52,245 nt of DNA. Source: a virus. Lineage: Duplodnaviria > Caudoviricetes. A model generated the notes under the pieces. It was not told the DNA's origin. It saw only the letters and a list, made by a program, of their open reading frames with translations, and did no database searches. Location of the stretch: positions 1-52,245 of IMG/VR virus record IMGVR_UViG_3300046009_002352. One strand, 5' to 3'. Below are positions 1 through 52,245 of the stretch, one piece after another. Made by a program: the position numbers and the translations under genes. The first letter of the stretch is position 1; each line of letters begins with the position of its first letter.

Positions 1-2
1 AA

Positions 3-137
3 TACATGCACGATTGTGGATTAAAAATCACAATAAAAAAATTAGCTGAGCATTTTGGTTGTGCAATACGAACAATTCACCGTAACATGAGCAATGAATT
101 AAAAAAAGAAAAAGAAATCCTTAATCAAGAATTATGA
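3..137 (+). CDS. 3' end of a gene with a C-terminal helix-turn-helix (partial, runs off the window)
   Basis: Frame 3 reads YMHDCGLKITIKKLAEHFGCAIRTIHRNMSNELKKEKEILNQEL*. LAEHFGCAIRTIHR is an HTH pattern. The stop overlaps the next ATG (ATGA). Confidence 0.7.
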   Translation, partial: YMHDCGLKITIKKLAEHFGCAIRTIHRNMSNELKKEKEILNQEL

Positions 138-319
138 CACCAAAATCAAAAGCAAATGAGTTAGTAGAAAAAATGGCAGTTTATCATTGGACTGATATAT
201 GTGATTACGAAGGTGCTAAACAATGTGCATTAATAGCAGTTGAAACTGTTATTTTAAATTGCTATGAAGAAGAGGAATACTATTGGCAAGAAGTAAAACA
301 AGAAATAGAAAAATTATGA
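134..319 (+). CDS. Small hypothetical phage protein (MTPK..AKQCALIAV..YWQEVKQEIEKL type)
   Basis: 61-aa ORF coupled by ATGA overlaps at both ends. Confidence 0.75.
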   Translation: MTPKSKANELVEKMAVYHWTDICDYEGAKQCALIAVETVILNCYEEEEYYWQEVKQEIEKL

Positions 320-516
320 AACAGTTTATAGTATTCTTTATAACTTGGGTAGCAAGCAATCTATCTGTTCCTTTTTGGATGCTTGGGCATGTACATTTAA
401 CCATGAATATATATGAAGATATACATGAAATAATAGCATCCTTTGGAATGAATATATTAGTTGCAATTGGATTCTGGATAGAATGGAAAAACAATATAAA
501 ACAGACAAGATTATGA
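316..516 (+). CDS. Small two-TM membrane protein
   Basis: Likely start is the ATG at 316 (ATGA overlap). MKQFIVFFITWVAS... has two hydrophobic segments. Confidence 0.65.
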   Translation: MKQFIVFFITWVASNLSVPFWMLGHVHLTMNIYEDIHEIIASFGMNILVAIGFWIEWKNNIKQTRL

Positions 517-842
517 CAGCAGTAGAATGGTTAGTAAATAAAATATTAGTTGAAGTTGATAAATGTGATGATAAAGGCAATATAATCGGAGTTGATTATT
601 GGAATGCTTATAGAAGCTGCACAAATTTGTTAGAATATGTAAACAAAGCTAAGCGACTAGAAAAGCAACAACTAATTGAAATGCACGATAAAGGTTTTGA
701 CTCTGTTCAGCAATTGAATGACGATTACGCTATTGGATTTGCAAGATTTTATAAGATGGCAAATAATAATCAATATCATTTATATCCAAATGCAAGTATA
801 GAAGAACATTTAGAAATATTTAAAAAACAAAACGGATTATGA
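513..842 (+). CDS. Hypothetical phage protein (TAVEWL N-terminus)
   Basis: Likely start is the ATG at 513 (ATGA overlap); stop overlaps the sigma factor start. Confidence 0.7.
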   Translation: MTAVEWLVNKILVEVDKCDDKGNIIGVDYWNAYRSCTNLLEYVNKAKRLEKQQLIEMHDKGFDSVQQLNDDYAIGFARFYKMANNNQYHLYPNASIEEHLEIFKKQNGL

Positions 843-1603
843 AAAGTTACAACATACAAAATTACATAAGATATAAAGAAGATCTAATGCGCGTTAATAA
901 AAACAATGTGTCTGATAACTTTAGTTCTTACTCCAGAGATGATCTGATTGCTAGATTCCTACCACTTGTAGAGAATATTGCAAAGAAGTTTTCTACAACA
1001 ACACAAGCTAGCGGCGTATTAGATATAACTGATCTTATCCAATACGGAGCGATAGGATTAGTATTAGCTGTTGATAAAATTGATTGGACCACAATAAACG
1101 ATTCTAATGACCAAGAAAAAACAATTAAGTCGTTTCTATCAAAAAGAATTAAAGGCTCCATCAGAAGAGCTATAGACATCAATCGAGGCGCTATTAAACT
1201 TCCGGAGCATAAGCTTAATGAAATACGTAAGGATAATGGCCAAGACCATAAAATGGTTGCAATGTTTTTCAATTCAATATTCTTAAGCATCGATGAACAA
1301 ATGAGCGATGACGATGATGACAATATGTTATACCAGATTCCAGATAGAACTGAAGTTTATAATATAGGATTGATGAATACATATTTGACAGGACTATTAA
1401 GAAAGCATTTAACAGATACAGAGTTTGATGTATTACGCCTTAGCTATGGATTAGACTGTGATAAACATTCTGCAAATCAAATAGCAGACTATTTAGGTAT
1501 CGAAGGAGCAAGTGCTTATGTACGAGTTTCAGAGATTAAAAAGCAGGCAATCACTAAATTAGTTGCTAACGTTGATTCCTCACAAGTCCTTGATTTCCTA
1601 TAG
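839..1603 (+). CDS. Phage RNA polymerase sigma-70 family factor
   Basis: Region 2 (DLIQYGAIGLVLAVDKID...RIKGSIRRAI, IKLPEH) and region 4 HTH (RLSYGLD..SANQIADYLGI..VRVSEIKKQAITKL). Confidence 0.9.
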   Translation: MKSYNIQNYIRYKEDLMRVNKNNVSDNFSSYSRDDLIARFLPLVENIAKKFSTTTQASGVLDITDLIQYGAIGLVLAVDKIDWTTINDSNDQEKTIKSFLSKRIKGSIRRAIDINRGAIKLPEHKLNEIRKDNGQDHKMVAMFFNSIFLSIDEQMSDDDDDNMLYQIPDRTEVYNIGLMNTYLTGLLRKHLTDTEFDVLRLSYGLDCDKHSANQIADYLGIEGASAYVRVSEIKKQAITKLVANVDSSQVLDFL

Positions 1604-1612
1604 GTTACATTA

Positions 1613-1645
1613 AAAAAATGTCTAAAAAATGTCTAAAGAATGTCT
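1613..1645 (+). repeat. Three tandem 11-bp repeats AAA(A/G)AATGTCT
   Basis: AAAAAATGTCT AAAAAATGTCT AAAGAATGTCT read directly. Confidence 0.9.
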
Positions 1646-1651
1646 AAAACA

Positions 1652-1663
1652 CGTAATTATATA
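1652..1663 (+). promoter_or_regulatory. Putative phage-sigma promoter element CGTAATTATATA
   Basis: The same (A/C)GTAATnnTA motif recurs in intergenic gaps upstream of late genes on the - strand. Confidence 0.5.
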
Positions 1664-1695
1664 AATATATAAAAGAAACAATTAAACTATATTAT

Positions 1696-2259
1696 ATGGC
1701 AAAAAAAGAAGAACAAACAATGTCTTTGCACGAGAAGTTATCTAGAATCCAAGTTGAATTTAAAGCTAACAAAAGTAAATGGAATAGCTTTGGTAAATAC
1801 AATTTTAGATCGGCAGAAGATATATTGGAAGCATTAAAACCTTTCAATGAAAAGTATGCTGTTTATTTTGTAATCAAGGAGCATGTAACTTATAATGGTT
1901 CATTACCAATTATGTTATCTAGTGCTACAATTCATGATGTTGGCGGTATTGAATCTATTGAAGCAACAGCTGTAGTAGGTGTTGACTTAGTTCAAAAAGG
2001 TATGCAAACACCTCAAGCATTTGGTTCAGCATCATCTTATGGTAAAAAGTATGCACTTGGTAATCTATTATTGATTGATGATACACAAGATCCAGATCAT
2101 GGTAAAGCAGAACCTGTAGTCAAAAAAGCAGCACTTGATGTTAAAGATGCGGCGTTTGAAAAAGCAAAAGAATTTGTAAAAGGAGGAGGATCAATTGACA
2201 CAATCAAATCTAAGTATGATTTAAGTACAGAAGCCGCAACAATCTTATCACAATTATAA
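1696..2259 (+). CDS. ERF-family single-strand annealing protein
   Basis: KLSRIQVEFK..K.NSFGKYNFRSAEDILEALKP and the ERF motif QAFGSASSYGKKYALGNLLLIDDTQDPD. Confidence 0.9.
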   Translation: MAKKEEQTMSLHEKLSRIQVEFKANKSKWNSFGKYNFRSAEDILEALKPFNEKYAVYFVIKEHVTYNGSLPIMLSSATIHDVGGIESIEATAVVGVDLVQKGMQTPQAFGSASSYGKKYALGNLLLIDDTQDPDHGKAEPVVKKAALDVKDAAFEKAKEFVKGGGSIDTIKSKYDLSTEAATILSQL

Positions 2260-2260
2260 T

Positions 2261-2998
2261 ATGACAGATGAACAAATTAAAAAAGTATTAAAACGATTAG
2301 AAAATGATGAAGATTATTATGGTGAGTTTGGAAAAAAGTTTTTATCTAACTCTGACATCAGATCACTATTAAAAGATCCATTAACATTCAAGCAACCAAT
2401 AGTTGGAAATCCTAATTTAATTAAAGGATCATACTTCCACACATTGATATTAGAGCCTGATAAATTAGATAAGATTCGTATAATTGACACAACTACACGT
2501 AATACAACTAAATACAAAGAATTTTCAAATGGTGAAATGTGTTTACTACAACACGAAGCAGATTCTTTACAGTTATTACGGGATGCAGTTATGGAAAACA
2601 ATATAACTAGAGATCTTATCCGGGACATTGATGTTGAATATGAAGTTCCAGGTTTGGTTAATATGGGTGAGTGGTTTAAACTAAAAGCAGATATAAAGAA
2701 TAATACACAATCATTGATCGTTGATTTAAAGACAACATCAGATATAGATAAATTCAAGTATTCTGCAAGAGAATATAACTATGACAGCCAAGCATATATT
2801 TATTCAACATATTTTAATATGGATATGGTATTCATCGCTGTAGACAAAAATACAAGAAAGATTGGCGTATATGATTGTTCACCACAATTCTTAGAGCGAG
2901 GTAAAGACAAGGTTGAAAGAGCAATCGATGCATACAGACTATTCTTCAAAGATGAAAATTTTGATTTAAAAAATTATTGTATAACAGAAACACTTTAA
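2261..2998 (+). CDS. PD-(D/E)XK exonuclease (RecE/exonuclease VIII-like)
   Basis: LSNSDI, GSYFHTLILEP, KLKADI..IVDLKTT, YNYDSQAYIY; located next to ERF. Confidence 0.85.
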   Translation: MTDEQIKKVLKRLENDEDYYGEFGKKFLSNSDIRSLLKDPLTFKQPIVGNPNLIKGSYFHTLILEPDKLDKIRIIDTTTRNTTKYKEFSNGEMCLLQHEADSLQLLRDAVMENNITRDLIRDIDVEYEVPGLVNMGEWFKLKADIKNNTQSLIVDLKTTSDIDKFKYSAREYNYDSQAYIYSTYFNMDMVFIAVDKNTRKIGVYDCSPQFLERGKDKVERAIDAYRLFFKDENFDLKNYCITETL

Positions 2999-3003
2999 AA
3001 ATT

Positions 3004-3177
3004 ATGAAAAAAGTAACATTAGTATTAGCGGTTTTAGGAATTATGTTTGTAGCTTGTAAACAAGAAAGCAACTTAACTAAGGATGAGGTTGTAACAGATA
3101 CAACTAAAACAGATTCAGTATCAGTTGATACAAACAGAGTTGATTCAACAACAGTAGATTCAGTAACTAATAAATAA
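3004..3177 (+). CDS. Small lipoprotein
   Basis: MKKVTLVLAVLGIMFVA-C lipobox followed by KQE and a D/S/T/V-rich tail; likely start ATG at 3004. Confidence 0.75.
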   Translation: MKKVTLVLAVLGIMFVACKQESNLTKDEVVTDTTKTDSVSVDTNRVDSTTVDSVTNK

Positions 3178-3183
3178 TTATAT

Positions 3184-3504
3184 ATGGCGAGTATTATTAA
3201 ATGTTCAATTAACTTAAATGACATTCCAAAACACAAGATCATTGATGGAAAGAAGGGAAAGTATCTTCCTATTACAATTACATTGAATGATGAGGTTGAT
3301 CAGTTTGGAAATCAAGGACCAGTAATGGTTGAGCAATCAAAAGAAGAGCGTGAATCAAAAGCTGCAAAAGTTTATCTTGGTAATGTAAAAGTTGTATGGA
3401 CAAATGGAACAAATGTTAATGCAGCTCCAAGACAAGACGGAGGGCAGCCTCAAACCGCACAACGTCAAGCAGCTCCTGCACCTGTAGATGATTTACCATT
3501 TTAA
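3184..3504 (+). CDS. Single-stranded DNA-binding protein-like
   Basis: Beta-rich core, Q/A/P linker and acidic SSB-type tail DDLPF; lies between recombination and primase genes. Confidence 0.75.
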   Translation: MASIIKCSINLNDIPKHKIIDGKKGKYLPITITLNDEVDQFGNQGPVMVEQSKEERESKAAKVYLGNVKVVWTNGTNVNAAPRQDGGQPQTAQRQAAPAPVDDLPF

Positions 3505-3555
3505 ACTTATGGATTTAAAATAAAATTAAATTTTAAACTTATAGATTTATAATAA
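3498..3555 (+). repeat. Imperfect direct repeat ATTTTAAACTTAT(G/A)GATTTA(A/T)AATAA, two copies 32 bp apart
   Basis: Copies start at 3498 and 3530. Confidence 0.8.
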
Positions 3556-3650
3556 GTGGCGTTAGGTGAGACCACTCGAGAGGTTAAGTAACATCACCTT
3601 TTATATCACTGCATGATAGCATTGTGCTAGATAACACACTTTAGTTAGTT

Positions 3651-3672
3651 AAACCCCATTCGTGGGGTTTTT
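3651..3672 (+). terminator. Intrinsic terminator
   Basis: AAACCCCA-TTCG-TGGGGTTT followed by Ts. Confidence 0.85.
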
Positions 3673-3695
3673 CTATCTATAATTAGTAATGTGCT

Positions 3696-3729
3696 TACAA
3701 TACAAACACGATAACAAAAAGATAATATA
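3696..3729 (+). promoter_or_regulatory. Putative early/middle phage promoter TACA-N5-AAYACG-N10-GATAATATA
   Basis: Same elements and spacing at 51819 and 52192; lies just after a terminator and before the primase-helicase. Confidence 0.75.
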
Positions 3730-3752
3730 AACGTAACAATTAAATTATATAG

Positions 3753-5471
3753 ATGCAAACAACAGAGATAAATGGTTTTTTGATTGACCAATTCAATCAA
3801 TACAAACTTGAAGAAGGTAAGTCTCAAGGCGTTTGTCCTTTATGCTCAGCTGATAGAAAAGGAGAACACAAAAAAGCTAAATGCGCTTCTTATGATTGGG
3901 AACGTGGTCTTGGAACTTGTCATAATTGTAATAAGTCATTTCAGTTACATACTTATCAACGTAAAGGTTCTAGCGAAAAAGTGTATGTTAAACCACCTGC
4001 TAAAGAACAAGTTGAAGAAATGCAAATAAGTGAACCTGTTGCTAACTGGTTTGCGACACGAGGTATTTCTAAAGAAACTCTTTATGAATTACAAATATCC
4101 GAGGGAAAAGAATTTATGCCTCAAACAGGTAAAGAAGAAAATGTTATTCAATTCAATTATTTTATAGGTAATGATCTTGTCAATGTAAAATACAGAGATG
4201 GCAGAAAGAACTTTAAACTTTACAAAGGGGCAGAAAAAATATTTTACAACATCAACAGCATAGTCGGTTGGGACTACTGTATATTAGTTGAGGGAGAGAT
4301 GGATGTCTTAGCTCTTACTGAAGCAGGAATAACAAACGCTATTTCAGTACCTAATGGTGCGACACTACATACAAATAATTTAGAATACCTAGATAATTGT
4401 ATTGATTATTTTGATGACAAGAATAAAATAATCATTGCTGTAGACTCAGATGAAGCTGGGCAAGCATTACAATCTGAATTAATCAGAAGGCTAGGATCTG
4501 AAACTTGTTATATAGCAACGTTTGAAGATTGTAAAGATGCAAATGAATACTTATTAAAATATGGTAAAGAAGCTTTAGCTAATAGAATAGGTAAAGCAAA
4601 ACCTGTACCATTAGAAAATGTTACAACATTTAAAGACATAGAAGATGAAATTACGGACTTTGTTAGGAATGGTTTCAAACCTGGCTTCCAAGTTGGATTA
4701 CCTAATTTCGATGATATATTCAGCACTTATACTGGGCAGTTTATTACTGTTACTGGTGTGCCTAGTTCGGGCAAGTCTGATTTCGTTGATCAAATGGTTG
4801 TAGGCTACAATAAAAACTACGGTTGGAAAACAGCTTATGCTTCACCAGAAAATTCACCGACATATTTGCATGCTCATAAGTTAATGCGTAAAGTTTGGGA
4901 AGGTATGCCTACAGAAGCAGATATTTATTCTGAAAGATGGAATCAAGTTGCGGACCACGTTAATGATAACTTTTTCTTTATTGACATGGAACGTTATACA
5001 TTGGATTCTGTTTTAAAGAAAGCTGGCGAGCTTGTTAAGCGTAAAGGAATCAAGTGTCTTGTTATAGATCCATTTAATAAAGTTAGAGACACAAATGCTG
5101 AGTCAGCCGATATCAATGCTTATACATTAGAATATCTTACTAAGATTGAGATATTTGCTAAAAAGTATGATGTTCTTGTAATGATTGTTGCGCATCCTAC
5201 TAAAATGTATAAAGGCTCAGATGGTAAGATTGAAGAACCTACCATGTATAATATTAAAGGTGGAGGTGAATGGTATGATGCTTCTTATCACGGCTTATTA
5301 GTTCACAGAGATTACGAAAACAAAACTGTTAAAGTAAAAGTACTTAAGGTTAAGTTCCAGAATCTTGGTGAGAATGGCGCAGAATGTCATTTTATTTGGG
5401 AGCCAAAGTCAGGTTGCTTTATTCCACATATACCAATAGACGCATCTAATGATCGTATGCCGTGGGAATAA
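3753..5471 (+). CDS. DNA primase-helicase (T7 gp4/Twinkle-like)
   Basis: Zn finger CPLC..CHNC, TOPRIM motifs VEGEMD, DSDEAG and CKDANE, SF4 helicase Walker A GVPSSGKS, LVIDPFN, IVAHP. Confidence 0.95.
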   Translation: MQTTEINGFLIDQFNQYKLEEGKSQGVCPLCSADRKGEHKKAKCASYDWERGLGTCHNCNKSFQLHTYQRKGSSEKVYVKPPAKEQVEEMQISEPVANWFATRGISKETLYELQISEGKEFMPQTGKEENVIQFNYFIGNDLVNVKYRDGRKNFKLYKGAEKIFYNINSIVGWDYCILVEGEMDVLALTEAGITNAISVPNGATLHTNNLEYLDNCIDYFDDKNKIIIAVDSDEAGQALQSELIRRLGSETCYIATFEDCKDANEYLLKYGKEALANRIGKAKPVPLENVTTFKDIEDEITDFVRNGFKPGFQVGLPNFDDIFSTYTGQFITVTGVPSSGKSDFVDQMVVGYNKNYGWKTAYASPENSPTYLHAHKLMRKVWEGMPTEADIYSERWNQVADHVNDNFFFIDMERYTLDSVLKKAGELVKRKGIKCLVIDPFNKVRDTNAESADINAYTLEYLTKIEIFAKKYDVLVMIVAHPTKMYKGSDGKIEEPTMYNIKGGGEWYDASYHGLLVHRDYENKTVKVKVLKVKFQNLGENGAECHFIWEPKSGCFIPHIPIDASNDRMPWE

Positions 5472-5486
5472 TAAAAATAGTAAAAT

Positions 5487-5753
5487 ATGAAATCAAGAGA
5501 ATTTAATAAATTAGCAAAAGAAGAACAGCAAAAAGAAATAGAAAAGTGTAATTCATTTGAATACTTTTATAAAAATTATTGTTGGAGAGAAGGTATGCCT
5601 GAATATTCAGAAAAAGCTTATAAAGAATACTTAGAATTTGCTGAAACAGCTAGATATATGATTGGCATAACAAACAGAAGAGGCAAGGCTATGTGTATGA
5701 GAGAGTACCCATTAACACCTGAAGAAGCGTTTAAAAATAAAAACTATGAGTAG
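5487..5753 (+). CDS. Hypothetical protein
   Basis: 88-aa ORF in operon context. Confidence 0.7.
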   Translation: MKSREFNKLAKEEQQKEIEKCNSFEYFYKNYCWREGMPEYSEKAYKEYLEFAETARYMIGITNRRGKAMCMREYPLTPEEAFKNKNYE

Positions 5754-6093
5754 TGGAAATAAAAAGAAAGGACAAATAGATATGGGTAATTATGTAGCTA
5801 AGCCTAGAGAACAAGATGCTTATGTTTGGTGCATACATAATAATATATTTATTGCGCCTAAAGCTAAAAGTTCATCTGAATGGTACCTTACTATTAACAT
5901 TAATAGTAAAGTAAGTACAAGTCCAATGGCTTATGAAAAGGTTGAAATATGGAAAGAACTTTATAAATTCTATTTATATTATTATGAAAAGTATAGTGGA
6001 GTAGAAGTTGAAAAGAAAGTTGAACCTAAAAAGTTTATAAAAGAGGAACCAATAAAACAAAAAGAAAAACAAATAATAAATACTTTATTTTAA
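5746..6093 (+). CDS. Hypothetical protein
   Basis: 115-aa ORF tightly packed upstream of the ThyA homolog. Confidence 0.7.
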   Translation: MSSGNKKKGQIDMGNYVAKPREQDAYVWCIHNNIFIAPKAKSSSEWYLTININSKVSTSPMAYEKVEIWKELYKFYLYYYEKYSGVEVEKKVEPKKFIKEEPIKQKEKQIINTLF

Positions 6094-6094
6094 T

Positions 6095-6862
6095 ATGACA
6101 AAATACGAATCACAATATAAAAATTTATTATATAGATGTTTAGGAGGCGGAGTACATCGCAAAGACAGAACAAAGGTAGGTTGCTTGTCAATATTCAATG
6201 CTAGTTTAAGAGTTGATCTTAATGATGGCTTCCCATTAATAACCGGAAGAAAAATGTTTCAAAAGACTTTTGATACGGAATTTGAATGGTTTATGCACGG
6301 CGAAACAAATATACAGAGATTCAAAGATGCTGGCGTAAAGATATGGGATGCTTGGGCCGATGAAAATGGAGATCTAGGACCAGTATATGGTTATCAAATG
6401 CGAAACTTTAACGGAGCTGGTGGTGATCAACTTAAAGCTGTAATAACAAGTTTAAGGAATGATCCAGACAGCAGAAGACATATAATATCATTATGGAATC
6501 CATTGCAGTTGCATCAAATGGCGTTACCTCCTTGCTATTTATATTTTCAATTTTTTGTAGAAGATGATAAATTAAACATGTTTGTTGTACAAAGATCCGG
6601 AGATTTGTTTTTAGGTATACCTTATGATGTAGCTTTGTTTTCAAAAATACTTTTGTATATTGCAGAAAAAACTGGATTAAAAGCAAATTATATTGATATA
6701 CAAGTTGTGGACGCTCATATTTATGACAATCAGCATAAAGCTGTAGAGGAATATCTTGCGAATGAAACTTTTCCATCTCCGAGCTATATTTACAAAAACG
6801 GAGCATTATCCCTAATAAATTACAATCACGGACCAGTAATAACGGCAAAAGTAGCCATTTAA
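6095..6862 (+). CDS. thyA: Thymidylate synthase homolog with predicted dCMP specificity (PPCY, PYD variant)
   Basis: DRT, GFPL, IWDAWADENGDLGPVYG, PDSRRHI, MALPPC, QRSGDLFLGIPYD, DAHIYDN, C-terminal AKVAI. Confidence 0.9.
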   Translation: MTKYESQYKNLLYRCLGGGVHRKDRTKVGCLSIFNASLRVDLNDGFPLITGRKMFQKTFDTEFEWFMHGETNIQRFKDAGVKIWDAWADENGDLGPVYGYQMRNFNGAGGDQLKAVITSLRNDPDSRRHIISLWNPLQLHQMALPPCYLYFQFFVEDDKLNMFVVQRSGDLFLGIPYDVALFSKILLYIAEKTGLKANYIDIQVVDAHIYDNQHKAVEEYLANETFPSPSYIYKNGALSLINYNHGPVITAKVAI

Positions 6863-6871
6863 TCTAAATAT

Positions 6872-7765
6872 ATGTATTTTATCTACCATATTCCAGGTAA
6901 AAAGATTGGCGTTACACGTAATCTTAATAAGAGAGTTGAGCTTGCACAGGGCTATATGCCTGGCGAATACGAAGTGCTAGAAATTAGCAATGACATAAAT
7001 TATGTTTCAAATCGCGAAAAGCAACTACAACAATTTTACGGTTATAAAGTTGATCGAGATTCCTACAAACAAGTAATAGACAGTAAAAATAAACTAAACA
7101 AAACAAAAACTATGAAATTAAATATCACAGAACAAACCGTAACTTTTCCATGTCCTCCAAATAAACTTAAAGGACAACTTTTAGACGCAATAGGATTAAC
7201 ATTTGAAACACAATTTGGTAAATATATATTAAACGATGAGCTAATAGATTGGATTGTACAAAACGCTACTGTGTCAATGTTTAATATCAATCGTAGTTTT
7301 GTATATAACAAAGCATTACACAACGCTTTTAATCAATTATCACAAACAGTACCTGAACCAATTAATTGGCCAACTAATCAAAATGTAAATTCATTAAATG
7401 ATATTTTTGAACGTTTTGCAGAAGCTATGCATCGGGCTGAATCAATTAAAGAAGAAGCTGATAAAGCTCCTAATGTTTATGATCGTATTAGAGAATGGGC
7501 AGATGAGCGAGGCATATACAAAAACGGTGATTCTAAAACCCAGTTTATTAAACTTCAAGAAGAGACCGGCGAACTTGCTAGAGCTATATTAAAGAAAGAT
7601 CGTGCGGAATTAATTGATGCAATTGGTGATGCAGTTGTTGTATTAACTAATCTGGCCGCATTAGAAGGATTAAAAATTGAAGACTGTGTTGAATCCGCTT
7701 ATGGCGTAATTAAATCAAGACAAGGCTCAATGGTAAATGGAACATTTGTAAAAAACACTTTATAA
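6872..7765 (+). CDS. Fusion protein: N-terminal GIY-YIG-like domain, middle domain, C-terminal MazG-like NTP pyrophosphohydrolase
   Basis: N-terminus YFIYHI..KIGVTRNLNKR...E; C-terminus IREWADERGI..QFIKLQEETGELA..LIDAIGDAVVVL..AYGVIKSRQG.MVNGTFVK. Confidence 0.8.
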   Translation: MYFIYHIPGKKIGVTRNLNKRVELAQGYMPGEYEVLEISNDINYVSNREKQLQQFYGYKVDRDSYKQVIDSKNKLNKTKTMKLNITEQTVTFPCPPNKLKGQLLDAIGLTFETQFGKYILNDELIDWIVQNATVSMFNINRSFVYNKALHNAFNQLSQTVPEPINWPTNQNVNSLNDIFERFAEAMHRAESIKEEADKAPNVYDRIREWADERGIYKNGDSKTQFIKLQEETGELARAILKKDRAELIDAIGDAVVVLTNLAALEGLKIEDCVESAYGVIKSRQGSMVNGTFVKNTL

Positions 7766-7766
7766 T

Positions 7767-8138
7767 ATGAAGCAAGAAATTAATTTTAGAGATCCAGTTG
7801 TACAGTCTGTTGTAAATAAATTTGTAGATCGTTCTGATGTTGGATATGCAAAGTATGGTAAAACATTACGTAATGATACTTCAGATATATTTGTATGGCT
7901 TAATCATTTGCAAGAAGAATTAATGGATGCAACATTATACTTACAACGATTAAAAGAAGAAATATCATCTTTGCGTGAGGAAAAAGAATTACTTAATAGT
8001 ATACATGATATTGACGTTATTGATCCGGAGTTTATAAAGCCTCCTCCTGTATGGAGAGCAAATCGCGGCGACGAAATGACTTTTACAATTGACGAAGGTG
8101 AACCATTTGGTATTTTCTATAGAACATTTAGTAAATGA
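7767..8138 (+). CDS. Putative all-alpha NTP pyrophosphatase-like protein
   Basis: RSDVGYAKYGKTL..WLNHLQEELMDATLY acidic helix motif. Confidence 0.55.
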   Translation: MKQEINFRDPVVQSVVNKFVDRSDVGYAKYGKTLRNDTSDIFVWLNHLQEELMDATLYLQRLKEEISSLREEKELLNSIHDIDVIDPEFIKPPPVWRANRGDEMTFTIDEGEPFGIFYRTFSK

Positions 8139-8590
8139 AAAAACGATCAACAAAAAGAGGGCCAGTAGTTTCAAAGAAGGTAATATATGATGGTATTACC
8201 TTTGCTTCAGGTCTTGAGAAATATATGTACAAAGCTTTAAAAGAAGCTGGTATAGAATTTCAATATGAGGGGGTAACGTTTGAATTGTTGCCCTCTTTTA
8301 TATTTGAAAATGTTTCAATGGAAAGACAATCAAACGGCAAAGGTGATTTTATTAATAGGGGTTTGAAAAAAATATTAAACCTTAAATACACACCAGACTT
8401 TGTTGGCGATACTTTTATAATTGAAACTAAAGGTAGAGCTAATGAATCTTTTCCATTACGTTGGAAACTATTTAAAAAATGGATGATGGATAATAATGAC
8501 ACAAGAGCATTATATAAACCACAGAATCAATCAGAGTGTAATGCTACAGTAGATAGAATATTAAAAACAACAAAAACAAAAAACAAATGA
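8135..8590 (+). CDS. T7 endonuclease I-like PD-(D/E)XK nuclease / Holliday junction resolvase
   Basis: FASGLE, FQYE, YTPDF, IIETKG. Confidence 0.8.
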   Translation: MKKRSTKRGPVVSKKVIYDGITFASGLEKYMYKALKEAGIEFQYEGVTFELLPSFIFENVSMERQSNGKGDFINRGLKKILNLKYTPDFVGDTFIIETKGRANESFPLRWKLFKKWMMDNNDTRALYKPQNQSECNATVDRILKTTKTKNK

Positions 8591-8736
8591 ACAAATTTAG
8601 TGAAAAAAGTTGGTCAATAACCGTTGGGTTATATCCAGGTGTACTGTTTGGTTTAAGATTATATAAAGAACCATCTTATGATACTTATGTATTGTATTTG
8701 CCATTTATAGACATTGCATTTGAAATAGATAATTAA
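8587..8736 (+). CDS. Small hypothetical protein (49 aa, missing from the ORF track)
   Basis: MNKFSEKSWSITVGLYPGVLFGLRLYKEPSYDTYVLYLPFIDIAFEIDN*; ATGA overlap and fills the gap before the RNR gene. Confidence 0.7.
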   Translation: MNKFSEKSWSITVGLYPGVLFGLRLYKEPSYDTYVLYLPFIDIAFEIDN

Positions 8737-8749
8737 TTAATAAATAAAT

Positions 8750-10618
8750 ATGAGCCTTAGTTTAGATAAACAAATTTTAAGTGATATTACTGTATACACA
8801 AAGTATGCAAAGTATTTGCCAAACAAAGAAAGAAGAGAGACATGGGAAGAATTAGTAACCAGGAATATGGATATGCACAAAGCCAAATTTCCACAAATAA
8901 AAGAAGCAATTGAACAGATATACAAAAACTTTGTATTCACTAAAAAAGTTTTACCTTCGATGCGAAGCCTCCAGTTTGGTGGTAAAGCTATTGAACTTAA
9001 TAATGCTAGGATCTATAATTGTGCTTTTTTACCTGTTGATAGTATTCATAGTTTCTCTGAGACTATGTTTTTATTGCTTGGTGGAACTGGTGTCGGTTAT
9101 TCGGTCCAAAATCACCAAATAGAAAAGCTACCTGAAATTAGAAAACCTAATTACGATCGTAAGAAAAGATACGTTGTTCAGGATAGTATAATTGGCTGGG
9201 CTGATGCAATTAAAACGTTATTCAAATCATACACAGGGGAGCTTACTTCTCACATCGAATTTGATTTGTCCGATATACGCCAGAAAGGAGCATTGCTTGT
9301 TACGGCAGGGGGTAAAGCACCAGGACCAGAACCATTGCGTATAGCATTAGTAAAGATTGAGGCTATCTTGAGAACGAAAGAGGACCGATCAAAACTTACG
9401 GATATTGAATGCCATGATATTCAGTGCCATATTGCCGATGCAGTTTTAGCCGGAGGAATACGTAGAGCAGCAATGATTTCTCTATTTGATCTTGATAGTA
9501 CGGCAATGTTAAATTGTAAAGCTGGCAATTGGTGGGAAGAAAATCCACAAAGAGGTAGAGCAAATAATTCAGTAGTACTTTTAAGACATAAAATTGATAA
9601 GAAAACATTTGACAAAGTTTGGGAAAGAATTGAAGCATCTGGCTCAGGAGAACCCGGAATATATCTTACTAATGATAAGGATTGGGGTACTAACCCTTGT
9701 TGCGAGATTGCTTTACGACCGTATCAGTTTTGTAATTTAACTGAGATTAATATGGCAGATATTGAAGATCAAGACGATCTTAACGCAAGAGCATCTGCAG
9801 CATCATTTTTAGGAACATTACAAGCATCATATTCAGACTTTCATTATCTACGTGATATATGGAGAAAGAATACAGAGAAGGATGCGTTACTTGGAGTTTC
9901 AATGACAGGTATTGCATCTAAGTCAAACTTAGAATTAAATTATGAAGAAGCAGCAAACGTCGTTAAGAAAACAAACAAAGAAACAGCTGAAGCGATTGGA
10001 ATTAATGTCGCAGCGAGAACTACAGCCGTTAAACCAGCTGGCACGACTAGTTTGGTACTTGGTACTTCTAGCGGGATACATGCTTGGCATAATGACTATT
10101 ATATACGCCGCATGCGCTTAGGCAAGAATGAAGCTATATATTCTTATCTTGCTATAAATCATCCAGAATTGCTAGAAGATGAATATTTTAATCCAACATT
10201 ACAATCAGTTATTTCAGTTCCACAAAAGGCTCCAGAAGGCGCTATAACGAGACATGAATCAACATTAGATCTATTAGAAAGAGTAAAACTAATTTCTAAA
10301 GATTGGGTTAAGACTGGCCATGATAAAGGCAACAACACGCACAATGTATCTTGTACAGTTTCTGTAAGAGATGATGAGTGGAAAATTATTGGTGAATGGA
10401 TGTGGGCTAATAAAGAATACTATAATGGTTTATCGGTATTGCCATACAATGGTGGAACATATAAGCAAACCCCATTTGAAGATTGTACAAAAGAAGTATA
10501 CGATGAAATGATGTCTACATTAAAAGATGTTGATTTATCAAAAGTAATTGAAGTTCAAGATAATACTAACTTTGTGGATGCAGCAGCCTGCGGTGGAGGG
10601 AATTGTGAGATTGTATAG
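8750..10618 (+). CDS. nrdJ: Class II (adenosylcobalamin-dependent) ribonucleotide reductase
   Basis: YNCAF, GGTGVGYS, GGIRRAAMI, TNPCCEI, FCNLTEIN, VKPAGTTS, C-terminal ACGGGNCEI; no R2 subunit gene nearby. Confidence 0.93.
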   Translation: MSLSLDKQILSDITVYTKYAKYLPNKERRETWEELVTRNMDMHKAKFPQIKEAIEQIYKNFVFTKKVLPSMRSLQFGGKAIELNNARIYNCAFLPVDSIHSFSETMFLLLGGTGVGYSVQNHQIEKLPEIRKPNYDRKKRYVVQDSIIGWADAIKTLFKSYTGELTSHIEFDLSDIRQKGALLVTAGGKAPGPEPLRIALVKIEAILRTKEDRSKLTDIECHDIQCHIADAVLAGGIRRAAMISLFDLDSTAMLNCKAGNWWEENPQRGRANNSVVLLRHKIDKKTFDKVWERIEASGSGEPGIYLTNDKDWGTNPCCEIALRPYQFCNLTEINMADIEDQDDLNARASAASFLGTLQASYSDFHYLRDIWRKNTEKDALLGVSMTGIASKSNLELNYEEAANVVKKTNKETAEAIGINVAARTTAVKPAGTTSLVLGTSSGIHAWHNDYYIRRMRLGKNEAIYSYLAINHPELLEDEYFNPTLQSVISVPQKAPEGAITRHESTLDLLERVKLISKDWVKTGHDKGNNTHNVSCTVSVRDDEWKIIGEWMWANKEYYNGLSVLPYNGGTYKQTPFEDCTKEVYDEMMSTLKDVDLSKVIEVQDNTNFVDAAACGGGNCEIV

Positions 10619-10666
10619 TTACCTAGGAACAAGATGTTGGATTTACACTTTATACATAAATAAAAT

Positions 10667-10906
10667 ATGAAAGAATCAAACCTGATTGAAATGAAAAACA
10701 AAGTTGATGCGATTACAAGAATACTGCAACAACTTATATATGAACAGGACAATTTAAGAACATTGTCTGTAGGCACTTTGGAAACGGTAAAACTATTACC
10801 AGGTTACGAAGAGGCTATCAAAGAAATGACTGAAAAAGCAAAGGCTCAAGCTGCTATGAAGGAAATAGAAGCTGATGAACAAGAAGAAAAAAAGTTAGAA
10901 GTTTAG
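10667..10906 (+). CDS. Hypothetical helical protein
   Basis: 79-aa ORF, last gene before the terminator. Confidence 0.7.
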   Translation: MKESNLIEMKNKVDAITRILQQLIYEQDNLRTLSVGTLETVKLLPGYEEAIKEMTEKAKAQAAMKEIEADEQEEKKLEV

Positions 10907-10922
10907 TTTATTTATTAATTGG

Positions 10923-10959
10923 AAAAGGGGACCGCGAATTATCACGAGTCCCCTTTTTT
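10923..10959. terminator. Bidirectional intrinsic terminator between convergent modules
   Basis: AAAAGGGGAC...GTCCCCTTTT stem with A and T tracts on both sides. Confidence 0.85.
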
Positions 10960-11005
10960 CGGTTAAGGAATATTTAGGTATGGTGCCTATTTATCTTCAT
11001 TCCTT

Positions 11006-14000
11006 TTAATCACCGCCCATCTTTCTCTTTCTTTTTTTCAAAGCTTGCTCTCTTTTTTCTAAAGCTTTCTTTCTTCTAAATTCAAGTCTTTCTTTAGGAT
11101 CCATTTCCATTAAAGCTTTTTTATCAGCTTTTCTTTTTTCTTCTCTTGAAATTATTCCTTTTTCAATACCTTCCTCTTTTCTTTTAGCTTTAGCTTCTAC
11201 TTTGATTTTCTCATTCTCTTCATTCTTAACATTTAATTCCCATTCTTTCCAACCTAATGCTAATGCTAGTCTTTGAATTTTAGTATTACGAGAATCAAGT
11301 GCTTCAGATACATTACCAACTTTTTCAACAACACGATCAAGCGGTAAATTTGTTGTAGCAACAACTACATTACCAACTATGTCATAATTAGGGCTAAGAT
11401 TTAATCTTCCATCTTTAGTTATTTCCCAACCACGAGCTTCTATTACATCTTTATCGAATTTTTTAATTCTATAAGCTCCATATAATTTTTTAGCTTTTGA
11501 ACTAATAGGAGGTGATATACTAGCAGCAGCTAATATTGTATAAGCATGGTCAGCAAACATCTTTCTTTCTTCTTGTTTGTTGTATTCCATTGCAGCATTT
11601 TTAATAGTAGAAATTAAAGCTCCATAAACACCAGATCCTCTAAGAACTGTATCAGACATACCATTTAATATACTTACTGCCTTGTCATCTTGTTTTTTCT
11701 TAAGCTTTTCATATTCTTTTTTCTGCTCGCTTGACATTTTTGCAATAGCCTCTTCGTCTTCTTCTTCAAATGGTAAAAACAATGCAGACTGTAATGCAGA
11801 GAATAAAACATTCTGTAAAGCTCCGTAATACATTATTTTTGACAAATTAGTTTTCCAATCTCCACGCTTATTAACTAAGTCTAAGGTTGCTTTTTTTATC
11901 TCTCTATTATATTGCATAGGAGTATTAGCAAAAGCTAACACAAGACGCCCTAATGAGGTCGTTTGTTGCTTAGATATATACATTGGATCAGCCGATTGCA
12001 TTGATTTATCTGTTATCAAAGAAAAATCAACCCAAGCTTTGTCTTCAGCTTCTTCAAGCGTATTTATTTTATTACCATCCTCATCAACTTGCTTTAAATA
12101 AGTGTTAACACGATTTCTATAAAATGTTGAACCCCCTAAAGCAATAGAGAAACTATCCGCTGCTTGTGTTGGAGTAAATCCAATTTTTTGTAAATAAGAT
12201 AATACTCCTCTTGCTTTGTTAGTTGCGCTATTTGCGGCATTAGCAATCTCAGCTTGAGTAACATCCGCTTTTAAACCAGATCTTCTTTCACGCATTTTAT
12301 CTGAATTAATAATCTTAGCAAAGTCAGACCAATATTGTTTTTGATCAGCAAATGCTGTTGCAGCAGCTAAAGGATTATTATCATTCCAGTTTAAATAGTT
12401 AGTTGACGATATAGTCTGTAATAATGCTGATCTTACATTAAAGAACATGATCGCAGCAGTAGAACCATTAATCCAATTCATCCATATATTAGTAAGTCTA
12501 TCAGATCCTTCTGGTCTATTCTTACCATTCTTCATTCTATATAAAGAATCTTCCAATGCTATTCTAACATTCGTCCCGTAAGTTGCTTGTACTTTATTAA
12601 GGTTTTCAGTAGTAAAAATTGCATTAGCATTTTCTATAAACTCAGATAACCATTTCTTTCTACCTTCACCTTCTGTTATATTATGTAAGTCAGATATAAT
12701 AGTTTCACTATCCCAAGTTGTAGAAGGAGGCATCCATCCACCATCTTGTCTACCGGCTATAGATAATGCTTCAGCAAAACTAATAAGATTTGGATCATTC
12801 TTAACCAAGAATACTAATTTGTTTTTATCTCTTCTATTTAACCCCGGAACATCTATATCATTCTTATGCCATAAGTAAACCCTAACAGCTTGATCATAAG
12901 TAAATTGTTTATCTGGAGTTAACTTTTCTAATTTCTTTTTAATATCTGGGAAACTATTAAGTAACTTTTTGTATTCCTTCTTTATAGATTGACGAACAGA
13001 ATCCAAAGCATTAATACCTTTAACATAAGGTATAACTAGATTAGCATCAAAAAATTCTTGATCTTTTTCACCTTGTTTTCCTTTGCCAGCAAACATATAA
13101 GTGGTTAACCCTCTAAAGTCATCTGCAGATGGCGGAACAAAGAAAGATAAAGTATTTGCTTTTGTACCTGTTCTTTTTGCAACAATATCTGAGATTTTTT
13201 CGTATGATGGAACATTTTTATTACGCGCAAGCATATCATTAAACGCATAATCTAATGATTTACTATCATTTACTTTTAATTTATCTTGCGTCTTGTTGTT
13301 TTTTGGCGTGTTTATTAAAAACAAAGTGTCTTCCCCATTATTTACTTGCTCCGTTGTATAAGTCCATCCAAGTCTAGATCCTATTGTAGCTGCCATTGTT
13401 TTATATAATCTTATACGGCTAGGTTCGAGTGCAGTAAAAACAATACCTTCTATATTATTTTTTTGTATATATTCAACCAATCCATTAGTAACTATGCTTA
13501 AAACCTTAAAAGAATTACCGATTTCTAAAACATCTGTACCCATATCATCTTCCTGAAATGTAGTAAAAAGTAAATTTTCATTATCCGTTAAGTAGGTTAA
13601 TGGTACTCCTAAATCATCGGTTATTTTTTTAAAAGCTTTGGTATATGTTGGGTCCTGATCAAGTCCATATTTTTTTAAAGGGGAGACGTATATACTATAA
13701 TTATACTCCCCTACTTTAAAAGCAGCGCTCGTTTCCCCTAATTTAGTTGTCCATTGTAAATTAGCTTTTGTTGTTAAACTAAATTTAGGTCTTGACTTCC
13801 ATTTAGGATCTGAATTTATCCAATCATTTAATTGCTTTTCTGCAAATTTAATTGTCTCTACATTAAGTGCGTCATTTACGGCAGCCATTAATGATCCACC
13901 TTCATTTTCACGGTCTTCAATAACATCAAAAGCATAGTCAACAGACTTATTCATGCCTTCAATAGTATTATTAGAAACAATCCCCCACCAATCTTCAATA

Positions 14001-17000
14001 GATTTGTTAAGATCATTTAATACTTCAAAAGATGTTTCAGCATCAATTCTTTTAATATCATTTTTAGCAATATAATCAGAAACTATTGTAATACCTTTAT
14101 CGTCTTTATTAAAAGAGTTTAAATTATTCTCTAAAGATTTAGAAAACATTCTTTTTGATTTTCTTTCAATTATATTTTTTGCTTTTTTGTTATTAAATTT
14201 AGATATATTTGAGCCTTTATTTTCAATATATTTTTGTATAATTTCTATTTTATCTGCATTAAAATTCAAATAACCTCTAGTCGACAATATATTGTCTGCA
14301 CTTATTTGATATTCAAAAGTTAAATTAAATAATTTATTTGGGTCAAAGTCTCCTCCAAAAATATTTGAAAATTTATCAACACCCGTATAACCGTTAAAAT
14401 AGTCAAACAACCTGCCGCTAATGCTTATAATATCTTGAGGTTGAGATTTTTTATTATTTAAAGCTTTTGCAAAATTTACTCCAACCTCAAATCGGTTATT
14501 TTTTATATCAGCATATCTTCTTCCTCCCTCTAATTGTTCGTTTTTTCCTTTTTTTGCACCAAATTTTTCCTGTAATTTTATAGAATCATCTAATGATAAT
14601 TTAATATTGCCAGCAGGAGTAACCGTATAATTAGTTATTCCCGCTTCCTTAACTACATTTTTTAATAAAGAGCTTTCGTTACCAGCTATATGATTAACTA
14701 TTTCACTTATTTGATTATATAATACACTTCCTTTATTACCAAAGATTCCTTTTTTCAGCGCTGTTTTTAACGAATTACCTGTTATAGAAGTTAATGGAAT
14801 CCTACCACTAGCGGCTTTTTTAGCTTCAACAATTATAGCTAGTTTTGATAATTTTTCTTTTATTACAATATCTGGCACGTATTGGTTGTTGCCTCCGACT
14901 ACCTCAACATTGTAATCTTTGCCGACATATTTAGATATGAATGTACCTAACATTTTTTCTTGCGCTTGCCAATGAAATCTATCAAATGTCTTGCCTGCTG
15001 CAATTAATATGTTATATAAGGAGTCTAGCTCGTTGTCATCTGCATCAATTATTTTATTAATTGTTTGATTAAAAAGGCTATTTGTCTTAATATAGAAATT
15101 TTTGTCATTTTTCATTTCGTATATAAGAGCGTTTACTTCTGCTTTAGTAATTGAAAATTTAACATTGCCACGTTCTGCTAGTCTATTAAATTCTTCTAGC
15201 ATTATTTTTTCAGTTACAGCTCCTTTTAATTCTTGATTTCTATTTAGAGCTTCTGATATTATGCCATCGTTAGCAATGTCATCAGATATAATATCAAATG
15301 AAACTTCTTCAGCCAACGCTTTGGCTAAAGATTCTTTTCTGCCTCTAATTGGATTGCCTGTCTCTAAATCTATAATTGAAGATAAGAAATCAATTGTTGG
15401 TACATTTTTATTAACCTCAGGTAATCTTCTTACCATTTCATGACCAGCAGTTCTACCTGCTAAATCAACATCAACCGATTCACGATCTATTTTTTTACCT
15501 TTCCATTCAGGAAAATTAACCCATCTACCGTTTATTCTTTTTTGAATAGCAAATGGCATTCCACCAACTCCATCTTTACCCATTAACCATGTAGTAGTCA
15601 TATTTTCAAGAATTGTTTTCTTATTGACAATTAGCCAATTTTGTAATTCTTGATTTTCTTTACCACCCATTGCTTTTTTAATATCAATATCGGCTTGTTT
15701 ACCCATCTCATCTCTTATCTCACTAATTAACGGAGCGACAGTCTTATTCAAGGAAGTCTTTTCATTAATTTTGGATTTCAATGTTCTTGCAACCGGTAAG
15801 ATTTTAGCTTGGATATTAGCAATAACATCTGGACTAAATACGCCAGATTCTAATATGTTTTGGAAACGTTTTCTTTCTGGCAATGAAGGCTTAGTTACTT
15901 CTACATCTTCATTAGCTAACTTAGTCATTTCAGAAACATCCTCAGTAAATACAACATCCGCAACTTCACCACTTTTTAGAGCTCCTTTCATACGGTTTAT
16001 ATACTGAGCATTTATATATCCATATAAACTATTATTTCTAGCAGGATCAAATTTAGCAATATAAGGGATCATCGATGTTCTTACATAACTAACCATTTCT
16101 TCCATATTAAACCCATCGATACCACCTCTATCTTTATTTGTAAGATCTATTACGGTACCTTTTGCTGTTTTCCAGTTTCTAGACTTAACTTTAACCATTT
16201 TGTCAAGCTCTGAATAAATTTCTGGATTATTAGGATTAAATCCTTTTGGATCATTACCAATAGCATCAAGTTTAGCTTTTGCTTTATTAGCAACATCACT
16301 TACCTCTACATCTTCTTTTGCTTTTGTAGGTTTCTTTTCTGTAGGTTTAGTTTCAAGTTTATTTTCTGCTGGTTTAACACCTGCTCTCTTTTCTTCATAT
16401 TCTTTACGAGCCAATTCAGCTTCCTCTTGTTCGAGAGCTAGCATTTGGGCATCATAACGATCCATATCAATTTCGTTATCATTTAATTGTCTATCAAGCT
16501 CATCCATTCTTTCCTCAATAGATTTTGAACCTTTAATGAAACTTGCAGATACTTCACCATCTTTAGATATAAGTTTACCTTTTGCTTCGCTTCTTAATAA
16601 TCTACGTTGAGCAATATTTAATTCTTTATCTTTAGTTATTGTATTATTATAATCCCTTATGAAATTAAATACATCTCTACCAGAGTTAAATTCTATACTT
16701 GTTAAACCTAAATCTTGGAAAAATCTACGTATTTGATCACCAACTTTAGTAAAGAAGCTTTCTTTATATTTTAAATTTCCGGTAATAAGAGCATCGGAAA
16801 ATATATTTAATAACTCTTCCATCTGAGTACCAGAATCTTCGCCTCCATAATTACGTTCTAATCTACCTATAACCTTATCGTTAAGATAAAGCTCAGGGCT
16901 ATTAGATAATAAGTAATCTGTTAATGATTCACCTAATGCTATTTGGCTATCTGATTTAGCAACTGTTTTTGCTAATAATTTATGTAAAAATTCGTGTGAT

Positions 17001-19903
17001 CCAACAGACACAGCTTTTGTGTCTAAAGCAACTTCTCTATTTATAATAATAAAGGATTTTCCTGCTTTACCATCTATTATAGTACCATCTGATTTTTTAA
17101 TTGCTTTTAATACGGTGGTATTTATTTCTTCTAATAATTGACCGCTTTTATTTAAAGATTTAACAGTACTGTCTATTGACTTAGACGTATTTGCTAATAT
17201 TATTTCAGTATCAGTATCTTTAGCTAATCTTTCCGCTACTTTTAAGTTTGCTTCAAACTCTTTTTTACGTACTTCCTTTAGATCAATACCTTCGCTTTTA
17301 TATATAATATTAGTTTGTTCTTCTATTCCATCTAATACATTTTTTCTTTCGCTTTCACTCATATCTTTATTAAAAGATACTTCAACGCGTTGAGCAGCTA
17401 AATCGATCAAATTAGCCTTAGATATTGTGGATATTGGTTGATCAAATGTTCTAACGCTTTCTGCTGCATTTGCTAAGCTGTTTAGTTTCATTTTCTCTTT
17501 TGTAAACTCTTTTCTCAATATATCAAGATCCTCAACCTTAGTAACAGCATCAGAGCTATCAATTTGTTTTGCTTTATTTAATATATTCGCTATATTAGAG
17601 GATGTATCGTTTATTGATTTAAAAGTACCAGGACTCATTTCTCCCATATTGCTTATGGTAGAAGCAAATATTTCTGATGTTTTATCCTTTAACTCTACAA
17701 GTTTACTATTCAACGATGCCTTTTGGACTTCTGATAAATCTTTATTAAACTCGAGCTCATTTATTATAGCTGCCATAGCTCTTGAATTATTAAAAGCTTT
17801 TGAAGCTGTGCTTTCACTCATAAACGGGCGAATAGCTACTCCGCCTAATATAGGGGCTCCCGCTAACAATGTAGTTAAAATAGCGGTATCCTGGCCTACT
17901 TCAACGGCGTTGTCAAGTAAATTTACATTTTCACCTAATACAAATTTACGTACGGCATTCTGTGATATATTTGTAAATTGCTCAGACAAAAATTCCTCTC
18001 CTTGCGCTTCAGTAAAATTCAATCCAGCTTTTTTCATTAGCTTATTACTGGTCATAACATTAAAGTCATACCATTTATCCGGAGCTGTTTTAGCCGCAGA
18101 GTTAAAGAACCCGCGTCCTTTGTCTAAAATTTTACCAGTTGATTTTTCAAAAACCCCTTCAGCATATCCATATAAAGCAGGAGCCACAATAAGTTCTTTT
18201 AAGCCGTAATCAGGTTTTACAAATTCACCATTCTCATTATAATAACCATTTTTCTCTTGGTTTATCATATTCAAATATTCGGAACCCATTCCTCTAGCCG
18301 CTATTAAGCTTGTTTGCTTGTTTAATAGAAAGTATGATCCAATTTTTTTAGCTGTAGATGTTTTTGCTACAGACTGTGCGGCTTTTGCTTCTAGACTAGC
18401 TCCACGAGTAAGATATAGAGCAACTAAATCTGGTGCTTGATTAATAAGCAAATCGCCGGCCTTTTCAAAAACCCCCTCAGCGCTAGTTAATTCTCTTTCT
18501 TTTGGATATAATTCTTGTAAATCTTTACCAAGACTATCCACTCTTTCTGCAAGAAATTCAGAAGATGCTGTAAATGGATTTTTAATTCCAGTTAGTTCAC
18601 CTATTTTTAAATAGTCATAAGCTGCTGATTTTAAAGGTCCACCACCTAAATAATCAGCACCTCCAAGAAGTTCATAGGCCCATTGGGTACTTCTTGTTTT
18701 TAATTTATCAGCAACACCTGTCCATGAATAATCTCTTTTATATAAATCTTGTTGAAAGTTTAAATCGTCATATTTTGTAGATTCCTTATCTATTTTTTTA
18801 TTAAGGTCTCTATAATTTATGTTTTCTAATTCATATATTTTAATTAACTCATTACGTTGAGCAAGCTTTTTATTCTCATCATCAACTTCTTCTTGAGTTT
18901 TAAACTTATAATTATTTGGTTTAATTACTTTGTTTAATTCACTTATTTTATTACTTATATCTGATATTTGATTTTCTTTTTCTTCTCTGGTTATAACATC
19001 TTTTGTATAAGCAGCAGCTTCAGCAGCCTTTGTTTTTTCAAAATAGTTATTGGCTATACTCCTTGATTTATCAGAAATATCGGTAGTATTTTCTAAGTAA
19101 TCTTTAAACTTATCATTTTTTAATTTAGCAATTTCTTTTTTCTTATATTCAGAAGCAGCCATATCTAATATAGCGTCCTCATTAAATTTACCTAATAAAT
19201 TTTTAGAACTTAATTCTTTTTTTATTTTAGTAACCTCGTCAGGGAATGGCTTATATATTTCTGTAGTCTCACTCCCTATTGCATAGCCATATTCGTCAAC
19301 TGGAGCAGGTGTAACTATCTTTTTGCCGTTTTTTGCTTTTTCTGCTTCTATATATAGTTCAATATCGCTTAATTCTTCTTCCGTAGGTTTAGAAATTAAT
19401 TCTCCTTCTTCAACCCATTTTGAAGCTTCTTTGTCTTTCTTTAAATCCAATGAAGCAACAGTAGCTTTAAATTTAGAAAGATCCGCGGCTTCTGTTATTT
19501 TAGCTTCCTCAGTCTTCTTTGCTTGTTTTGCTTTAAACTCAGGTGTCTCTATTGAAAATGGAGCAGTCTCATCTATTTGTCGTTGGTATACGCTTGAAGT
19601 AAGTTGATCCAAAAACTCTTGTGATTTAACAGGAGTCATTGGAGCCGATGCTTTTACTGGCTTTTGATTTTCTTTGCTCTTTTTAAAATTGCTTAAAAAT
19701 CCAACCTCTTCTTTTTTTTCTTGGCCATCGCTCCAAGGATATTTTTTTGCTTTTGGCTTAGCTGCAACAGTACTCTTTGCAGCTTTTTGTTTTAACTTCT
19801 TATTTTTTATAATGGCATCAGCCGAGATTTTCTGCTCGGCTGCCATTCTATTTATATCGTTTTCTGTATATGTTTGTCCTAAATCGTCGATGTACTCAAG
19901 CAT
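11006..19903 (-). CDS. Giant (2965 aa) internal virion / ejection protein with polyvalent-protein architecture
   Basis: Last gene of the late module after ejection-like genes; contains HEFLH..EE zincin motif, a sigma-2-like segment and a PD..EAKK nuclease motif. Confidence 0.75.
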   Translation of the reverse strand: MLEYIDDLGQTYTENDINRMAAEQKISADAIIKNKKLKQKAAKSTVAAKPKAKKYPWSDGQEKKEEVGFLSNFKKSKENQKPVKASAPMTPVKSQEFLDQLTSSVYQRQIDETAPFSIETPEFKAKQAKKTEEAKITEAADLSKFKATVASLDLKKDKEASKWVEEGELISKPTEEELSDIELYIEAEKAKNGKKIVTPAPVDEYGYAIGSETTEIYKPFPDEVTKIKKELSSKNLLGKFNEDAILDMAASEYKKKEIAKLKNDKFKDYLENTTDISDKSRSIANNYFEKTKAAEAAAYTKDVITREEKENQISDISNKISELNKVIKPNNYKFKTQEEVDDENKKLAQRNELIKIYELENINYRDLNKKIDKESTKYDDLNFQQDLYKRDYSWTGVADKLKTRSTQWAYELLGGADYLGGGPLKSAAYDYLKIGELTGIKNPFTASSEFLAERVDSLGKDLQELYPKERELTSAEGVFEKAGDLLINQAPDLVALYLTRGASLEAKAAQSVAKTSTAKKIGSYFLLNKQTSLIAARGMGSEYLNMINQEKNGYYNENGEFVKPDYGLKELIVAPALYGYAEGVFEKSTGKILDKGRGFFNSAAKTAPDKWYDFNVMTSNKLMKKAGLNFTEAQGEEFLSEQFTNISQNAVRKFVLGENVNLLDNAVEVGQDTAILTTLLAGAPILGGVAIRPFMSESTASKAFNNSRAMAAIINELEFNKDLSEVQKASLNSKLVELKDKTSEIFASTISNMGEMSPGTFKSINDTSSNIANILNKAKQIDSSDAVTKVEDLDILRKEFTKEKMKLNSLANAAESVRTFDQPISTISKANLIDLAAQRVEVSFNKDMSESERKNVLDGIEEQTNIIYKSEGIDLKEVRKKEFEANLKVAERLAKDTDTEIILANTSKSIDSTVKSLNKSGQLLEEINTTVLKAIKKSDGTIIDGKAGKSFIIINREVALDTKAVSVGSHEFLHKLLAKTVAKSDSQIALGESLTDYLLSNSPELYLNDKVIGRLERNYGGEDSGTQMEELLNIFSDALITGNLKYKESFFTKVGDQIRRFFQDLGLTSIEFNSGRDVFNFIRDYNNTITKDKELNIAQRRLLRSEAKGKLISKDGEVSASFIKGSKSIEERMDELDRQLNDNEIDMDRYDAQMLALEQEEAELARKEYEEKRAGVKPAENKLETKPTEKKPTKAKEDVEVSDVANKAKAKLDAIGNDPKGFNPNNPEIYSELDKMVKVKSRNWKTAKGTVIDLTNKDRGGIDGFNMEEMVSYVRTSMIPYIAKFDPARNNSLYGYINAQYINRMKGALKSGEVADVVFTEDVSEMTKLANEDVEVTKPSLPERKRFQNILESGVFSPDVIANIQAKILPVARTLKSKINEKTSLNKTVAPLISEIRDEMGKQADIDIKKAMGGKENQELQNWLIVNKKTILENMTTTWLMGKDGVGGMPFAIQKRINGRWVNFPEWKGKKIDRESVDVDLAGRTAGHEMVRRLPEVNKNVPTIDFLSSIIDLETGNPIRGRKESLAKALAEEVSFDIISDDIANDGIISEALNRNQELKGAVTEKIMLEEFNRLAERGNVKFSITKAEVNALIYEMKNDKNFYIKTNSLFNQTINKIIDADDNELDSLYNILIAAGKTFDRFHWQAQEKMLGTFISKYVGKDYNVEVVGGNNQYVPDIVIKEKLSKLAIIVEAKKAASGRIPLTSITGNSLKTALKKGIFGNKGSVLYNQISEIVNHIAGNESSLLKNVVKEAGITNYTVTPAGNIKLSLDDSIKLQEKFGAKKGKNEQLEGGRRYADIKNNRFEVGVNFAKALNNKKSQPQDIISISGRLFDYFNGYTGVDKFSNIFGGDFDPNKLFNLTFEYQISADNILSTRGYLNFNADKIEIIQKYIENKGSNISKFNNKKAKNIIERKSKRMFSKSLENNLNSFNKDDKGITIVSDYIAKNDIKRIDAETSFEVLNDLNKSIEDWWGIVSNNTIEGMNKSVDYAFDVIEDRENEGGSLMAAVNDALNVETIKFAEKQLNDWINSDPKWKSRPKFSLTTKANLQWTTKLGETSAAFKVGEYNYSIYVSPLKKYGLDQDPTYTKAFKKITDDLGVPLTYLTDNENLLFTTFQEDDMGTDVLEIGNSFKVLSIVTNGLVEYIQKNNIEGIVFTALEPSRIRLYKTMAATIGSRLGWTYTTEQVNNGEDTLFLINTPKNNKTQDKLKVNDSKSLDYAFNDMLARNKNVPSYEKISDIVAKRTGTKANTLSFFVPPSADDFRGLTTYMFAGKGKQGEKDQEFFDANLVIPYVKGINALDSVRQSIKKEYKKLLNSFPDIKKKLEKLTPDKQFTYDQAVRVYLWHKNDIDVPGLNRRDKNKLVFLVKNDPNLISFAEALSIAGRQDGGWMPPSTTWDSETIISDLHNITEGEGRKKWLSEFIENANAIFTTENLNKVQATYGTNVRIALEDSLYRMKNGKNRPEGSDRLTNIWMNWINGSTAAIMFFNVRSALLQTISSTNYLNWNDNNPLAAATAFADQKQYWSDFAKIINSDKMRERRSGLKADVTQAEIANAANSATNKARGVLSYLQKIGFTPTQAADSFSIALGGSTFYRNRVNTYLKQVDEDGNKINTLEEAEDKAWVDFSLITDKSMQSADPMYISKQQTTSLGRLVLAFANTPMQYNREIKKATLDLVNKRGDWKTNLSKIMYYGALQNVLFSALQSALFLPFEEEDEEAIAKMSSEQKKEYEKLKKKQDDKAVSILNGMSDTVLRGSGVYGALISTIKNAAMEYNKQEERKMFADHAYTILAAASISPPISSKAKKLYGAYRIKKFDKDVIEARGWEITKDGRLNLSPNYDIVGNVVVATTNLPLDRVVEKVGNVSEALDSRNTKIQRLALALGWKEWELNVKNEENEKIKVEAKAKRKEEGIEKGIISREEKRKADKKALMEMDPKERLEFRRKKALEKREQALKKRKRKMGGD

Positions 19904-19922
19904 AGATACTTAATTTAATTTG

Positions 19923-21392
19923 TTATTTTGTTTTTTTATACCCAATCTGCGCTTTTACCACTTTTTCATCCACAGGATCACCTACTATAAAACCATCTTT
20001 GTCAAGTTCATACCAGTAACCTACTTTTCCACCATCATTTTTATCAGCTATCTTGTATTTCTTATTAGGCCCTTTAACAATTGTGCCTAATCCTACTCCT
20101 TTATTACCTCTTTCAGCAGGCGGTGTTTCAAATACTGATTCATTCAATACTTGAGCTGCAGATTTTTTAGGCTCTTTTTTAGTCCCGGCTTTTGTAGTTG
20201 TAGATTTTGCCTGTTCCTTCTCGTATATATAAACACTAGAGTCTTCTTTTAAAACATCTTGCTCCCTCATTATTTGAGTATTAACAAAATGATCTTTATA
20301 AGCCTCGATTGCTTCAGCTTTTTCAGAGGGACTAAGTACATTATCAGAATCTAAATATATTGGCTTTAAACCAGCTGTAACGCGATATGTATTAACCGTA
20401 TTATTTGTATGTAACATTAATTCTTCATCTGTCATACCGGCTAATTGAGCCTCTAAATCTGTATTTACTGAAGCTTTTATTAAATCTAAATCCGCTTCCA
20501 TTACCATCTTGTATCTACCAGACCCTTTTTGTCCAATTTCAACTTCTTTAGTAATCGGAACACCATTAGCATCTTTTTTAAGAAATGCTTCTGTAACACG
20601 CCCATTAGATTGCATTTGACCATCAGGGTTTTTTGAATTAGTTGGCACTAATTCAAAAATATCTGGTTTAGCGGATTTTAAACTTTCATTATTAGCAGTT
20701 CTATCCGGTACTATTTTTATAAATTCAACACCAAGATCACTCATTTTATCTAATTGTTCAGCAGAATATTCACGCACTAGTTGGTCCTTGTCATCGTACA
20801 CTTGCCAAATAAGTTTATTTGGATTAATATCTTTAAACACAGCTTTTTTACTACCTGGCAATTTACCCGCCATTATATCTGAAGCCTTAACATCATCAGG
20901 GTTCTGATCCTTAGCTAATCCGCCTGGGGTGCCAAGTGGCTTTTCCCGAGCTTTATTTAATGTTTCTACATGAACGGCTATGTCTCCTAAGCTTTTAGAA
21001 AAACTACCAGAAACAGTGCCTTTTATATCAGCTAATTTTTTCCAAGCTTCTTGTCTGTCTTGGCCTGTTATTGTATTATTTAATAAACCAAGATTTAATC
21101 TTCCCGCTTCTTGTACTAACGGTTCAAATGTTTCAGCCAGATTCACTTGACTTGTTTTATCAGAAAGCTTAGATATATCAGTACGCAATGAAAAAAGAAA
21201 TTTTTCATTATCATTATTTATTTCATTTATTCTTTTTGCATTTGCTTCAAGCTTTTTTCTTATTGCCTCTTGCTTATTAGCATAATTTTGTGCAAAATTA
21301 GAAAACGAACCAGCAATTGTGCCTTGTAAATCTCTAAGATATGCTCCTGATTGAGTGTCAATTATTGCTTGTGGATTTTCGTATGCTCCCAT
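19923..21392 (-). CDS. Putative internal virion (ejection) protein
   Basis: 489 aa with helical N-terminus, between the pilot-like gene and the giant protein. Confidence 0.6.
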   Translation of the reverse strand: MGAYENPQAIIDTQSGAYLRDLQGTIAGSFSNFAQNYANKQEAIRKKLEANAKRINEINNDNEKFLFSLRTDISKLSDKTSQVNLAETFEPLVQEAGRLNLGLLNNTITGQDRQEAWKKLADIKGTVSGSFSKSLGDIAVHVETLNKAREKPLGTPGGLAKDQNPDDVKASDIMAGKLPGSKKAVFKDINPNKLIWQVYDDKDQLVREYSAEQLDKMSDLGVEFIKIVPDRTANNESLKSAKPDIFELVPTNSKNPDGQMQSNGRVTEAFLKKDANGVPITKEVEIGQKGSGRYKMVMEADLDLIKASVNTDLEAQLAGMTDEELMLHTNNTVNTYRVTAGLKPIYLDSDNVLSPSEKAEAIEAYKDHFVNTQIMREQDVLKEDSSVYIYEKEQAKSTTTKAGTKKEPKKSAAQVLNESVFETPPAERGNKGVGLGTIVKGPNKKYKIADKNDGGKVGYWYELDKDGFIVGDPVDEKVVKAQIGYKKTK

Positions 21393-21416
21393 TTTTATAT
21401 TGTATTTATTATTTTA

Positions 21417-22205
21417 TTATCCCATTACACCAGCTGAAAAACTAGTTCCTGGCGCTTTAAAGCCTCCTCCTGGCGTTGATGTTGAGCGTGCAGCCCCTAC
21501 TGACGATGCTATTGATGCTAATCCACCAAGCATCCCAGTTATTGCTCCAGTTTGATCTGCTCTTGCTTGAGCTGCTTGCGCTTGAGCATTCTGCACTTGC
21601 CCCGCAACACGATTCATTTTTGCAACTTCTCGTTCTTCTCTAACGTTAAACATAAACTGTTTACCGGCAACTTCTGCATTTTGAACTCTTTGTGCTTCAC
21701 TCATTTTTACTTCTTGTATTCTTTGAGCTTCATTCATTTTAATTTGCTGCATTTCAGATTCACCTTGAGCTCTAAGTTTTTGGTTAGCAGCTTCCTGTTG
21801 TTCAATATTTGCAGATATTTCTTTTTTACTTTGTAAAGCAGCTTGTGCTAATGCTGTCGCACCTCCAGCCCCTGCTCCAGTTTGTTGTAAAGTATCTAAG
21901 GTATTTGCTAATGATATATCAGCCTGTTCCGCTTGAAACTCTGCAGCTTTTGTTGCAACTCCTAAACTCGCATAAGGATTTGATACCATACCTGTAAGAT
22001 CTGATGCCATTGCACTAATATCTTTAACTCCTTCGTATGGATTTATTATTGCTTGTCTTGATCTTTCTAATGAAGCTAATTCCGCTGCTCTAGCTCTTGC
22101 TTCTTTTTCTGCTCGACGTCTAGCTTTTTTCGCTGACCTTGATCCGAATATTCCAGACGCTATCGTTAATCCACCGCTAATAGCGCCAGCTACTACCATA
22201 CTCAT
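21417..22205 (-). CDS. Putative DNA ejection / pilot protein
   Basis: Gly/Ala-rich hydrophobic termini and an A/Q-rich coiled coil, typical of podovirus ejection proteins. Confidence 0.65.
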   Translation of the reverse strand: MSMVVAGAISGGLTIASGIFGSRSAKKARRRAEKEARARAAELASLERSRQAIINPYEGVKDISAMASDLTGMVSNPYASLGVATKAAEFQAEQADISLANTLDTLQQTGAGAGGATALAQAALQSKKEISANIEQQEAANQKLRAQGESEMQQIKMNEAQRIQEVKMSEAQRVQNAEVAGKQFMFNVREEREVAKMNRVAGQVQNAQAQAAQARADQTGAITGMLGGLASIASSVGAARSTSTPGGGFKAPGTSFSAGVMG

Positions 22206-22208
22206 ACT

Positions 22209-22682
22209 CTATTCATTTAAAAGTTTATATTCTTTATATTTTTCGTAAGAAGCACACGTTAGCATATCTTCTAATTTTTCTATGTCTGTTATATTTTCAG
22301 GGTTTGGATATACATTAACAAATATAGTATCCTCTAATGCCTGTATAACTCTTTTGGTTCCTTCTGGAGCATGTACATAACAAGGAGCAATATAATGGTT
22401 TACTCCTTCATCAGTAGCTACCGTTATTTCTCCTTCTAGTAAAAACCATGTATGGGAAATCTTATATAGTTTACCTATAACAAGACCTCCCTTTGCCATG
22501 AACATTTCTCTAATATATACTCCTTCTGAGAAAGAGTGTTTTAGTGGAAACATATCTGAATTACCTTTTGCTATTAATGGATTATCCATTGCTAACATTG
22601 CATTCTCTAATGCTTCCACTTTATTAATGAACTCCGTATTAATTAAACGATGTTCTGAATTTAATTGAATTTGATTTTCCAT
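22209..22682 (-). CDS. Cupin-fold protein
   Basis: HSFSEGVYIREM..G.LVIGKLYKISH.WFLLEGEITV..APEGTKRV..ALEDT double-stranded beta-helix pattern. Confidence 0.7.
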   Translation of the reverse strand: MENQIQLNSEHRLINTEFINKVEALENAMLAMDNPLIAKGNSDMFPLKHSFSEGVYIREMFMAKGGLVIGKLYKISHTWFLLEGEITVATDEGVNHYIAPCYVHAPEGTKRVIQALEDTIFVNVYPNPENITDIEKLEDMLTCASYEKYKEYKLLNE

Positions 22683-22688
22683 TTATTT

Positions 22689-24119
22689 TTAGTAACTTGA
22701 TATAGAATATACCGAACCAACGCTCCATAATTCTTTTAACCCGCCAGGGTTAGTAACCAAATCAGTTGACATTGTTACAGTAGCATATCTTCCTTTAATA
22801 CCAGTCATTTGTGCACCATAAATAACCTCACCATCTGTTGAAGCACTATTATTTGTTAAGTTTGCAAAATATTTGTTTTCTTTTCTATCAAAGCCATAAT
22901 GGTAAGTTACACCTCCATCAACGTAAATACCACCTATATAACTTGGCACTATTGCAGTAGTATCCGATGTAGAAATCCATGAACCAGGCGTACTGCCAGG
23001 GTCCGCTTTTTGAGCATCTGATACAAAACTGTTAACCTGCCATCCGTTGTCTCCTTCGTAGTTTACTGTTTTAAAGTTTTTAGATATAGCAGGATTTTCA
23101 TTTAATACAAACGTTATAGAAGCAGGTGATGTAACCCCATAGAATGATCCAACAGGAACATTATTACTATAGTGTTGCCATAATCTTCCATTATTTAATG
23201 AATATACTCTATTCCTTATACTAAATAATTGTGATGGTTTAAAAGTAAAAAATCCCGTAAACCCATTTACTAATTCATCAAAGTTTGTTGTTGCATAATA
23301 TTGACTTGGATTATTTACACTAGTTTGTAAAGATAATACATATTGTTTATTATATATATCCCATCCACCAATAATATTACCTTGACCAAAGTTAGTTACA
23401 GGTGAACTTATAGCATTAAATGAATCTCTAAAAAAGTCTGACATTCCATTTTCAGAAATTTCAGTTAAACCATCTTGAGACAATCTAAGTACTGCATTAC
23501 GGAATCTATCTGTAAAGTATTTTCTATAACCATATACAGCAAAACTTTGTGGATCTTGACTAATACCGTAATTTCCAGCATAAGCTTGAATATCTCCAAT
23601 TACAGCGAAAGAAGAAGTAACAGTCCCGCCTCCTTCAGCAGAATATATAGCGTCTTTGTCAATTAAAGCTCTACTTACTTTATCCTCTTGGAATATAATT
23701 AAGTTAGTATCTTCTGCATATAGCTTTTGTATTGATCCATTAGAAGGATTTAAACTCTTAGTTATATCTTCTCCTACAGAAAATTGATTAGTATTGTTTG
23801 TACCTGTTCTGGAATTATATACGCCTGAATATATTAAAGAGCTAGATCTAATAGAGGCTCCATTATCATCTTCAACTATATATGCTTTTACTCCAAAATC
23901 AACTGTAGTGTCATTATAACCACCTTGTATTCTAGCTTCTTCAATATACCATTCTCTATCGTTTGGATTTGCTATTAAATCAGGTGTTGGGTAACCCCCT
24001 ATTTCTTCCGGAATACCAAAAGATCCACCATATACAGGTTCAAAATCTGTAAGATCTTCTGTTAATACTTTTTTTAATATAAAAGTATTAAAATATTTGA
24101 CTTCTATCGATGCTGCCAT
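22689..24119 (-). CDS. Tail stabilisation / nozzle-like protein (C-terminal-type part)
   Basis: Beta-propeller-like motifs GSIQKL, NYGISQDPQSFA, YFTD..RNAVLRLSQDGLTEISENGM, KNFKTVNYEG. Confidence 0.65.
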   Translation of the reverse strand: MAASIEVKYFNTFILKKVLTEDLTDFEPVYGGSFGIPEEIGGYPTPDLIANPNDREWYIEEARIQGGYNDTTVDFGVKAYIVEDDNGASIRSSSLIYSGVYNSRTGTNNTNQFSVGEDITKSLNPSNGSIQKLYAEDTNLIIFQEDKVSRALIDKDAIYSAEGGGTVTSSFAVIGDIQAYAGNYGISQDPQSFAVYGYRKYFTDRFRNAVLRLSQDGLTEISENGMSDFFRDSFNAISSPVTNFGQGNIIGGWDIYNKQYVLSLQTSVNNPSQYYATTNFDELVNGFTGFFTFKPSQLFSIRNRVYSLNNGRLWQHYSNNVPVGSFYGVTSPASITFVLNENPAISKNFKTVNYEGDNGWQVNSFVSDAQKADPGSTPGSWISTSDTTAIVPSYIGGIYVDGGVTYHYGFDRKENKYFANLTNNSASTDGEVIYGAQMTGIKGRYATVTMSTDLVTNPGGLKELWSVGSVYSISSY

Positions 24120-24153
24120 ATAATTATTATTACTTATTTATCACATTAATTAC

Positions 24154-24180
24154 AGAGGAGATATTAAAATTACCTCCTCT
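24154..24180 (-). other. Intergenic hairpin
   Basis: AGAGGAGGTA-loop-TATCTCCTCT on the - strand. Confidence 0.6.
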
Positions 24181-24190
24181 TATAATAATG

Positions 24191-27100
24191 TTATACACTT
24201 TCTAAATACATTCCGCCTTCGCCTCCTCCTGTACCATTGTAAGATACTCTAACTTCAAATGTCCAAGACCCGGGGCCTACCAAATCATGATATGCAACCG
24301 ATAATCCTCCTCCGGTTCCCCCATAAGCTGCTTTCAGCAATACAGGTGTTAAAGTATATATATCAACTGTTGTATATACGTCATTAGGTCCCCAGGTAAA
24401 TGGGAATGCTCCAGCTCTAACCCTAGCGGTAAATCCTGCTTCAACAGTAATTAAACCTTCAGCTCCAAATGATCCAGATGGTTCTGACCCTGTTGAAACA
24501 ATACCAGGACCACCTCGTCCTTCAAACACTTCCCATGTTATACCGTATAATGCAGAAAATCTAACGCTTATAGCAACAGTGTCTGATAACCCTCCCGCAT
24601 CTGTTAATTTTATAACCATATCATATATCCCTTCAACTATGTCGCCGCTTGGTTGCGTCAGTTCTCCTGTTACTGGATCTATATAAAATCCAACTCCTCC
24701 GGATTCTATAGACCATGCTAAGTCTAATTGGTTCTGACTTGGATCAGCCGTTCCGTTATTGCCATAAAATGGATAAATAAATGTTTCACCTAAAGGAAAA
24801 TACAATGGACCTGATGGAGCTGCTGTTATTGTTGGAGCTACATTGCTTAGCGATCCTGTTTGATCAAAGGCGCTTATTATTGGTTGATTAGGTAAATTTG
24901 GCGTAGTTACAGTTATATAAAATGTATAAGAGTCCACATCATTAGAATCAAACCCGTAATAAAAATAGCTATTAGTTACTAAGTCAAAAGTATTGTCATC
25001 AACCCCTATTTGGATACTAAATCTACTTGTAATATCTGTTCCTAATTCATTAAGCACTTGCAATGTTATATTGCCAATAGGTACTGGCATTGGAAATCCT
25101 AATACATCCGCAAAATAAAAGCCATCGACCGCTTTATGTCCTATTTGAGCGGATTCAGGTAAATTAAATACCCAACCACCTATAGAATATGGCGCATCAG
25201 TGTCTTCTATAATTGCAGAATTAAGCTCCTCTATTATTCCAGATGTAGCAGTCTCCCAATATAAATCTAATCTTGAATCAACCGGTTCTGTTTCCATTAC
25301 AGCTAATCTTGCTAATGGCAAAAACCCATCTGTTACAGGATCTGGTAAACCATCTGTATTTCTACCTATTCTGGTTACTGTTGATAACCTTGCAATAAGT
25401 GGGTTAGATATATTTTGGTAAAATTGATAGTACTCAGTTAGTACCGGTGTGGCCGTAGGTGAAGAAGCTGGGAATAATGAATTTAGGGTAGCTATTGTAT
25501 TTACAAAAGAAAAAGTATTTCCTGGATAGAATTGTTGATTTAAAAAATTTTCTTGTCCTACTGTATCTATATATAAATTATTAACCCTAGCATATAACTT
25601 TACGCTACTTCTATACTGTTCTTGAGTATTACTAACATCATTTAAGTCCCTTGGAACCTTATTTATATTATCCCCAATAAGTACAAAATGTGATGTTTTA
25701 TCAAGTTCTTTATTATATTCTAATGGGTATGCAGCCATTATTCCAGGTAAATACACATTATAATAATCTTGCTCATTTTGCTTAACGACTATTTTATATG
25801 AATACCAGCCAAGCGGATTATATTCACCGCTATTAGCATCCCCATTATATATTCCAGGCCAATCTGTAATTCCATTTCCGGATATTACTTCATTAAATAA
25901 AACTTTTAATGAATAACCGGGCCATTGATTTATTATTTGGCCATTTTCTGGTATGTTACTACCAGGTGATTCTTCTTCAATATATGGCACATATAAAGAT
26001 GCTGCACCATAGCTTACACTGCCAGAAGTTGATGGTAATACAGCGTTAGATAATATAACCCCAGACTGTCTTCCGAATTTATCGGATAATACAACACCAA
26101 CTTCATAATTCCTATTTTGTTTTACAGAATGATTTGGGTATTCTATAGTACTGGTATAATTTTTATCTATATTAAAAGTAGCTTTATTATTACAAACAAC
26201 ATTATAATTTAAAAATTTAGGATAACCCTGCTTGTCTTGATAATTACTATAAACAATTCTATTACTAACAATCTCTTGTCCAAAAGCTCTTACAGGCGTT
26301 TTATCATATACTCTAATTAAATCTCTTTCAGGTAATGTTTTGAATGGTTTTTTAGATTGATAATTATATACATATATATCAGATGATCCTGCTTGAGCAG
26401 CTATTTGAGAAACAGGTATAATATCTACAACTTGCACAGCCAATCCATCAGATTCTTTATACAATATGTCTAGTTCTAATATTTTACATACAGATTCTAA
26501 CATATTTCCAGGACATGGTAACTTTATTTGCAAATATATATCATTTGCTTTATTATACATAAAGGAAACTATTGTACTACGGAATGCTGCTGTTTCGTTG
26601 TCAACTATTGGCTCACTGGTTATATCAACCGGAGGTTCATATAAAAAATAACCATCTTGTTTTGGTATAAATGCTATTTGTGTAAATGGTGCAAATATAG
26701 AATATTCATTATCATCAAATCTAAATCTATAACTAAATCTAACAAACTTATCTTCTAAATATGTTGGGTCTCCTATAAAATCAGGATTGTAATATGGGTT
26801 TGCATTAAACTTTATTTCTTGGTTGTCTAATAATGTTATATTTTCAGATACCTCTACAGTAAAAGTTATAGGATCATAATCAACAACTCTTACATTATTA
26901 GGTATACCAGTTCCTGAAACTAATTGTCCAATTTGTGGAGTAAATCCAGTACCAGGATCATCTATTATAAAAGTATTGGTAGTTGTTATTGCTCCATTAA
27001 CAATAGCGGTTGAACCATAAGGAGGTAAAAACTCACTGGAGACATCATACATTGTTGTTTCATATTCACCTGGTGCTTCTGTACTTTCAGTATATAACTC

Positions 27101-27649
27101 AGGAGCATATACTGGACTAAGCTTAGCTACAGATATTTGATCTTCAATTGTATAATATGTGCTGGAACTTAAAGCATTGTTTACATTTATTTTTCTTGGT
27201 TGATTCCTATTATCAGTCCAAAATAATAAATCTTCTAAAAGACTTACACCTATAATAGGTGAATTTTTTGAAAAATTTAAAAAAGCACCTTCAACTAGTT
27301 TAACATAAGTATTCTGTAGCACATTATATACGTATATATAATTATTTGCTAATGGTGAATAATATGGGGGTGTTGTTGGCGATGTATAATCAGTTAAGAA
27401 TAAAAATACCCTATTGTTAGATGTGTCAACAAAATAACCAACACAGTCTAAATTAGGAGTTCCTGTTAAAGTATTAAAGTCTATAACAAGTTCATTTCCT
27501 AATATTGTTTGTAAGGCACCCACATCTGAATTTTCAGATTTACTTATTTGTAAATTTATTGCATTACGATATTCATTCTCAGCAATTAGCCGATCATCAA
27601 CATCTTTATTCATCTTAGCACCTGTAAAATTATTCGTAGTTTCTGCCAT
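24191..27649 (-). CDS. Tail stabilisation / nozzle-like protein with C-terminal Ig/cadherin-like domains
   Basis: MNKDVDDRL..EYRNAIN N-terminus, LFWTDNRNQPRKINV, FSYRF..DNEYS; C-terminal NVAPTIT..FYIDPVTGEL..TDAGGLS. Confidence 0.7.
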   Translation of the reverse strand: MAETTNNFTGAKMNKDVDDRLIAENEYRNAINLQISKSENSDVGALQTILGNELVIDFNTLTGTPNLDCVGYFVDTSNNRVFLFLTDYTSPTTPPYYSPLANNYIYVYNVLQNTYVKLVEGAFLNFSKNSPIIGVSLLEDLLFWTDNRNQPRKINVNNALSSSTYYTIEDQISVAKLSPVYAPELYTESTEAPGEYETTMYDVSSEFLPPYGSTAIVNGAITTTNTFIIDDPGTGFTPQIGQLVSGTGIPNNVRVVDYDPITFTVEVSENITLLDNQEIKFNANPYYNPDFIGDPTYLEDKFVRFSYRFRFDDNEYSIFAPFTQIAFIPKQDGYFLYEPPVDITSEPIVDNETAAFRSTIVSFMYNKANDIYLQIKLPCPGNMLESVCKILELDILYKESDGLAVQVVDIIPVSQIAAQAGSSDIYVYNYQSKKPFKTLPERDLIRVYDKTPVRAFGQEIVSNRIVYSNYQDKQGYPKFLNYNVVCNNKATFNIDKNYTSTIEYPNHSVKQNRNYEVGVVLSDKFGRQSGVILSNAVLPSTSGSVSYGAASLYVPYIEEESPGSNIPENGQIINQWPGYSLKVLFNEVISGNGITDWPGIYNGDANSGEYNPLGWYSYKIVVKQNEQDYYNVYLPGIMAAYPLEYNKELDKTSHFVLIGDNINKVPRDLNDVSNTQEQYRSSVKLYARVNNLYIDTVGQENFLNQQFYPGNTFSFVNTIATLNSLFPASSPTATPVLTEYYQFYQNISNPLIARLSTVTRIGRNTDGLPDPVTDGFLPLARLAVMETEPVDSRLDLYWETATSGIIEELNSAIIEDTDAPYSIGGWVFNLPESAQIGHKAVDGFYFADVLGFPMPVPIGNITLQVLNELGTDITSRFSIQIGVDDNTFDLVTNSYFYYGFDSNDVDSYTFYITVTTPNLPNQPIISAFDQTGSLSNVAPTITAAPSGPLYFPLGETFIYPFYGNNGTADPSQNQLDLAWSIESGGVGFYIDPVTGELTQPSGDIVEGIYDMVIKLTDAGGLSDTVAISVRFSALYGITWEVFEGRGGPGIVSTGSEPSGSFGAEGLITVEAGFTARVRAGAFPFTWGPNDVYTTVDIYTLTPVLLKAAYGGTGGGLSVAYHDLVGPGSWTFEVRVSYNGTGGGEGGMYLESV

Positions 27650-27655
27650 TATATT

Positions 27656-28891
27656 TTAGTGTTTAATCCATTTTGATTTACCTCTCATAACTTGTACAAT
27701 TTCATGTAGCTTGATGGTAGATAAACGTATTTTTGCATTTCTTAATTTAGCAAACTTTTCTTTATTTAATCTTTGTACTAGATATTCTGGAGAATCTCTT
27801 CTGGTAGCAACAATAGCATGTAATATATAAGCATACATAGCTTCTTCTGCCATCTTAGGTACCCTCGTGTCTAAATCATAAGCTAATCCATCAGATATAT
27901 AATCCAATGTAATAATCATCTTATGCAAATTACTTGAAAAAGAAACTTTACCTTCCCTATCATTTATTGTAAACCAACCATTACCTTGCGCATATTGAGG
28001 ATCTAATCCGTATTGTCTTCCAACAATACCAAAGTTATCCCAACCATAATCATAAATATCAAGTCCATTATTGTAGTTTACTGAGTTAGCTAAGTATGTG
28101 CCATTAAGCATATCTGTATTTGCTCTTCTCCATCTCTCTTCTATGATAGGCTCAGTGTCAATATTATTATTAAAATTATCCTGCACCTCAACCCCATAAT
28201 CGTCCTGTAACGGTGCTTCTGATGGATTAGATGTTAAGTTATTAGCTGGATAAATTGGATGCTTTACGCCTTGTCTATCGATCCAATACATACCAACATA
28301 GTTAACATAATCTTGTGGTAATACAACGCTTAATGAATGTGGTATAGTTAATTCTTGAGATTTAATACTTTTCAATGTATCATAACTAAATTCCTGCATT
28401 GCTCTTTTAGCATGAAAGATTACATCAGTTCTTTTTACATCGGGTATTAATTTACCATTACCAACATAAGCAACCATGAAACTATTTATAACATCATTTA
28501 AACTTGTATATTGGTAACCACCGTAATTTTCTTCAACAGTTGTTCCATAAGCATCTTTATCACCATAGTTTCCGCCAGTTAATACTTTTAATTGTACAAC
28601 TATATATTCGCCATCAGCGGGAGTAGAACCAATAAAATTTATTACATTATCTATTACAGAATATTCGTCTGTATATTCTACAAAAGATCCTGGATAACCT
28701 GTTGGACTTGTGTATAATTTAAAATTATTCAAAGGATAATCTACATTAAGAGGATCCCATGAATAAAAAATTAAATTAGTATTAAAGGTAGTTAAAAATT
28801 GATTTTCTGAACCATCTCCTATAAACCCTTGAACTCCTTCATAGTATTGTCTGTTTGTTTCGGTAATTAAACCGCCATTAGGCATTGGCAT
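27656..28891 (-). CDS. Virion structural protein (tail ring / adaptor-like)
   Basis: LPQDYVNYV, LDYISDGL motifs; position in the tail module. Confidence 0.6.
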   Translation of the reverse strand: MPMPNGGLITETNRQYYEGVQGFIGDGSENQFLTTFNTNLIFYSWDPLNVDYPLNNFKLYTSPTGYPGSFVEYTDEYSVIDNVINFIGSTPADGEYIVVQLKVLTGGNYGDKDAYGTTVEENYGGYQYTSLNDVINSFMVAYVGNGKLIPDVKRTDVIFHAKRAMQEFSYDTLKSIKSQELTIPHSLSVVLPQDYVNYVGMYWIDRQGVKHPIYPANNLTSNPSEAPLQDDYGVEVQDNFNNNIDTEPIIEERWRRANTDMLNGTYLANSVNYNNGLDIYDYGWDNFGIVGRQYGLDPQYAQGNGWFTINDREGKVSFSSNLHKMIITLDYISDGLAYDLDTRVPKMAEEAMYAYILHAIVATRRDSPEYLVQRLNKEKFAKLRNAKIRLSTIKLHEIVQVMRGKSKWIKH

Positions 28892-28896
28892 AGGTC

Positions 28897-29640
28897 TTAG
28901 TTTTTAGAGTTAATTTCTTCTTGTTGAGATTTTTGTGCTGCAACTTGTACAATTTCTGGATCACGTATTATAACACCAGCATATAATAATATCTTGGTTA
29001 TAACATTTGTTTGTTCAGAAGCATCTAATTCAAATTGCGTTGATGTTGGTGGGTAATATATATATGGACCATTAGTCCAAGGTATAACTCCTCCAATACC
29101 ACTATATCCCCAAACAACATTATTTGGCTTTCTAATATAAGAAACACTAATGTCGCTTGTTATATCTTTAGGCCATACATATATTTTAGGATTTGTTGTA
29201 TTTGCTCCAGCTGTTCCTACAGTGGAATTTTCATATACGTAAAGCGGGAATGTTTTTGTAGGTTTTGTAAGGGGAGATAAATTAATATATAGTAAATAGT
29301 CCTTTTGAACTCTTTCTACTTCTATTTCATCTTTATATATTACAGTACCTATTTTATGAAGATTGGTTGGAACTGCAAAATGGTCAGTACTGAATGTACA
29401 ATTACCAAATGTTTTGAATATAGAAATCATATTGTCTATATTCTTTTGTCTATCGGCATATTCCGTGTTAGATTGTTGAACCCTTAATTGTTGGTTTAAA
29501 TCATCAAAATAAGATTCAAATATTTCTAATTGAACCTGTGTTGCTACTTTGTTAAACTCATCCGGAGTCATATAGCCTCTCTGTTCTTTATTAAGAATAG
29601 AAAGTACTGTTTTGTAAACTGTATCTACGTTTATTGCCAT
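28897..29640 (-). CDS. Head-tail adaptor / tail tubular protein
   Basis: NKEQRGYMTPDEFN, YIRKP; downstream of the capsid genes. Confidence 0.65.
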   Translation of the reverse strand: MAINVDTVYKTVLSILNKEQRGYMTPDEFNKVATQVQLEIFESYFDDLNQQLRVQQSNTEYADRQKNIDNMISIFKTFGNCTFSTDHFAVPTNLHKIGTVIYKDEIEVERVQKDYLLYINLSPLTKPTKTFPLYVYENSTVGTAGANTTNPKIYVWPKDITSDISVSYIRKPNNVVWGYSGIGGVIPWTNGPYIYYPPTSTQFELDASEQTNVITKILLYAGVIIRDPEIVQVAAQKSQQEEINSKN

Positions 29641-29663
29641 TGTTTGTTTTTATTATAATATTT

Positions 29664-29697
29664 AGGCAGCTACCGCGTTATTACGCAATAGCCGCCT
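29664..29697 (-). other. 15-bp hairpin in a putative 5' leader
   Basis: AGGCGGCTATTGCGT-AATA-ACGCGGTAGCTGCCT pairs fully with G-U wobbles only on the - strand; no U tract. Confidence 0.75.
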
Positions 29698-29700
29698 TTA

Positions 29701-29713
29701 TATTAGTATTACG
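29701..29713 (-). promoter_or_regulatory. Putative late promoter CGTAATACTAATA
   Basis: Recurring intergenic motif. Confidence 0.5.
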
Positions 29714-29715
29714 TA

Positions 29716-30480
29716 TTATTGAAGTTTTTTCTCAATAGATTGGAAGATTTCAATACCTTCGTCTGTCTTGAAAAAAGCAGCCATAGCCGAATACGGATTT
29801 TCATCAAATGGAACTGTCATTAATTTTTTACCATTAGTTGCCCATTTAAAATCACGTTGATCAGGGGATAGCTTTATAATATTCGCTTCGCATGCTTTAA
29901 TAGCAAAATTACGCAGCTGTATGTTTTCATCATTAACTAAATCTAAGAATAAACCTGGGTTTCTCTTAGCAAAGATTAACAAGTCTCTTTTTATCTCCTT
30001 AGAAGTCATCTTAGATACCTTAGATCCTAATTCAACACGAAGAATCGCTTCAGCTTGATCTACATCCATAGTTGATGCAGCTGTCATTGCTTCTAATTCT
30101 TGTTCTAAATAATCTAATTCATCAACCGCAATTAATACAGCGTCAAACTCTTGATATTTTCTATTAAGTTGTGGATGAAATAGAGATAATAATTTTTGTA
30201 AATTTTGTTGTTCTTTTGGAACTGTTAGTGTTCCATTCTTAAATATAATGTGTCCAAGTGTAGCTTCTCCTTTTTGTTCATCTACAAATGGTGAATTTTG
30301 ATTTGTTGCATATCTCAATTCTCTTTGTTCTTTTGTTACTGGATCAAACCATAACAGAGGAAATCTTCTAGAGTGTCTTGAAGATATTGTATAAGTTAGT
30401 GGACTATATGGTCCCATTAATAGATATGTTCTATCTTTTACCTCCCAAGCTTCTTGGGTTGTTGTTTTTTCTTTTGACAT
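29716..30480 (-). CDS. Phage protein of unknown function downstream of the capsid gene
   Basis: 254-aa ORF. Confidence 0.75.
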   Translation of the reverse strand: MSKEKTTTQEAWEVKDRTYLLMGPYSPLTYTISSRHSRRFPLLWFDPVTKEQRELRYATNQNSPFVDEQKGEATLGHIIFKNGTLTVPKEQQNLQKLLSLFHPQLNRKYQEFDAVLIAVDELDYLEQELEAMTAASTMDVDQAEAILRVELGSKVSKMTSKEIKRDLLIFAKRNPGLFLDLVNDENIQLRNFAIKACEANIIKLSPDQRDFKWATNGKKLMTVPFDENPYSAMAAFFKTDEGIEIFQSIEKKLQ

Positions 30481-30519
30481 GATATAATATAATTAATTAT
30501 TTTTTTATTTTAAAAGTAA

Positions 30520-30559
30520 AAAAGAGTAAAAGTTACCCCCGTAATTTCAACGAGGGTAA
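30520..30559 (-). terminator. Terminator after the major capsid gene
   Basis: TTACCCTCGT-TGAAATT-ACGGGGGTAA then CTTTTACTCTTTT. Confidence 0.75.
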
Positions 30560-30581
30560 AATTTACACTAATTGGTTGTTA

Positions 30582-32036
30582 CTAGGATGCTGAAGAAGTA
30601 AATAACACAAAGTTATTAGCTCCTTGAACACATAAACATCTTTCAGATAAGAAGTTTACCTCCATTGCATCTAAATCAGATGTATATGCTCCACCAACAG
30701 ATCCTAATACCCAAGATTTCATTCTTCTATCGTCAGCTTGAGAAGCTCTATAACGAACGTGTAAGAATGGTCTACGGATATTTGTTCCTAAGATTTGATC
30801 ATAAACAGTTGAAGTTCCTGCAGGTACCAAGATACCATCGATAGCAGACTCAGCTACAGCTCCACGAGTAGAAGCATCATTTAAGTATTTCCAATCTGTT
30901 TTGTAGAAATCATAAGAACCTCTACGGAAACCAGAGAATCCTAAGTTTAATGCCATTTCTTCAGAGTTTTCAAATAACCCGTAAGCAACACCACCAGCAG
31001 CACCAGAAGATAAAGAAGCTAACATATCATCAAAATCTAAAGATGTTTGACGGTTTAAGAACAACATGTTTTCTTCAATAGCCCCTTGAGTATCTAAGTT
31101 TCTTAAGATTGAATCGAAATCAGCTAATCCAGCAGCAGCAGTAAAGTTATTTAATACGTTACCTCTTTCTTGAACAGCAGCGAATAAACCTTGTGTACCT
31201 TTTTTACCAGCAGCTAAAGCAGCAGATCCAGTAGCAGCTAATTCACCCTCTACAACAGCCATTTCTAAATAATCTTCGAAACGTAATCTTGTTTCAGATT
31301 CAGCTTTTAAGTACCACATAAATCCACCAGCACCATCTTCAGTAGCAATTTCTACCCATCCAATCTGTGCAGTATCAGAACCATTAACAACATATTTGTT
31401 ACGGATGATAATTGGAGAGTTAGAGAATTGAGTAAAGCTTGGTTCGATGCTTGTATAATTATCGTTTGTTAAAGTAGATCCTTTTTTGTATTCAGAACCA
31501 TAAACGAAGATTTTTAAATCATCCATTCCATCTGTAAATCCAGCAGCAGCTAAAGTAGCAGCAGTATAAGGAGCAACAGTTAAAGCACCTGTAGTAATGT
31601 TACTAGCAGTTACAATAGCTTTTACTTCTAATCCTGTAGCAGGATTCATAATAACGATAGTCTGATTAATAGAAATAACGTTTTGTACGAAATCAGCAGG
31701 GTTAGTTGGAGTTAAGTTAACTGGAATAAGCAATGTATTCGCAGCGGCACTTACTACATCAACTCCTGTGTAAGCAATGTGTAATCTATTTTGTTCTGAC
31801 CAAATAACCTGATCTGAAGCCATTGGCATTTCAGCCCCAACCATACGTAAGAAACCAGATAAAGTTCTGTTTCCATAACGCTCTACTTCTTGTTCGTAGA
31901 TTTCTGGTAAATATTGTTGTGCAAAAGATACGAAATCCGCATTGTTAGGATCCGTAAAGTTTAGATAGTTAGTATCTAAAGCTTGTTGTTTCTGAGACGG
32001 TTTAATCGTCCCAAAGCTAGGCGTTACATCTGCCAT
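30582..32036 (-). CDS. Major capsid protein
   Basis: 484 aa after portal and scaffold, followed by a terminator; visibly biased codon use (GCT, TTC, AAC, CGT) as in highly expressed genes. Confidence 0.85.
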   Translation of the reverse strand: MADVTPSFGTIKPSQKQQALDTNYLNFTDPNNADFVSFAQQYLPEIYEQEVERYGNRTLSGFLRMVGAEMPMASDQVIWSEQNRLHIAYTGVDVVSAAANTLLIPVNLTPTNPADFVQNVISINQTIVIMNPATGLEVKAIVTASNITTGALTVAPYTAATLAAAGFTDGMDDLKIFVYGSEYKKGSTLTNDNYTSIEPSFTQFSNSPIIIRNKYVVNGSDTAQIGWVEIATEDGAGGFMWYLKAESETRLRFEDYLEMAVVEGELAATGSAALAAGKKGTQGLFAAVQERGNVLNNFTAAAGLADFDSILRNLDTQGAIEENMLFLNRQTSLDFDDMLASLSSGAAGGVAYGLFENSEEMALNLGFSGFRRGSYDFYKTDWKYLNDASTRGAVAESAIDGILVPAGTSTVYDQILGTNIRRPFLHVRYRASQADDRRMKSWVLGSVGGAYTSDLDAMEVNFLSERCLCVQGANNFVLFTSSAS

Positions 32037-32048
32037 AATTCTTTAATT

Positions 32049-33248
32049 TTAATTGTTAAATTTGTTTTTTATTTTTAGCTTTGTAGAATCAACACCATTA
32101 ATTGCTTTAACTTTAAAACCATTTACAAATATTTCCCCGCTAGCAGTTTGCCTTGGAGTAGCATTTATATTATTTGATTTTGCAGTTATTTCTTTAATCG
32201 CGTCTGCCTTACCTTGCTCATAAAAATGATTAGCTAAGGTATCTACGTTTTCAGCAGCATACATTGCTTTGTGATAGCCTTTCAAATCTGTAACTTCCCC
32301 GTTGTCATTCAAGAACCTCTTGATTAGGTTTGTAATGTTTGATTGCTTATCTGCTACAACATCTGTATTTTGAATGCCATATCTAAAATTCTTTTCTCCT
32401 AACTTAAAATCAAAACCTTTGAAATCTTGAGAGAAAAAACTTTTTGTGTCATTCTTAAATTTAGAATGTTGAGTTTCTACAATTTCCTGCTCTTGTTGGT
32501 ATCGGTTAAAAAAGTCAAGTGCTTTTTGTTGATCTTTATTTATACTTGGTCGTAACTTTACTTCCTCATAATACTTAGATTTAAGATCTTCTAAAAACTC
32601 TTTTGCTTTTGCAACTTCTTCCTTAAATGCGAGTTTCTTTTTACGGATGTCTCGCTCATCGTCTTCGTCCTCATCATAAGCAAATCGATCGTCCATTAAG
32701 AAATCAATCTCTTCTTCATTAAGATGTGGTCTAGTCTTTTTATAATATTCTTTTAATAATACCTCATTATTAACAGTTGAATAATCAGCATTCAATCTAA
32801 TATAATCTTCTATTGATCCACCTGTCTCCTCCATAAAAGAAACTAACTTTTCAATGTTCTCTGGTAATTGCTTACCGGTTGATTCTAATTCATTAAAAGC
32901 CTCTACAGCCTCAGCTTCAAGTTCAGTAGCCGAAGTATTAATCTCTTCATCTGATACCTCTTGAATTACTGTAATAGTTGTTACTTCTTCTTTGCTTTCA
33001 ACTTGGATGGTAGGGACTTCTTGTTCGGTGTTTCCTTGCTCCATTTTTTGCAATCCCATTTCGGGCTGTTCTGACTGTAACACGCTTTCATTTGTGCTTT
33101 GCTCTTGAATGGCATCTGTATTTTCTGTTTTAATTGTTTGTAAATCAACTTTTGCAACTGCCGCAGGTTTATTTAATTTCTTTGGTGTTGTTCTTGGTTT
33201 TGGTTTTTGTAATTTAAAACTTCCTTCTTGTTTTACATTTTCTGACAT
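32049..33248 (-). CDS. Putative capsid scaffolding protein
   Basis: Highly acidic, disordered N-half and helical C-half; lies between portal and capsid genes. Confidence 0.7.
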   Translation of the reverse strand: MSENVKQEGSFKLQKPKPRTTPKKLNKPAAVAKVDLQTIKTENTDAIQEQSTNESVLQSEQPEMGLQKMEQGNTEQEVPTIQVESKEEVTTITVIQEVSDEEINTSATELEAEAVEAFNELESTGKQLPENIEKLVSFMEETGGSIEDYIRLNADYSTVNNEVLLKEYYKKTRPHLNEEEIDFLMDDRFAYDEDEDDERDIRKKKLAFKEEVAKAKEFLEDLKSKYYEEVKLRPSINKDQQKALDFFNRYQQEQEIVETQHSKFKNDTKSFFSQDFKGFDFKLGEKNFRYGIQNTDVVADKQSNITNLIKRFLNDNGEVTDLKGYHKAMYAAENVDTLANHFYEQGKADAIKEITAKSNNINATPRQTASGEIFVNGFKVKAINGVDSTKLKIKNKFNN

Positions 33249-33281
33249 GATATAATAATATAAAATTGGTTAATATTTTTT

Positions 33282-35684
33282 TTACATAAGAGCTAAATCA
33301 AACTCACCTAAACCTTGATCTTCGAAGTTCTTTGGTAAAGTATTATTTTTTCTTTGCTCTATAAGTTCTGATTGCTGAGTGGCTTGTATCTTTGTTCTTT
33401 GATCTTTACGATCTTCTGCTTGTCTTAATTTTTCGTTAGCGACTTGTATTTGTAATTGCCCTAACTCTAAATCATATTGGAATTGCTCTGCTAATAATAA
33501 TTTCTTATTAGCAAGTTCTTGTTGCATTCTTTGTATTTCAAGATTAGCTTTAGCTTGTAAAACTTGAATTTCTGTTTGTGCTAATGCTTCCCTTTTTTGT
33601 ACTTCAGCCATTGCGGCGGCTTCAGAAGCTTGTGCTTGCGCTTCTCCTTGAGCTCTAATATTATCTTGCTGAACAGCTTGATCTCTTTCTTGCTTCTTTT
33701 TCCTCTTATATTTAAGCGCTTGGTTAGCTAAATCTATATTATTAATTCTATTCAAATCAATAACATCTTCTAGATCAATTCCTCCAGATTGTAAAGCTAT
33801 TTGTACGTTTCTTTCGAATGCAGCTTTCTCTTCTTCTTCTGGCTCTAACTCAAGGAATATACCAAAGTCATGTAGATTAAGATTTTCAATCTCCTTTAAT
33901 GTTTCTACATTGAACAAAGAAATACTTTCTATCAATGCTTGCTTAGTTAATGGGAAATTTAATGAATCATTAATTCTAAGTGATACATTCTCGCATACTC
34001 TTAATGTTAAGTATAAACTTGCGTCTTTTATGTGTCTAGTAGCAGTATTAGAATTTGCCGCAGCCATTTTTTGTAAACCAACTAAAGCATCTCTATCTGG
34101 AGTACTTCCGTCTTTTGCCTCATTTAATCCGGTTACATCCCTTATCATTTGTAAATAATATTGGTATGTTCCTATTAAAGCTTGGATCTTAGCATTGCCA
34201 TTAGATGTTTGTAATTCTTGAATAGGCACTTTGCCTGGATTCATTCCACCATCCTGCGACATAGATCTACCAACAATAGATCCAGTTTGGAAATACATAT
34301 TAAGTGCTTCCGCTGGATTATAGTTTGTTCCATTACCAAGATCTACTTCCGCTAATCCATCAACATCAACAAATACCCCATCAGGAACCATTCTTGATAA
34401 TACCTGTTGCAGTTTTAAATGCGTTAATTGGATCATATCAGCAAATGTAGTAGTTCTACTTACTAATGATTCAATTCTTCCTTTATATATTCTTGGTGCA
34501 CAAATGGTATAATTCATTTGTACTTTTGTAGTATCAGCGTATGGGCGAGTCATATTCTCAGCTAACTTCCATTCTAGCATTTTTTCAAAACCTAAAATCT
34601 TAGCTCCTGAATATAATACTTCTATACTTCTAGATACTCTTTTAAAATTATCATTTTCAGGCGGATCAAAACTATCGTCTTTTTCAATAGCTTTTTCCAT
34701 TCCCTGTTCTGTTTGTTTTATTTTAAATACTTGGTTTGAATATGTTTTATATTCAAAGTACAATACTTGTACAGTAGTATTATCATTACTTTGTCCTGGG
34801 TAATTACGTATGTAATTCATATCTCCAGGATACTTTTCAATTTCTTTTAAATCTTCATCAGATAAATAAGGAAACTGTTTTTTTAATTCCTCTAAACTAA
34901 TAGCTTTAACTTCTCCAACATAATATACATCTTCAAAGTTTGGATCTTCTGTATAAGAATATACCAAGTTAGCTGGGTCGACATAATCAATAACAATACC
35001 ATTAGCAGCATTCCATGATGTTTTTGCACATGCAATACCTATAACAGCTAAATCATAATTTAATCTTTTTGCTATTAAATCATATTTATTAGTAGCTAAT
35101 ATCTGGTTAATTACTTCTTCTTCAGCTATTTCTATTGAAGGTTTGTAATCTAATTGCAATCTCATTTCTAATTCTTCTTTACTTTCTGGAAGGTTAGAAG
35201 GATCTGCACTATTATATAAGTTAGCACCTAATTTGCTTTGGATCTCATCTAAAAGATCTTTTGCCATCATATCTCTAATTATACCTGCTGCATAATCAGT
35301 TTTAGCTTTAGTAGATGCTGGATCTTGAGCATAAGCTTTTATACTATAACTTTTGTTAGATATACCATTAACAACTATATCTACAAATTTTGGCAATATA
35401 GGAATAGGTTTCCAATCTAAGTTAAGGTAAGATAAATCACCATTAATTGCTAATTCATCTTTATATTTTTGTATAGGTTGTTCACCTCTAGCATAAAGTC
35501 TAAGTCTATGGAAGTTTTGCCAATTAGAACCAAATCTATCATTGCCAGCTCCTCCAACTCTATCTCCTCTAAACCATTCGTTTTCAATAGCTCTACCAAC
35601 TAAAGCTCCGTATTCGAGTGATTCCTTTACACTATCAGGTACTACCTGGCTTGGAAAAGAACTGTTACTATTAGTATAAATCAT
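33282..35684 (-). CDS. Portal protein
   Basis: 800 aa directly after the terminase, RDVTGLNEAKDG motif, Q/A-rich C-terminal coiled coil as in podovirus portals. Confidence 0.85.
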   Translation of the reverse strand: MIYTNSNSSFPSQVVPDSVKESLEYGALVGRAIENEWFRGDRVGGAGNDRFGSNWQNFHRLRLYARGEQPIQKYKDELAINGDLSYLNLDWKPIPILPKFVDIVVNGISNKSYSIKAYAQDPASTKAKTDYAAGIIRDMMAKDLLDEIQSKLGANLYNSADPSNLPESKEELEMRLQLDYKPSIEIAEEEVINQILATNKYDLIAKRLNYDLAVIGIACAKTSWNAANGIVIDYVDPANLVYSYTEDPNFEDVYYVGEVKAISLEELKKQFPYLSDEDLKEIEKYPGDMNYIRNYPGQSNDNTTVQVLYFEYKTYSNQVFKIKQTEQGMEKAIEKDDSFDPPENDNFKRVSRSIEVLYSGAKILGFEKMLEWKLAENMTRPYADTTKVQMNYTICAPRIYKGRIESLVSRTTTFADMIQLTHLKLQQVLSRMVPDGVFVDVDGLAEVDLGNGTNYNPAEALNMYFQTGSIVGRSMSQDGGMNPGKVPIQELQTSNGNAKIQALIGTYQYYLQMIRDVTGLNEAKDGSTPDRDALVGLQKMAAANSNTATRHIKDASLYLTLRVCENVSLRINDSLNFPLTKQALIESISLFNVETLKEIENLNLHDFGIFLELEPEEEEKAAFERNVQIALQSGGIDLEDVIDLNRINNIDLANQALKYKRKKKQERDQAVQQDNIRAQGEAQAQASEAAAMAEVQKREALAQTEIQVLQAKANLEIQRMQQELANKKLLLAEQFQYDLELGQLQIQVANEKLRQAEDRKDQRTKIQATQQSELIEQRKNNTLPKNFEDQGLGEFDLALM

Positions 35685-35687
35685 TTA

Positions 35688-37907
35688 TTATATTATTTTT
35701 GAAGTATTGCCATTATTGTCGTATCTCTTAAAACTCAAAGGTACTGCTTGTTTCTGCACCTCATAAACAGGAGTATACATGTGTTTATTGCATGCCATTA
35801 TTGCTAATCCTGAACTAATAGAAGCATCGTGTTTAGTTCTATTACTAATATCAAATCTTGCCCAATCATTTAATGTACGTTGAAAATACATTGATCCAAA
35901 GTTTTCTCCTTGGATACCAACATGGTTTTCAATATATGTTTCTATTGCTGCAGCATGAGCCTGTATAATATCTTGACCTGAATTTGGTATACCGCCTATC
36001 TCTTTTTCTGTAGGTGATAATTTATTCCAAACTTTATCTGGGCGATTCATTGAAAATCCTCTATACCCTCTTCTCTTAAAATAATATAGCAACCTAGCTT
36101 TGTTATTCTCGGCAAGTATTGGCATACCATAAAATACGCAAGCCATTAAAACTTCCTCAAAGAATATTTCAGCTGTTTGTGGTCTAGCTATATATTCAAG
36201 AAAAAAATGATTAGCAGGAATGTTTTCCATTGAGAACTTTGTAAGCCCATGTAATGCACCATTAGATCCTCTTGAATCCACTGTTCCTGAAATGTCATAA
36301 CTATCACAACCAAAGGCACCGCAATGCTCATTGCCAGGATATTTCATTCCATCTTTTATTATTACGCGGTTTTGCAAGTATTTATCGGGAACCCAACTAA
36401 TAAGGAATCTACCATCTTGATTTGGATAAAAAATCACTTTAGAATCTTGTATACCGTTTTCCCATTGAAAGCTTCCGCGTGTTAATACGCTAGAGTGTCG
36501 TAAGTCATCATTATAATCAATCTGTTCGTATATCTTAGTAAGATTGAATAATGCTTGTTTAGCTTCATCTCTAAAAGCATGCTGCTCTGTTCTAGGAAAC
36601 TGTCTATAGTATTCATTTAAAGCATCAGAGTCTGATTTTAAACCTTCAACCTCGTTTTGCCAGTGTTCAATAACACCCGCATCAATCCATTTACCATCAA
36701 CACCTTTTATTGGCTTTTCTGGAGTATCGAAGACAGGTAAGCCATGAGAATCAATGAATCCCTCGTAGGACCATTCCATAGGTATGAACAAACTATATAA
36801 TCCTGAAGCAGTCTGTCCATTGCGGTTTCTTTTTGTAACATCTGAATTGTAATAAAGTTTTTTAAAGTTCTCTCCTCCTTTATCTAAAGCATTTGATGTT
36901 GAACCCATCATACACTTACCAATAATTTTAGATCCTAATCTAAGACACGTTTTCGTTACACGCCAGTTGTTCAATATATTATCTGGTTTTTCCCATTTGC
37001 CACTTTCGTCATGTGCTAAAAGTTTTAACTTTTCCCCATCATAACTATTGTCCCCTGTATTTTTCCAGTCAATTGTTGTATCTAATCCATCAAGCTCTTC
37101 AAGCTTTTCGTTTGCATCTAATTTCTTACGCGTAAGTTTTGATGCAGGTATTCTATAAGCTAATTCAGTTTTAGGTCTATCCATACCATCTTGGATAGGT
37201 TTAAAAAAGAAAGGATAGTTTATAGATATAGGAACAACCTTATCTGTAAACATCTTTTTAGCATCTGCTCCTGATTTTGATAATATACCAAAACGAGCGT
37301 CACTTGATATAGTAGCTTGATTAACTAATTCCGCTGAAGACATAAATGAAAATCCAGAACGTCTATTCTTTAAATAGCACATTCCGTAACATCTATCATC
37401 GGCTTTACAGGCTTCCCAAAATATAAAGAAAAGTCTATTAGACTCTCTAAAATCTGGAGCTCCCACATCTATCTTGCTCCATTGCAAGTACATATAGTGT
37501 GTTCCTGTTATATATGTTGGTTTACCATTATTATAAAAAGCAAACCCTTCTTCTCTGTGTTGAAATTCTTGATCGATGTAATCATACCACCGTTCTTTAA
37601 ATACGTCTGGATATTTATTCCAATCAAATACATTTTTAATCTTAGATAACTCCTTAGGAAATTCTTCTTGTACCCAATATTGCTCTTCTTTTTTATCAGA
37701 TCGCTTATATGCTTTTTCTATTAAAGGTAATGCTATCTTAAGATTTTGAATTTCATATATTTCACCAATCTTTCCGGTACGGCTTATAACAACAACATCA
37801 TGGTCCTTATTATATCCGTATTCCCATTTGTTATGGCGATTTTTTTGTTTTATAATATTTGGCTTAATATAATCATCAAGCACTTTATATAAAGTTTGTT
37901 CGTACAT
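35688..37907 (-). CDS. Terminase large subunit
   Basis: Walker A variant LKNRRSGFS, Walker B LLAHDESGK, coupling motif GSTSN, nuclease motifs FGCDSYD, LAENNK, HDASIS. Confidence 0.9.
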   Translation of the reverse strand: MYEQTLYKVLDDYIKPNIIKQKNRHNKWEYGYNKDHDVVVISRTGKIGEIYEIQNLKIALPLIEKAYKRSDKKEEQYWVQEEFPKELSKIKNVFDWNKYPDVFKERWYDYIDQEFQHREEGFAFYNNGKPTYITGTHYMYLQWSKIDVGAPDFRESNRLFFIFWEACKADDRCYGMCYLKNRRSGFSFMSSAELVNQATISSDARFGILSKSGADAKKMFTDKVVPISINYPFFFKPIQDGMDRPKTELAYRIPASKLTRKKLDANEKLEELDGLDTTIDWKNTGDNSYDGEKLKLLAHDESGKWEKPDNILNNWRVTKTCLRLGSKIIGKCMMGSTSNALDKGGENFKKLYYNSDVTKRNRNGQTASGLYSLFIPMEWSYEGFIDSHGLPVFDTPEKPIKGVDGKWIDAGVIEHWQNEVEGLKSDSDALNEYYRQFPRTEQHAFRDEAKQALFNLTKIYEQIDYNDDLRHSSVLTRGSFQWENGIQDSKVIFYPNQDGRFLISWVPDKYLQNRVIIKDGMKYPGNEHCGAFGCDSYDISGTVDSRGSNGALHGLTKFSMENIPANHFFLEYIARPQTAEIFFEEVLMACVFYGMPILAENNKARLLYYFKRRGYRGFSMNRPDKVWNKLSPTEKEIGGIPNSGQDIIQAHAAAIETYIENHVGIQGENFGSMYFQRTLNDWARFDISNRTKHDASISSGLAIMACNKHMYTPVYEVQKQAVPLSFKRYDNNGNTSKII

Positions 37908-38179
37908 TATTTAGACCTCCCTTCTGCAAAACCTTTAAACACTTTTGTGTCTGTTTGCTTTTCAGAGTCTTCTAGCATTCTTTCTTCTTCTTGTATTCTA
38001 TTTAGAATTTCAAGCGCATCAAAAATAGCTAATTTTTTAGTTGCTGCTGCATTCTTTAATCTATCCGCAGATATATCGTCTCCGCTATCTACAATCTTTT
38101 CTTCAGCAACCTTTATTAATTCCTCAACTGCTTTCTGCCCAGCTCGGATTATATTCAGTTTCGTCTCCTTTATATTCAT
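37907..38179 (-). CDS. Putative terminase small subunit
   Basis: 90-aa helical protein immediately upstream of and coupled to the large subunit. Confidence 0.5.
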   Translation of the reverse strand: MNIKETKLNIIRAGQKAVEELIKVAEEKIVDSGDDISADRLKNAAATKKLAIFDALEILNRIQEEERMLEDSEKQTDTKVFKGFAEGRSK

Positions 38180-38735
38180 ATTTAATTACAATATCATTAG
38201 ATTTCATACAATACAATCGCTGGCCATCTATTATAAACTCAAACTCACTATATGGTTTGTAACCTACAACATCGCCAGGAGTGATTCCGAGCCCGTTTAA
38301 GGACTCATTACCATATTTTAGTATTCCAATATGCTTTTGCTCTTTGGATAGCTTAAATTGGTCTTTATTTTTTATTGGCATTACAAAACAACGGTCACCA
38401 TTTGACTTCCATTTATTATCTGTTTTGTATAAATAGATCTGATCAGGTGAACAAAAATATAGATCTTCTTTAAAATATGATCTACTATTTTTTTGTCTTC
38501 CCTTAATGTCGTAAAATCTTCTAAATACATTATGATGTATAACAACAATATCCCCTATTTTTATATCTGTTTTGCCAAACAATGGTACTGATACCACTTC
38601 AGCTAATTTATTTACAGACTTAAAAGTTTCGATTCTTGTGTTCGTTATTAGTTTTTTACCATCAACATCAACTTCATTATTGTATCTAGATCCTACAGGT
38701 TTAATTATAAAATCAAATACAGCTGTCATATTCAT
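38124..38735 (-). CDS. Tandem double GroES-like co-chaperonin
   Basis: Two GroES-pattern halves: FIIKP..AEVVSV..IKIGDIVV and GDRCFVMP..GILKYG..ITPGDVVGYKPYSEFEFIIDGQRLYCMKSNDIV. Confidence 0.65.
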   Translation of the reverse strand: MNMTAVFDFIIKPVGSRYNNEVDVDGKKLITNTRIETFKSVNKLAEVVSVPLFGKTDIKIGDIVVIHHNVFRRFYDIKGRQKNSRSYFKEDLYFCSPDQIYLYKTDNKWKSNGDRCFVMPIKNKDQFKLSKEQKHIGILKYGNESLNGLGITPGDVVGYKPYSEFEFIIDGQRLYCMKSNDIVIKYEYKGDETEYNPSWAESS

Positions 38736-38962
38736 TAGTATTCTAAATCATATTCAACTGATATTGCCATATTGCAATTAAACTTTTTCCACGGCATTAC
38801 TTCATCTTCTTTTTTAATATAGATGTTATAGGAGTTATCAGTGGTATCTAATAATATATAAGAGATGCGATGCCCTCCGTAAACCTCTTGGCCTACGGAG
38901 TAATGCATTGCATCGTCTTTATAATTAGTTCCTATACTTATTTTTCTAACTACTGAATCCAT
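38735..38962 (-). CDS. Hypothetical phage protein
   Basis: 75-aa ORF with stop/start overlaps at both ends. Confidence 0.75.
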   Translation of the reverse strand: MDSVVRKISIGTNYKDDAMHYSVGQEVYGGHRISYILLDTTDNSYNIYIKKEDEVMPWKKFNCNMAISVEYDLEY

Positions 38963-39216
38963 TATGCTTCAACTACAGCTTCTGGCTCAATCTCAGTGTA
39001 TGAACCATCGGTTAAATTAATATTAATTGCACCGTATTCTTCCTGAAGTTTGTTTTTGGTTTCTTCAATAAGATTATTAAGATCAGCCATTTGGTGTAAC
39101 AACATGTGCTTTTGTGATTCAACAACCCCTATATTAACTAACAAGGCATTAAGATCTTTTTGCTGATTTGTAATAGTTTCTAATTGTTCTGTTGTAATTT
39201 GTCTTACTACTTCCAT
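38962..39216 (-). CDS. Small coiled-coil protein
   Basis: Likely start MEVVRQ at 39216 after an A/T-rich leader; the longer start would overlap the tRNA. Confidence 0.7.
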   Translation of the reverse strand: MEVVRQITTEQLETITNQQKDLNALLVNIGVVESQKHMLLHQMADLNNLIEETKNKLQEEYGAININLTDGSYTEIEPEAVVEA

Positions 39217-39243
39217 TTTATTTAATTTAATTGTTAATATTAG

Positions 39244-39316
39244 TAGCAACGTCATGGAATCGAACCAAGTTATGCGGGCTTATGAGACCCGTGAGATACC
39301 TTACCTCCCACCTGCT
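39244..39316 (-). tRNA. tRNA-Met(CAT)-like gene with irregular stems
   Basis: AGCAGGT GG GAGG TAAGGTA TCTC A CGGGT CTCATAA GCCCG CATAA CTTGG TTCGATT CCATG ACGTTGCT A; cloverleaf with TTCGA loop; followed by CTA, not CCA. Confidence 0.8.
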
Positions 39317-39321
39317 ATTTA

Positions 39322-39349
39322 ATGCCTATCACAATTAAGCAATAGGCAT
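39322..39349 (-). other. 11-bp hairpin immediately upstream of the tRNA
   Basis: ATGCCTATTGC-TTAATT-GTGATAGGCAT pairs fully with G-U on the - strand. Confidence 0.65.
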
Positions 39350-39355
39350 GTGTTT

Positions 39356-39859
39356 TTACATTTTTGAGATTCTCCCTCTATCTCGCATAGATTGTAACTC
39401 TTTATCAGTTTTAGGCTTAGTTCTTCCTGAACCTAAATTAGTAAATGAAACATTTGCTTGAGCTTGAGTTCCTTTAATCTTATTTGTTCTTTCTACGCCT
39501 TTAACTAACTTTTCAACTTCGCTAGGTTTATTCATTTGAACTCTTTTAACGAAACCACCTTCGCTGTCATACTCCTCCATAAACTCACCTACTTTTTTAG
39601 TAGTATGAGCAGCTGTATTAGCTGAAGCCATACCACTTCTAGGATCAATTTTGATTTGATTACCTTTTTCAATATTAGCTTTACCTTCAGCAGTTTTAAT
39701 TGCTTTGTTAAATTTATCTACAGCTGTAGTTTGTTTTTTAGTATATTCAACTTCTGGCTCTTGTTTCATTGGAGAGCAAGACATTAATGTTGGAGGAACT
39801 CCACGACCTGTTTTAGGCATATTTCCTCTGCCAGGTTTCATTTTAAAAGGACTGTTCAT
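39356..39859 (-). CDS. Basic protein with SPFKM / SPMKQ leader motifs
   Basis: 167 aa, Lys-rich. Confidence 0.75.
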   Translation of the reverse strand: MNSPFKMKPGRGNMPKTGRGVPPTLMSCSPMKQEPEVEYTKKQTTAVDKFNKAIKTAEGKANIEKGNQIKIDPRSGMASANTAAHTTKKVGEFMEEYDSEGGFVKRVQMNKPSEVEKLVKGVERTNKIKGTQAQANVSFTNLGSGRTKPKTDKELQSMRDRGRISKM

Positions 39860-39879
39860 TTTTTTTTGTTTTAATTGTT

Positions 39880-40236
39880 TTAGTTTATTTTTTTTCTTTT
39901 ATATATTAAAATACCAGGAGCATCAGAAACAACGCTTTCGGCCATAGTATTTTCATCTATAATTACTAATTTACCAATTGCTTCCCAATTATTTGGTTCG
40001 TAATATGTTTCCATATATAAGTTGTTTTTATTAATTTGATAGCCAACCACGCTTATTGGATCATTAGTTTCTTTTAAGAGCATTGTTATTTTTAACTCTT
40101 TTTTATTTACTACTTTAAATTCAACAAGATGAAATTCTGTTTCCCATTTACCCTCTAAAAATTTTTTATCCATTTTTTGAGAATAAGAAACAAAAGAAGC
40201 AAATAATAATACTAGCAATAATAATACTTTTTTCAT
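39880..40236 (-). CDS. Exported beta-strand-rich protein (lipocalin-like)
   Basis: Signal peptide MKKVLLLLVLLFASFVSYS-Q and LEGKWE motif. Confidence 0.7.
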   Translation of the reverse strand: MKKVLLLLVLLFASFVSYSQKMDKKFLEGKWETEFHLVEFKVVNKKELKITMLLKETNDPISVVGYQINKNNLYMETYYEPNNWEAIGKLVIIDENTMAESVVSDAPGILIYKRKKIN

Positions 40237-40260
40237 AATAAATTAAATTTAAGTTATAAT

Positions 40261-40272
40261 ATTATTATTACG
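40261..40272 (-). promoter_or_regulatory. Putative late promoter CGTAATAATAAT
   Basis: Recurring intergenic motif. Confidence 0.45.
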
Positions 40273-40277
40273 TAAGT

Positions 40278-40592
40278 TTATTGCTTTTTATAAGCTTCCA
40301 TCTCCCAAGGTAGTTTTTTAGAACCTTCTTTCATTTTAGACCTAGAATATGTTTTTCCTTTCCAGAAAACATTCTTTTCATCATAGCCTAAATCACCTCG
40401 TTTCATTTGATCAATGTGGACAAGCTCGTGCTCAACCGTTTTATTCTTTTTTAATTCTAATGGAGATACATTTTTATTTACTAATATAGTACCATTAGAC
40501 TGTGCCATACCTAAAATATTGTCATCCATATCCTTACTGTATATTGGCGTATTCTGCACATTATAAGGAGGACCAGCCATTTTAAATGCCAT
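40278..40592 (-). CDS. Minimal zincin metallopeptidase
   Basis: LGMA..NGTILVN strands, HELVHIDQ (HExxH) and PWEMEAY third ligand helix. Confidence 0.8.
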   Translation of the reverse strand: MAFKMAGPPYNVQNTPIYSKDMDDNILGMAQSNGTILVNKNVSPLELKKNKTVEHELVHIDQMKRGDLGYDEKNVFWKGKTYSRSKMKEGSKKLPWEMEAYKKQ

Positions 40593-40600
40593 AGGTTTAT

Positions 40601-40876
40601 TTATTTTTTCTTTTTGTTTTTCATAGATGCTTCAGCATTCATCGCATAGTTTTTTCTAGCGCTTGCTTTTAACTTTGGATTACTAGCTTCTTTAATATCA
40701 TAAGCAGTTTTTTTGCTTACCATTTTTTTCTTTTGCATAGCCGGAGTTGCAGCCGTAGGAGCAGGTGCTGGTTTTGCAGGAGTAGATGCTGCTTTTTTTG
40801 CTGCTAATTTAGCTTTCATCCCTGATGACATTGAAGATTTAGCTTTATTTATTACTTCTTGTGCTGGATTTCTCAT
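40601..40876 (-). CDS. Small K/A/P-rich basic protein
   Basis: 91 aa with histone-H1-like composition. Confidence 0.7.
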   Translation of the reverse strand: MRNPAQEVINKAKSSMSSGMKAKLAAKKAASTPAKPAPAPTAATPAMQKKKMVSKKTAYDIKEASNPKLKASARKNYAMNAEASMKNKKKK

Positions 40877-40892
40877 TATAATTATTTGTTAA

Positions 40893-41063
40893 TTATTTAT
40901 CTTGTTTTTTTGTTTTATCTTCAAAGTGACTGTATATTCTAATCGCAGTATAACCAATAGAAAGTATAAGAAGAATTATTTTTAAAGCTGGTTCTAAATT
41001 TGTCATTGACAAAGATAATGCTACCGCGTTTAATCCGTATAGTTTAATATCAGTTGCGTCCAT
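40893..41063 (-). CDS. Small holin-like membrane protein (56 aa, missing from the ORF track)
   Basis: MDATDIKLYGLNAVALSLSMTNLEPALKIILLILSIGYTAIRIYSHFEDKTKKQDK*; TAATG overlap with the upstream gene. Confidence 0.7.
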   Translation of the reverse strand: MDATDIKLYGLNAVALSLSMTNLEPALKIILLILSIGYTAIRIYSHFEDKTKKQDK

Positions 41064-41266
41064 TAAAGTTTACATTTCGCTCTCTGAGTAATAGGAGCTG
41101 CGTGATACATAGTTGGAGTTTTCTTAACTTCCATTCCATCTTTTCCGTTGCTAGAACCTTTACCCATTGGGAAACCAGTCATATCTAATGGTCCATCCCA
41201 CAAAGCGTTTGCTCCTGTTATGCCGTTATTTTCTATTCTTTTAACAGCTGGCGTTATTTTTCTCAT
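41063..41266 (-). CDS. Small hypothetical protein
   Basis: 67 aa with GANALWDGP. Confidence 0.7.
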   Translation of the reverse strand: MRKITPAVKRIENNGITGANALWDGPLDMTGFPMGKGSSNGKDGMEVKKTPTMYHAAPITQRAKCKL

Positions 41267-41298
41267 ACCTTATATTTGTTATTAATCTATTAATACTT

Positions 41299-41562
41299 TT
41301 AAACTGTTGGAGTAACCGGTAGTGTTCTGTCATAAGATCCTTCAGCCGGCATACCAAACATACCTGTCATAGAAGCTTGTGCTTTTGGATTAAAATTAAC
41401 AGGAGCGCCAGTTGGTTTTATTCCAGGATTATAAGTTCTTGGCTCTGACATAATCGGAGCTTGTGGGAAAGTGTCCCCTGTTAAACCAAGTGTTGATGTA
41501 TCGCCTGATGGCATAACGCTTGGATCATACTTTGGATTGCCTAAGGCACTGTTGTATCTCAT
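41299..41562 (-). CDS. Small Pro/Gly-rich protein
   Basis: 87 aa, ATGA overlap with the upstream gene. Confidence 0.65.
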   Translation of the reverse strand: MRYNSALGNPKYDPSVMPSGDTSTLGLTGDTFPQAPIMSEPRTYNPGIKPTGAPVNFNPKAQASMTGMFGMPAEGSYDRTLPVTPTV

Positions 41563-42005
41563 CTTGTTTTATCTTTATTTACATTATTTATTGCTGATCG
41601 TAATACTATATCCGTATAAGTATTATTTTTCATTATTTTGTTACTTCGTGGAGTAGTTGGTATATCTTCTACCCCAAGCATTATACGGTACATTCGACTT
41701 ATCAGTTGTTTGCACTTGAATGAAACTTTATATATGTTGTATTTCTGGGTTGTATGATTTCTATTTCGCCATACTACTATCCATCCTTCTTTTAACAAAT
41801 TGTTCCAGCGCTTATTGTCCCAACTATATGCGTAAGTACCTATCTTATAATCTTGCTTGGTAAAAAACTCCATGCAATCAAAATATACTAATAATTCTAA
41901 ATCAGCATCCGTAAGATCATAATTTCTACAAGCCCATTTGCGTATTAATCTATAATGTTTTAATAAGCCAAGATCTTTTATATCCTTTGCTTCTAATCTT
42001 CTCAT
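41559..42005 (-). CDS. Phage protein, possible winged-helix
   Basis: LTDADLELLVYF..LLKEGWIVVW..IYKVSFKCKQLI resembles a MarR-type wHTH; coupled to groES. Confidence 0.6.
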   Translation of the reverse strand: MRRLEAKDIKDLGLLKHYRLIRKWACRNYDLTDADLELLVYFDCMEFFTKQDYKIGTYAYSWDNKRWNNLLKEGWIVVWRNRNHTTQKYNIYKVSFKCKQLISRMYRIMLGVEDIPTTPRSNKIMKNNTYTDIVLRSAINNVNKDKTR

Positions 42006-42262
42006 ATAACTATTACGACATCTTGTAATCTTATAACCTGATAGTCCTGGCCTTCAAACTCTATTCCATGCCCAGCAGCTTTATCATAATAAATAACATC
42101 GGCTTCTTTTAAACATTTAATATCCTCACTCACAGAAACTACAATAGCTTCTTTATAACGTATATTTTCTTTATCTTTTTCTTTTAATAATAAACCGCTA
42201 TCCGTTTTTGATAATCCTACTTTTTTCGGAAGTATCACTATATTATTACCTATTGCCCTCAT
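42002..42262 (-). CDS. groES: Co-chaperonin GroES
   Basis: KTDSGLLL mobile loop, AIVVSVS, GHGIEFEGQDYQVIRLQDVV; adjacent to groEL. Confidence 0.9.
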   Translation of the reverse strand: MRAIGNNIVILPKKVGLSKTDSGLLLKEKDKENIRYKEAIVVSVSEDIKCLKEADVIYYDKAAGHGIEFEGQDYQVIRLQDVVIVI

Positions 42263-43808
42263 TAACTCTTAAATTATTAATTACACAATCGGTTGATAAT
42301 ATTGTAACAGCTACGGATGCTGCATTTTTTAATGCGCTCTTAGTAACAGATAGAGGATCAATAATTCCTGCTTCTATCATGTTCACTTGTTCCCCGGTTA
42401 CAGCATTTAATCCAGAGCCTTCTAAGCGATTCCAATCATCTCCTGGATGATCAATACCAGCATTACTTAATATTGTCTTAAATGGAGCCTTAATAGCTCT
42501 TAGAAGAGCAATACCTCCATTGTTCGTTGTTAATACATTTCTTGAAGCATCTAAAAGAGCAATTCCTCCGCCGGGAACAATTCCTTCTTTAATAGCGGCT
42601 TTAGTTGCACAAATTGCATCTTCAACTCTATCAGCTTTTTCTTTTAATTCTAAATCAGATCCAGCACCTACTTTTACAACAGCAACTTTTGCTGATAGTC
42701 TAGCTAATCTTTTTTCTAATCTAATAACATCTCCTGGAGCAGTAGCAACCTGTAATTGTGAATTTAACTCATCAATTAATTCTTGTACTTCTTCTTTTGT
42801 TTCACCAACGTGCAATATCGTTTCACTATCATCTGTTATTGCTTTCAAACAACTACCTAAACATTCAATATCTATAAGATCCATATCGTCTCCTAGATCT
42901 TCGTTTATAATTGTAGCTCCAGTTAATAAAGCAAGATCCATTAGGGTATCCTTTTTTGTGATACCATAAGTTGGTGCATTGATAACATTAACTTTTATAT
43001 TACCTTTAACTTTATTCATTGCTAAAGCAGATAGTACAGTTTGTTCCATGTCTGCAATAATCAATAACGGCTTGTTATTCTTTATTACATATTCTAAAAC
43101 TGATTGTATCTGACGAATAGATTCCACCGGTGATTCAACAATCAATACTAATGGATTTTCTAATTCGGCAATTCTTTTATTTGGGTTTGTGATAAAGTTT
43201 GAATTTACTAATCCTTTATCATATTGTACACCATCTATAATTTCTATTTCTGTTTCTGGATTTGCTGATGATTCCATCATAACAATACCAGTTTCACCAA
43301 CTGCTCTAAAAGCATCACCAATAATTTTACCAAGTACTGGATCGTTGTTTGTTGATATAGTGGCAATGTGATCTATCATATCTCCAGTTACTGGAACTTT
43401 AATAGATTCTAAATATTCTATAACTTTATCTACTGTAGTCTCAATACCGTTTTTTAAATCTCTTGAACTTACAGTATCTTGAATTGCATAAGCTTCTTCT
43501 AAAATAGCATGTGCTAATACAGTTGCTGTAGTTGTGCCATCACCAGCTTCCTTAACTGTTTTTCTAGCTGCTTCTTTTAAAAGTCTTGCTCCCATATTCT
43601 CTACAGGATCTAATAATGTAATGCTGTCTGCAACCGTAACCCCGTCTTTTGTAATTAACGGTCTGCCTTTACTATCTTCTAACATTACGCATTTTCCACC
43701 AGCTCCTAATGTTGAGCTAACTGCTTTAGTTAACTTTGTTATACCGGCAAATACATTATCTCGTGCTTCGTTACCAAAGCTGAGATTCTTTACTATTTCA
43801 TCTGACAT
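42246..43808 (-). CDS. groEL: Chaperonin GroEL
   Basis: ITKDGVTVA, AGDGTTTATVLA, DRVEDAICATKAA..EGIVPGGG, GIIDPLSVTKSALKNAASVA. Confidence 0.97.
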   Translation of the reverse strand: MSDEIVKNLSFGNEARDNVFAGITKLTKAVSSTLGAGGKCVMLEDSKGRPLITKDGVTVADSITLLDPVENMGARLLKEAARKTVKEAGDGTTTATVLAHAILEEAYAIQDTVSSRDLKNGIETTVDKVIEYLESIKVPVTGDMIDHIATISTNNDPVLGKIIGDAFRAVGETGIVMMESSANPETEIEIIDGVQYDKGLVNSNFITNPNKRIAELENPLVLIVESPVESIRQIQSVLEYVIKNNKPLLIIADMEQTVLSALAMNKVKGNIKVNVINAPTYGITKKDTLMDLALLTGATIINEDLGDDMDLIDIECLGSCLKAITDDSETILHVGETKEEVQELIDELNSQLQVATAPGDVIRLEKRLARLSAKVAVVKVGAGSDLELKEKADRVEDAICATKAAIKEGIVPGGGIALLDASRNVLTTNNGGIALLRAIKAPFKTILSNAGIDHPGDDWNRLEGSGLNAVTGEQVNMIEAGIIDPLSVTKSALKNAASVAVTILSTDCVINNLRVNEGNR

Positions 43809-43830
43809 ATTTAATTGAATTTAATTTAAT

Positions 43831-43842
43831 ATATATATTACT
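43831..43842 (-). promoter_or_regulatory. Putative late promoter AGTAATATATAT upstream of groEL
   Basis: Recurring intergenic motif. Confidence 0.45.
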
Positions 43843-43857
43843 TATTTTAAGTAATTT

Positions 43858-44001
43858 TTACCTACCCTGCCCTCTATATTTTTTTGTATAATTTTTTGAG
43901 GACTTTAATGTTGAGGTTTTTGATTTTGCATGAATACCTGGTCTGCTTATATTCTTCTTAACAAGTTTAGCGGAACTCTGAGATGATTTTTGATTTGCCA
44001 T
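43858..44001 (-). CDS. Small basic protein ending KKYRGQGR (47 aa, missing from the ORF track)
   Basis: MANQKSSQSSAKLVKKNISRPGIHAKSKTSTLKSSKNYTKKYRGQGR*. Confidence 0.75.
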   Translation of the reverse strand: MANQKSSQSSAKLVKKNISRPGIHAKSKTSTLKSSKNYTKKYRGQGR

Positions 44002-44002
44002 T

Positions 44003-44434
44003 TTAAGATATATTTTTTAATTGAAAGTGCATACCATCTTTTCTTGTCCAAGTTCCACCCCAATCAAATCCAGCATCAGTAAAACACTTTACTAATTCAA
44101 TAGACATTGTAGGTTCTTTTCCTAATCCATTCCATGCTGCATTAATATCTATTGCAATACCCCAAGAATGCAGTGATAAAGATTTTAATCCACGTTTTCT
44201 ACGTACGTTAAAGCAACCATCCCATGTTTTTAATTCGTTAATTAGCCCTCTTTCAATTATATTTGTAAAAGCAACTATTAAAGGATTTATTATTGCTTTA
44301 TTACAATATAGTTTTTTTGGTATAACACCTAATTCTAAATGAACAGGTATATCCCATACCGTCATATATTTTAATTCGTTTTCAATTAAAGTAGGATCAC
44401 CCCACTTTTTTAGGCATTGACTACTTGTTACCAT
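44003..44434 (-). CDS. Endolysin, peptidase M15 family
   Basis: GCFNVR, SLHSWGIAIDIN, GFDWGGTW..DGMHFQ. Confidence 0.9.
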   Translation of the reverse strand: MVTSSQCLKKWGDPTLIENELKYMTVWDIPVHLELGVIPKKLYCNKAIINPLIVAFTNIIERGLINELKTWDGCFNVRRKRGLKSLSLHSWGIAIDINAAWNGLGKEPTMSIELVKCFTDAGFDWGGTWTRKDGMHFQLKNIS

Positions 44435-45047
44435 TTCCTCTTAAGTTTATTTTCCAATACATACCAAACCCATAATTTATTGATCCATCAAATCCTACAC
44501 CAATATTAGCTTGATATACTCTATCTTTCCTATCTTTGTAAATTAATCCGGGTGTTAATAATCCAGATCCACCTATAAAAGAATTTCCTCCTATATACAT
44601 TTGTCTTCTTGGATCTTCTTTCTTGACTATCGTTTTAGTTACAAATGGTATTTTATAATCTTTTATATATTCTCTTTTACCATATAACTTATTTAACCAT
44701 ACGGTATCTTTAACAACTATTGTGCCTAAACTATCAAGTTTGATTGTATCAGCGTATACAGTTCTAACTAAATGCTCTTTAAGAAGATTTTGAAATCTAA
44801 CCTTAGATGAATCACAATTATCACTTACCGTATATTTTTCATCTTTTAAGGGTATATACTTAACATCTGTTACTTTAACAGTTTTAAATACAGTATCTTT
44901 TGTTTCTTTCCATACTGTATCAGTTTTAACTGTTTCTTTAACTAGGCTTTCTTCATTTGATACACCACAACTTCTTTGCAATAATATAATTGCAACTAAT
45001 ACTGCGATTAACCAATAAGTAATATTGTTTTTAGTTATTTGAACCAT
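44421..45047 (-). CDS. Membrane-anchored lysis-cassette protein, spanin candidate
   Basis: N-terminal TM ending LLQRSC, (K/T)DTV repeats, C-terminal amphipathic beta strands; between holin and endolysin. Confidence 0.55.
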   Translation of the reverse strand: MVQITKNNITYWLIAVLVAIILLQRSCGVSNEESLVKETVKTDTVWKETKDTVFKTVKVTDVKYIPLKDEKYTVSDNCDSSKVRFQNLLKEHLVRTVYADTIKLDSLGTIVVKDTVWLNKLYGKREYIKDYKIPFVTKTIVKKEDPRRQMYIGGNSFIGGSGLLTPGLIYKDRKDRVYQANIGVGFDGSINYGFGMYWKINLRGNGNK

Positions 45048-45237
45048 GCTTTGCTTTTATTAATCGTTCTGCTATTTCAGTTGCCGCTTGTGCCCCAATG
45101 TAAATTACCGCAACCACAGTCCAGTTGTCAGAATCTATTTTTGAACTAAATAATGCAACTGACGCTATTGCAAATGCCATTAATTTTCTACTGATCCATT
45201 TATTTAAGAATAAATCAATTTTTTCTTTCATGCTCAT
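45031..45237 (-). CDS. Holin
   Basis: 68 aa, WISRKLMAF followed by two TM segments and a basic tail; MSM possible dual start. Confidence 0.7.
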   Translation of the reverse strand: MSMKEKIDLFLNKWISRKLMAFAIASVALFSSKIDSDNWTVVAVIYIGAQAATEIAERLIKAKHGSNN

Positions 45238-46202
45238 TAGTATACTTTATTTAATACAAATATATCACTATAGATATTATTTGTTACGTTATTACTTCCC
45301 CATTGCACTGTAACATCTAAAACATTGCTTATAGTTGTATCAAATGTTGTATTATTTACTGTATTAAATGCAAACCCCTCAACTACGCCGTTAACTGTTT
45401 TCTTATAATGAAAAGACCCTAAAGATACTATAGAAGCTGTTCCAGCGGTGCCTAATTGTCTAATTGTAAAATCAATATTTAAAGAAAATATATTATTAGT
45501 TATATTTGAAATTGGTTGCAATCCGCTATCTAATAATACAACTGAGCCAGCTTTAACTCTTACTCTAATAGTTTGATTATTTGCAGCATTTAAAACACCT
45601 CCAAAAACCCCTCTAAAACTATCACCTACTTTAAATCCATTTGCAGGAATAGTTAATGTTCCAACTCCTCCGTTTATTAATGTGCTTTCAACTGTTGTTC
45701 CTGTTACAGGCGATGAATTTGCTGTTTGTGCAAATAAACCATAATTAGTCGTTGCAGGTATATCAGAAGTTAATGCAATCGTACCTGAATTATTTGGTAA
45801 TGTATAATTTCTATTTGCTGTTATTGCTCCTGTAAGTAAAGTACTATTATAAGTTGTTCCAACTAATATTATACCACTGCGATCTATTCTAGCTACTGTA
45901 GATACTTGCGCGTCAGATATTACTAATCCAGAATCGCTTATTGCTAATTGACCATAGTCGGTTTCTGATGTATCATATAGGTATAAAGTTCCAATTTTAG
46001 CATCCTGTAATGATTCATTACCATTTGTTAGAACTTCATCTAATGTTGGAGCAAGATTTGCTTCAATAAAATTTGTTAAAGTCTCTGCTGTAAAACTAAT
46101 ACTTCTAGCTTCTCCACCGTCTCCGTTTTCAAATCTAGATCCTATTAATAGATCTGAGTTATTTAATGTAATAACTTTTGGATAACTATATATTATTGCC
46201 AT
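45237..46202 (-). CDS. Fibre / virion appendage protein
   Basis: MAIIYSYP N-module, TLDEVLTNGN, YTLPNNSGTIALTSDI. Confidence 0.7.
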   Translation of the reverse strand: MAIIYSYPKVITLNNSDLLIGSRFENGDGGEARSISFTAETLTNFIEANLAPTLDEVLTNGNESLQDAKIGTLYLYDTSETDYGQLAISDSGLVISDAQVSTVARIDRSGIILVGTTYNSTLLTGAITANRNYTLPNNSGTIALTSDIPATTNYGLFAQTANSSPVTGTTVESTLINGGVGTLTIPANGFKVGDSFRGVFGGVLNAANNQTIRVRVKAGSVVLLDSGLQPISNITNNIFSLNIDFTIRQLGTAGTASIVSLGSFHYKKTVNGVVEGFAFNTVNNTTFDTTISNVLDVTVQWGSNNVTNNIYSDIFVLNKVY

Positions 46203-46357
46203 TATTTATTTTTTAATATTTCTATTTCTTTGTATATAGCTATTAACTCAGCTTCTTTCTGAGCTATAAGTTCTTCTTGTGTTGGTTCGTCAACTTCTAT
46301 AAAGACTACCTCAACAAGACCATTGTCATTATATATTTCTTTTCTAATTTGTGCCAT
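46202..46357 (-). CDS. Small acidic protein, possible fibre chaperone (51 aa, missing from the ORF track)
   Basis: MAQIRKEIYNDNGLVEVVFIEVDEPTQEELIAQKEAELIAIYKEIEILKNK*; TAATG overlap. Confidence 0.65.
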   Translation of the reverse strand: MAQIRKEIYNDNGLVEVVFIEVDEPTQEELIAQKEAELIAIYKEIEILKNK

Positions 46358-46367
46358 AATATTATTT

Positions 46368-47819
46368 TTAAATTATTATACCAACAAACGGAACATTTAA
46401 TGTAGTCGGAGTTGGTGTACCAAAATTTAATGGTGCTGAACCAAATGTTGCTGATGTATAATATTGTGTTATTTGCGATGTTGTAGTTACATATATTGGT
46501 AATAATGCAGCAACAGGATATGCACTATATGTAAACACAGCAGAACTATGCGTACCAATCCAATATGTTGTACCCGCTGTAAATGTTTGTGTAGTAGATA
46601 CCGATTTTATACCTGTTGTGGAGCAATCTAAATTAGTACTTTCATATATTTTAGTTCCAGGAACACCATTGTTATCAGAATAAATTAATATTCTTGCATT
46701 TGCACCAGCTAATGAACTAGCAATACTTATGTACATTGCCGAACACGTTATAGTATTTGCTGGTATATATGGAGAAACAATTAGTCTAAGGGCAAAACTA
46801 GAAGTGCTGGTTGTAGATGTTGAATTTAAAGCTAATGATGTAGCTTGTCCGGCTTGAGGAACTACTAATGTATGTATACCTCTTGTAGATAGGTTTCCGC
46901 TTCCTAAAATAGAATTACCATTAACTGTTTTAATATTAGTACCACTAACTAAAGCTGCTTGCTTTGCATTCCAATCTGTTGAAGTACCGCCAGTAGCGGA
47001 TATAACTCCATTAACATCTAGTTTTGTTGACGGGCTAGCTGTTCCTATTCCAACATTAGTACCATTATCAAATATAACGCTGTCCCCTAGAGTAGCAGCT
47101 CCAGTAAATTTTGCTACATAGTTTGTAGTTCCTGATCCACTAATATTCCCTGTTGGTAGAGTTACCCAATCTGTACCAGTAACCGTAGATGATAACACTT
47201 GCCCGCTTGTTCCTGGAGAATTAGTTGAATCATAATACGCTCCTGTTACTCTAGCATTTCCTAAAACATGCAATCTCTGAGATGGAGCATTCGTTCCTAC
47301 TCCTAAATTTGTATTTTGGAAAAAAGCACTAGATGAATTTAATTGTAAATAAGGCAAACTCATGTTCTCTTGCCAATCGCCCATATTTATAGAATAATTG
47401 CTACTTAATATATTACCAAATACCGAGAATAAATCTGAATCATCACTGTCATAACAACTCAATATATAATTACCAGCACCAGGTACCAATGACTTTAAGC
47501 TTAGAACCTCGCCTGTTATAGTTCCAACTATTGATGTTCTTGCTATTGGACTAGTTGTTCCAATACCTAAAGCCGTTCCTGTATCAAATATTATACTATT
47601 ACCTAACGTGGAAGTTCCTGTAAATTTAGAAACATAGTTTGTTGTACCAGTTCCTGTAATAGGATTAGTTAATGCAGCTTGGCCACCTATATCGGATAAT
47701 AACTGTGTACCAGTTCTGTACTTTATATTTCCACTATCGGAAACCAGAAATCTATCCGTATCCGTTGATGCATTGCTTAATGCCTCTAAAGTTATTCCAC
47801 TTTTAAATTTTATACTCAT
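46368..47819 (-). CDS. Tail fibre protein
   Basis: G/T/S-rich; repeated GTTNYVxKFT..IFDxGT..GIGT..P modules; LVSGTNIKTVNGNSILGSGNL. Confidence 0.8.
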   Translation of the reverse strand: MSIKFKSGITLEALSNASTDTDRFLVSDSGNIKYRTGTQLLSDIGGQAALTNPITGTGTTNYVSKFTGTSTLGNSIIFDTGTALGIGTTSPIARTSIVGTITGEVLSLKSLVPGAGNYILSCYDSDDSDLFSVFGNILSSNYSINMGDWQENMSLPYLQLNSSSAFFQNTNLGVGTNAPSQRLHVLGNARVTGAYYDSTNSPGTSGQVLSSTVTGTDWVTLPTGNISGSGTTNYVAKFTGAATLGDSVIFDNGTNVGIGTASPSTKLDVNGVISATGGTSTDWNAKQAALVSGTNIKTVNGNSILGSGNLSTRGIHTLVVPQAGQATSLALNSTSTTSTSSFALRLIVSPYIPANTITCSAMYISIASSLAGANARILIYSDNNGVPGTKIYESTNLDCSTTGIKSVSTTQTFTAGTTYWIGTHSSAVFTYSAYPVAALLPIYVTTTSQITQYYTSATFGSAPLNFGTPTPTTLNVPFVGIII

Positions 47820-47836
47820 TTTAGTTTTTTATTATA

Positions 47837-49129
47837 TTATCCTACTTTAGTAACTAATACCCTGATCGGATTTGATGGAGCTGAATCAAATGTTACTACA
47901 ATTGTATTCAATGTATTTCTAGCCACATCTGCAAATATTGTTTCGTATGTAACAGTATCATATAACTGAACATTTACATCTCTTGTATTTAAGTTATGTG
48001 TTACTGTAGAAGTTACAGATATTGAAGTAGCATAACTAGTTGTGGTAGGTGTAGCTGCTGCAATAGTTATAGTATCAGTAGAATCATTTGTAGTAAGTAC
48101 TATTCCTGTTCCAGCTACTAATGTTAAAGTATCGTTATTAGTATCAGCAACTACAGTTGATTGACCTGCAACAGCAATATTCTTAAATATATTTTGAGAT
48201 GATCCTAAGTCTGTATTTGTTACAGTAGCTGTACCGCTAGAGTATGAAACACCAATACCCGCACCCGCATTTACATTACCAAGACCAACTTGTATTAAAC
48301 TTGCTAAGTTAGTATTACTTTGAACCACAGTCCAATCCGCTAATGTTGTTGGATTACTAACCTCTGCAATTAAGAAATCACCAACAGAAACACTTTCTGT
48401 GAAGAAGTTACCATCTGCTGTAACAGTAAATGCCCATCCAACAGAAATTCCAGGAATTGTAGGTGGTGAATCTAAATTAGGTGTATTAGTAGCTGCATTA
48501 TATCCTCCTTGATATATAAGTCCACCAACAACAGATGAATCAACATAAGCTTTAACAGCTGCTGTTGTAGGTAAAGTTGTATCATTACTATTACCAGGAA
48601 TACCTTCGCTTGAAGTTATAATTGCAACAGGATCCATCATTGCAAACTCTATTGCCCCGGCCGCTATTGTTGTAGCTATAGTTGAAGATCCAGCTCCTGT
48701 AACATCTCCTGTTAACGTAATTGTACCGCCGGCTACATAGTTAGGAATATTTAATACATTGCCAATAAGTGTTGCAGCACCAGACGAGCCAGTAGTGGTT
48801 AATGTTATAGGATCTTGTTTTGCATCCCAATATGCTGATGAAGTTATTCTATTATCATCAAGTGTACCTGTCCACCCAACAATTATATCTACATCTTTAA
48901 ATAAAGCATCAACTGGATTACCTGTTAATGTTAAACTTACATTCGTATCGTTTATTCTGGATAGTGTACCTGTCGGCACATTGCTTATAACAAATGCCGA
49001 TATTTCTCCCATACTAAAATTCTTAGTCTGGTTTTTTTGTGTTCCATTTACCGTTAAAGTAGTAGTACCAATAACTATATCTGAAGCTAGAATACTTATA
49101 CTATGCGGGTAACTATATATTATAGCCAT
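47837..49129 (-). CDS. Fibre / virion appendage protein
   Basis: MAIIYSYP N-module, ITLTGDVTG, PTTAAVKAYVD, YQGGYNAATNTP, VTHNLNTRDV. Confidence 0.75.
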   Translation of the reverse strand: MAIIYSYPHSISILASDIVIGTTTLTVNGTQKNQTKNFSMGEISAFVISNVPTGTLSRINDTNVSLTLTGNPVDALFKDVDIIVGWTGTLDDNRITSSAYWDAKQDPITLTTTGSSGAATLIGNVLNIPNYVAGGTITLTGDVTGAGSSTIATTIAAGAIEFAMMDPVAIITSSEGIPGNSNDTTLPTTAAVKAYVDSSVVGGLIYQGGYNAATNTPNLDSPPTIPGISVGWAFTVTADGNFFTESVSVGDFLIAEVSNPTTLADWTVVQSNTNLASLIQVGLGNVNAGAGIGVSYSSGTATVTNTDLGSSQNIFKNIAVAGQSTVVADTNNDTLTLVAGTGIVLTTNDSTDTITIAAATPTTTSYATSISVTSTVTHNLNTRDVNVQLYDTVTYETIFADVARNTLNTIVVTFDSAPSNPIRVLVTKVG

Positions 49130-49154
49130 TTATATTACTTTATTAGTTGTTTAA

Positions 49155-49463
49155 TTAGCACTTCTTTTTCTTCATAGCAATCGGTGTTGCTTTTACAACG
49201 GTAACACTTTTAGTTACCGGTTTTTTAGAAGGTGCAGGCTTTGTTTTAACTACTACAGCAGCTACCTTACCTTTTTGTTGAAAAGGAGGACGCATATTTT
49301 TATTTGCCATTGCATCTTTGGTATTCTTTTTCTCAAGTTTATTTTGAGATGCTTTCATTGTAGCTTTTTCTTTTACTTCTGTTTTTTTAGTTTCCTTCTT
49401 TTCGTGCATTGCTTTTTGCTTTGCATTCTTGTAAGTCTCTTTTCCGCCGTATTCTTTTATCAT
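49155..49463 (-). CDS. Small Lys-rich protein
   Basis: 102 aa, very basic. Confidence 0.7.
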   Translation of the reverse strand: MIKEYGGKETYKNAKQKAMHEKKETKKTEVKEKATMKASQNKLEKKNTKDAMANKNMRPPFQQKGKVAAVVVKTKPAPSKKPVTKSVTVVKATPIAMKKKKC

Positions 49464-49488
49464 CTTTATATATTTTACATGTTGTTAA

Positions 49489-49839
49489 TTAGCAATTCCA
49501 TTTATCCAACGCTAGCTTCTTTCTTGTTGGCTCACCATTAGGTTTTTTCATTGGCCCTGGCATACCAGACATTCTAGCACAGAAAGATTTTCTACGCTTT
49601 GCGTCTTTACTACCCGGTTTTAACTCAGACGGTTTTTTAGTTACCGCTGTTTGTAACTTAGACCCTGGATTTTCTTTTCTATAGCTGGCAACTCCCTTAG
49701 CATTCAATCCTCCTTTTGGATCCTTACCTTCTTTGCGGGTCCATGCTGCTGTTTTTTTCAATGGCGATTCATCACAAGAACACTTGTGACGTACCATTGA
49801 ATTATTTATTGCGGAATGTTTCAATATTGTTGATTTCAT
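49489..49839 (-). CDS. Small basic phage protein (DUF6321-like)
   Basis: AWTRKEGKDPKGGLNAKG..RRKSFCARMSG..ALDKWNC behind a leader ending ESPLK. Confidence 0.75.
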   Translation of the reverse strand: MKSTILKHSAINNSMVRHKCSCDESPLKKTAAWTRKEGKDPKGGLNAKGVASYRKENPGSKLQTAVTKKPSELKPGSKDAKRRKSFCARMSGMPGPMKKPNGEPTRKKLALDKWNC

Positions 49840-49847
49840 AATATTAC

Positions 49848-49859
49848 TATATTATTACT
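49848..49859 (-). promoter_or_regulatory. Putative late promoter AGTAATAATATA
   Basis: Recurring intergenic motif. Confidence 0.4.
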
Positions 49860-50498
49860 TTATGAATAAACAGGGATTAAAAATTGGTCACCTGAAGATA
49901 TATCATTTATTCTAATCCATTTTGTAGGAGTAATTGGGTTAGAAGGAACTACTGTATCTTGAATAAGTCCATTATCTGTAACTAATAAATTATCTGATTC
50001 CTGTAAACCAAATTTATTTCCTATTGAATTTTCAAAATAAACTCTTCCACCAGCAATAGCCTGAACCCCTAATTCAACCCCAGTACCATAACTACCTAGT
50101 TTTGCTGAAGTAGTATTTATTAGAAAACCATTATCATCTAAATTTGCTGAAATTTGAGTAGCACCAACATCAAGACTTGGATTTGAAAGATCACCAGCTT
50201 TAAAAGTTCCCGCAACTTGTAATGTAGTTGATGGGGTAGCTGTTCCAATACCAACATTAGTTCCATTGTCAAATATTTGGCTATCACCAATTTCTTCTGT
50301 ATCTGTAAATTTAGGAACATAATTAGTTGTGCCACTCCCGCTTATACCTCCCCCTGGAATATTAGCTTCAACAGTTTCTAGGACGTCGTCCATTGTATAC
50401 CATTTGCTTTGAGCCTTCATTGCTTTTGAACCACCATAAGTAGTGTTCACATTTTCATATTGATTTAGTACTTTCGCTGTACCTGGAATTATTGCCAT
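49860..50498 (-). CDS. Short fibre-like protein
   Basis: Shares the ISGSGTTNYV.KFT..IFDNGTNVGIGT module with 46368..47819. Confidence 0.7.
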   Translation of the reverse strand: MAIIPGTAKVLNQYENVNTTYGGSKAMKAQSKWYTMDDVLETVEANIPGGGISGSGTTNYVPKFTDTEEIGDSQIFDNGTNVGIGTATPSTTLQVAGTFKAGDLSNPSLDVGATQISANLDDNGFLINTTSAKLGSYGTGVELGVQAIAGGRVYFENSIGNKFGLQESDNLLVTDNGLIQDTVVPSNPITPTKWIRINDISSGDQFLIPVYS

Positions 50499-50522
50499 AA
50501 TTTTTTATTTATTAATTGTTTG

Positions 50523-50777
50523 TTACGATACATTACTTTTGCTAGATCTTCTAGCACCCATACCAACTTTCTTTTTAGCTGATACCACTTTTGTTTTTTC
50601 TGCCGCAGTCATTTCTTTCCAAGGTTTTGGTGATGCAGCACTAACTCTTACGGAAGGGCGACATGCTTTAACCCCTTTCCTATCTGCTGATCCGCATACA
50701 TTACCTTTCTCATCAGTCCACTTCTCTTTGAACCATCTTTTTAATGATGCACCTTTCTCGGTTTTTCGTATAGCCAT
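50523..50777 (-). CDS. Small basic phage protein (DUF5872-like)
   Basis: LKRWFKEKWTD..CG..CRPSVRVS..PKPWKEM. Confidence 0.75.
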   Translation of the reverse strand: MAIRKTEKGASLKRWFKEKWTDEKGNVCGSADRKGVKACRPSVRVSAASPKPWKEMTAAEKTKVVSAKKKVGMGARRSSKSNVS

Positions 50778-51067
50778 TACTTTTTGCCTTTATTTTTTCT
50801 ACACTTAGCGATAGCACCACTAGCATAAGCCGAAGGAAATACATCATAAGTAGCTTTTACTTTTTTATAACATGAATCTTTAACGGTTTGTTTCATCGGC
50901 GATTCAATAACCCCTCTACCAATCAAAACATCTTTACGGGTAACTTTACCATCACCACTTAAATCCTTTAATTTTTTCATAGGACTTTGACCAGACCCAG
51001 AACCAACCCAAAATCCATTATGTGTTTTAACACCTAATCCCTGAGGACCAATACCTTTTGCATTCAT
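50777..51067 (-). CDS. Small basic modular protein with two SPMK motifs
   Basis: Likely start MNAKGIGPQG at 51067; modules DLSGDGKVTRKD and CYKKVK..FPSAYASGAIAKCRK. Confidence 0.7.
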   Translation of the reverse strand: MNAKGIGPQGLGVKTHNGFWVGSGSGQSPMKKLKDLSGDGKVTRKDVLIGRGVIESPMKQTVKDSCYKKVKATYDVFPSAYASGAIAKCRKNKGKK

Positions 51068-51068
51068 A

Positions 51069-51344
51069 CTATTTTGTTTTATATTTTTTACCACTCTCCT
51101 TCTTAGTACCCTCACCCTCATTGCCTCTATTCTGCTTTACAGATTCAAACCTACCATCTTCATGGTCATAGTCCATACCTTTATTACCAGGATTCTTACG
51201 ATGCATTCTCTGTGAGTGTGCCTTCTTAATTCTTCTATCATCTGTTTTAGCATAAGCCAAATCCCTTGCTGCTTTCTTCTTAGCCGCCAACGGTGATAAC
51301 TTCTGCTTTAACAAAGGGGATTTTATACCTAGTTCAAATTCCAT
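51069..51344 (-). CDS. Small basic protein with HNH-like DYDH..NRG motif
   Basis: 91 aa, first gene of the late strand. Confidence 0.7.
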   Translation of the reverse strand: MEFELGIKSPLLKQKLSPLAAKKKAARDLAYAKTDDRRIKKAHSQRMHRKNPGNKGMDYDHEDGRFESVKQNRGNEGEGTKKESGKKYKTK

Positions 51345-51364
51345 AATACTCTTTTAATATAGTA

Positions 51365-51376
51365 TATACAATTACG
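51365..51376 (-). promoter_or_regulatory. Putative late promoter CGTAATTGTATA at the head of the late module
   Basis: 11/12 match to the motif at 1652; about 20 nt upstream of the first late gene. Confidence 0.55.
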
Positions 51377-51786
51377 CATCGGATCAAAATCTTACAACCA
51401 AAACATACTAAATAATAGTGTGACAATAGCCTACTATTTATTTACTTAATTAGCTAACGTCACTATTTATATTTTATATTGCAATACGGGATATGTGAAA
51501 ATATTGCATCAGATATATGGAACTAAGGGGTTATATACTACGTTCAGCTACAGCTTTCTGAAAAGAAAATGAATCTGTTTTAACCACCCCCGGGCGTATA
51601 AATTGAAATTGTTGGAAATGTTTTGCCTTTTCCGTTTGTAAATATGTAATGGTTTAGATATGCTAGGGATTGTACTGGACTTGCATCGTGCATGTTCATA
51701 CGTCTGTACCGTGATGTGATACACTTGTGCTGCGTTTGTATACGTTCGTTACATTGGGTTGTGTACCGATACATTACATACAACAA

Positions 51787-51858
51787 CACTTGCGGAGCGT
51801 AGCGTAGCATGTATAGCATACAGTAATAATACGGAGTGATTATGATAATATATATGAA
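51787..51858 (+). repeat. Early-promoter repeat unit, copy 1
   Basis: CACTTGCGG...TGTATAGCATACAGT..TAA.ACGGAG.G....TGATAATATATATGAA shared with 52174-52231. Confidence 0.85.
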
Positions 51859-51893
51859 TAAAGAAATTAATAATAATAAATAAATAAATAACT

Positions 51894-52085
51894 ATGATGA
51901 ATTTAATTAAAACAGAACTTTACATTAATGATCTTAAAGATCTATCAAAAGAAGAATTATTAGACTATATGAAAGAATACTGTTATTCTAGTTTTTCAGA
52001 AGATATTGAATATACTGAAGAAGAGATAGATAATGGATTCTTTGTTACAGAATTAGAATCAATAAGAAATTCAGTATTTAGTTAA
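51894..52085 (+). CDS. Small acidic early protein
   Basis: 63 aa, D/E-rich, with its own promoter repeat and downstream hairpin. Confidence 0.7.
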   Translation: MMNLIKTELYINDLKDLSKEELLDYMKEYCYSSFSEDIEYTEEEIDNGFFVTELESIRNSVFS

Positions 52086-52102
52086 CTGAGTTATATCTTA
52101 AT

Positions 52103-52125
52103 AAGGTCCCTTCAGGGATCTTTAC
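52103..52125 (+). terminator. Probable terminator hairpin
   Basis: AAGGTCCC-TTCA-GGGATCTT followed by a short T run. Confidence 0.55.
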
Positions 52126-52173
52126 TCTACCTAAGGTGGAATGGACAGGGAGAGGTGTGCTTAGTCCGCATAC

Positions 52174-52231
52174 CACTTGCGGTGTATAGCATACAGTCTT
52201 AACACGGAGAGTAATTGATAATATATATGAA
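52174..52231 (+). repeat. Early-promoter repeat unit, copy 2
   Basis: Matches 51787-51858; contains TACA-N5-AACACG-N10-GATAATATA at 52192-52225. Confidence 0.85.
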
Positions 52232-52245
52232 GTTAAAAAGTAATT

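Follow-up and report, generated by a model that had tools for sequence, protein, structure and literature searches.

A phage thymidylate synthase homolog with coupled Tyr147 and Asp177 and a MazG-type partner gene is a candidate dCMP methylase

We analyzed a 52,245-nt stretch of Caudoviricetes DNA (IMG/VR record IMGVR_UViG_3300046009_002352; hereafter, the window) and found that the open reading frame (ORF) at positions 6095–6862 encodes a thymidylate synthase (TS) homolog that probably acts as a dCMP methylase feeding 5-methylcytosine (5mC) into DNA. We hold the narrower part of this reading, a preference for dCMP and a methyl product, with somewhat greater confidence than the whole. Two residues of the pyrimidine-binding site, Tyr at position 147 and Asp at position 177 of the Escherichia coli enzyme, set the protein apart from ThyA, are invariant among its close homologs, and are accompanied by a downstream gene for a MazG-type pyrophosphatase. 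Because the active site matches those of enzymes from other phages that have been demonstrated to methylate dCMP, the phage DNA probably carries 5mC in place of cytosine.

RESULTS

The ORF encodes a thymidylate synthase family member with substitutions at positions 147 and 177

The ORF is the sole long one at its place, and its translation has 255 amino acids. Pfam family PF00303 (Thymidylat_synt) covers residues 7 to 254 of the 255 (E = 4.4e-76; 256 bits against a curated cutoff of 24.3), and the protein also matches PHROG 160. A search of the Protein Data Bank (PDB) returned 127 distinct TS sequences, the best at E = 2.5e-62 and the E. coli entries at ~1e-57. Residues were numbered on E. coli ThyA from NC_000913, aligned together with T4 gp42 and the Xp12 enzyme; identities to the protein in this alignment are 42% for E. 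coli ThyA, 27% for the Xp12 enzyme, and 25% for T4 gp42. Both numberings of the residues considered below are given in Table 1; E. coli numbers are used unless the window protein itself is meant.

Three active-site positions differ from E. coli ThyA: His147 is replaced by Tyr, Asn177 by Asp, and Phe176 by Tyr. The last change is also seen in ordinary His/Asn enzymes among the cluster-representative rows described below. The Tyr148 codon occupies positions 6536–6538, immediately 3′ of the codon for the catalytic Cys147. Changing this His (His199, with N229D) was reportedly found by Agarwalla et al. in 1997 to improve the preference for dCMP. The C-terminal tail is kept, and its residues I258, A260, V262, and A263 are identical to those of E. 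coli ThyA in the alignment. By sequence, the ORF product is a full member of the TS family, canonical save for Tyr148 and Asp178.

Table 1. Features of the window considered in this work, with E. coli ThyA numbering in brackets.
Feature	Positions	Strand	Basis
Primase-helicase	3753–5471	+	phrog_239, E 7e-91; Toprim and DnaB_C
TS-family gene, candidate dCMP 5-methylase (5mdCMP synthase)	6095–6862	+	PF00303, alignment
IWDAW folate-site motif, residues 83–87 (I79–W83)	6341–6355	+	W80 and W83 in 121/121 close homologs
Leu144, codon TTA (Leu143), three residues ahead of the catalytic Cys	6524–6526	+	Leu in 121/121
Cys147, codon TGC, catalytic nucleophile (C146), and Tyr148, codon TAT (H147)	6533–6538	+	Tyr in 121/121
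Asp170, codon GAT (Asp169)	6602–6604	+	Asp in 121/121
Asp178, codon GAT (Asn177), pyrimidine-specificity residue	6626–6628	+	Asp in 121/121
T5orf172/GIY-YIG-like N terminus (lead) with MazG-type NTP pyrophosphatase C terminus; candidate dCTP pyrophosphatase	6872–7765	+	PF03819, PF01503, PHROG
Small conserved ORF (123 amino acids) that travels with the TS-MazG pair in the lineage	7767–8138	+	tblastn match in 63 of the best 80 of 559 loci
Ribonucleotide reductase, B12-dependent type by its insertion domain	8750–10618	+	phrog_367, E 1.9e-130; PF21995, PF02867

The initial annotation had described a near-canonical ThyA carrying Tyr148 and Asp178, with the IWDAW folate-site motif and the C terminus kept, and its coordinates, residues, and motifs were all correct when compared with the codons and the alignment. 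It had also expected automated pipelines to apply a plain thyA label. This is indeed what they do: Pfam, PHROGs, and the TIGR03284 equivalog model (221.1 bits against a cutoff of 108.35) all say thymidylate synthase, the name that JGI gives to the homologs as well.

If this label were functionally correct, the protein would be an ordinary TS that makes dTMP from dUMP and either tolerates Tyr147 and Asp177 or has each of the two compensate for the other. The identity to E. coli ThyA, which is above that to any known dCMP enzyme, the score over the TIGR03284 cutoff, and the unchanged remainder of the active site all speak for such an activity. The equivalog scores as a whole are mixed, and those of the other models speak against it: the protein stays under the cutoffs of seven of the eight listed NCBIfam TS models, namely TIGR03283 and all six NF models (for NF002497, 256.1 against a cutoff of 327).

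Tyr147 and Asp177 are conserved and coupled

Conservation was assessed in a close-homolog set of 121 sequences, comprising the protein and its 120 best homologs (72 to 100% identity) from a collection of 5.8 billion proteins. The Cys-Tyr and Pro-Tyr-Asp motifs are present in all 121 of them, so that the ThyA hallmarks His147 and Asn177 are replaced by Tyr and Asp throughout the set. All 121 also keep R21, E58, W80, W83, Y94, R126, R127, L143, C146, Q165, R166, S167, D169, H207, and Y209. The core was compared in 75 distinct DNA versions taken from related loci: the Tyr codon is TAT in 73 and TAC in 2, and the Asp codon is GAT in 64 and GAC in 11. Since both synonymous codons of each residue are used, selection holds Tyr and Asp as amino acids. 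Tyr148 and Asp178 are neither a sequencing error nor a product of chance, and the Asp codon, whose authenticity the initial annotation had made a point to be checked, is genuine.

A distant set of 151 rows was composed of the protein and the 150 best representatives of clusters at 50% identity. Residues 147 and 177 are His/Asn in 109 rows, Tyr/Asp in 15, His/Asp in 10, and Pro/Asp in 6; other combinations account for 10 rows, and one sequence with Tyr147 ends before position 177. Tyr147 is paired with Asn177 in none of the 151 rows. Fisher's exact test gives ~7e-12 for the association of Tyr147 with Asp177, a value that ignores kinship among the related rows. A quick maximum-likelihood tree was built from 142 rows; a 125-row clade (86% SH-aLRT) holds E. 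coli ThyA and the Xp12 enzyme, and the Tyr/Asp rows lie outside it as an unresolved basal comb that is compatible with a single or a multiple origin.

Nucleotide comparison of window positions 5000–9000 with phages by megablast gave no match. With the whole protein as a tblastn query, 4220 phage records were matched, every one at less than 60% identity, and a 46–amino acid active-site core used as the query gave phage matches no better than those of the whole protein. Six cultured or named phages were inspected, a small sample consisting of Arcadia, ort11, GBK2, Cr30, B40-8, and MedDCM-S28-C10; all of them lack the Tyr/Asp pair. The TS of MedDCM-S28-C10 has Cys/Asp at these positions and adjoins genes for an NTP pyrophosphatase, a dTMP kinase, and a deaminase.

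Published determinants point to dCMP as the substrate and a methyl group as the product

According to the MetaGPA study (eLife 2021, PMC8670742), in which 433 TS sequences from sewage and coastal viromes were aligned, positions 177 and 147 are the top two that discriminate cytosine-modified from unmodified contigs, with Asp177 in the modified set. In the same study and in a second one (NAR 2026, PMC13326640), Asn177 is the determinant that excludes dCMP, and its change to Asp switches TS to dCMP. The rules given in the latter study assign a dCMP substrate to Asp177, a hydroxymethyl product to Asp or Glu at position 143, and 5-hydroxy-dCMP to Asn169. In a preprint (bioRxiv 10.1101/2024.12.05.627091), the Xp12 homolog and five of seven metagenomic Asp177 homologs produced 5mdC in vivo, in assays that were supplied with the T4 gp1 dNMP kinase. 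For the T4 dCMP hydroxymethylase, a structural study (IUCrJ 2019, PMC6400193) describes an Asp145 that activates the substrate water, a Val in place of Trp83, and the absence of the C-terminal tail, which in TS closes off the active site.

The dCMP-selecting Asp177 is present in all 121 close homologs. The features by which methylases exclude water are there as well: Leu143 and Trp83 in 121/121, and tail residues as in E. coli. The hydroxymethylase signature is absent: the residue that lies three positions ahead of the Cys is neither Asp nor Glu (Leu in 121/121), and Trp83 and the tail are kept. Asn169, the mark of 5-hydroxy-dCMP synthases of the RB69/DLP3 type, is likewise absent (Asp in 121/121), and with Asp169 kept, the enzyme is without the signature of these synthases. 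In our alignment, T4 gp42 and the Xp12 enzyme fit the published rules except for an Asn at position 143 of the Xp12 enzyme, so the Leu143 rule is imperfect. The published diagnostic residues all point to dCMP as the predicted substrate and to a methyl product. The initial annotation had favored the same substrate, and methyl over hydroxymethyl; the combination of Asp177, Leu143, Trp83, Asp169, and the tail matches the published signature for that choice.

These residues also bear on whether the enzyme might be a dCMP hydroxymethylase or generate a different C5 product, 5hmC or 5-hydroxy-C, for further modification. Asp177 by itself would not distinguish such an enzyme, being common to T4 gp42 and the 5-hydroxy-dCMP synthases, and two of the seven Asp177 homologs tested in the preprint gave no 5mdC (10.1101/2024.12.05.627091). 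The Leu at the position of the hydroxymethylase Asp/Glu, the Trp83 and tail, and the Asp169 all speak against it; every published hydroxymethylase or hydroxylase signature tested is absent. No glycosyltransferase or other decorating enzyme came up in Pfam and PHROG scans, which covered 50 ORFs of the window and 35 in the missing region of the genome. We therefore consider a C5 product other than 5-methyl-dCMP highly improbable.

The enzyme is paired with a MazG-type gene

The next gene starts 10 nt after the TS homolog and encodes a 297–amino acid protein whose C-terminal 100 residues are a MazG domain (PF03819 MazG, E = 6.9e-7; PF01503 PRA-PH, E = 1.5e-5). MazG-like PHROG families (E = 2e-32) and PDB entry 1vmg (E = 5e-4) were also matched. 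For the N-terminal half of this fusion, the Atlas gave a T5orf172 lead alone, found in 11 to 48% of cluster members. The gene order continues with the small conserved ORF, which matched PHROGs of unknown function only and no Pfam family, PDB entry, or named Atlas cluster, and with a resolvase. The ribonucleotide reductase (Table 1) is the dNTP supply of the early module that holds the TS homolog, and the primase-helicase is the only recognizable replication enzyme of the phage.

This arrangement is conserved. In IMG/VR, 28 loci have a TS with 53% or more identity to that of the window, and all 28 show the same gene order and a Tyr/Asp enzyme. In a wider profile-based scan, which overlaps partly with the 28-locus set, we considered the best 80 of 559 confirmed relatives. 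Each of these best 80 loci has a Tyr/Asp enzyme with a MazG-domain gene downstream of it on the same strand, at a distance of at most 150 nt in 72 loci and at most 650 nt in all 80. In 11 of the 80, the partner is a free-standing MazG domain of ~100 amino acids; therefore, the conserved unit is TS plus MazG and not the fusion. A deaminase is found in a single one of these best 80 loci, L123.

The pairing allows the ordinary TS to be weighed further. A strict Tyr-Asp coupling and a fixed MazG partner are foreign to the His/Asn enzymes checked in Arcadia, ort11, and GBK2. Asp177 is the published switch from a residue that excludes dCMP (PMC8670742, PMC13326640), and Asp177 homologs are enriched in cytosine-modified contigs (PMC8670742). 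An enzyme that simply makes dTMP from dUMP is thus the least probable of the readings considered here.

The gene pair occurs on different backbones, and published companion genes are not recognizable in the lineage

The window represents 81% of the phage genome; the closest complete relatives are 63 to 68 kb long, and two of them have direct terminal repeats. Genes recognized in the window by Pfam and PHROG include those for crAss-type muzzle proteins, portal, large terminase, GroEL, GroES, an Erf annealing protein, and an exonuclease, and the TS homolog is placed in the early replication block. The window also has an ORF of 2965 amino acids with no family match. Public data contain related DNA in 20 runs, which belong to 14 studies; six of the runs have at least half of the sampled words, and one is possibly the sample of origin. 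The habitat is fresh water, and the phage can be described as a lake-water phage.

Pfam annotation of four loci with a Tyr/Asp enzyme revealed three different backbones. One locus (L118) is of the crAss-like type. L123 is an HK97-type siphovirus whose TS-MazG pair and dCMP-family deaminase gene are flanked by the terminase and portal genes. L087 and L127 belong to a third type with a Terminase_3 large subunit, and L087 also has Erf and RusA. The trio of Tyr/Asp TS, MazG, and dCMP-family deaminase in L123 is the arrangement published for 5mC phages.

Six-frame searches of five records, the window and four complete relatives of 64 to 68 kb, found exactly one TS-family match per record and detected PolA, PolB, a thymidylate or dNMP kinase (PF02223), ThyX, and a C5 DNA methyltransferase in none of the five. 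A separate search for a dCMP-family deaminase (PF00383) was negative in five of five complete relatives. Pfam and PHROG scans of the 50 window ORFs and of the 35 ORFs in ~10.5 kb beyond the window also revealed no kinase, polymerase, or deaminase; small ORFs without an assigned function remain. The companions of the published 5mC module, a 5mC-selective deaminase and a dNMP kinase, thus went unrecognized in 5/5, and the MazG partner alone is present. Since the lineage is without a recognizable kinase, polymerase, or deaminase, the steps from 5mdCMP to DNA would rest on host enzymes.

This gene content is relevant to a further reading, in which dCMP (perhaps dUMP too) is methylated mainly for dTTP supply, and a deaminase of the host, or an unrecognized one, turns 5mdCMP or 5mdCTP into dTMP or dTTP, leaving little 5mC in DNA. 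With a single TS-family gene in 5/5 genomes and no ThyX, the phage is without another route to boost thymidylate. In the preprint, Asp177 genes usually adjoin a deaminase that converts 5mdCTP to dTTP, the proposed dTTP route in 5mC phages (10.1101/2024.12.05.627091), and L123 has a deaminase gene directly after its TS-MazG pair. Against dTTP supply as the main purpose, a deaminase was found in no complete relative searched (0/5), and the deaminase route described in the preprint coexists with full 5mC substitution rather than taking its place. A dCTP-draining MazG partner would also suit replacement of cytosine better than plain supply. In the preprint, PRA-PH/MazG is among the five domains most often co-located with the deaminase-TS modules of modified contigs.

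Palindrome avoidance is mixed

Markov-corrected palindrome counts over the window revealed avoidance of four sites: CATG (observed/expected ratio of 0.54), GAATTC (0 observed, 13.1 expected), CATATG (0 observed, 11.7 expected), and GATATC (1 observed, 13.5 expected). Values for CATG, CATATG, and GATATC in a relative (G001) are similar to those of the window. As given in the Flodman 2020 supplement, EcoRI and NlaIII are blocked in vitro by C5-modified DNA, and EcoRV and NdeI cut 5hmC DNA. More specifically, the 5hmC DNA of T4gt is left uncut by NlaIII (CATG) and EcoRI (GAATTC) and is cut by NdeI (CATATG) and EcoRV (GATATC); Xp12 DNA is uncut by NlaIII, gives an inconclusive result with NdeI, and is without EcoRI and EcoRV sites. 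Avoidance of CATATG and GATATC is compatible with modification because NdeI and EcoRV cut 5hmC DNA. EcoRI and NlaIII are blocked by C5 modification, so a fully modified genome would not be expected to avoid GAATTC and CATG; avoidance of these two sites would fit the dTTP-supply reading by suggesting that they are still exposed to restriction. The palindrome signal is mixed: two of the avoidances agree with a C5-modified genome and the other two disagree with it, which is a weak counter-signal. Overall, we consider it unlikely that the enzyme serves mainly to supply dTTP and retain a dCMP methylase that feeds 5mC into DNA as the best explanation.

DISCUSSION

The reading that we favor would work as follows. 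The TS-fold enzyme would take dCMP instead of dUMP and yield 5-methyl-dCMP, as a deoxycytidylate C-methyltransferase of the EC 2.1.1.54 type, by transferring the one-carbon unit of methylene-tetrahydrofolate to dCMP and reducing it. Cys147 would attack C6 of the pyrimidine. The N4 amino group would donate a hydrogen bond to Asp178, which would also protonate cytosine N3, as the counterpart of Asn177 in its role for uracil, and Tyr in place of His147 would remove a group tuned to uracil O4. Leu144, Trp87, and the closed C-terminal tail are predicted to exclude water, so that hydride transfer, which gives the methyl group, beats hydration, which gives hydroxymethyl. The downstream MazG-type pyrophosphatase may convert dCTP to dCMP, both feeding the methylase and removing dCTP as a competitor. 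It would then fall to host kinases and the host replicase to carry 5mdCMP into phage DNA, and the resulting 5mC-substituted DNA would resist most restriction enzymes.

A broader proposal can be put forward only tentatively, and we judge it rather doubtful. A Tyr147/Asp177 dCMP methylase and a MazG-type dCTP pyrophosphatase might suffice to swap cytosine for 5mC in phages whose own genomes provide neither a DNA polymerase nor a nucleotide kinase or deaminase, by way of host kinases and the host replicase. The two genes of this cassette might travel together from one phage type to an unrelated one, the backbones in question being a podovirus with crAss-type muzzle proteins, an HK97-type siphovirus, and the Terminase_3 type, and the Tyr147 lineage might have arisen from canonical ThyA separately from Xp12, which has Pro147.

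Two elements of the initial annotation call for revision. The novelty that it implied does not stand: positions 147 and 177 are already in the eLife 2021 study, and natural Asp177 homologs, including that of Xp12, make 5mdC according to the preprint (10.1101/2024.12.05.627091). The suggestion of a genome with 5mC for C, as in Xp12, is unsupported as it was written, given a lineage without a recognizable dNMP kinase, deaminase, or DNA polymerase. The signature and the enzyme class have already been published, and the gene described here adds a member and opens no new question; the published MetaGPA and preprint enzyme sets may already include Tyr147 members. What is original to some degree is that Tyr147 is strictly coupled to Asp177, that the MazG partner is fixed, and that the phage apparently encodes no kinase, deaminase, or polymerase.

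If our reading is true, a widespread group of lake-water phages joins the few known phages with 5mC-substituted DNA, and a very small mobile gene set combined with host replication enzymes can achieve substitution. This would matter for how viromes are read, as bisulfite, EM-seq, nanopore, and restriction-based methods respond differently to 5mC DNA. It would also matter for annotation, as such genes uniformly carry the plain thymidylate synthase label. A near-canonical ThyA scaffold that methylates dCMP would, in addition, be an attractive enzyme tool.

Among known systems, the Xp12 deoxycytidylate methyltransferase (QNN97214; MT664984, positions 45326–46195) shares with the window protein the TS fold, the catalytic Cys, Asp177, and a residue other than His at position 147. 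It makes 5mdCMP for a fully 5mC genome, as described in the preprint among other sources (10.1101/2024.12.05.627091). The Xp12 enzyme differs in having Pro147, a diverged folate motif, and a long insertion, whereas the window protein has Tyr147 and IWDAW; its gene adjoins those for a dCMP deaminase and a dihydrofolate reductase (DHFR), which the window phage lineage is without. The Asp177 homologs of MetaGPA and of the preprint (10.1101/2024.12.05.627091) also come from uncultured phages, are associated with predicted modified cytosine, and often have PRA-PH/MazG co-located. Their arrangement of TS, MazG, and deaminase is that of L123, with its Tyr/Asp enzyme. In contrast to the window lineage, with no deaminase in 5/5 complete genomes, the metagenomic homologs were picked for deaminase adjacency.

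The engineered mutants E. coli N177D and L. casei N229D carry the same Asn-to-Asp change on an otherwise canonical ThyA scaffold, and this mutation converts TS into a dCMP methylase according to two of the studies cited above (PMC8670742, PMC13326640). Compared with them, the window protein is natural and conserved and has Tyr at position 147. T4 gp42 has in common with it the TS fold, the catalytic Cys, and a dCMP-selecting Asp at the equivalent of position 177, but has Asp at the position of Leu143, no C-terminal tail, and Val at that of Trp83 according to the structural report (PMC6400193), where the window protein has Leu, a full tail, and Trp. Canonical ThyA (EC 2.1.1.45) is alike in length, motifs, and tail, and the window protein differs from it by Tyr147, Asp177, and Tyr176. 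In overall identity, E. coli ThyA (42%) comes nearer to the window protein than the Xp12 methylase (27%) or T4 gp42 (25%) does.

Gene neighborhood of the Tyr/Asp thymidylate synthase

The gene directly downstream of the thymidylate synthase (TS) homolog with Tyr147 and Asp177 (E. coli numbering), our candidate dCMP 5-methylase, encodes a fusion protein with a C-terminal MazG-type pyrophosphatase domain. In the best 80 of 559 confirmed relatives, this fusion is full length at 69 loci, while the remaining 11 carry a free-standing MazG domain. Residues 1 to 175 of the fusion lie near T5orf172 (GIY-YIG-like) clusters in a protein atlas. Since just 11 to 48% of the members of those clusters carry the T5orf172 label, we treat a T5orf172/GIY-YIG-like N-terminal part as a lead.

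The Tyr/Asp TS is also found in other phage backbones. In an HK97-type phage (locus L123), it forms a three-gene insert with MazG and a deaminase, flanked by the large terminase gene on one side and the portal gene on the other; this trio looks like a mobile cassette. A third backbone is represented by loci L087 and L127, where a gene for a DUF6378 protein directly precedes the TS gene.

Genome-wide features of the phage

Both the whole window and its complete relative G001 strongly avoid some palindromes. In the window, the observed-to-expected ratio of CATG is 0.54; GAATTC and CATATG are absent (13.1 and 11.7 sites expected, respectively), and GATATC occurs once (13.5 expected). Set against published in vitro digests, this avoidance fits a C5-modified genome only in part.

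Searches of the window and of four complete 64- to 68-kb relatives turned up no DNA polymerase of the PolA or PolB type, and a primase-helicase is the sole recognizable replication protein. Therefore, the phage DNA is probably copied by a host polymerase. The early region starts with a sigma-factor-like gene, which is kept in relatives.

Giant virion RNA polymerases are proteins of crAss-like phages. The window contains a 2965–amino acid open reading frame (ORF) that has no Pfam or PHROG match at an E value of 0.001; because crAss-type muzzle proteins adjoin it, we infer that it may be such a polymerase.

Coordinates of the features considered (window unless another locus is named)
Feature	Position	Strand	Evidence or context
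Sigma-factor-like protein	839-1603	+	Sigma70_r2, E 4e-5; phrog_351, E 3e-19
MazG fusion	6872-7765	+	
2965-aa ORF	11006-19903	-	Adjoins crAss-type muzzle proteins
Second, longer GroES-like protein	38124-38735	-	Pfam/PHROG scans
Cpn10 co-chaperonin	42002-42262	-	Pfam/PHROG scans
GroEL-type chaperonin	42246-43808	-	Pfam/PHROG scans
Tyr/Asp TS, MazG, dCMP/MafB19-type deaminase	L123:3065-4541		Three-gene insert
DUF6378 protein	L087:3645-3917; L127:4824-5114		Directly upstream of Tyr/Asp TS
TS homolog module, Cys147/Asp177	L045 (AP013540.1):3164-5185		MedDCM-OCT-S28-C10

Comparison with a named phage

MedDCM-OCT-S28-C10 is an uncultured marine Autographiviridae phage whose TS homolog is annotated as plain thyA. 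The neighbors of this gene encode an NTP pyrophosphohydrolase, dTMP kinase, and dCMP deaminase, and the locus is likely a further cytosine-modifying module. Asp177 is common to both enzymes, whereas position 147 is Cys in MedDCM-OCT-S28-C10 and Tyr in the window enzyme.
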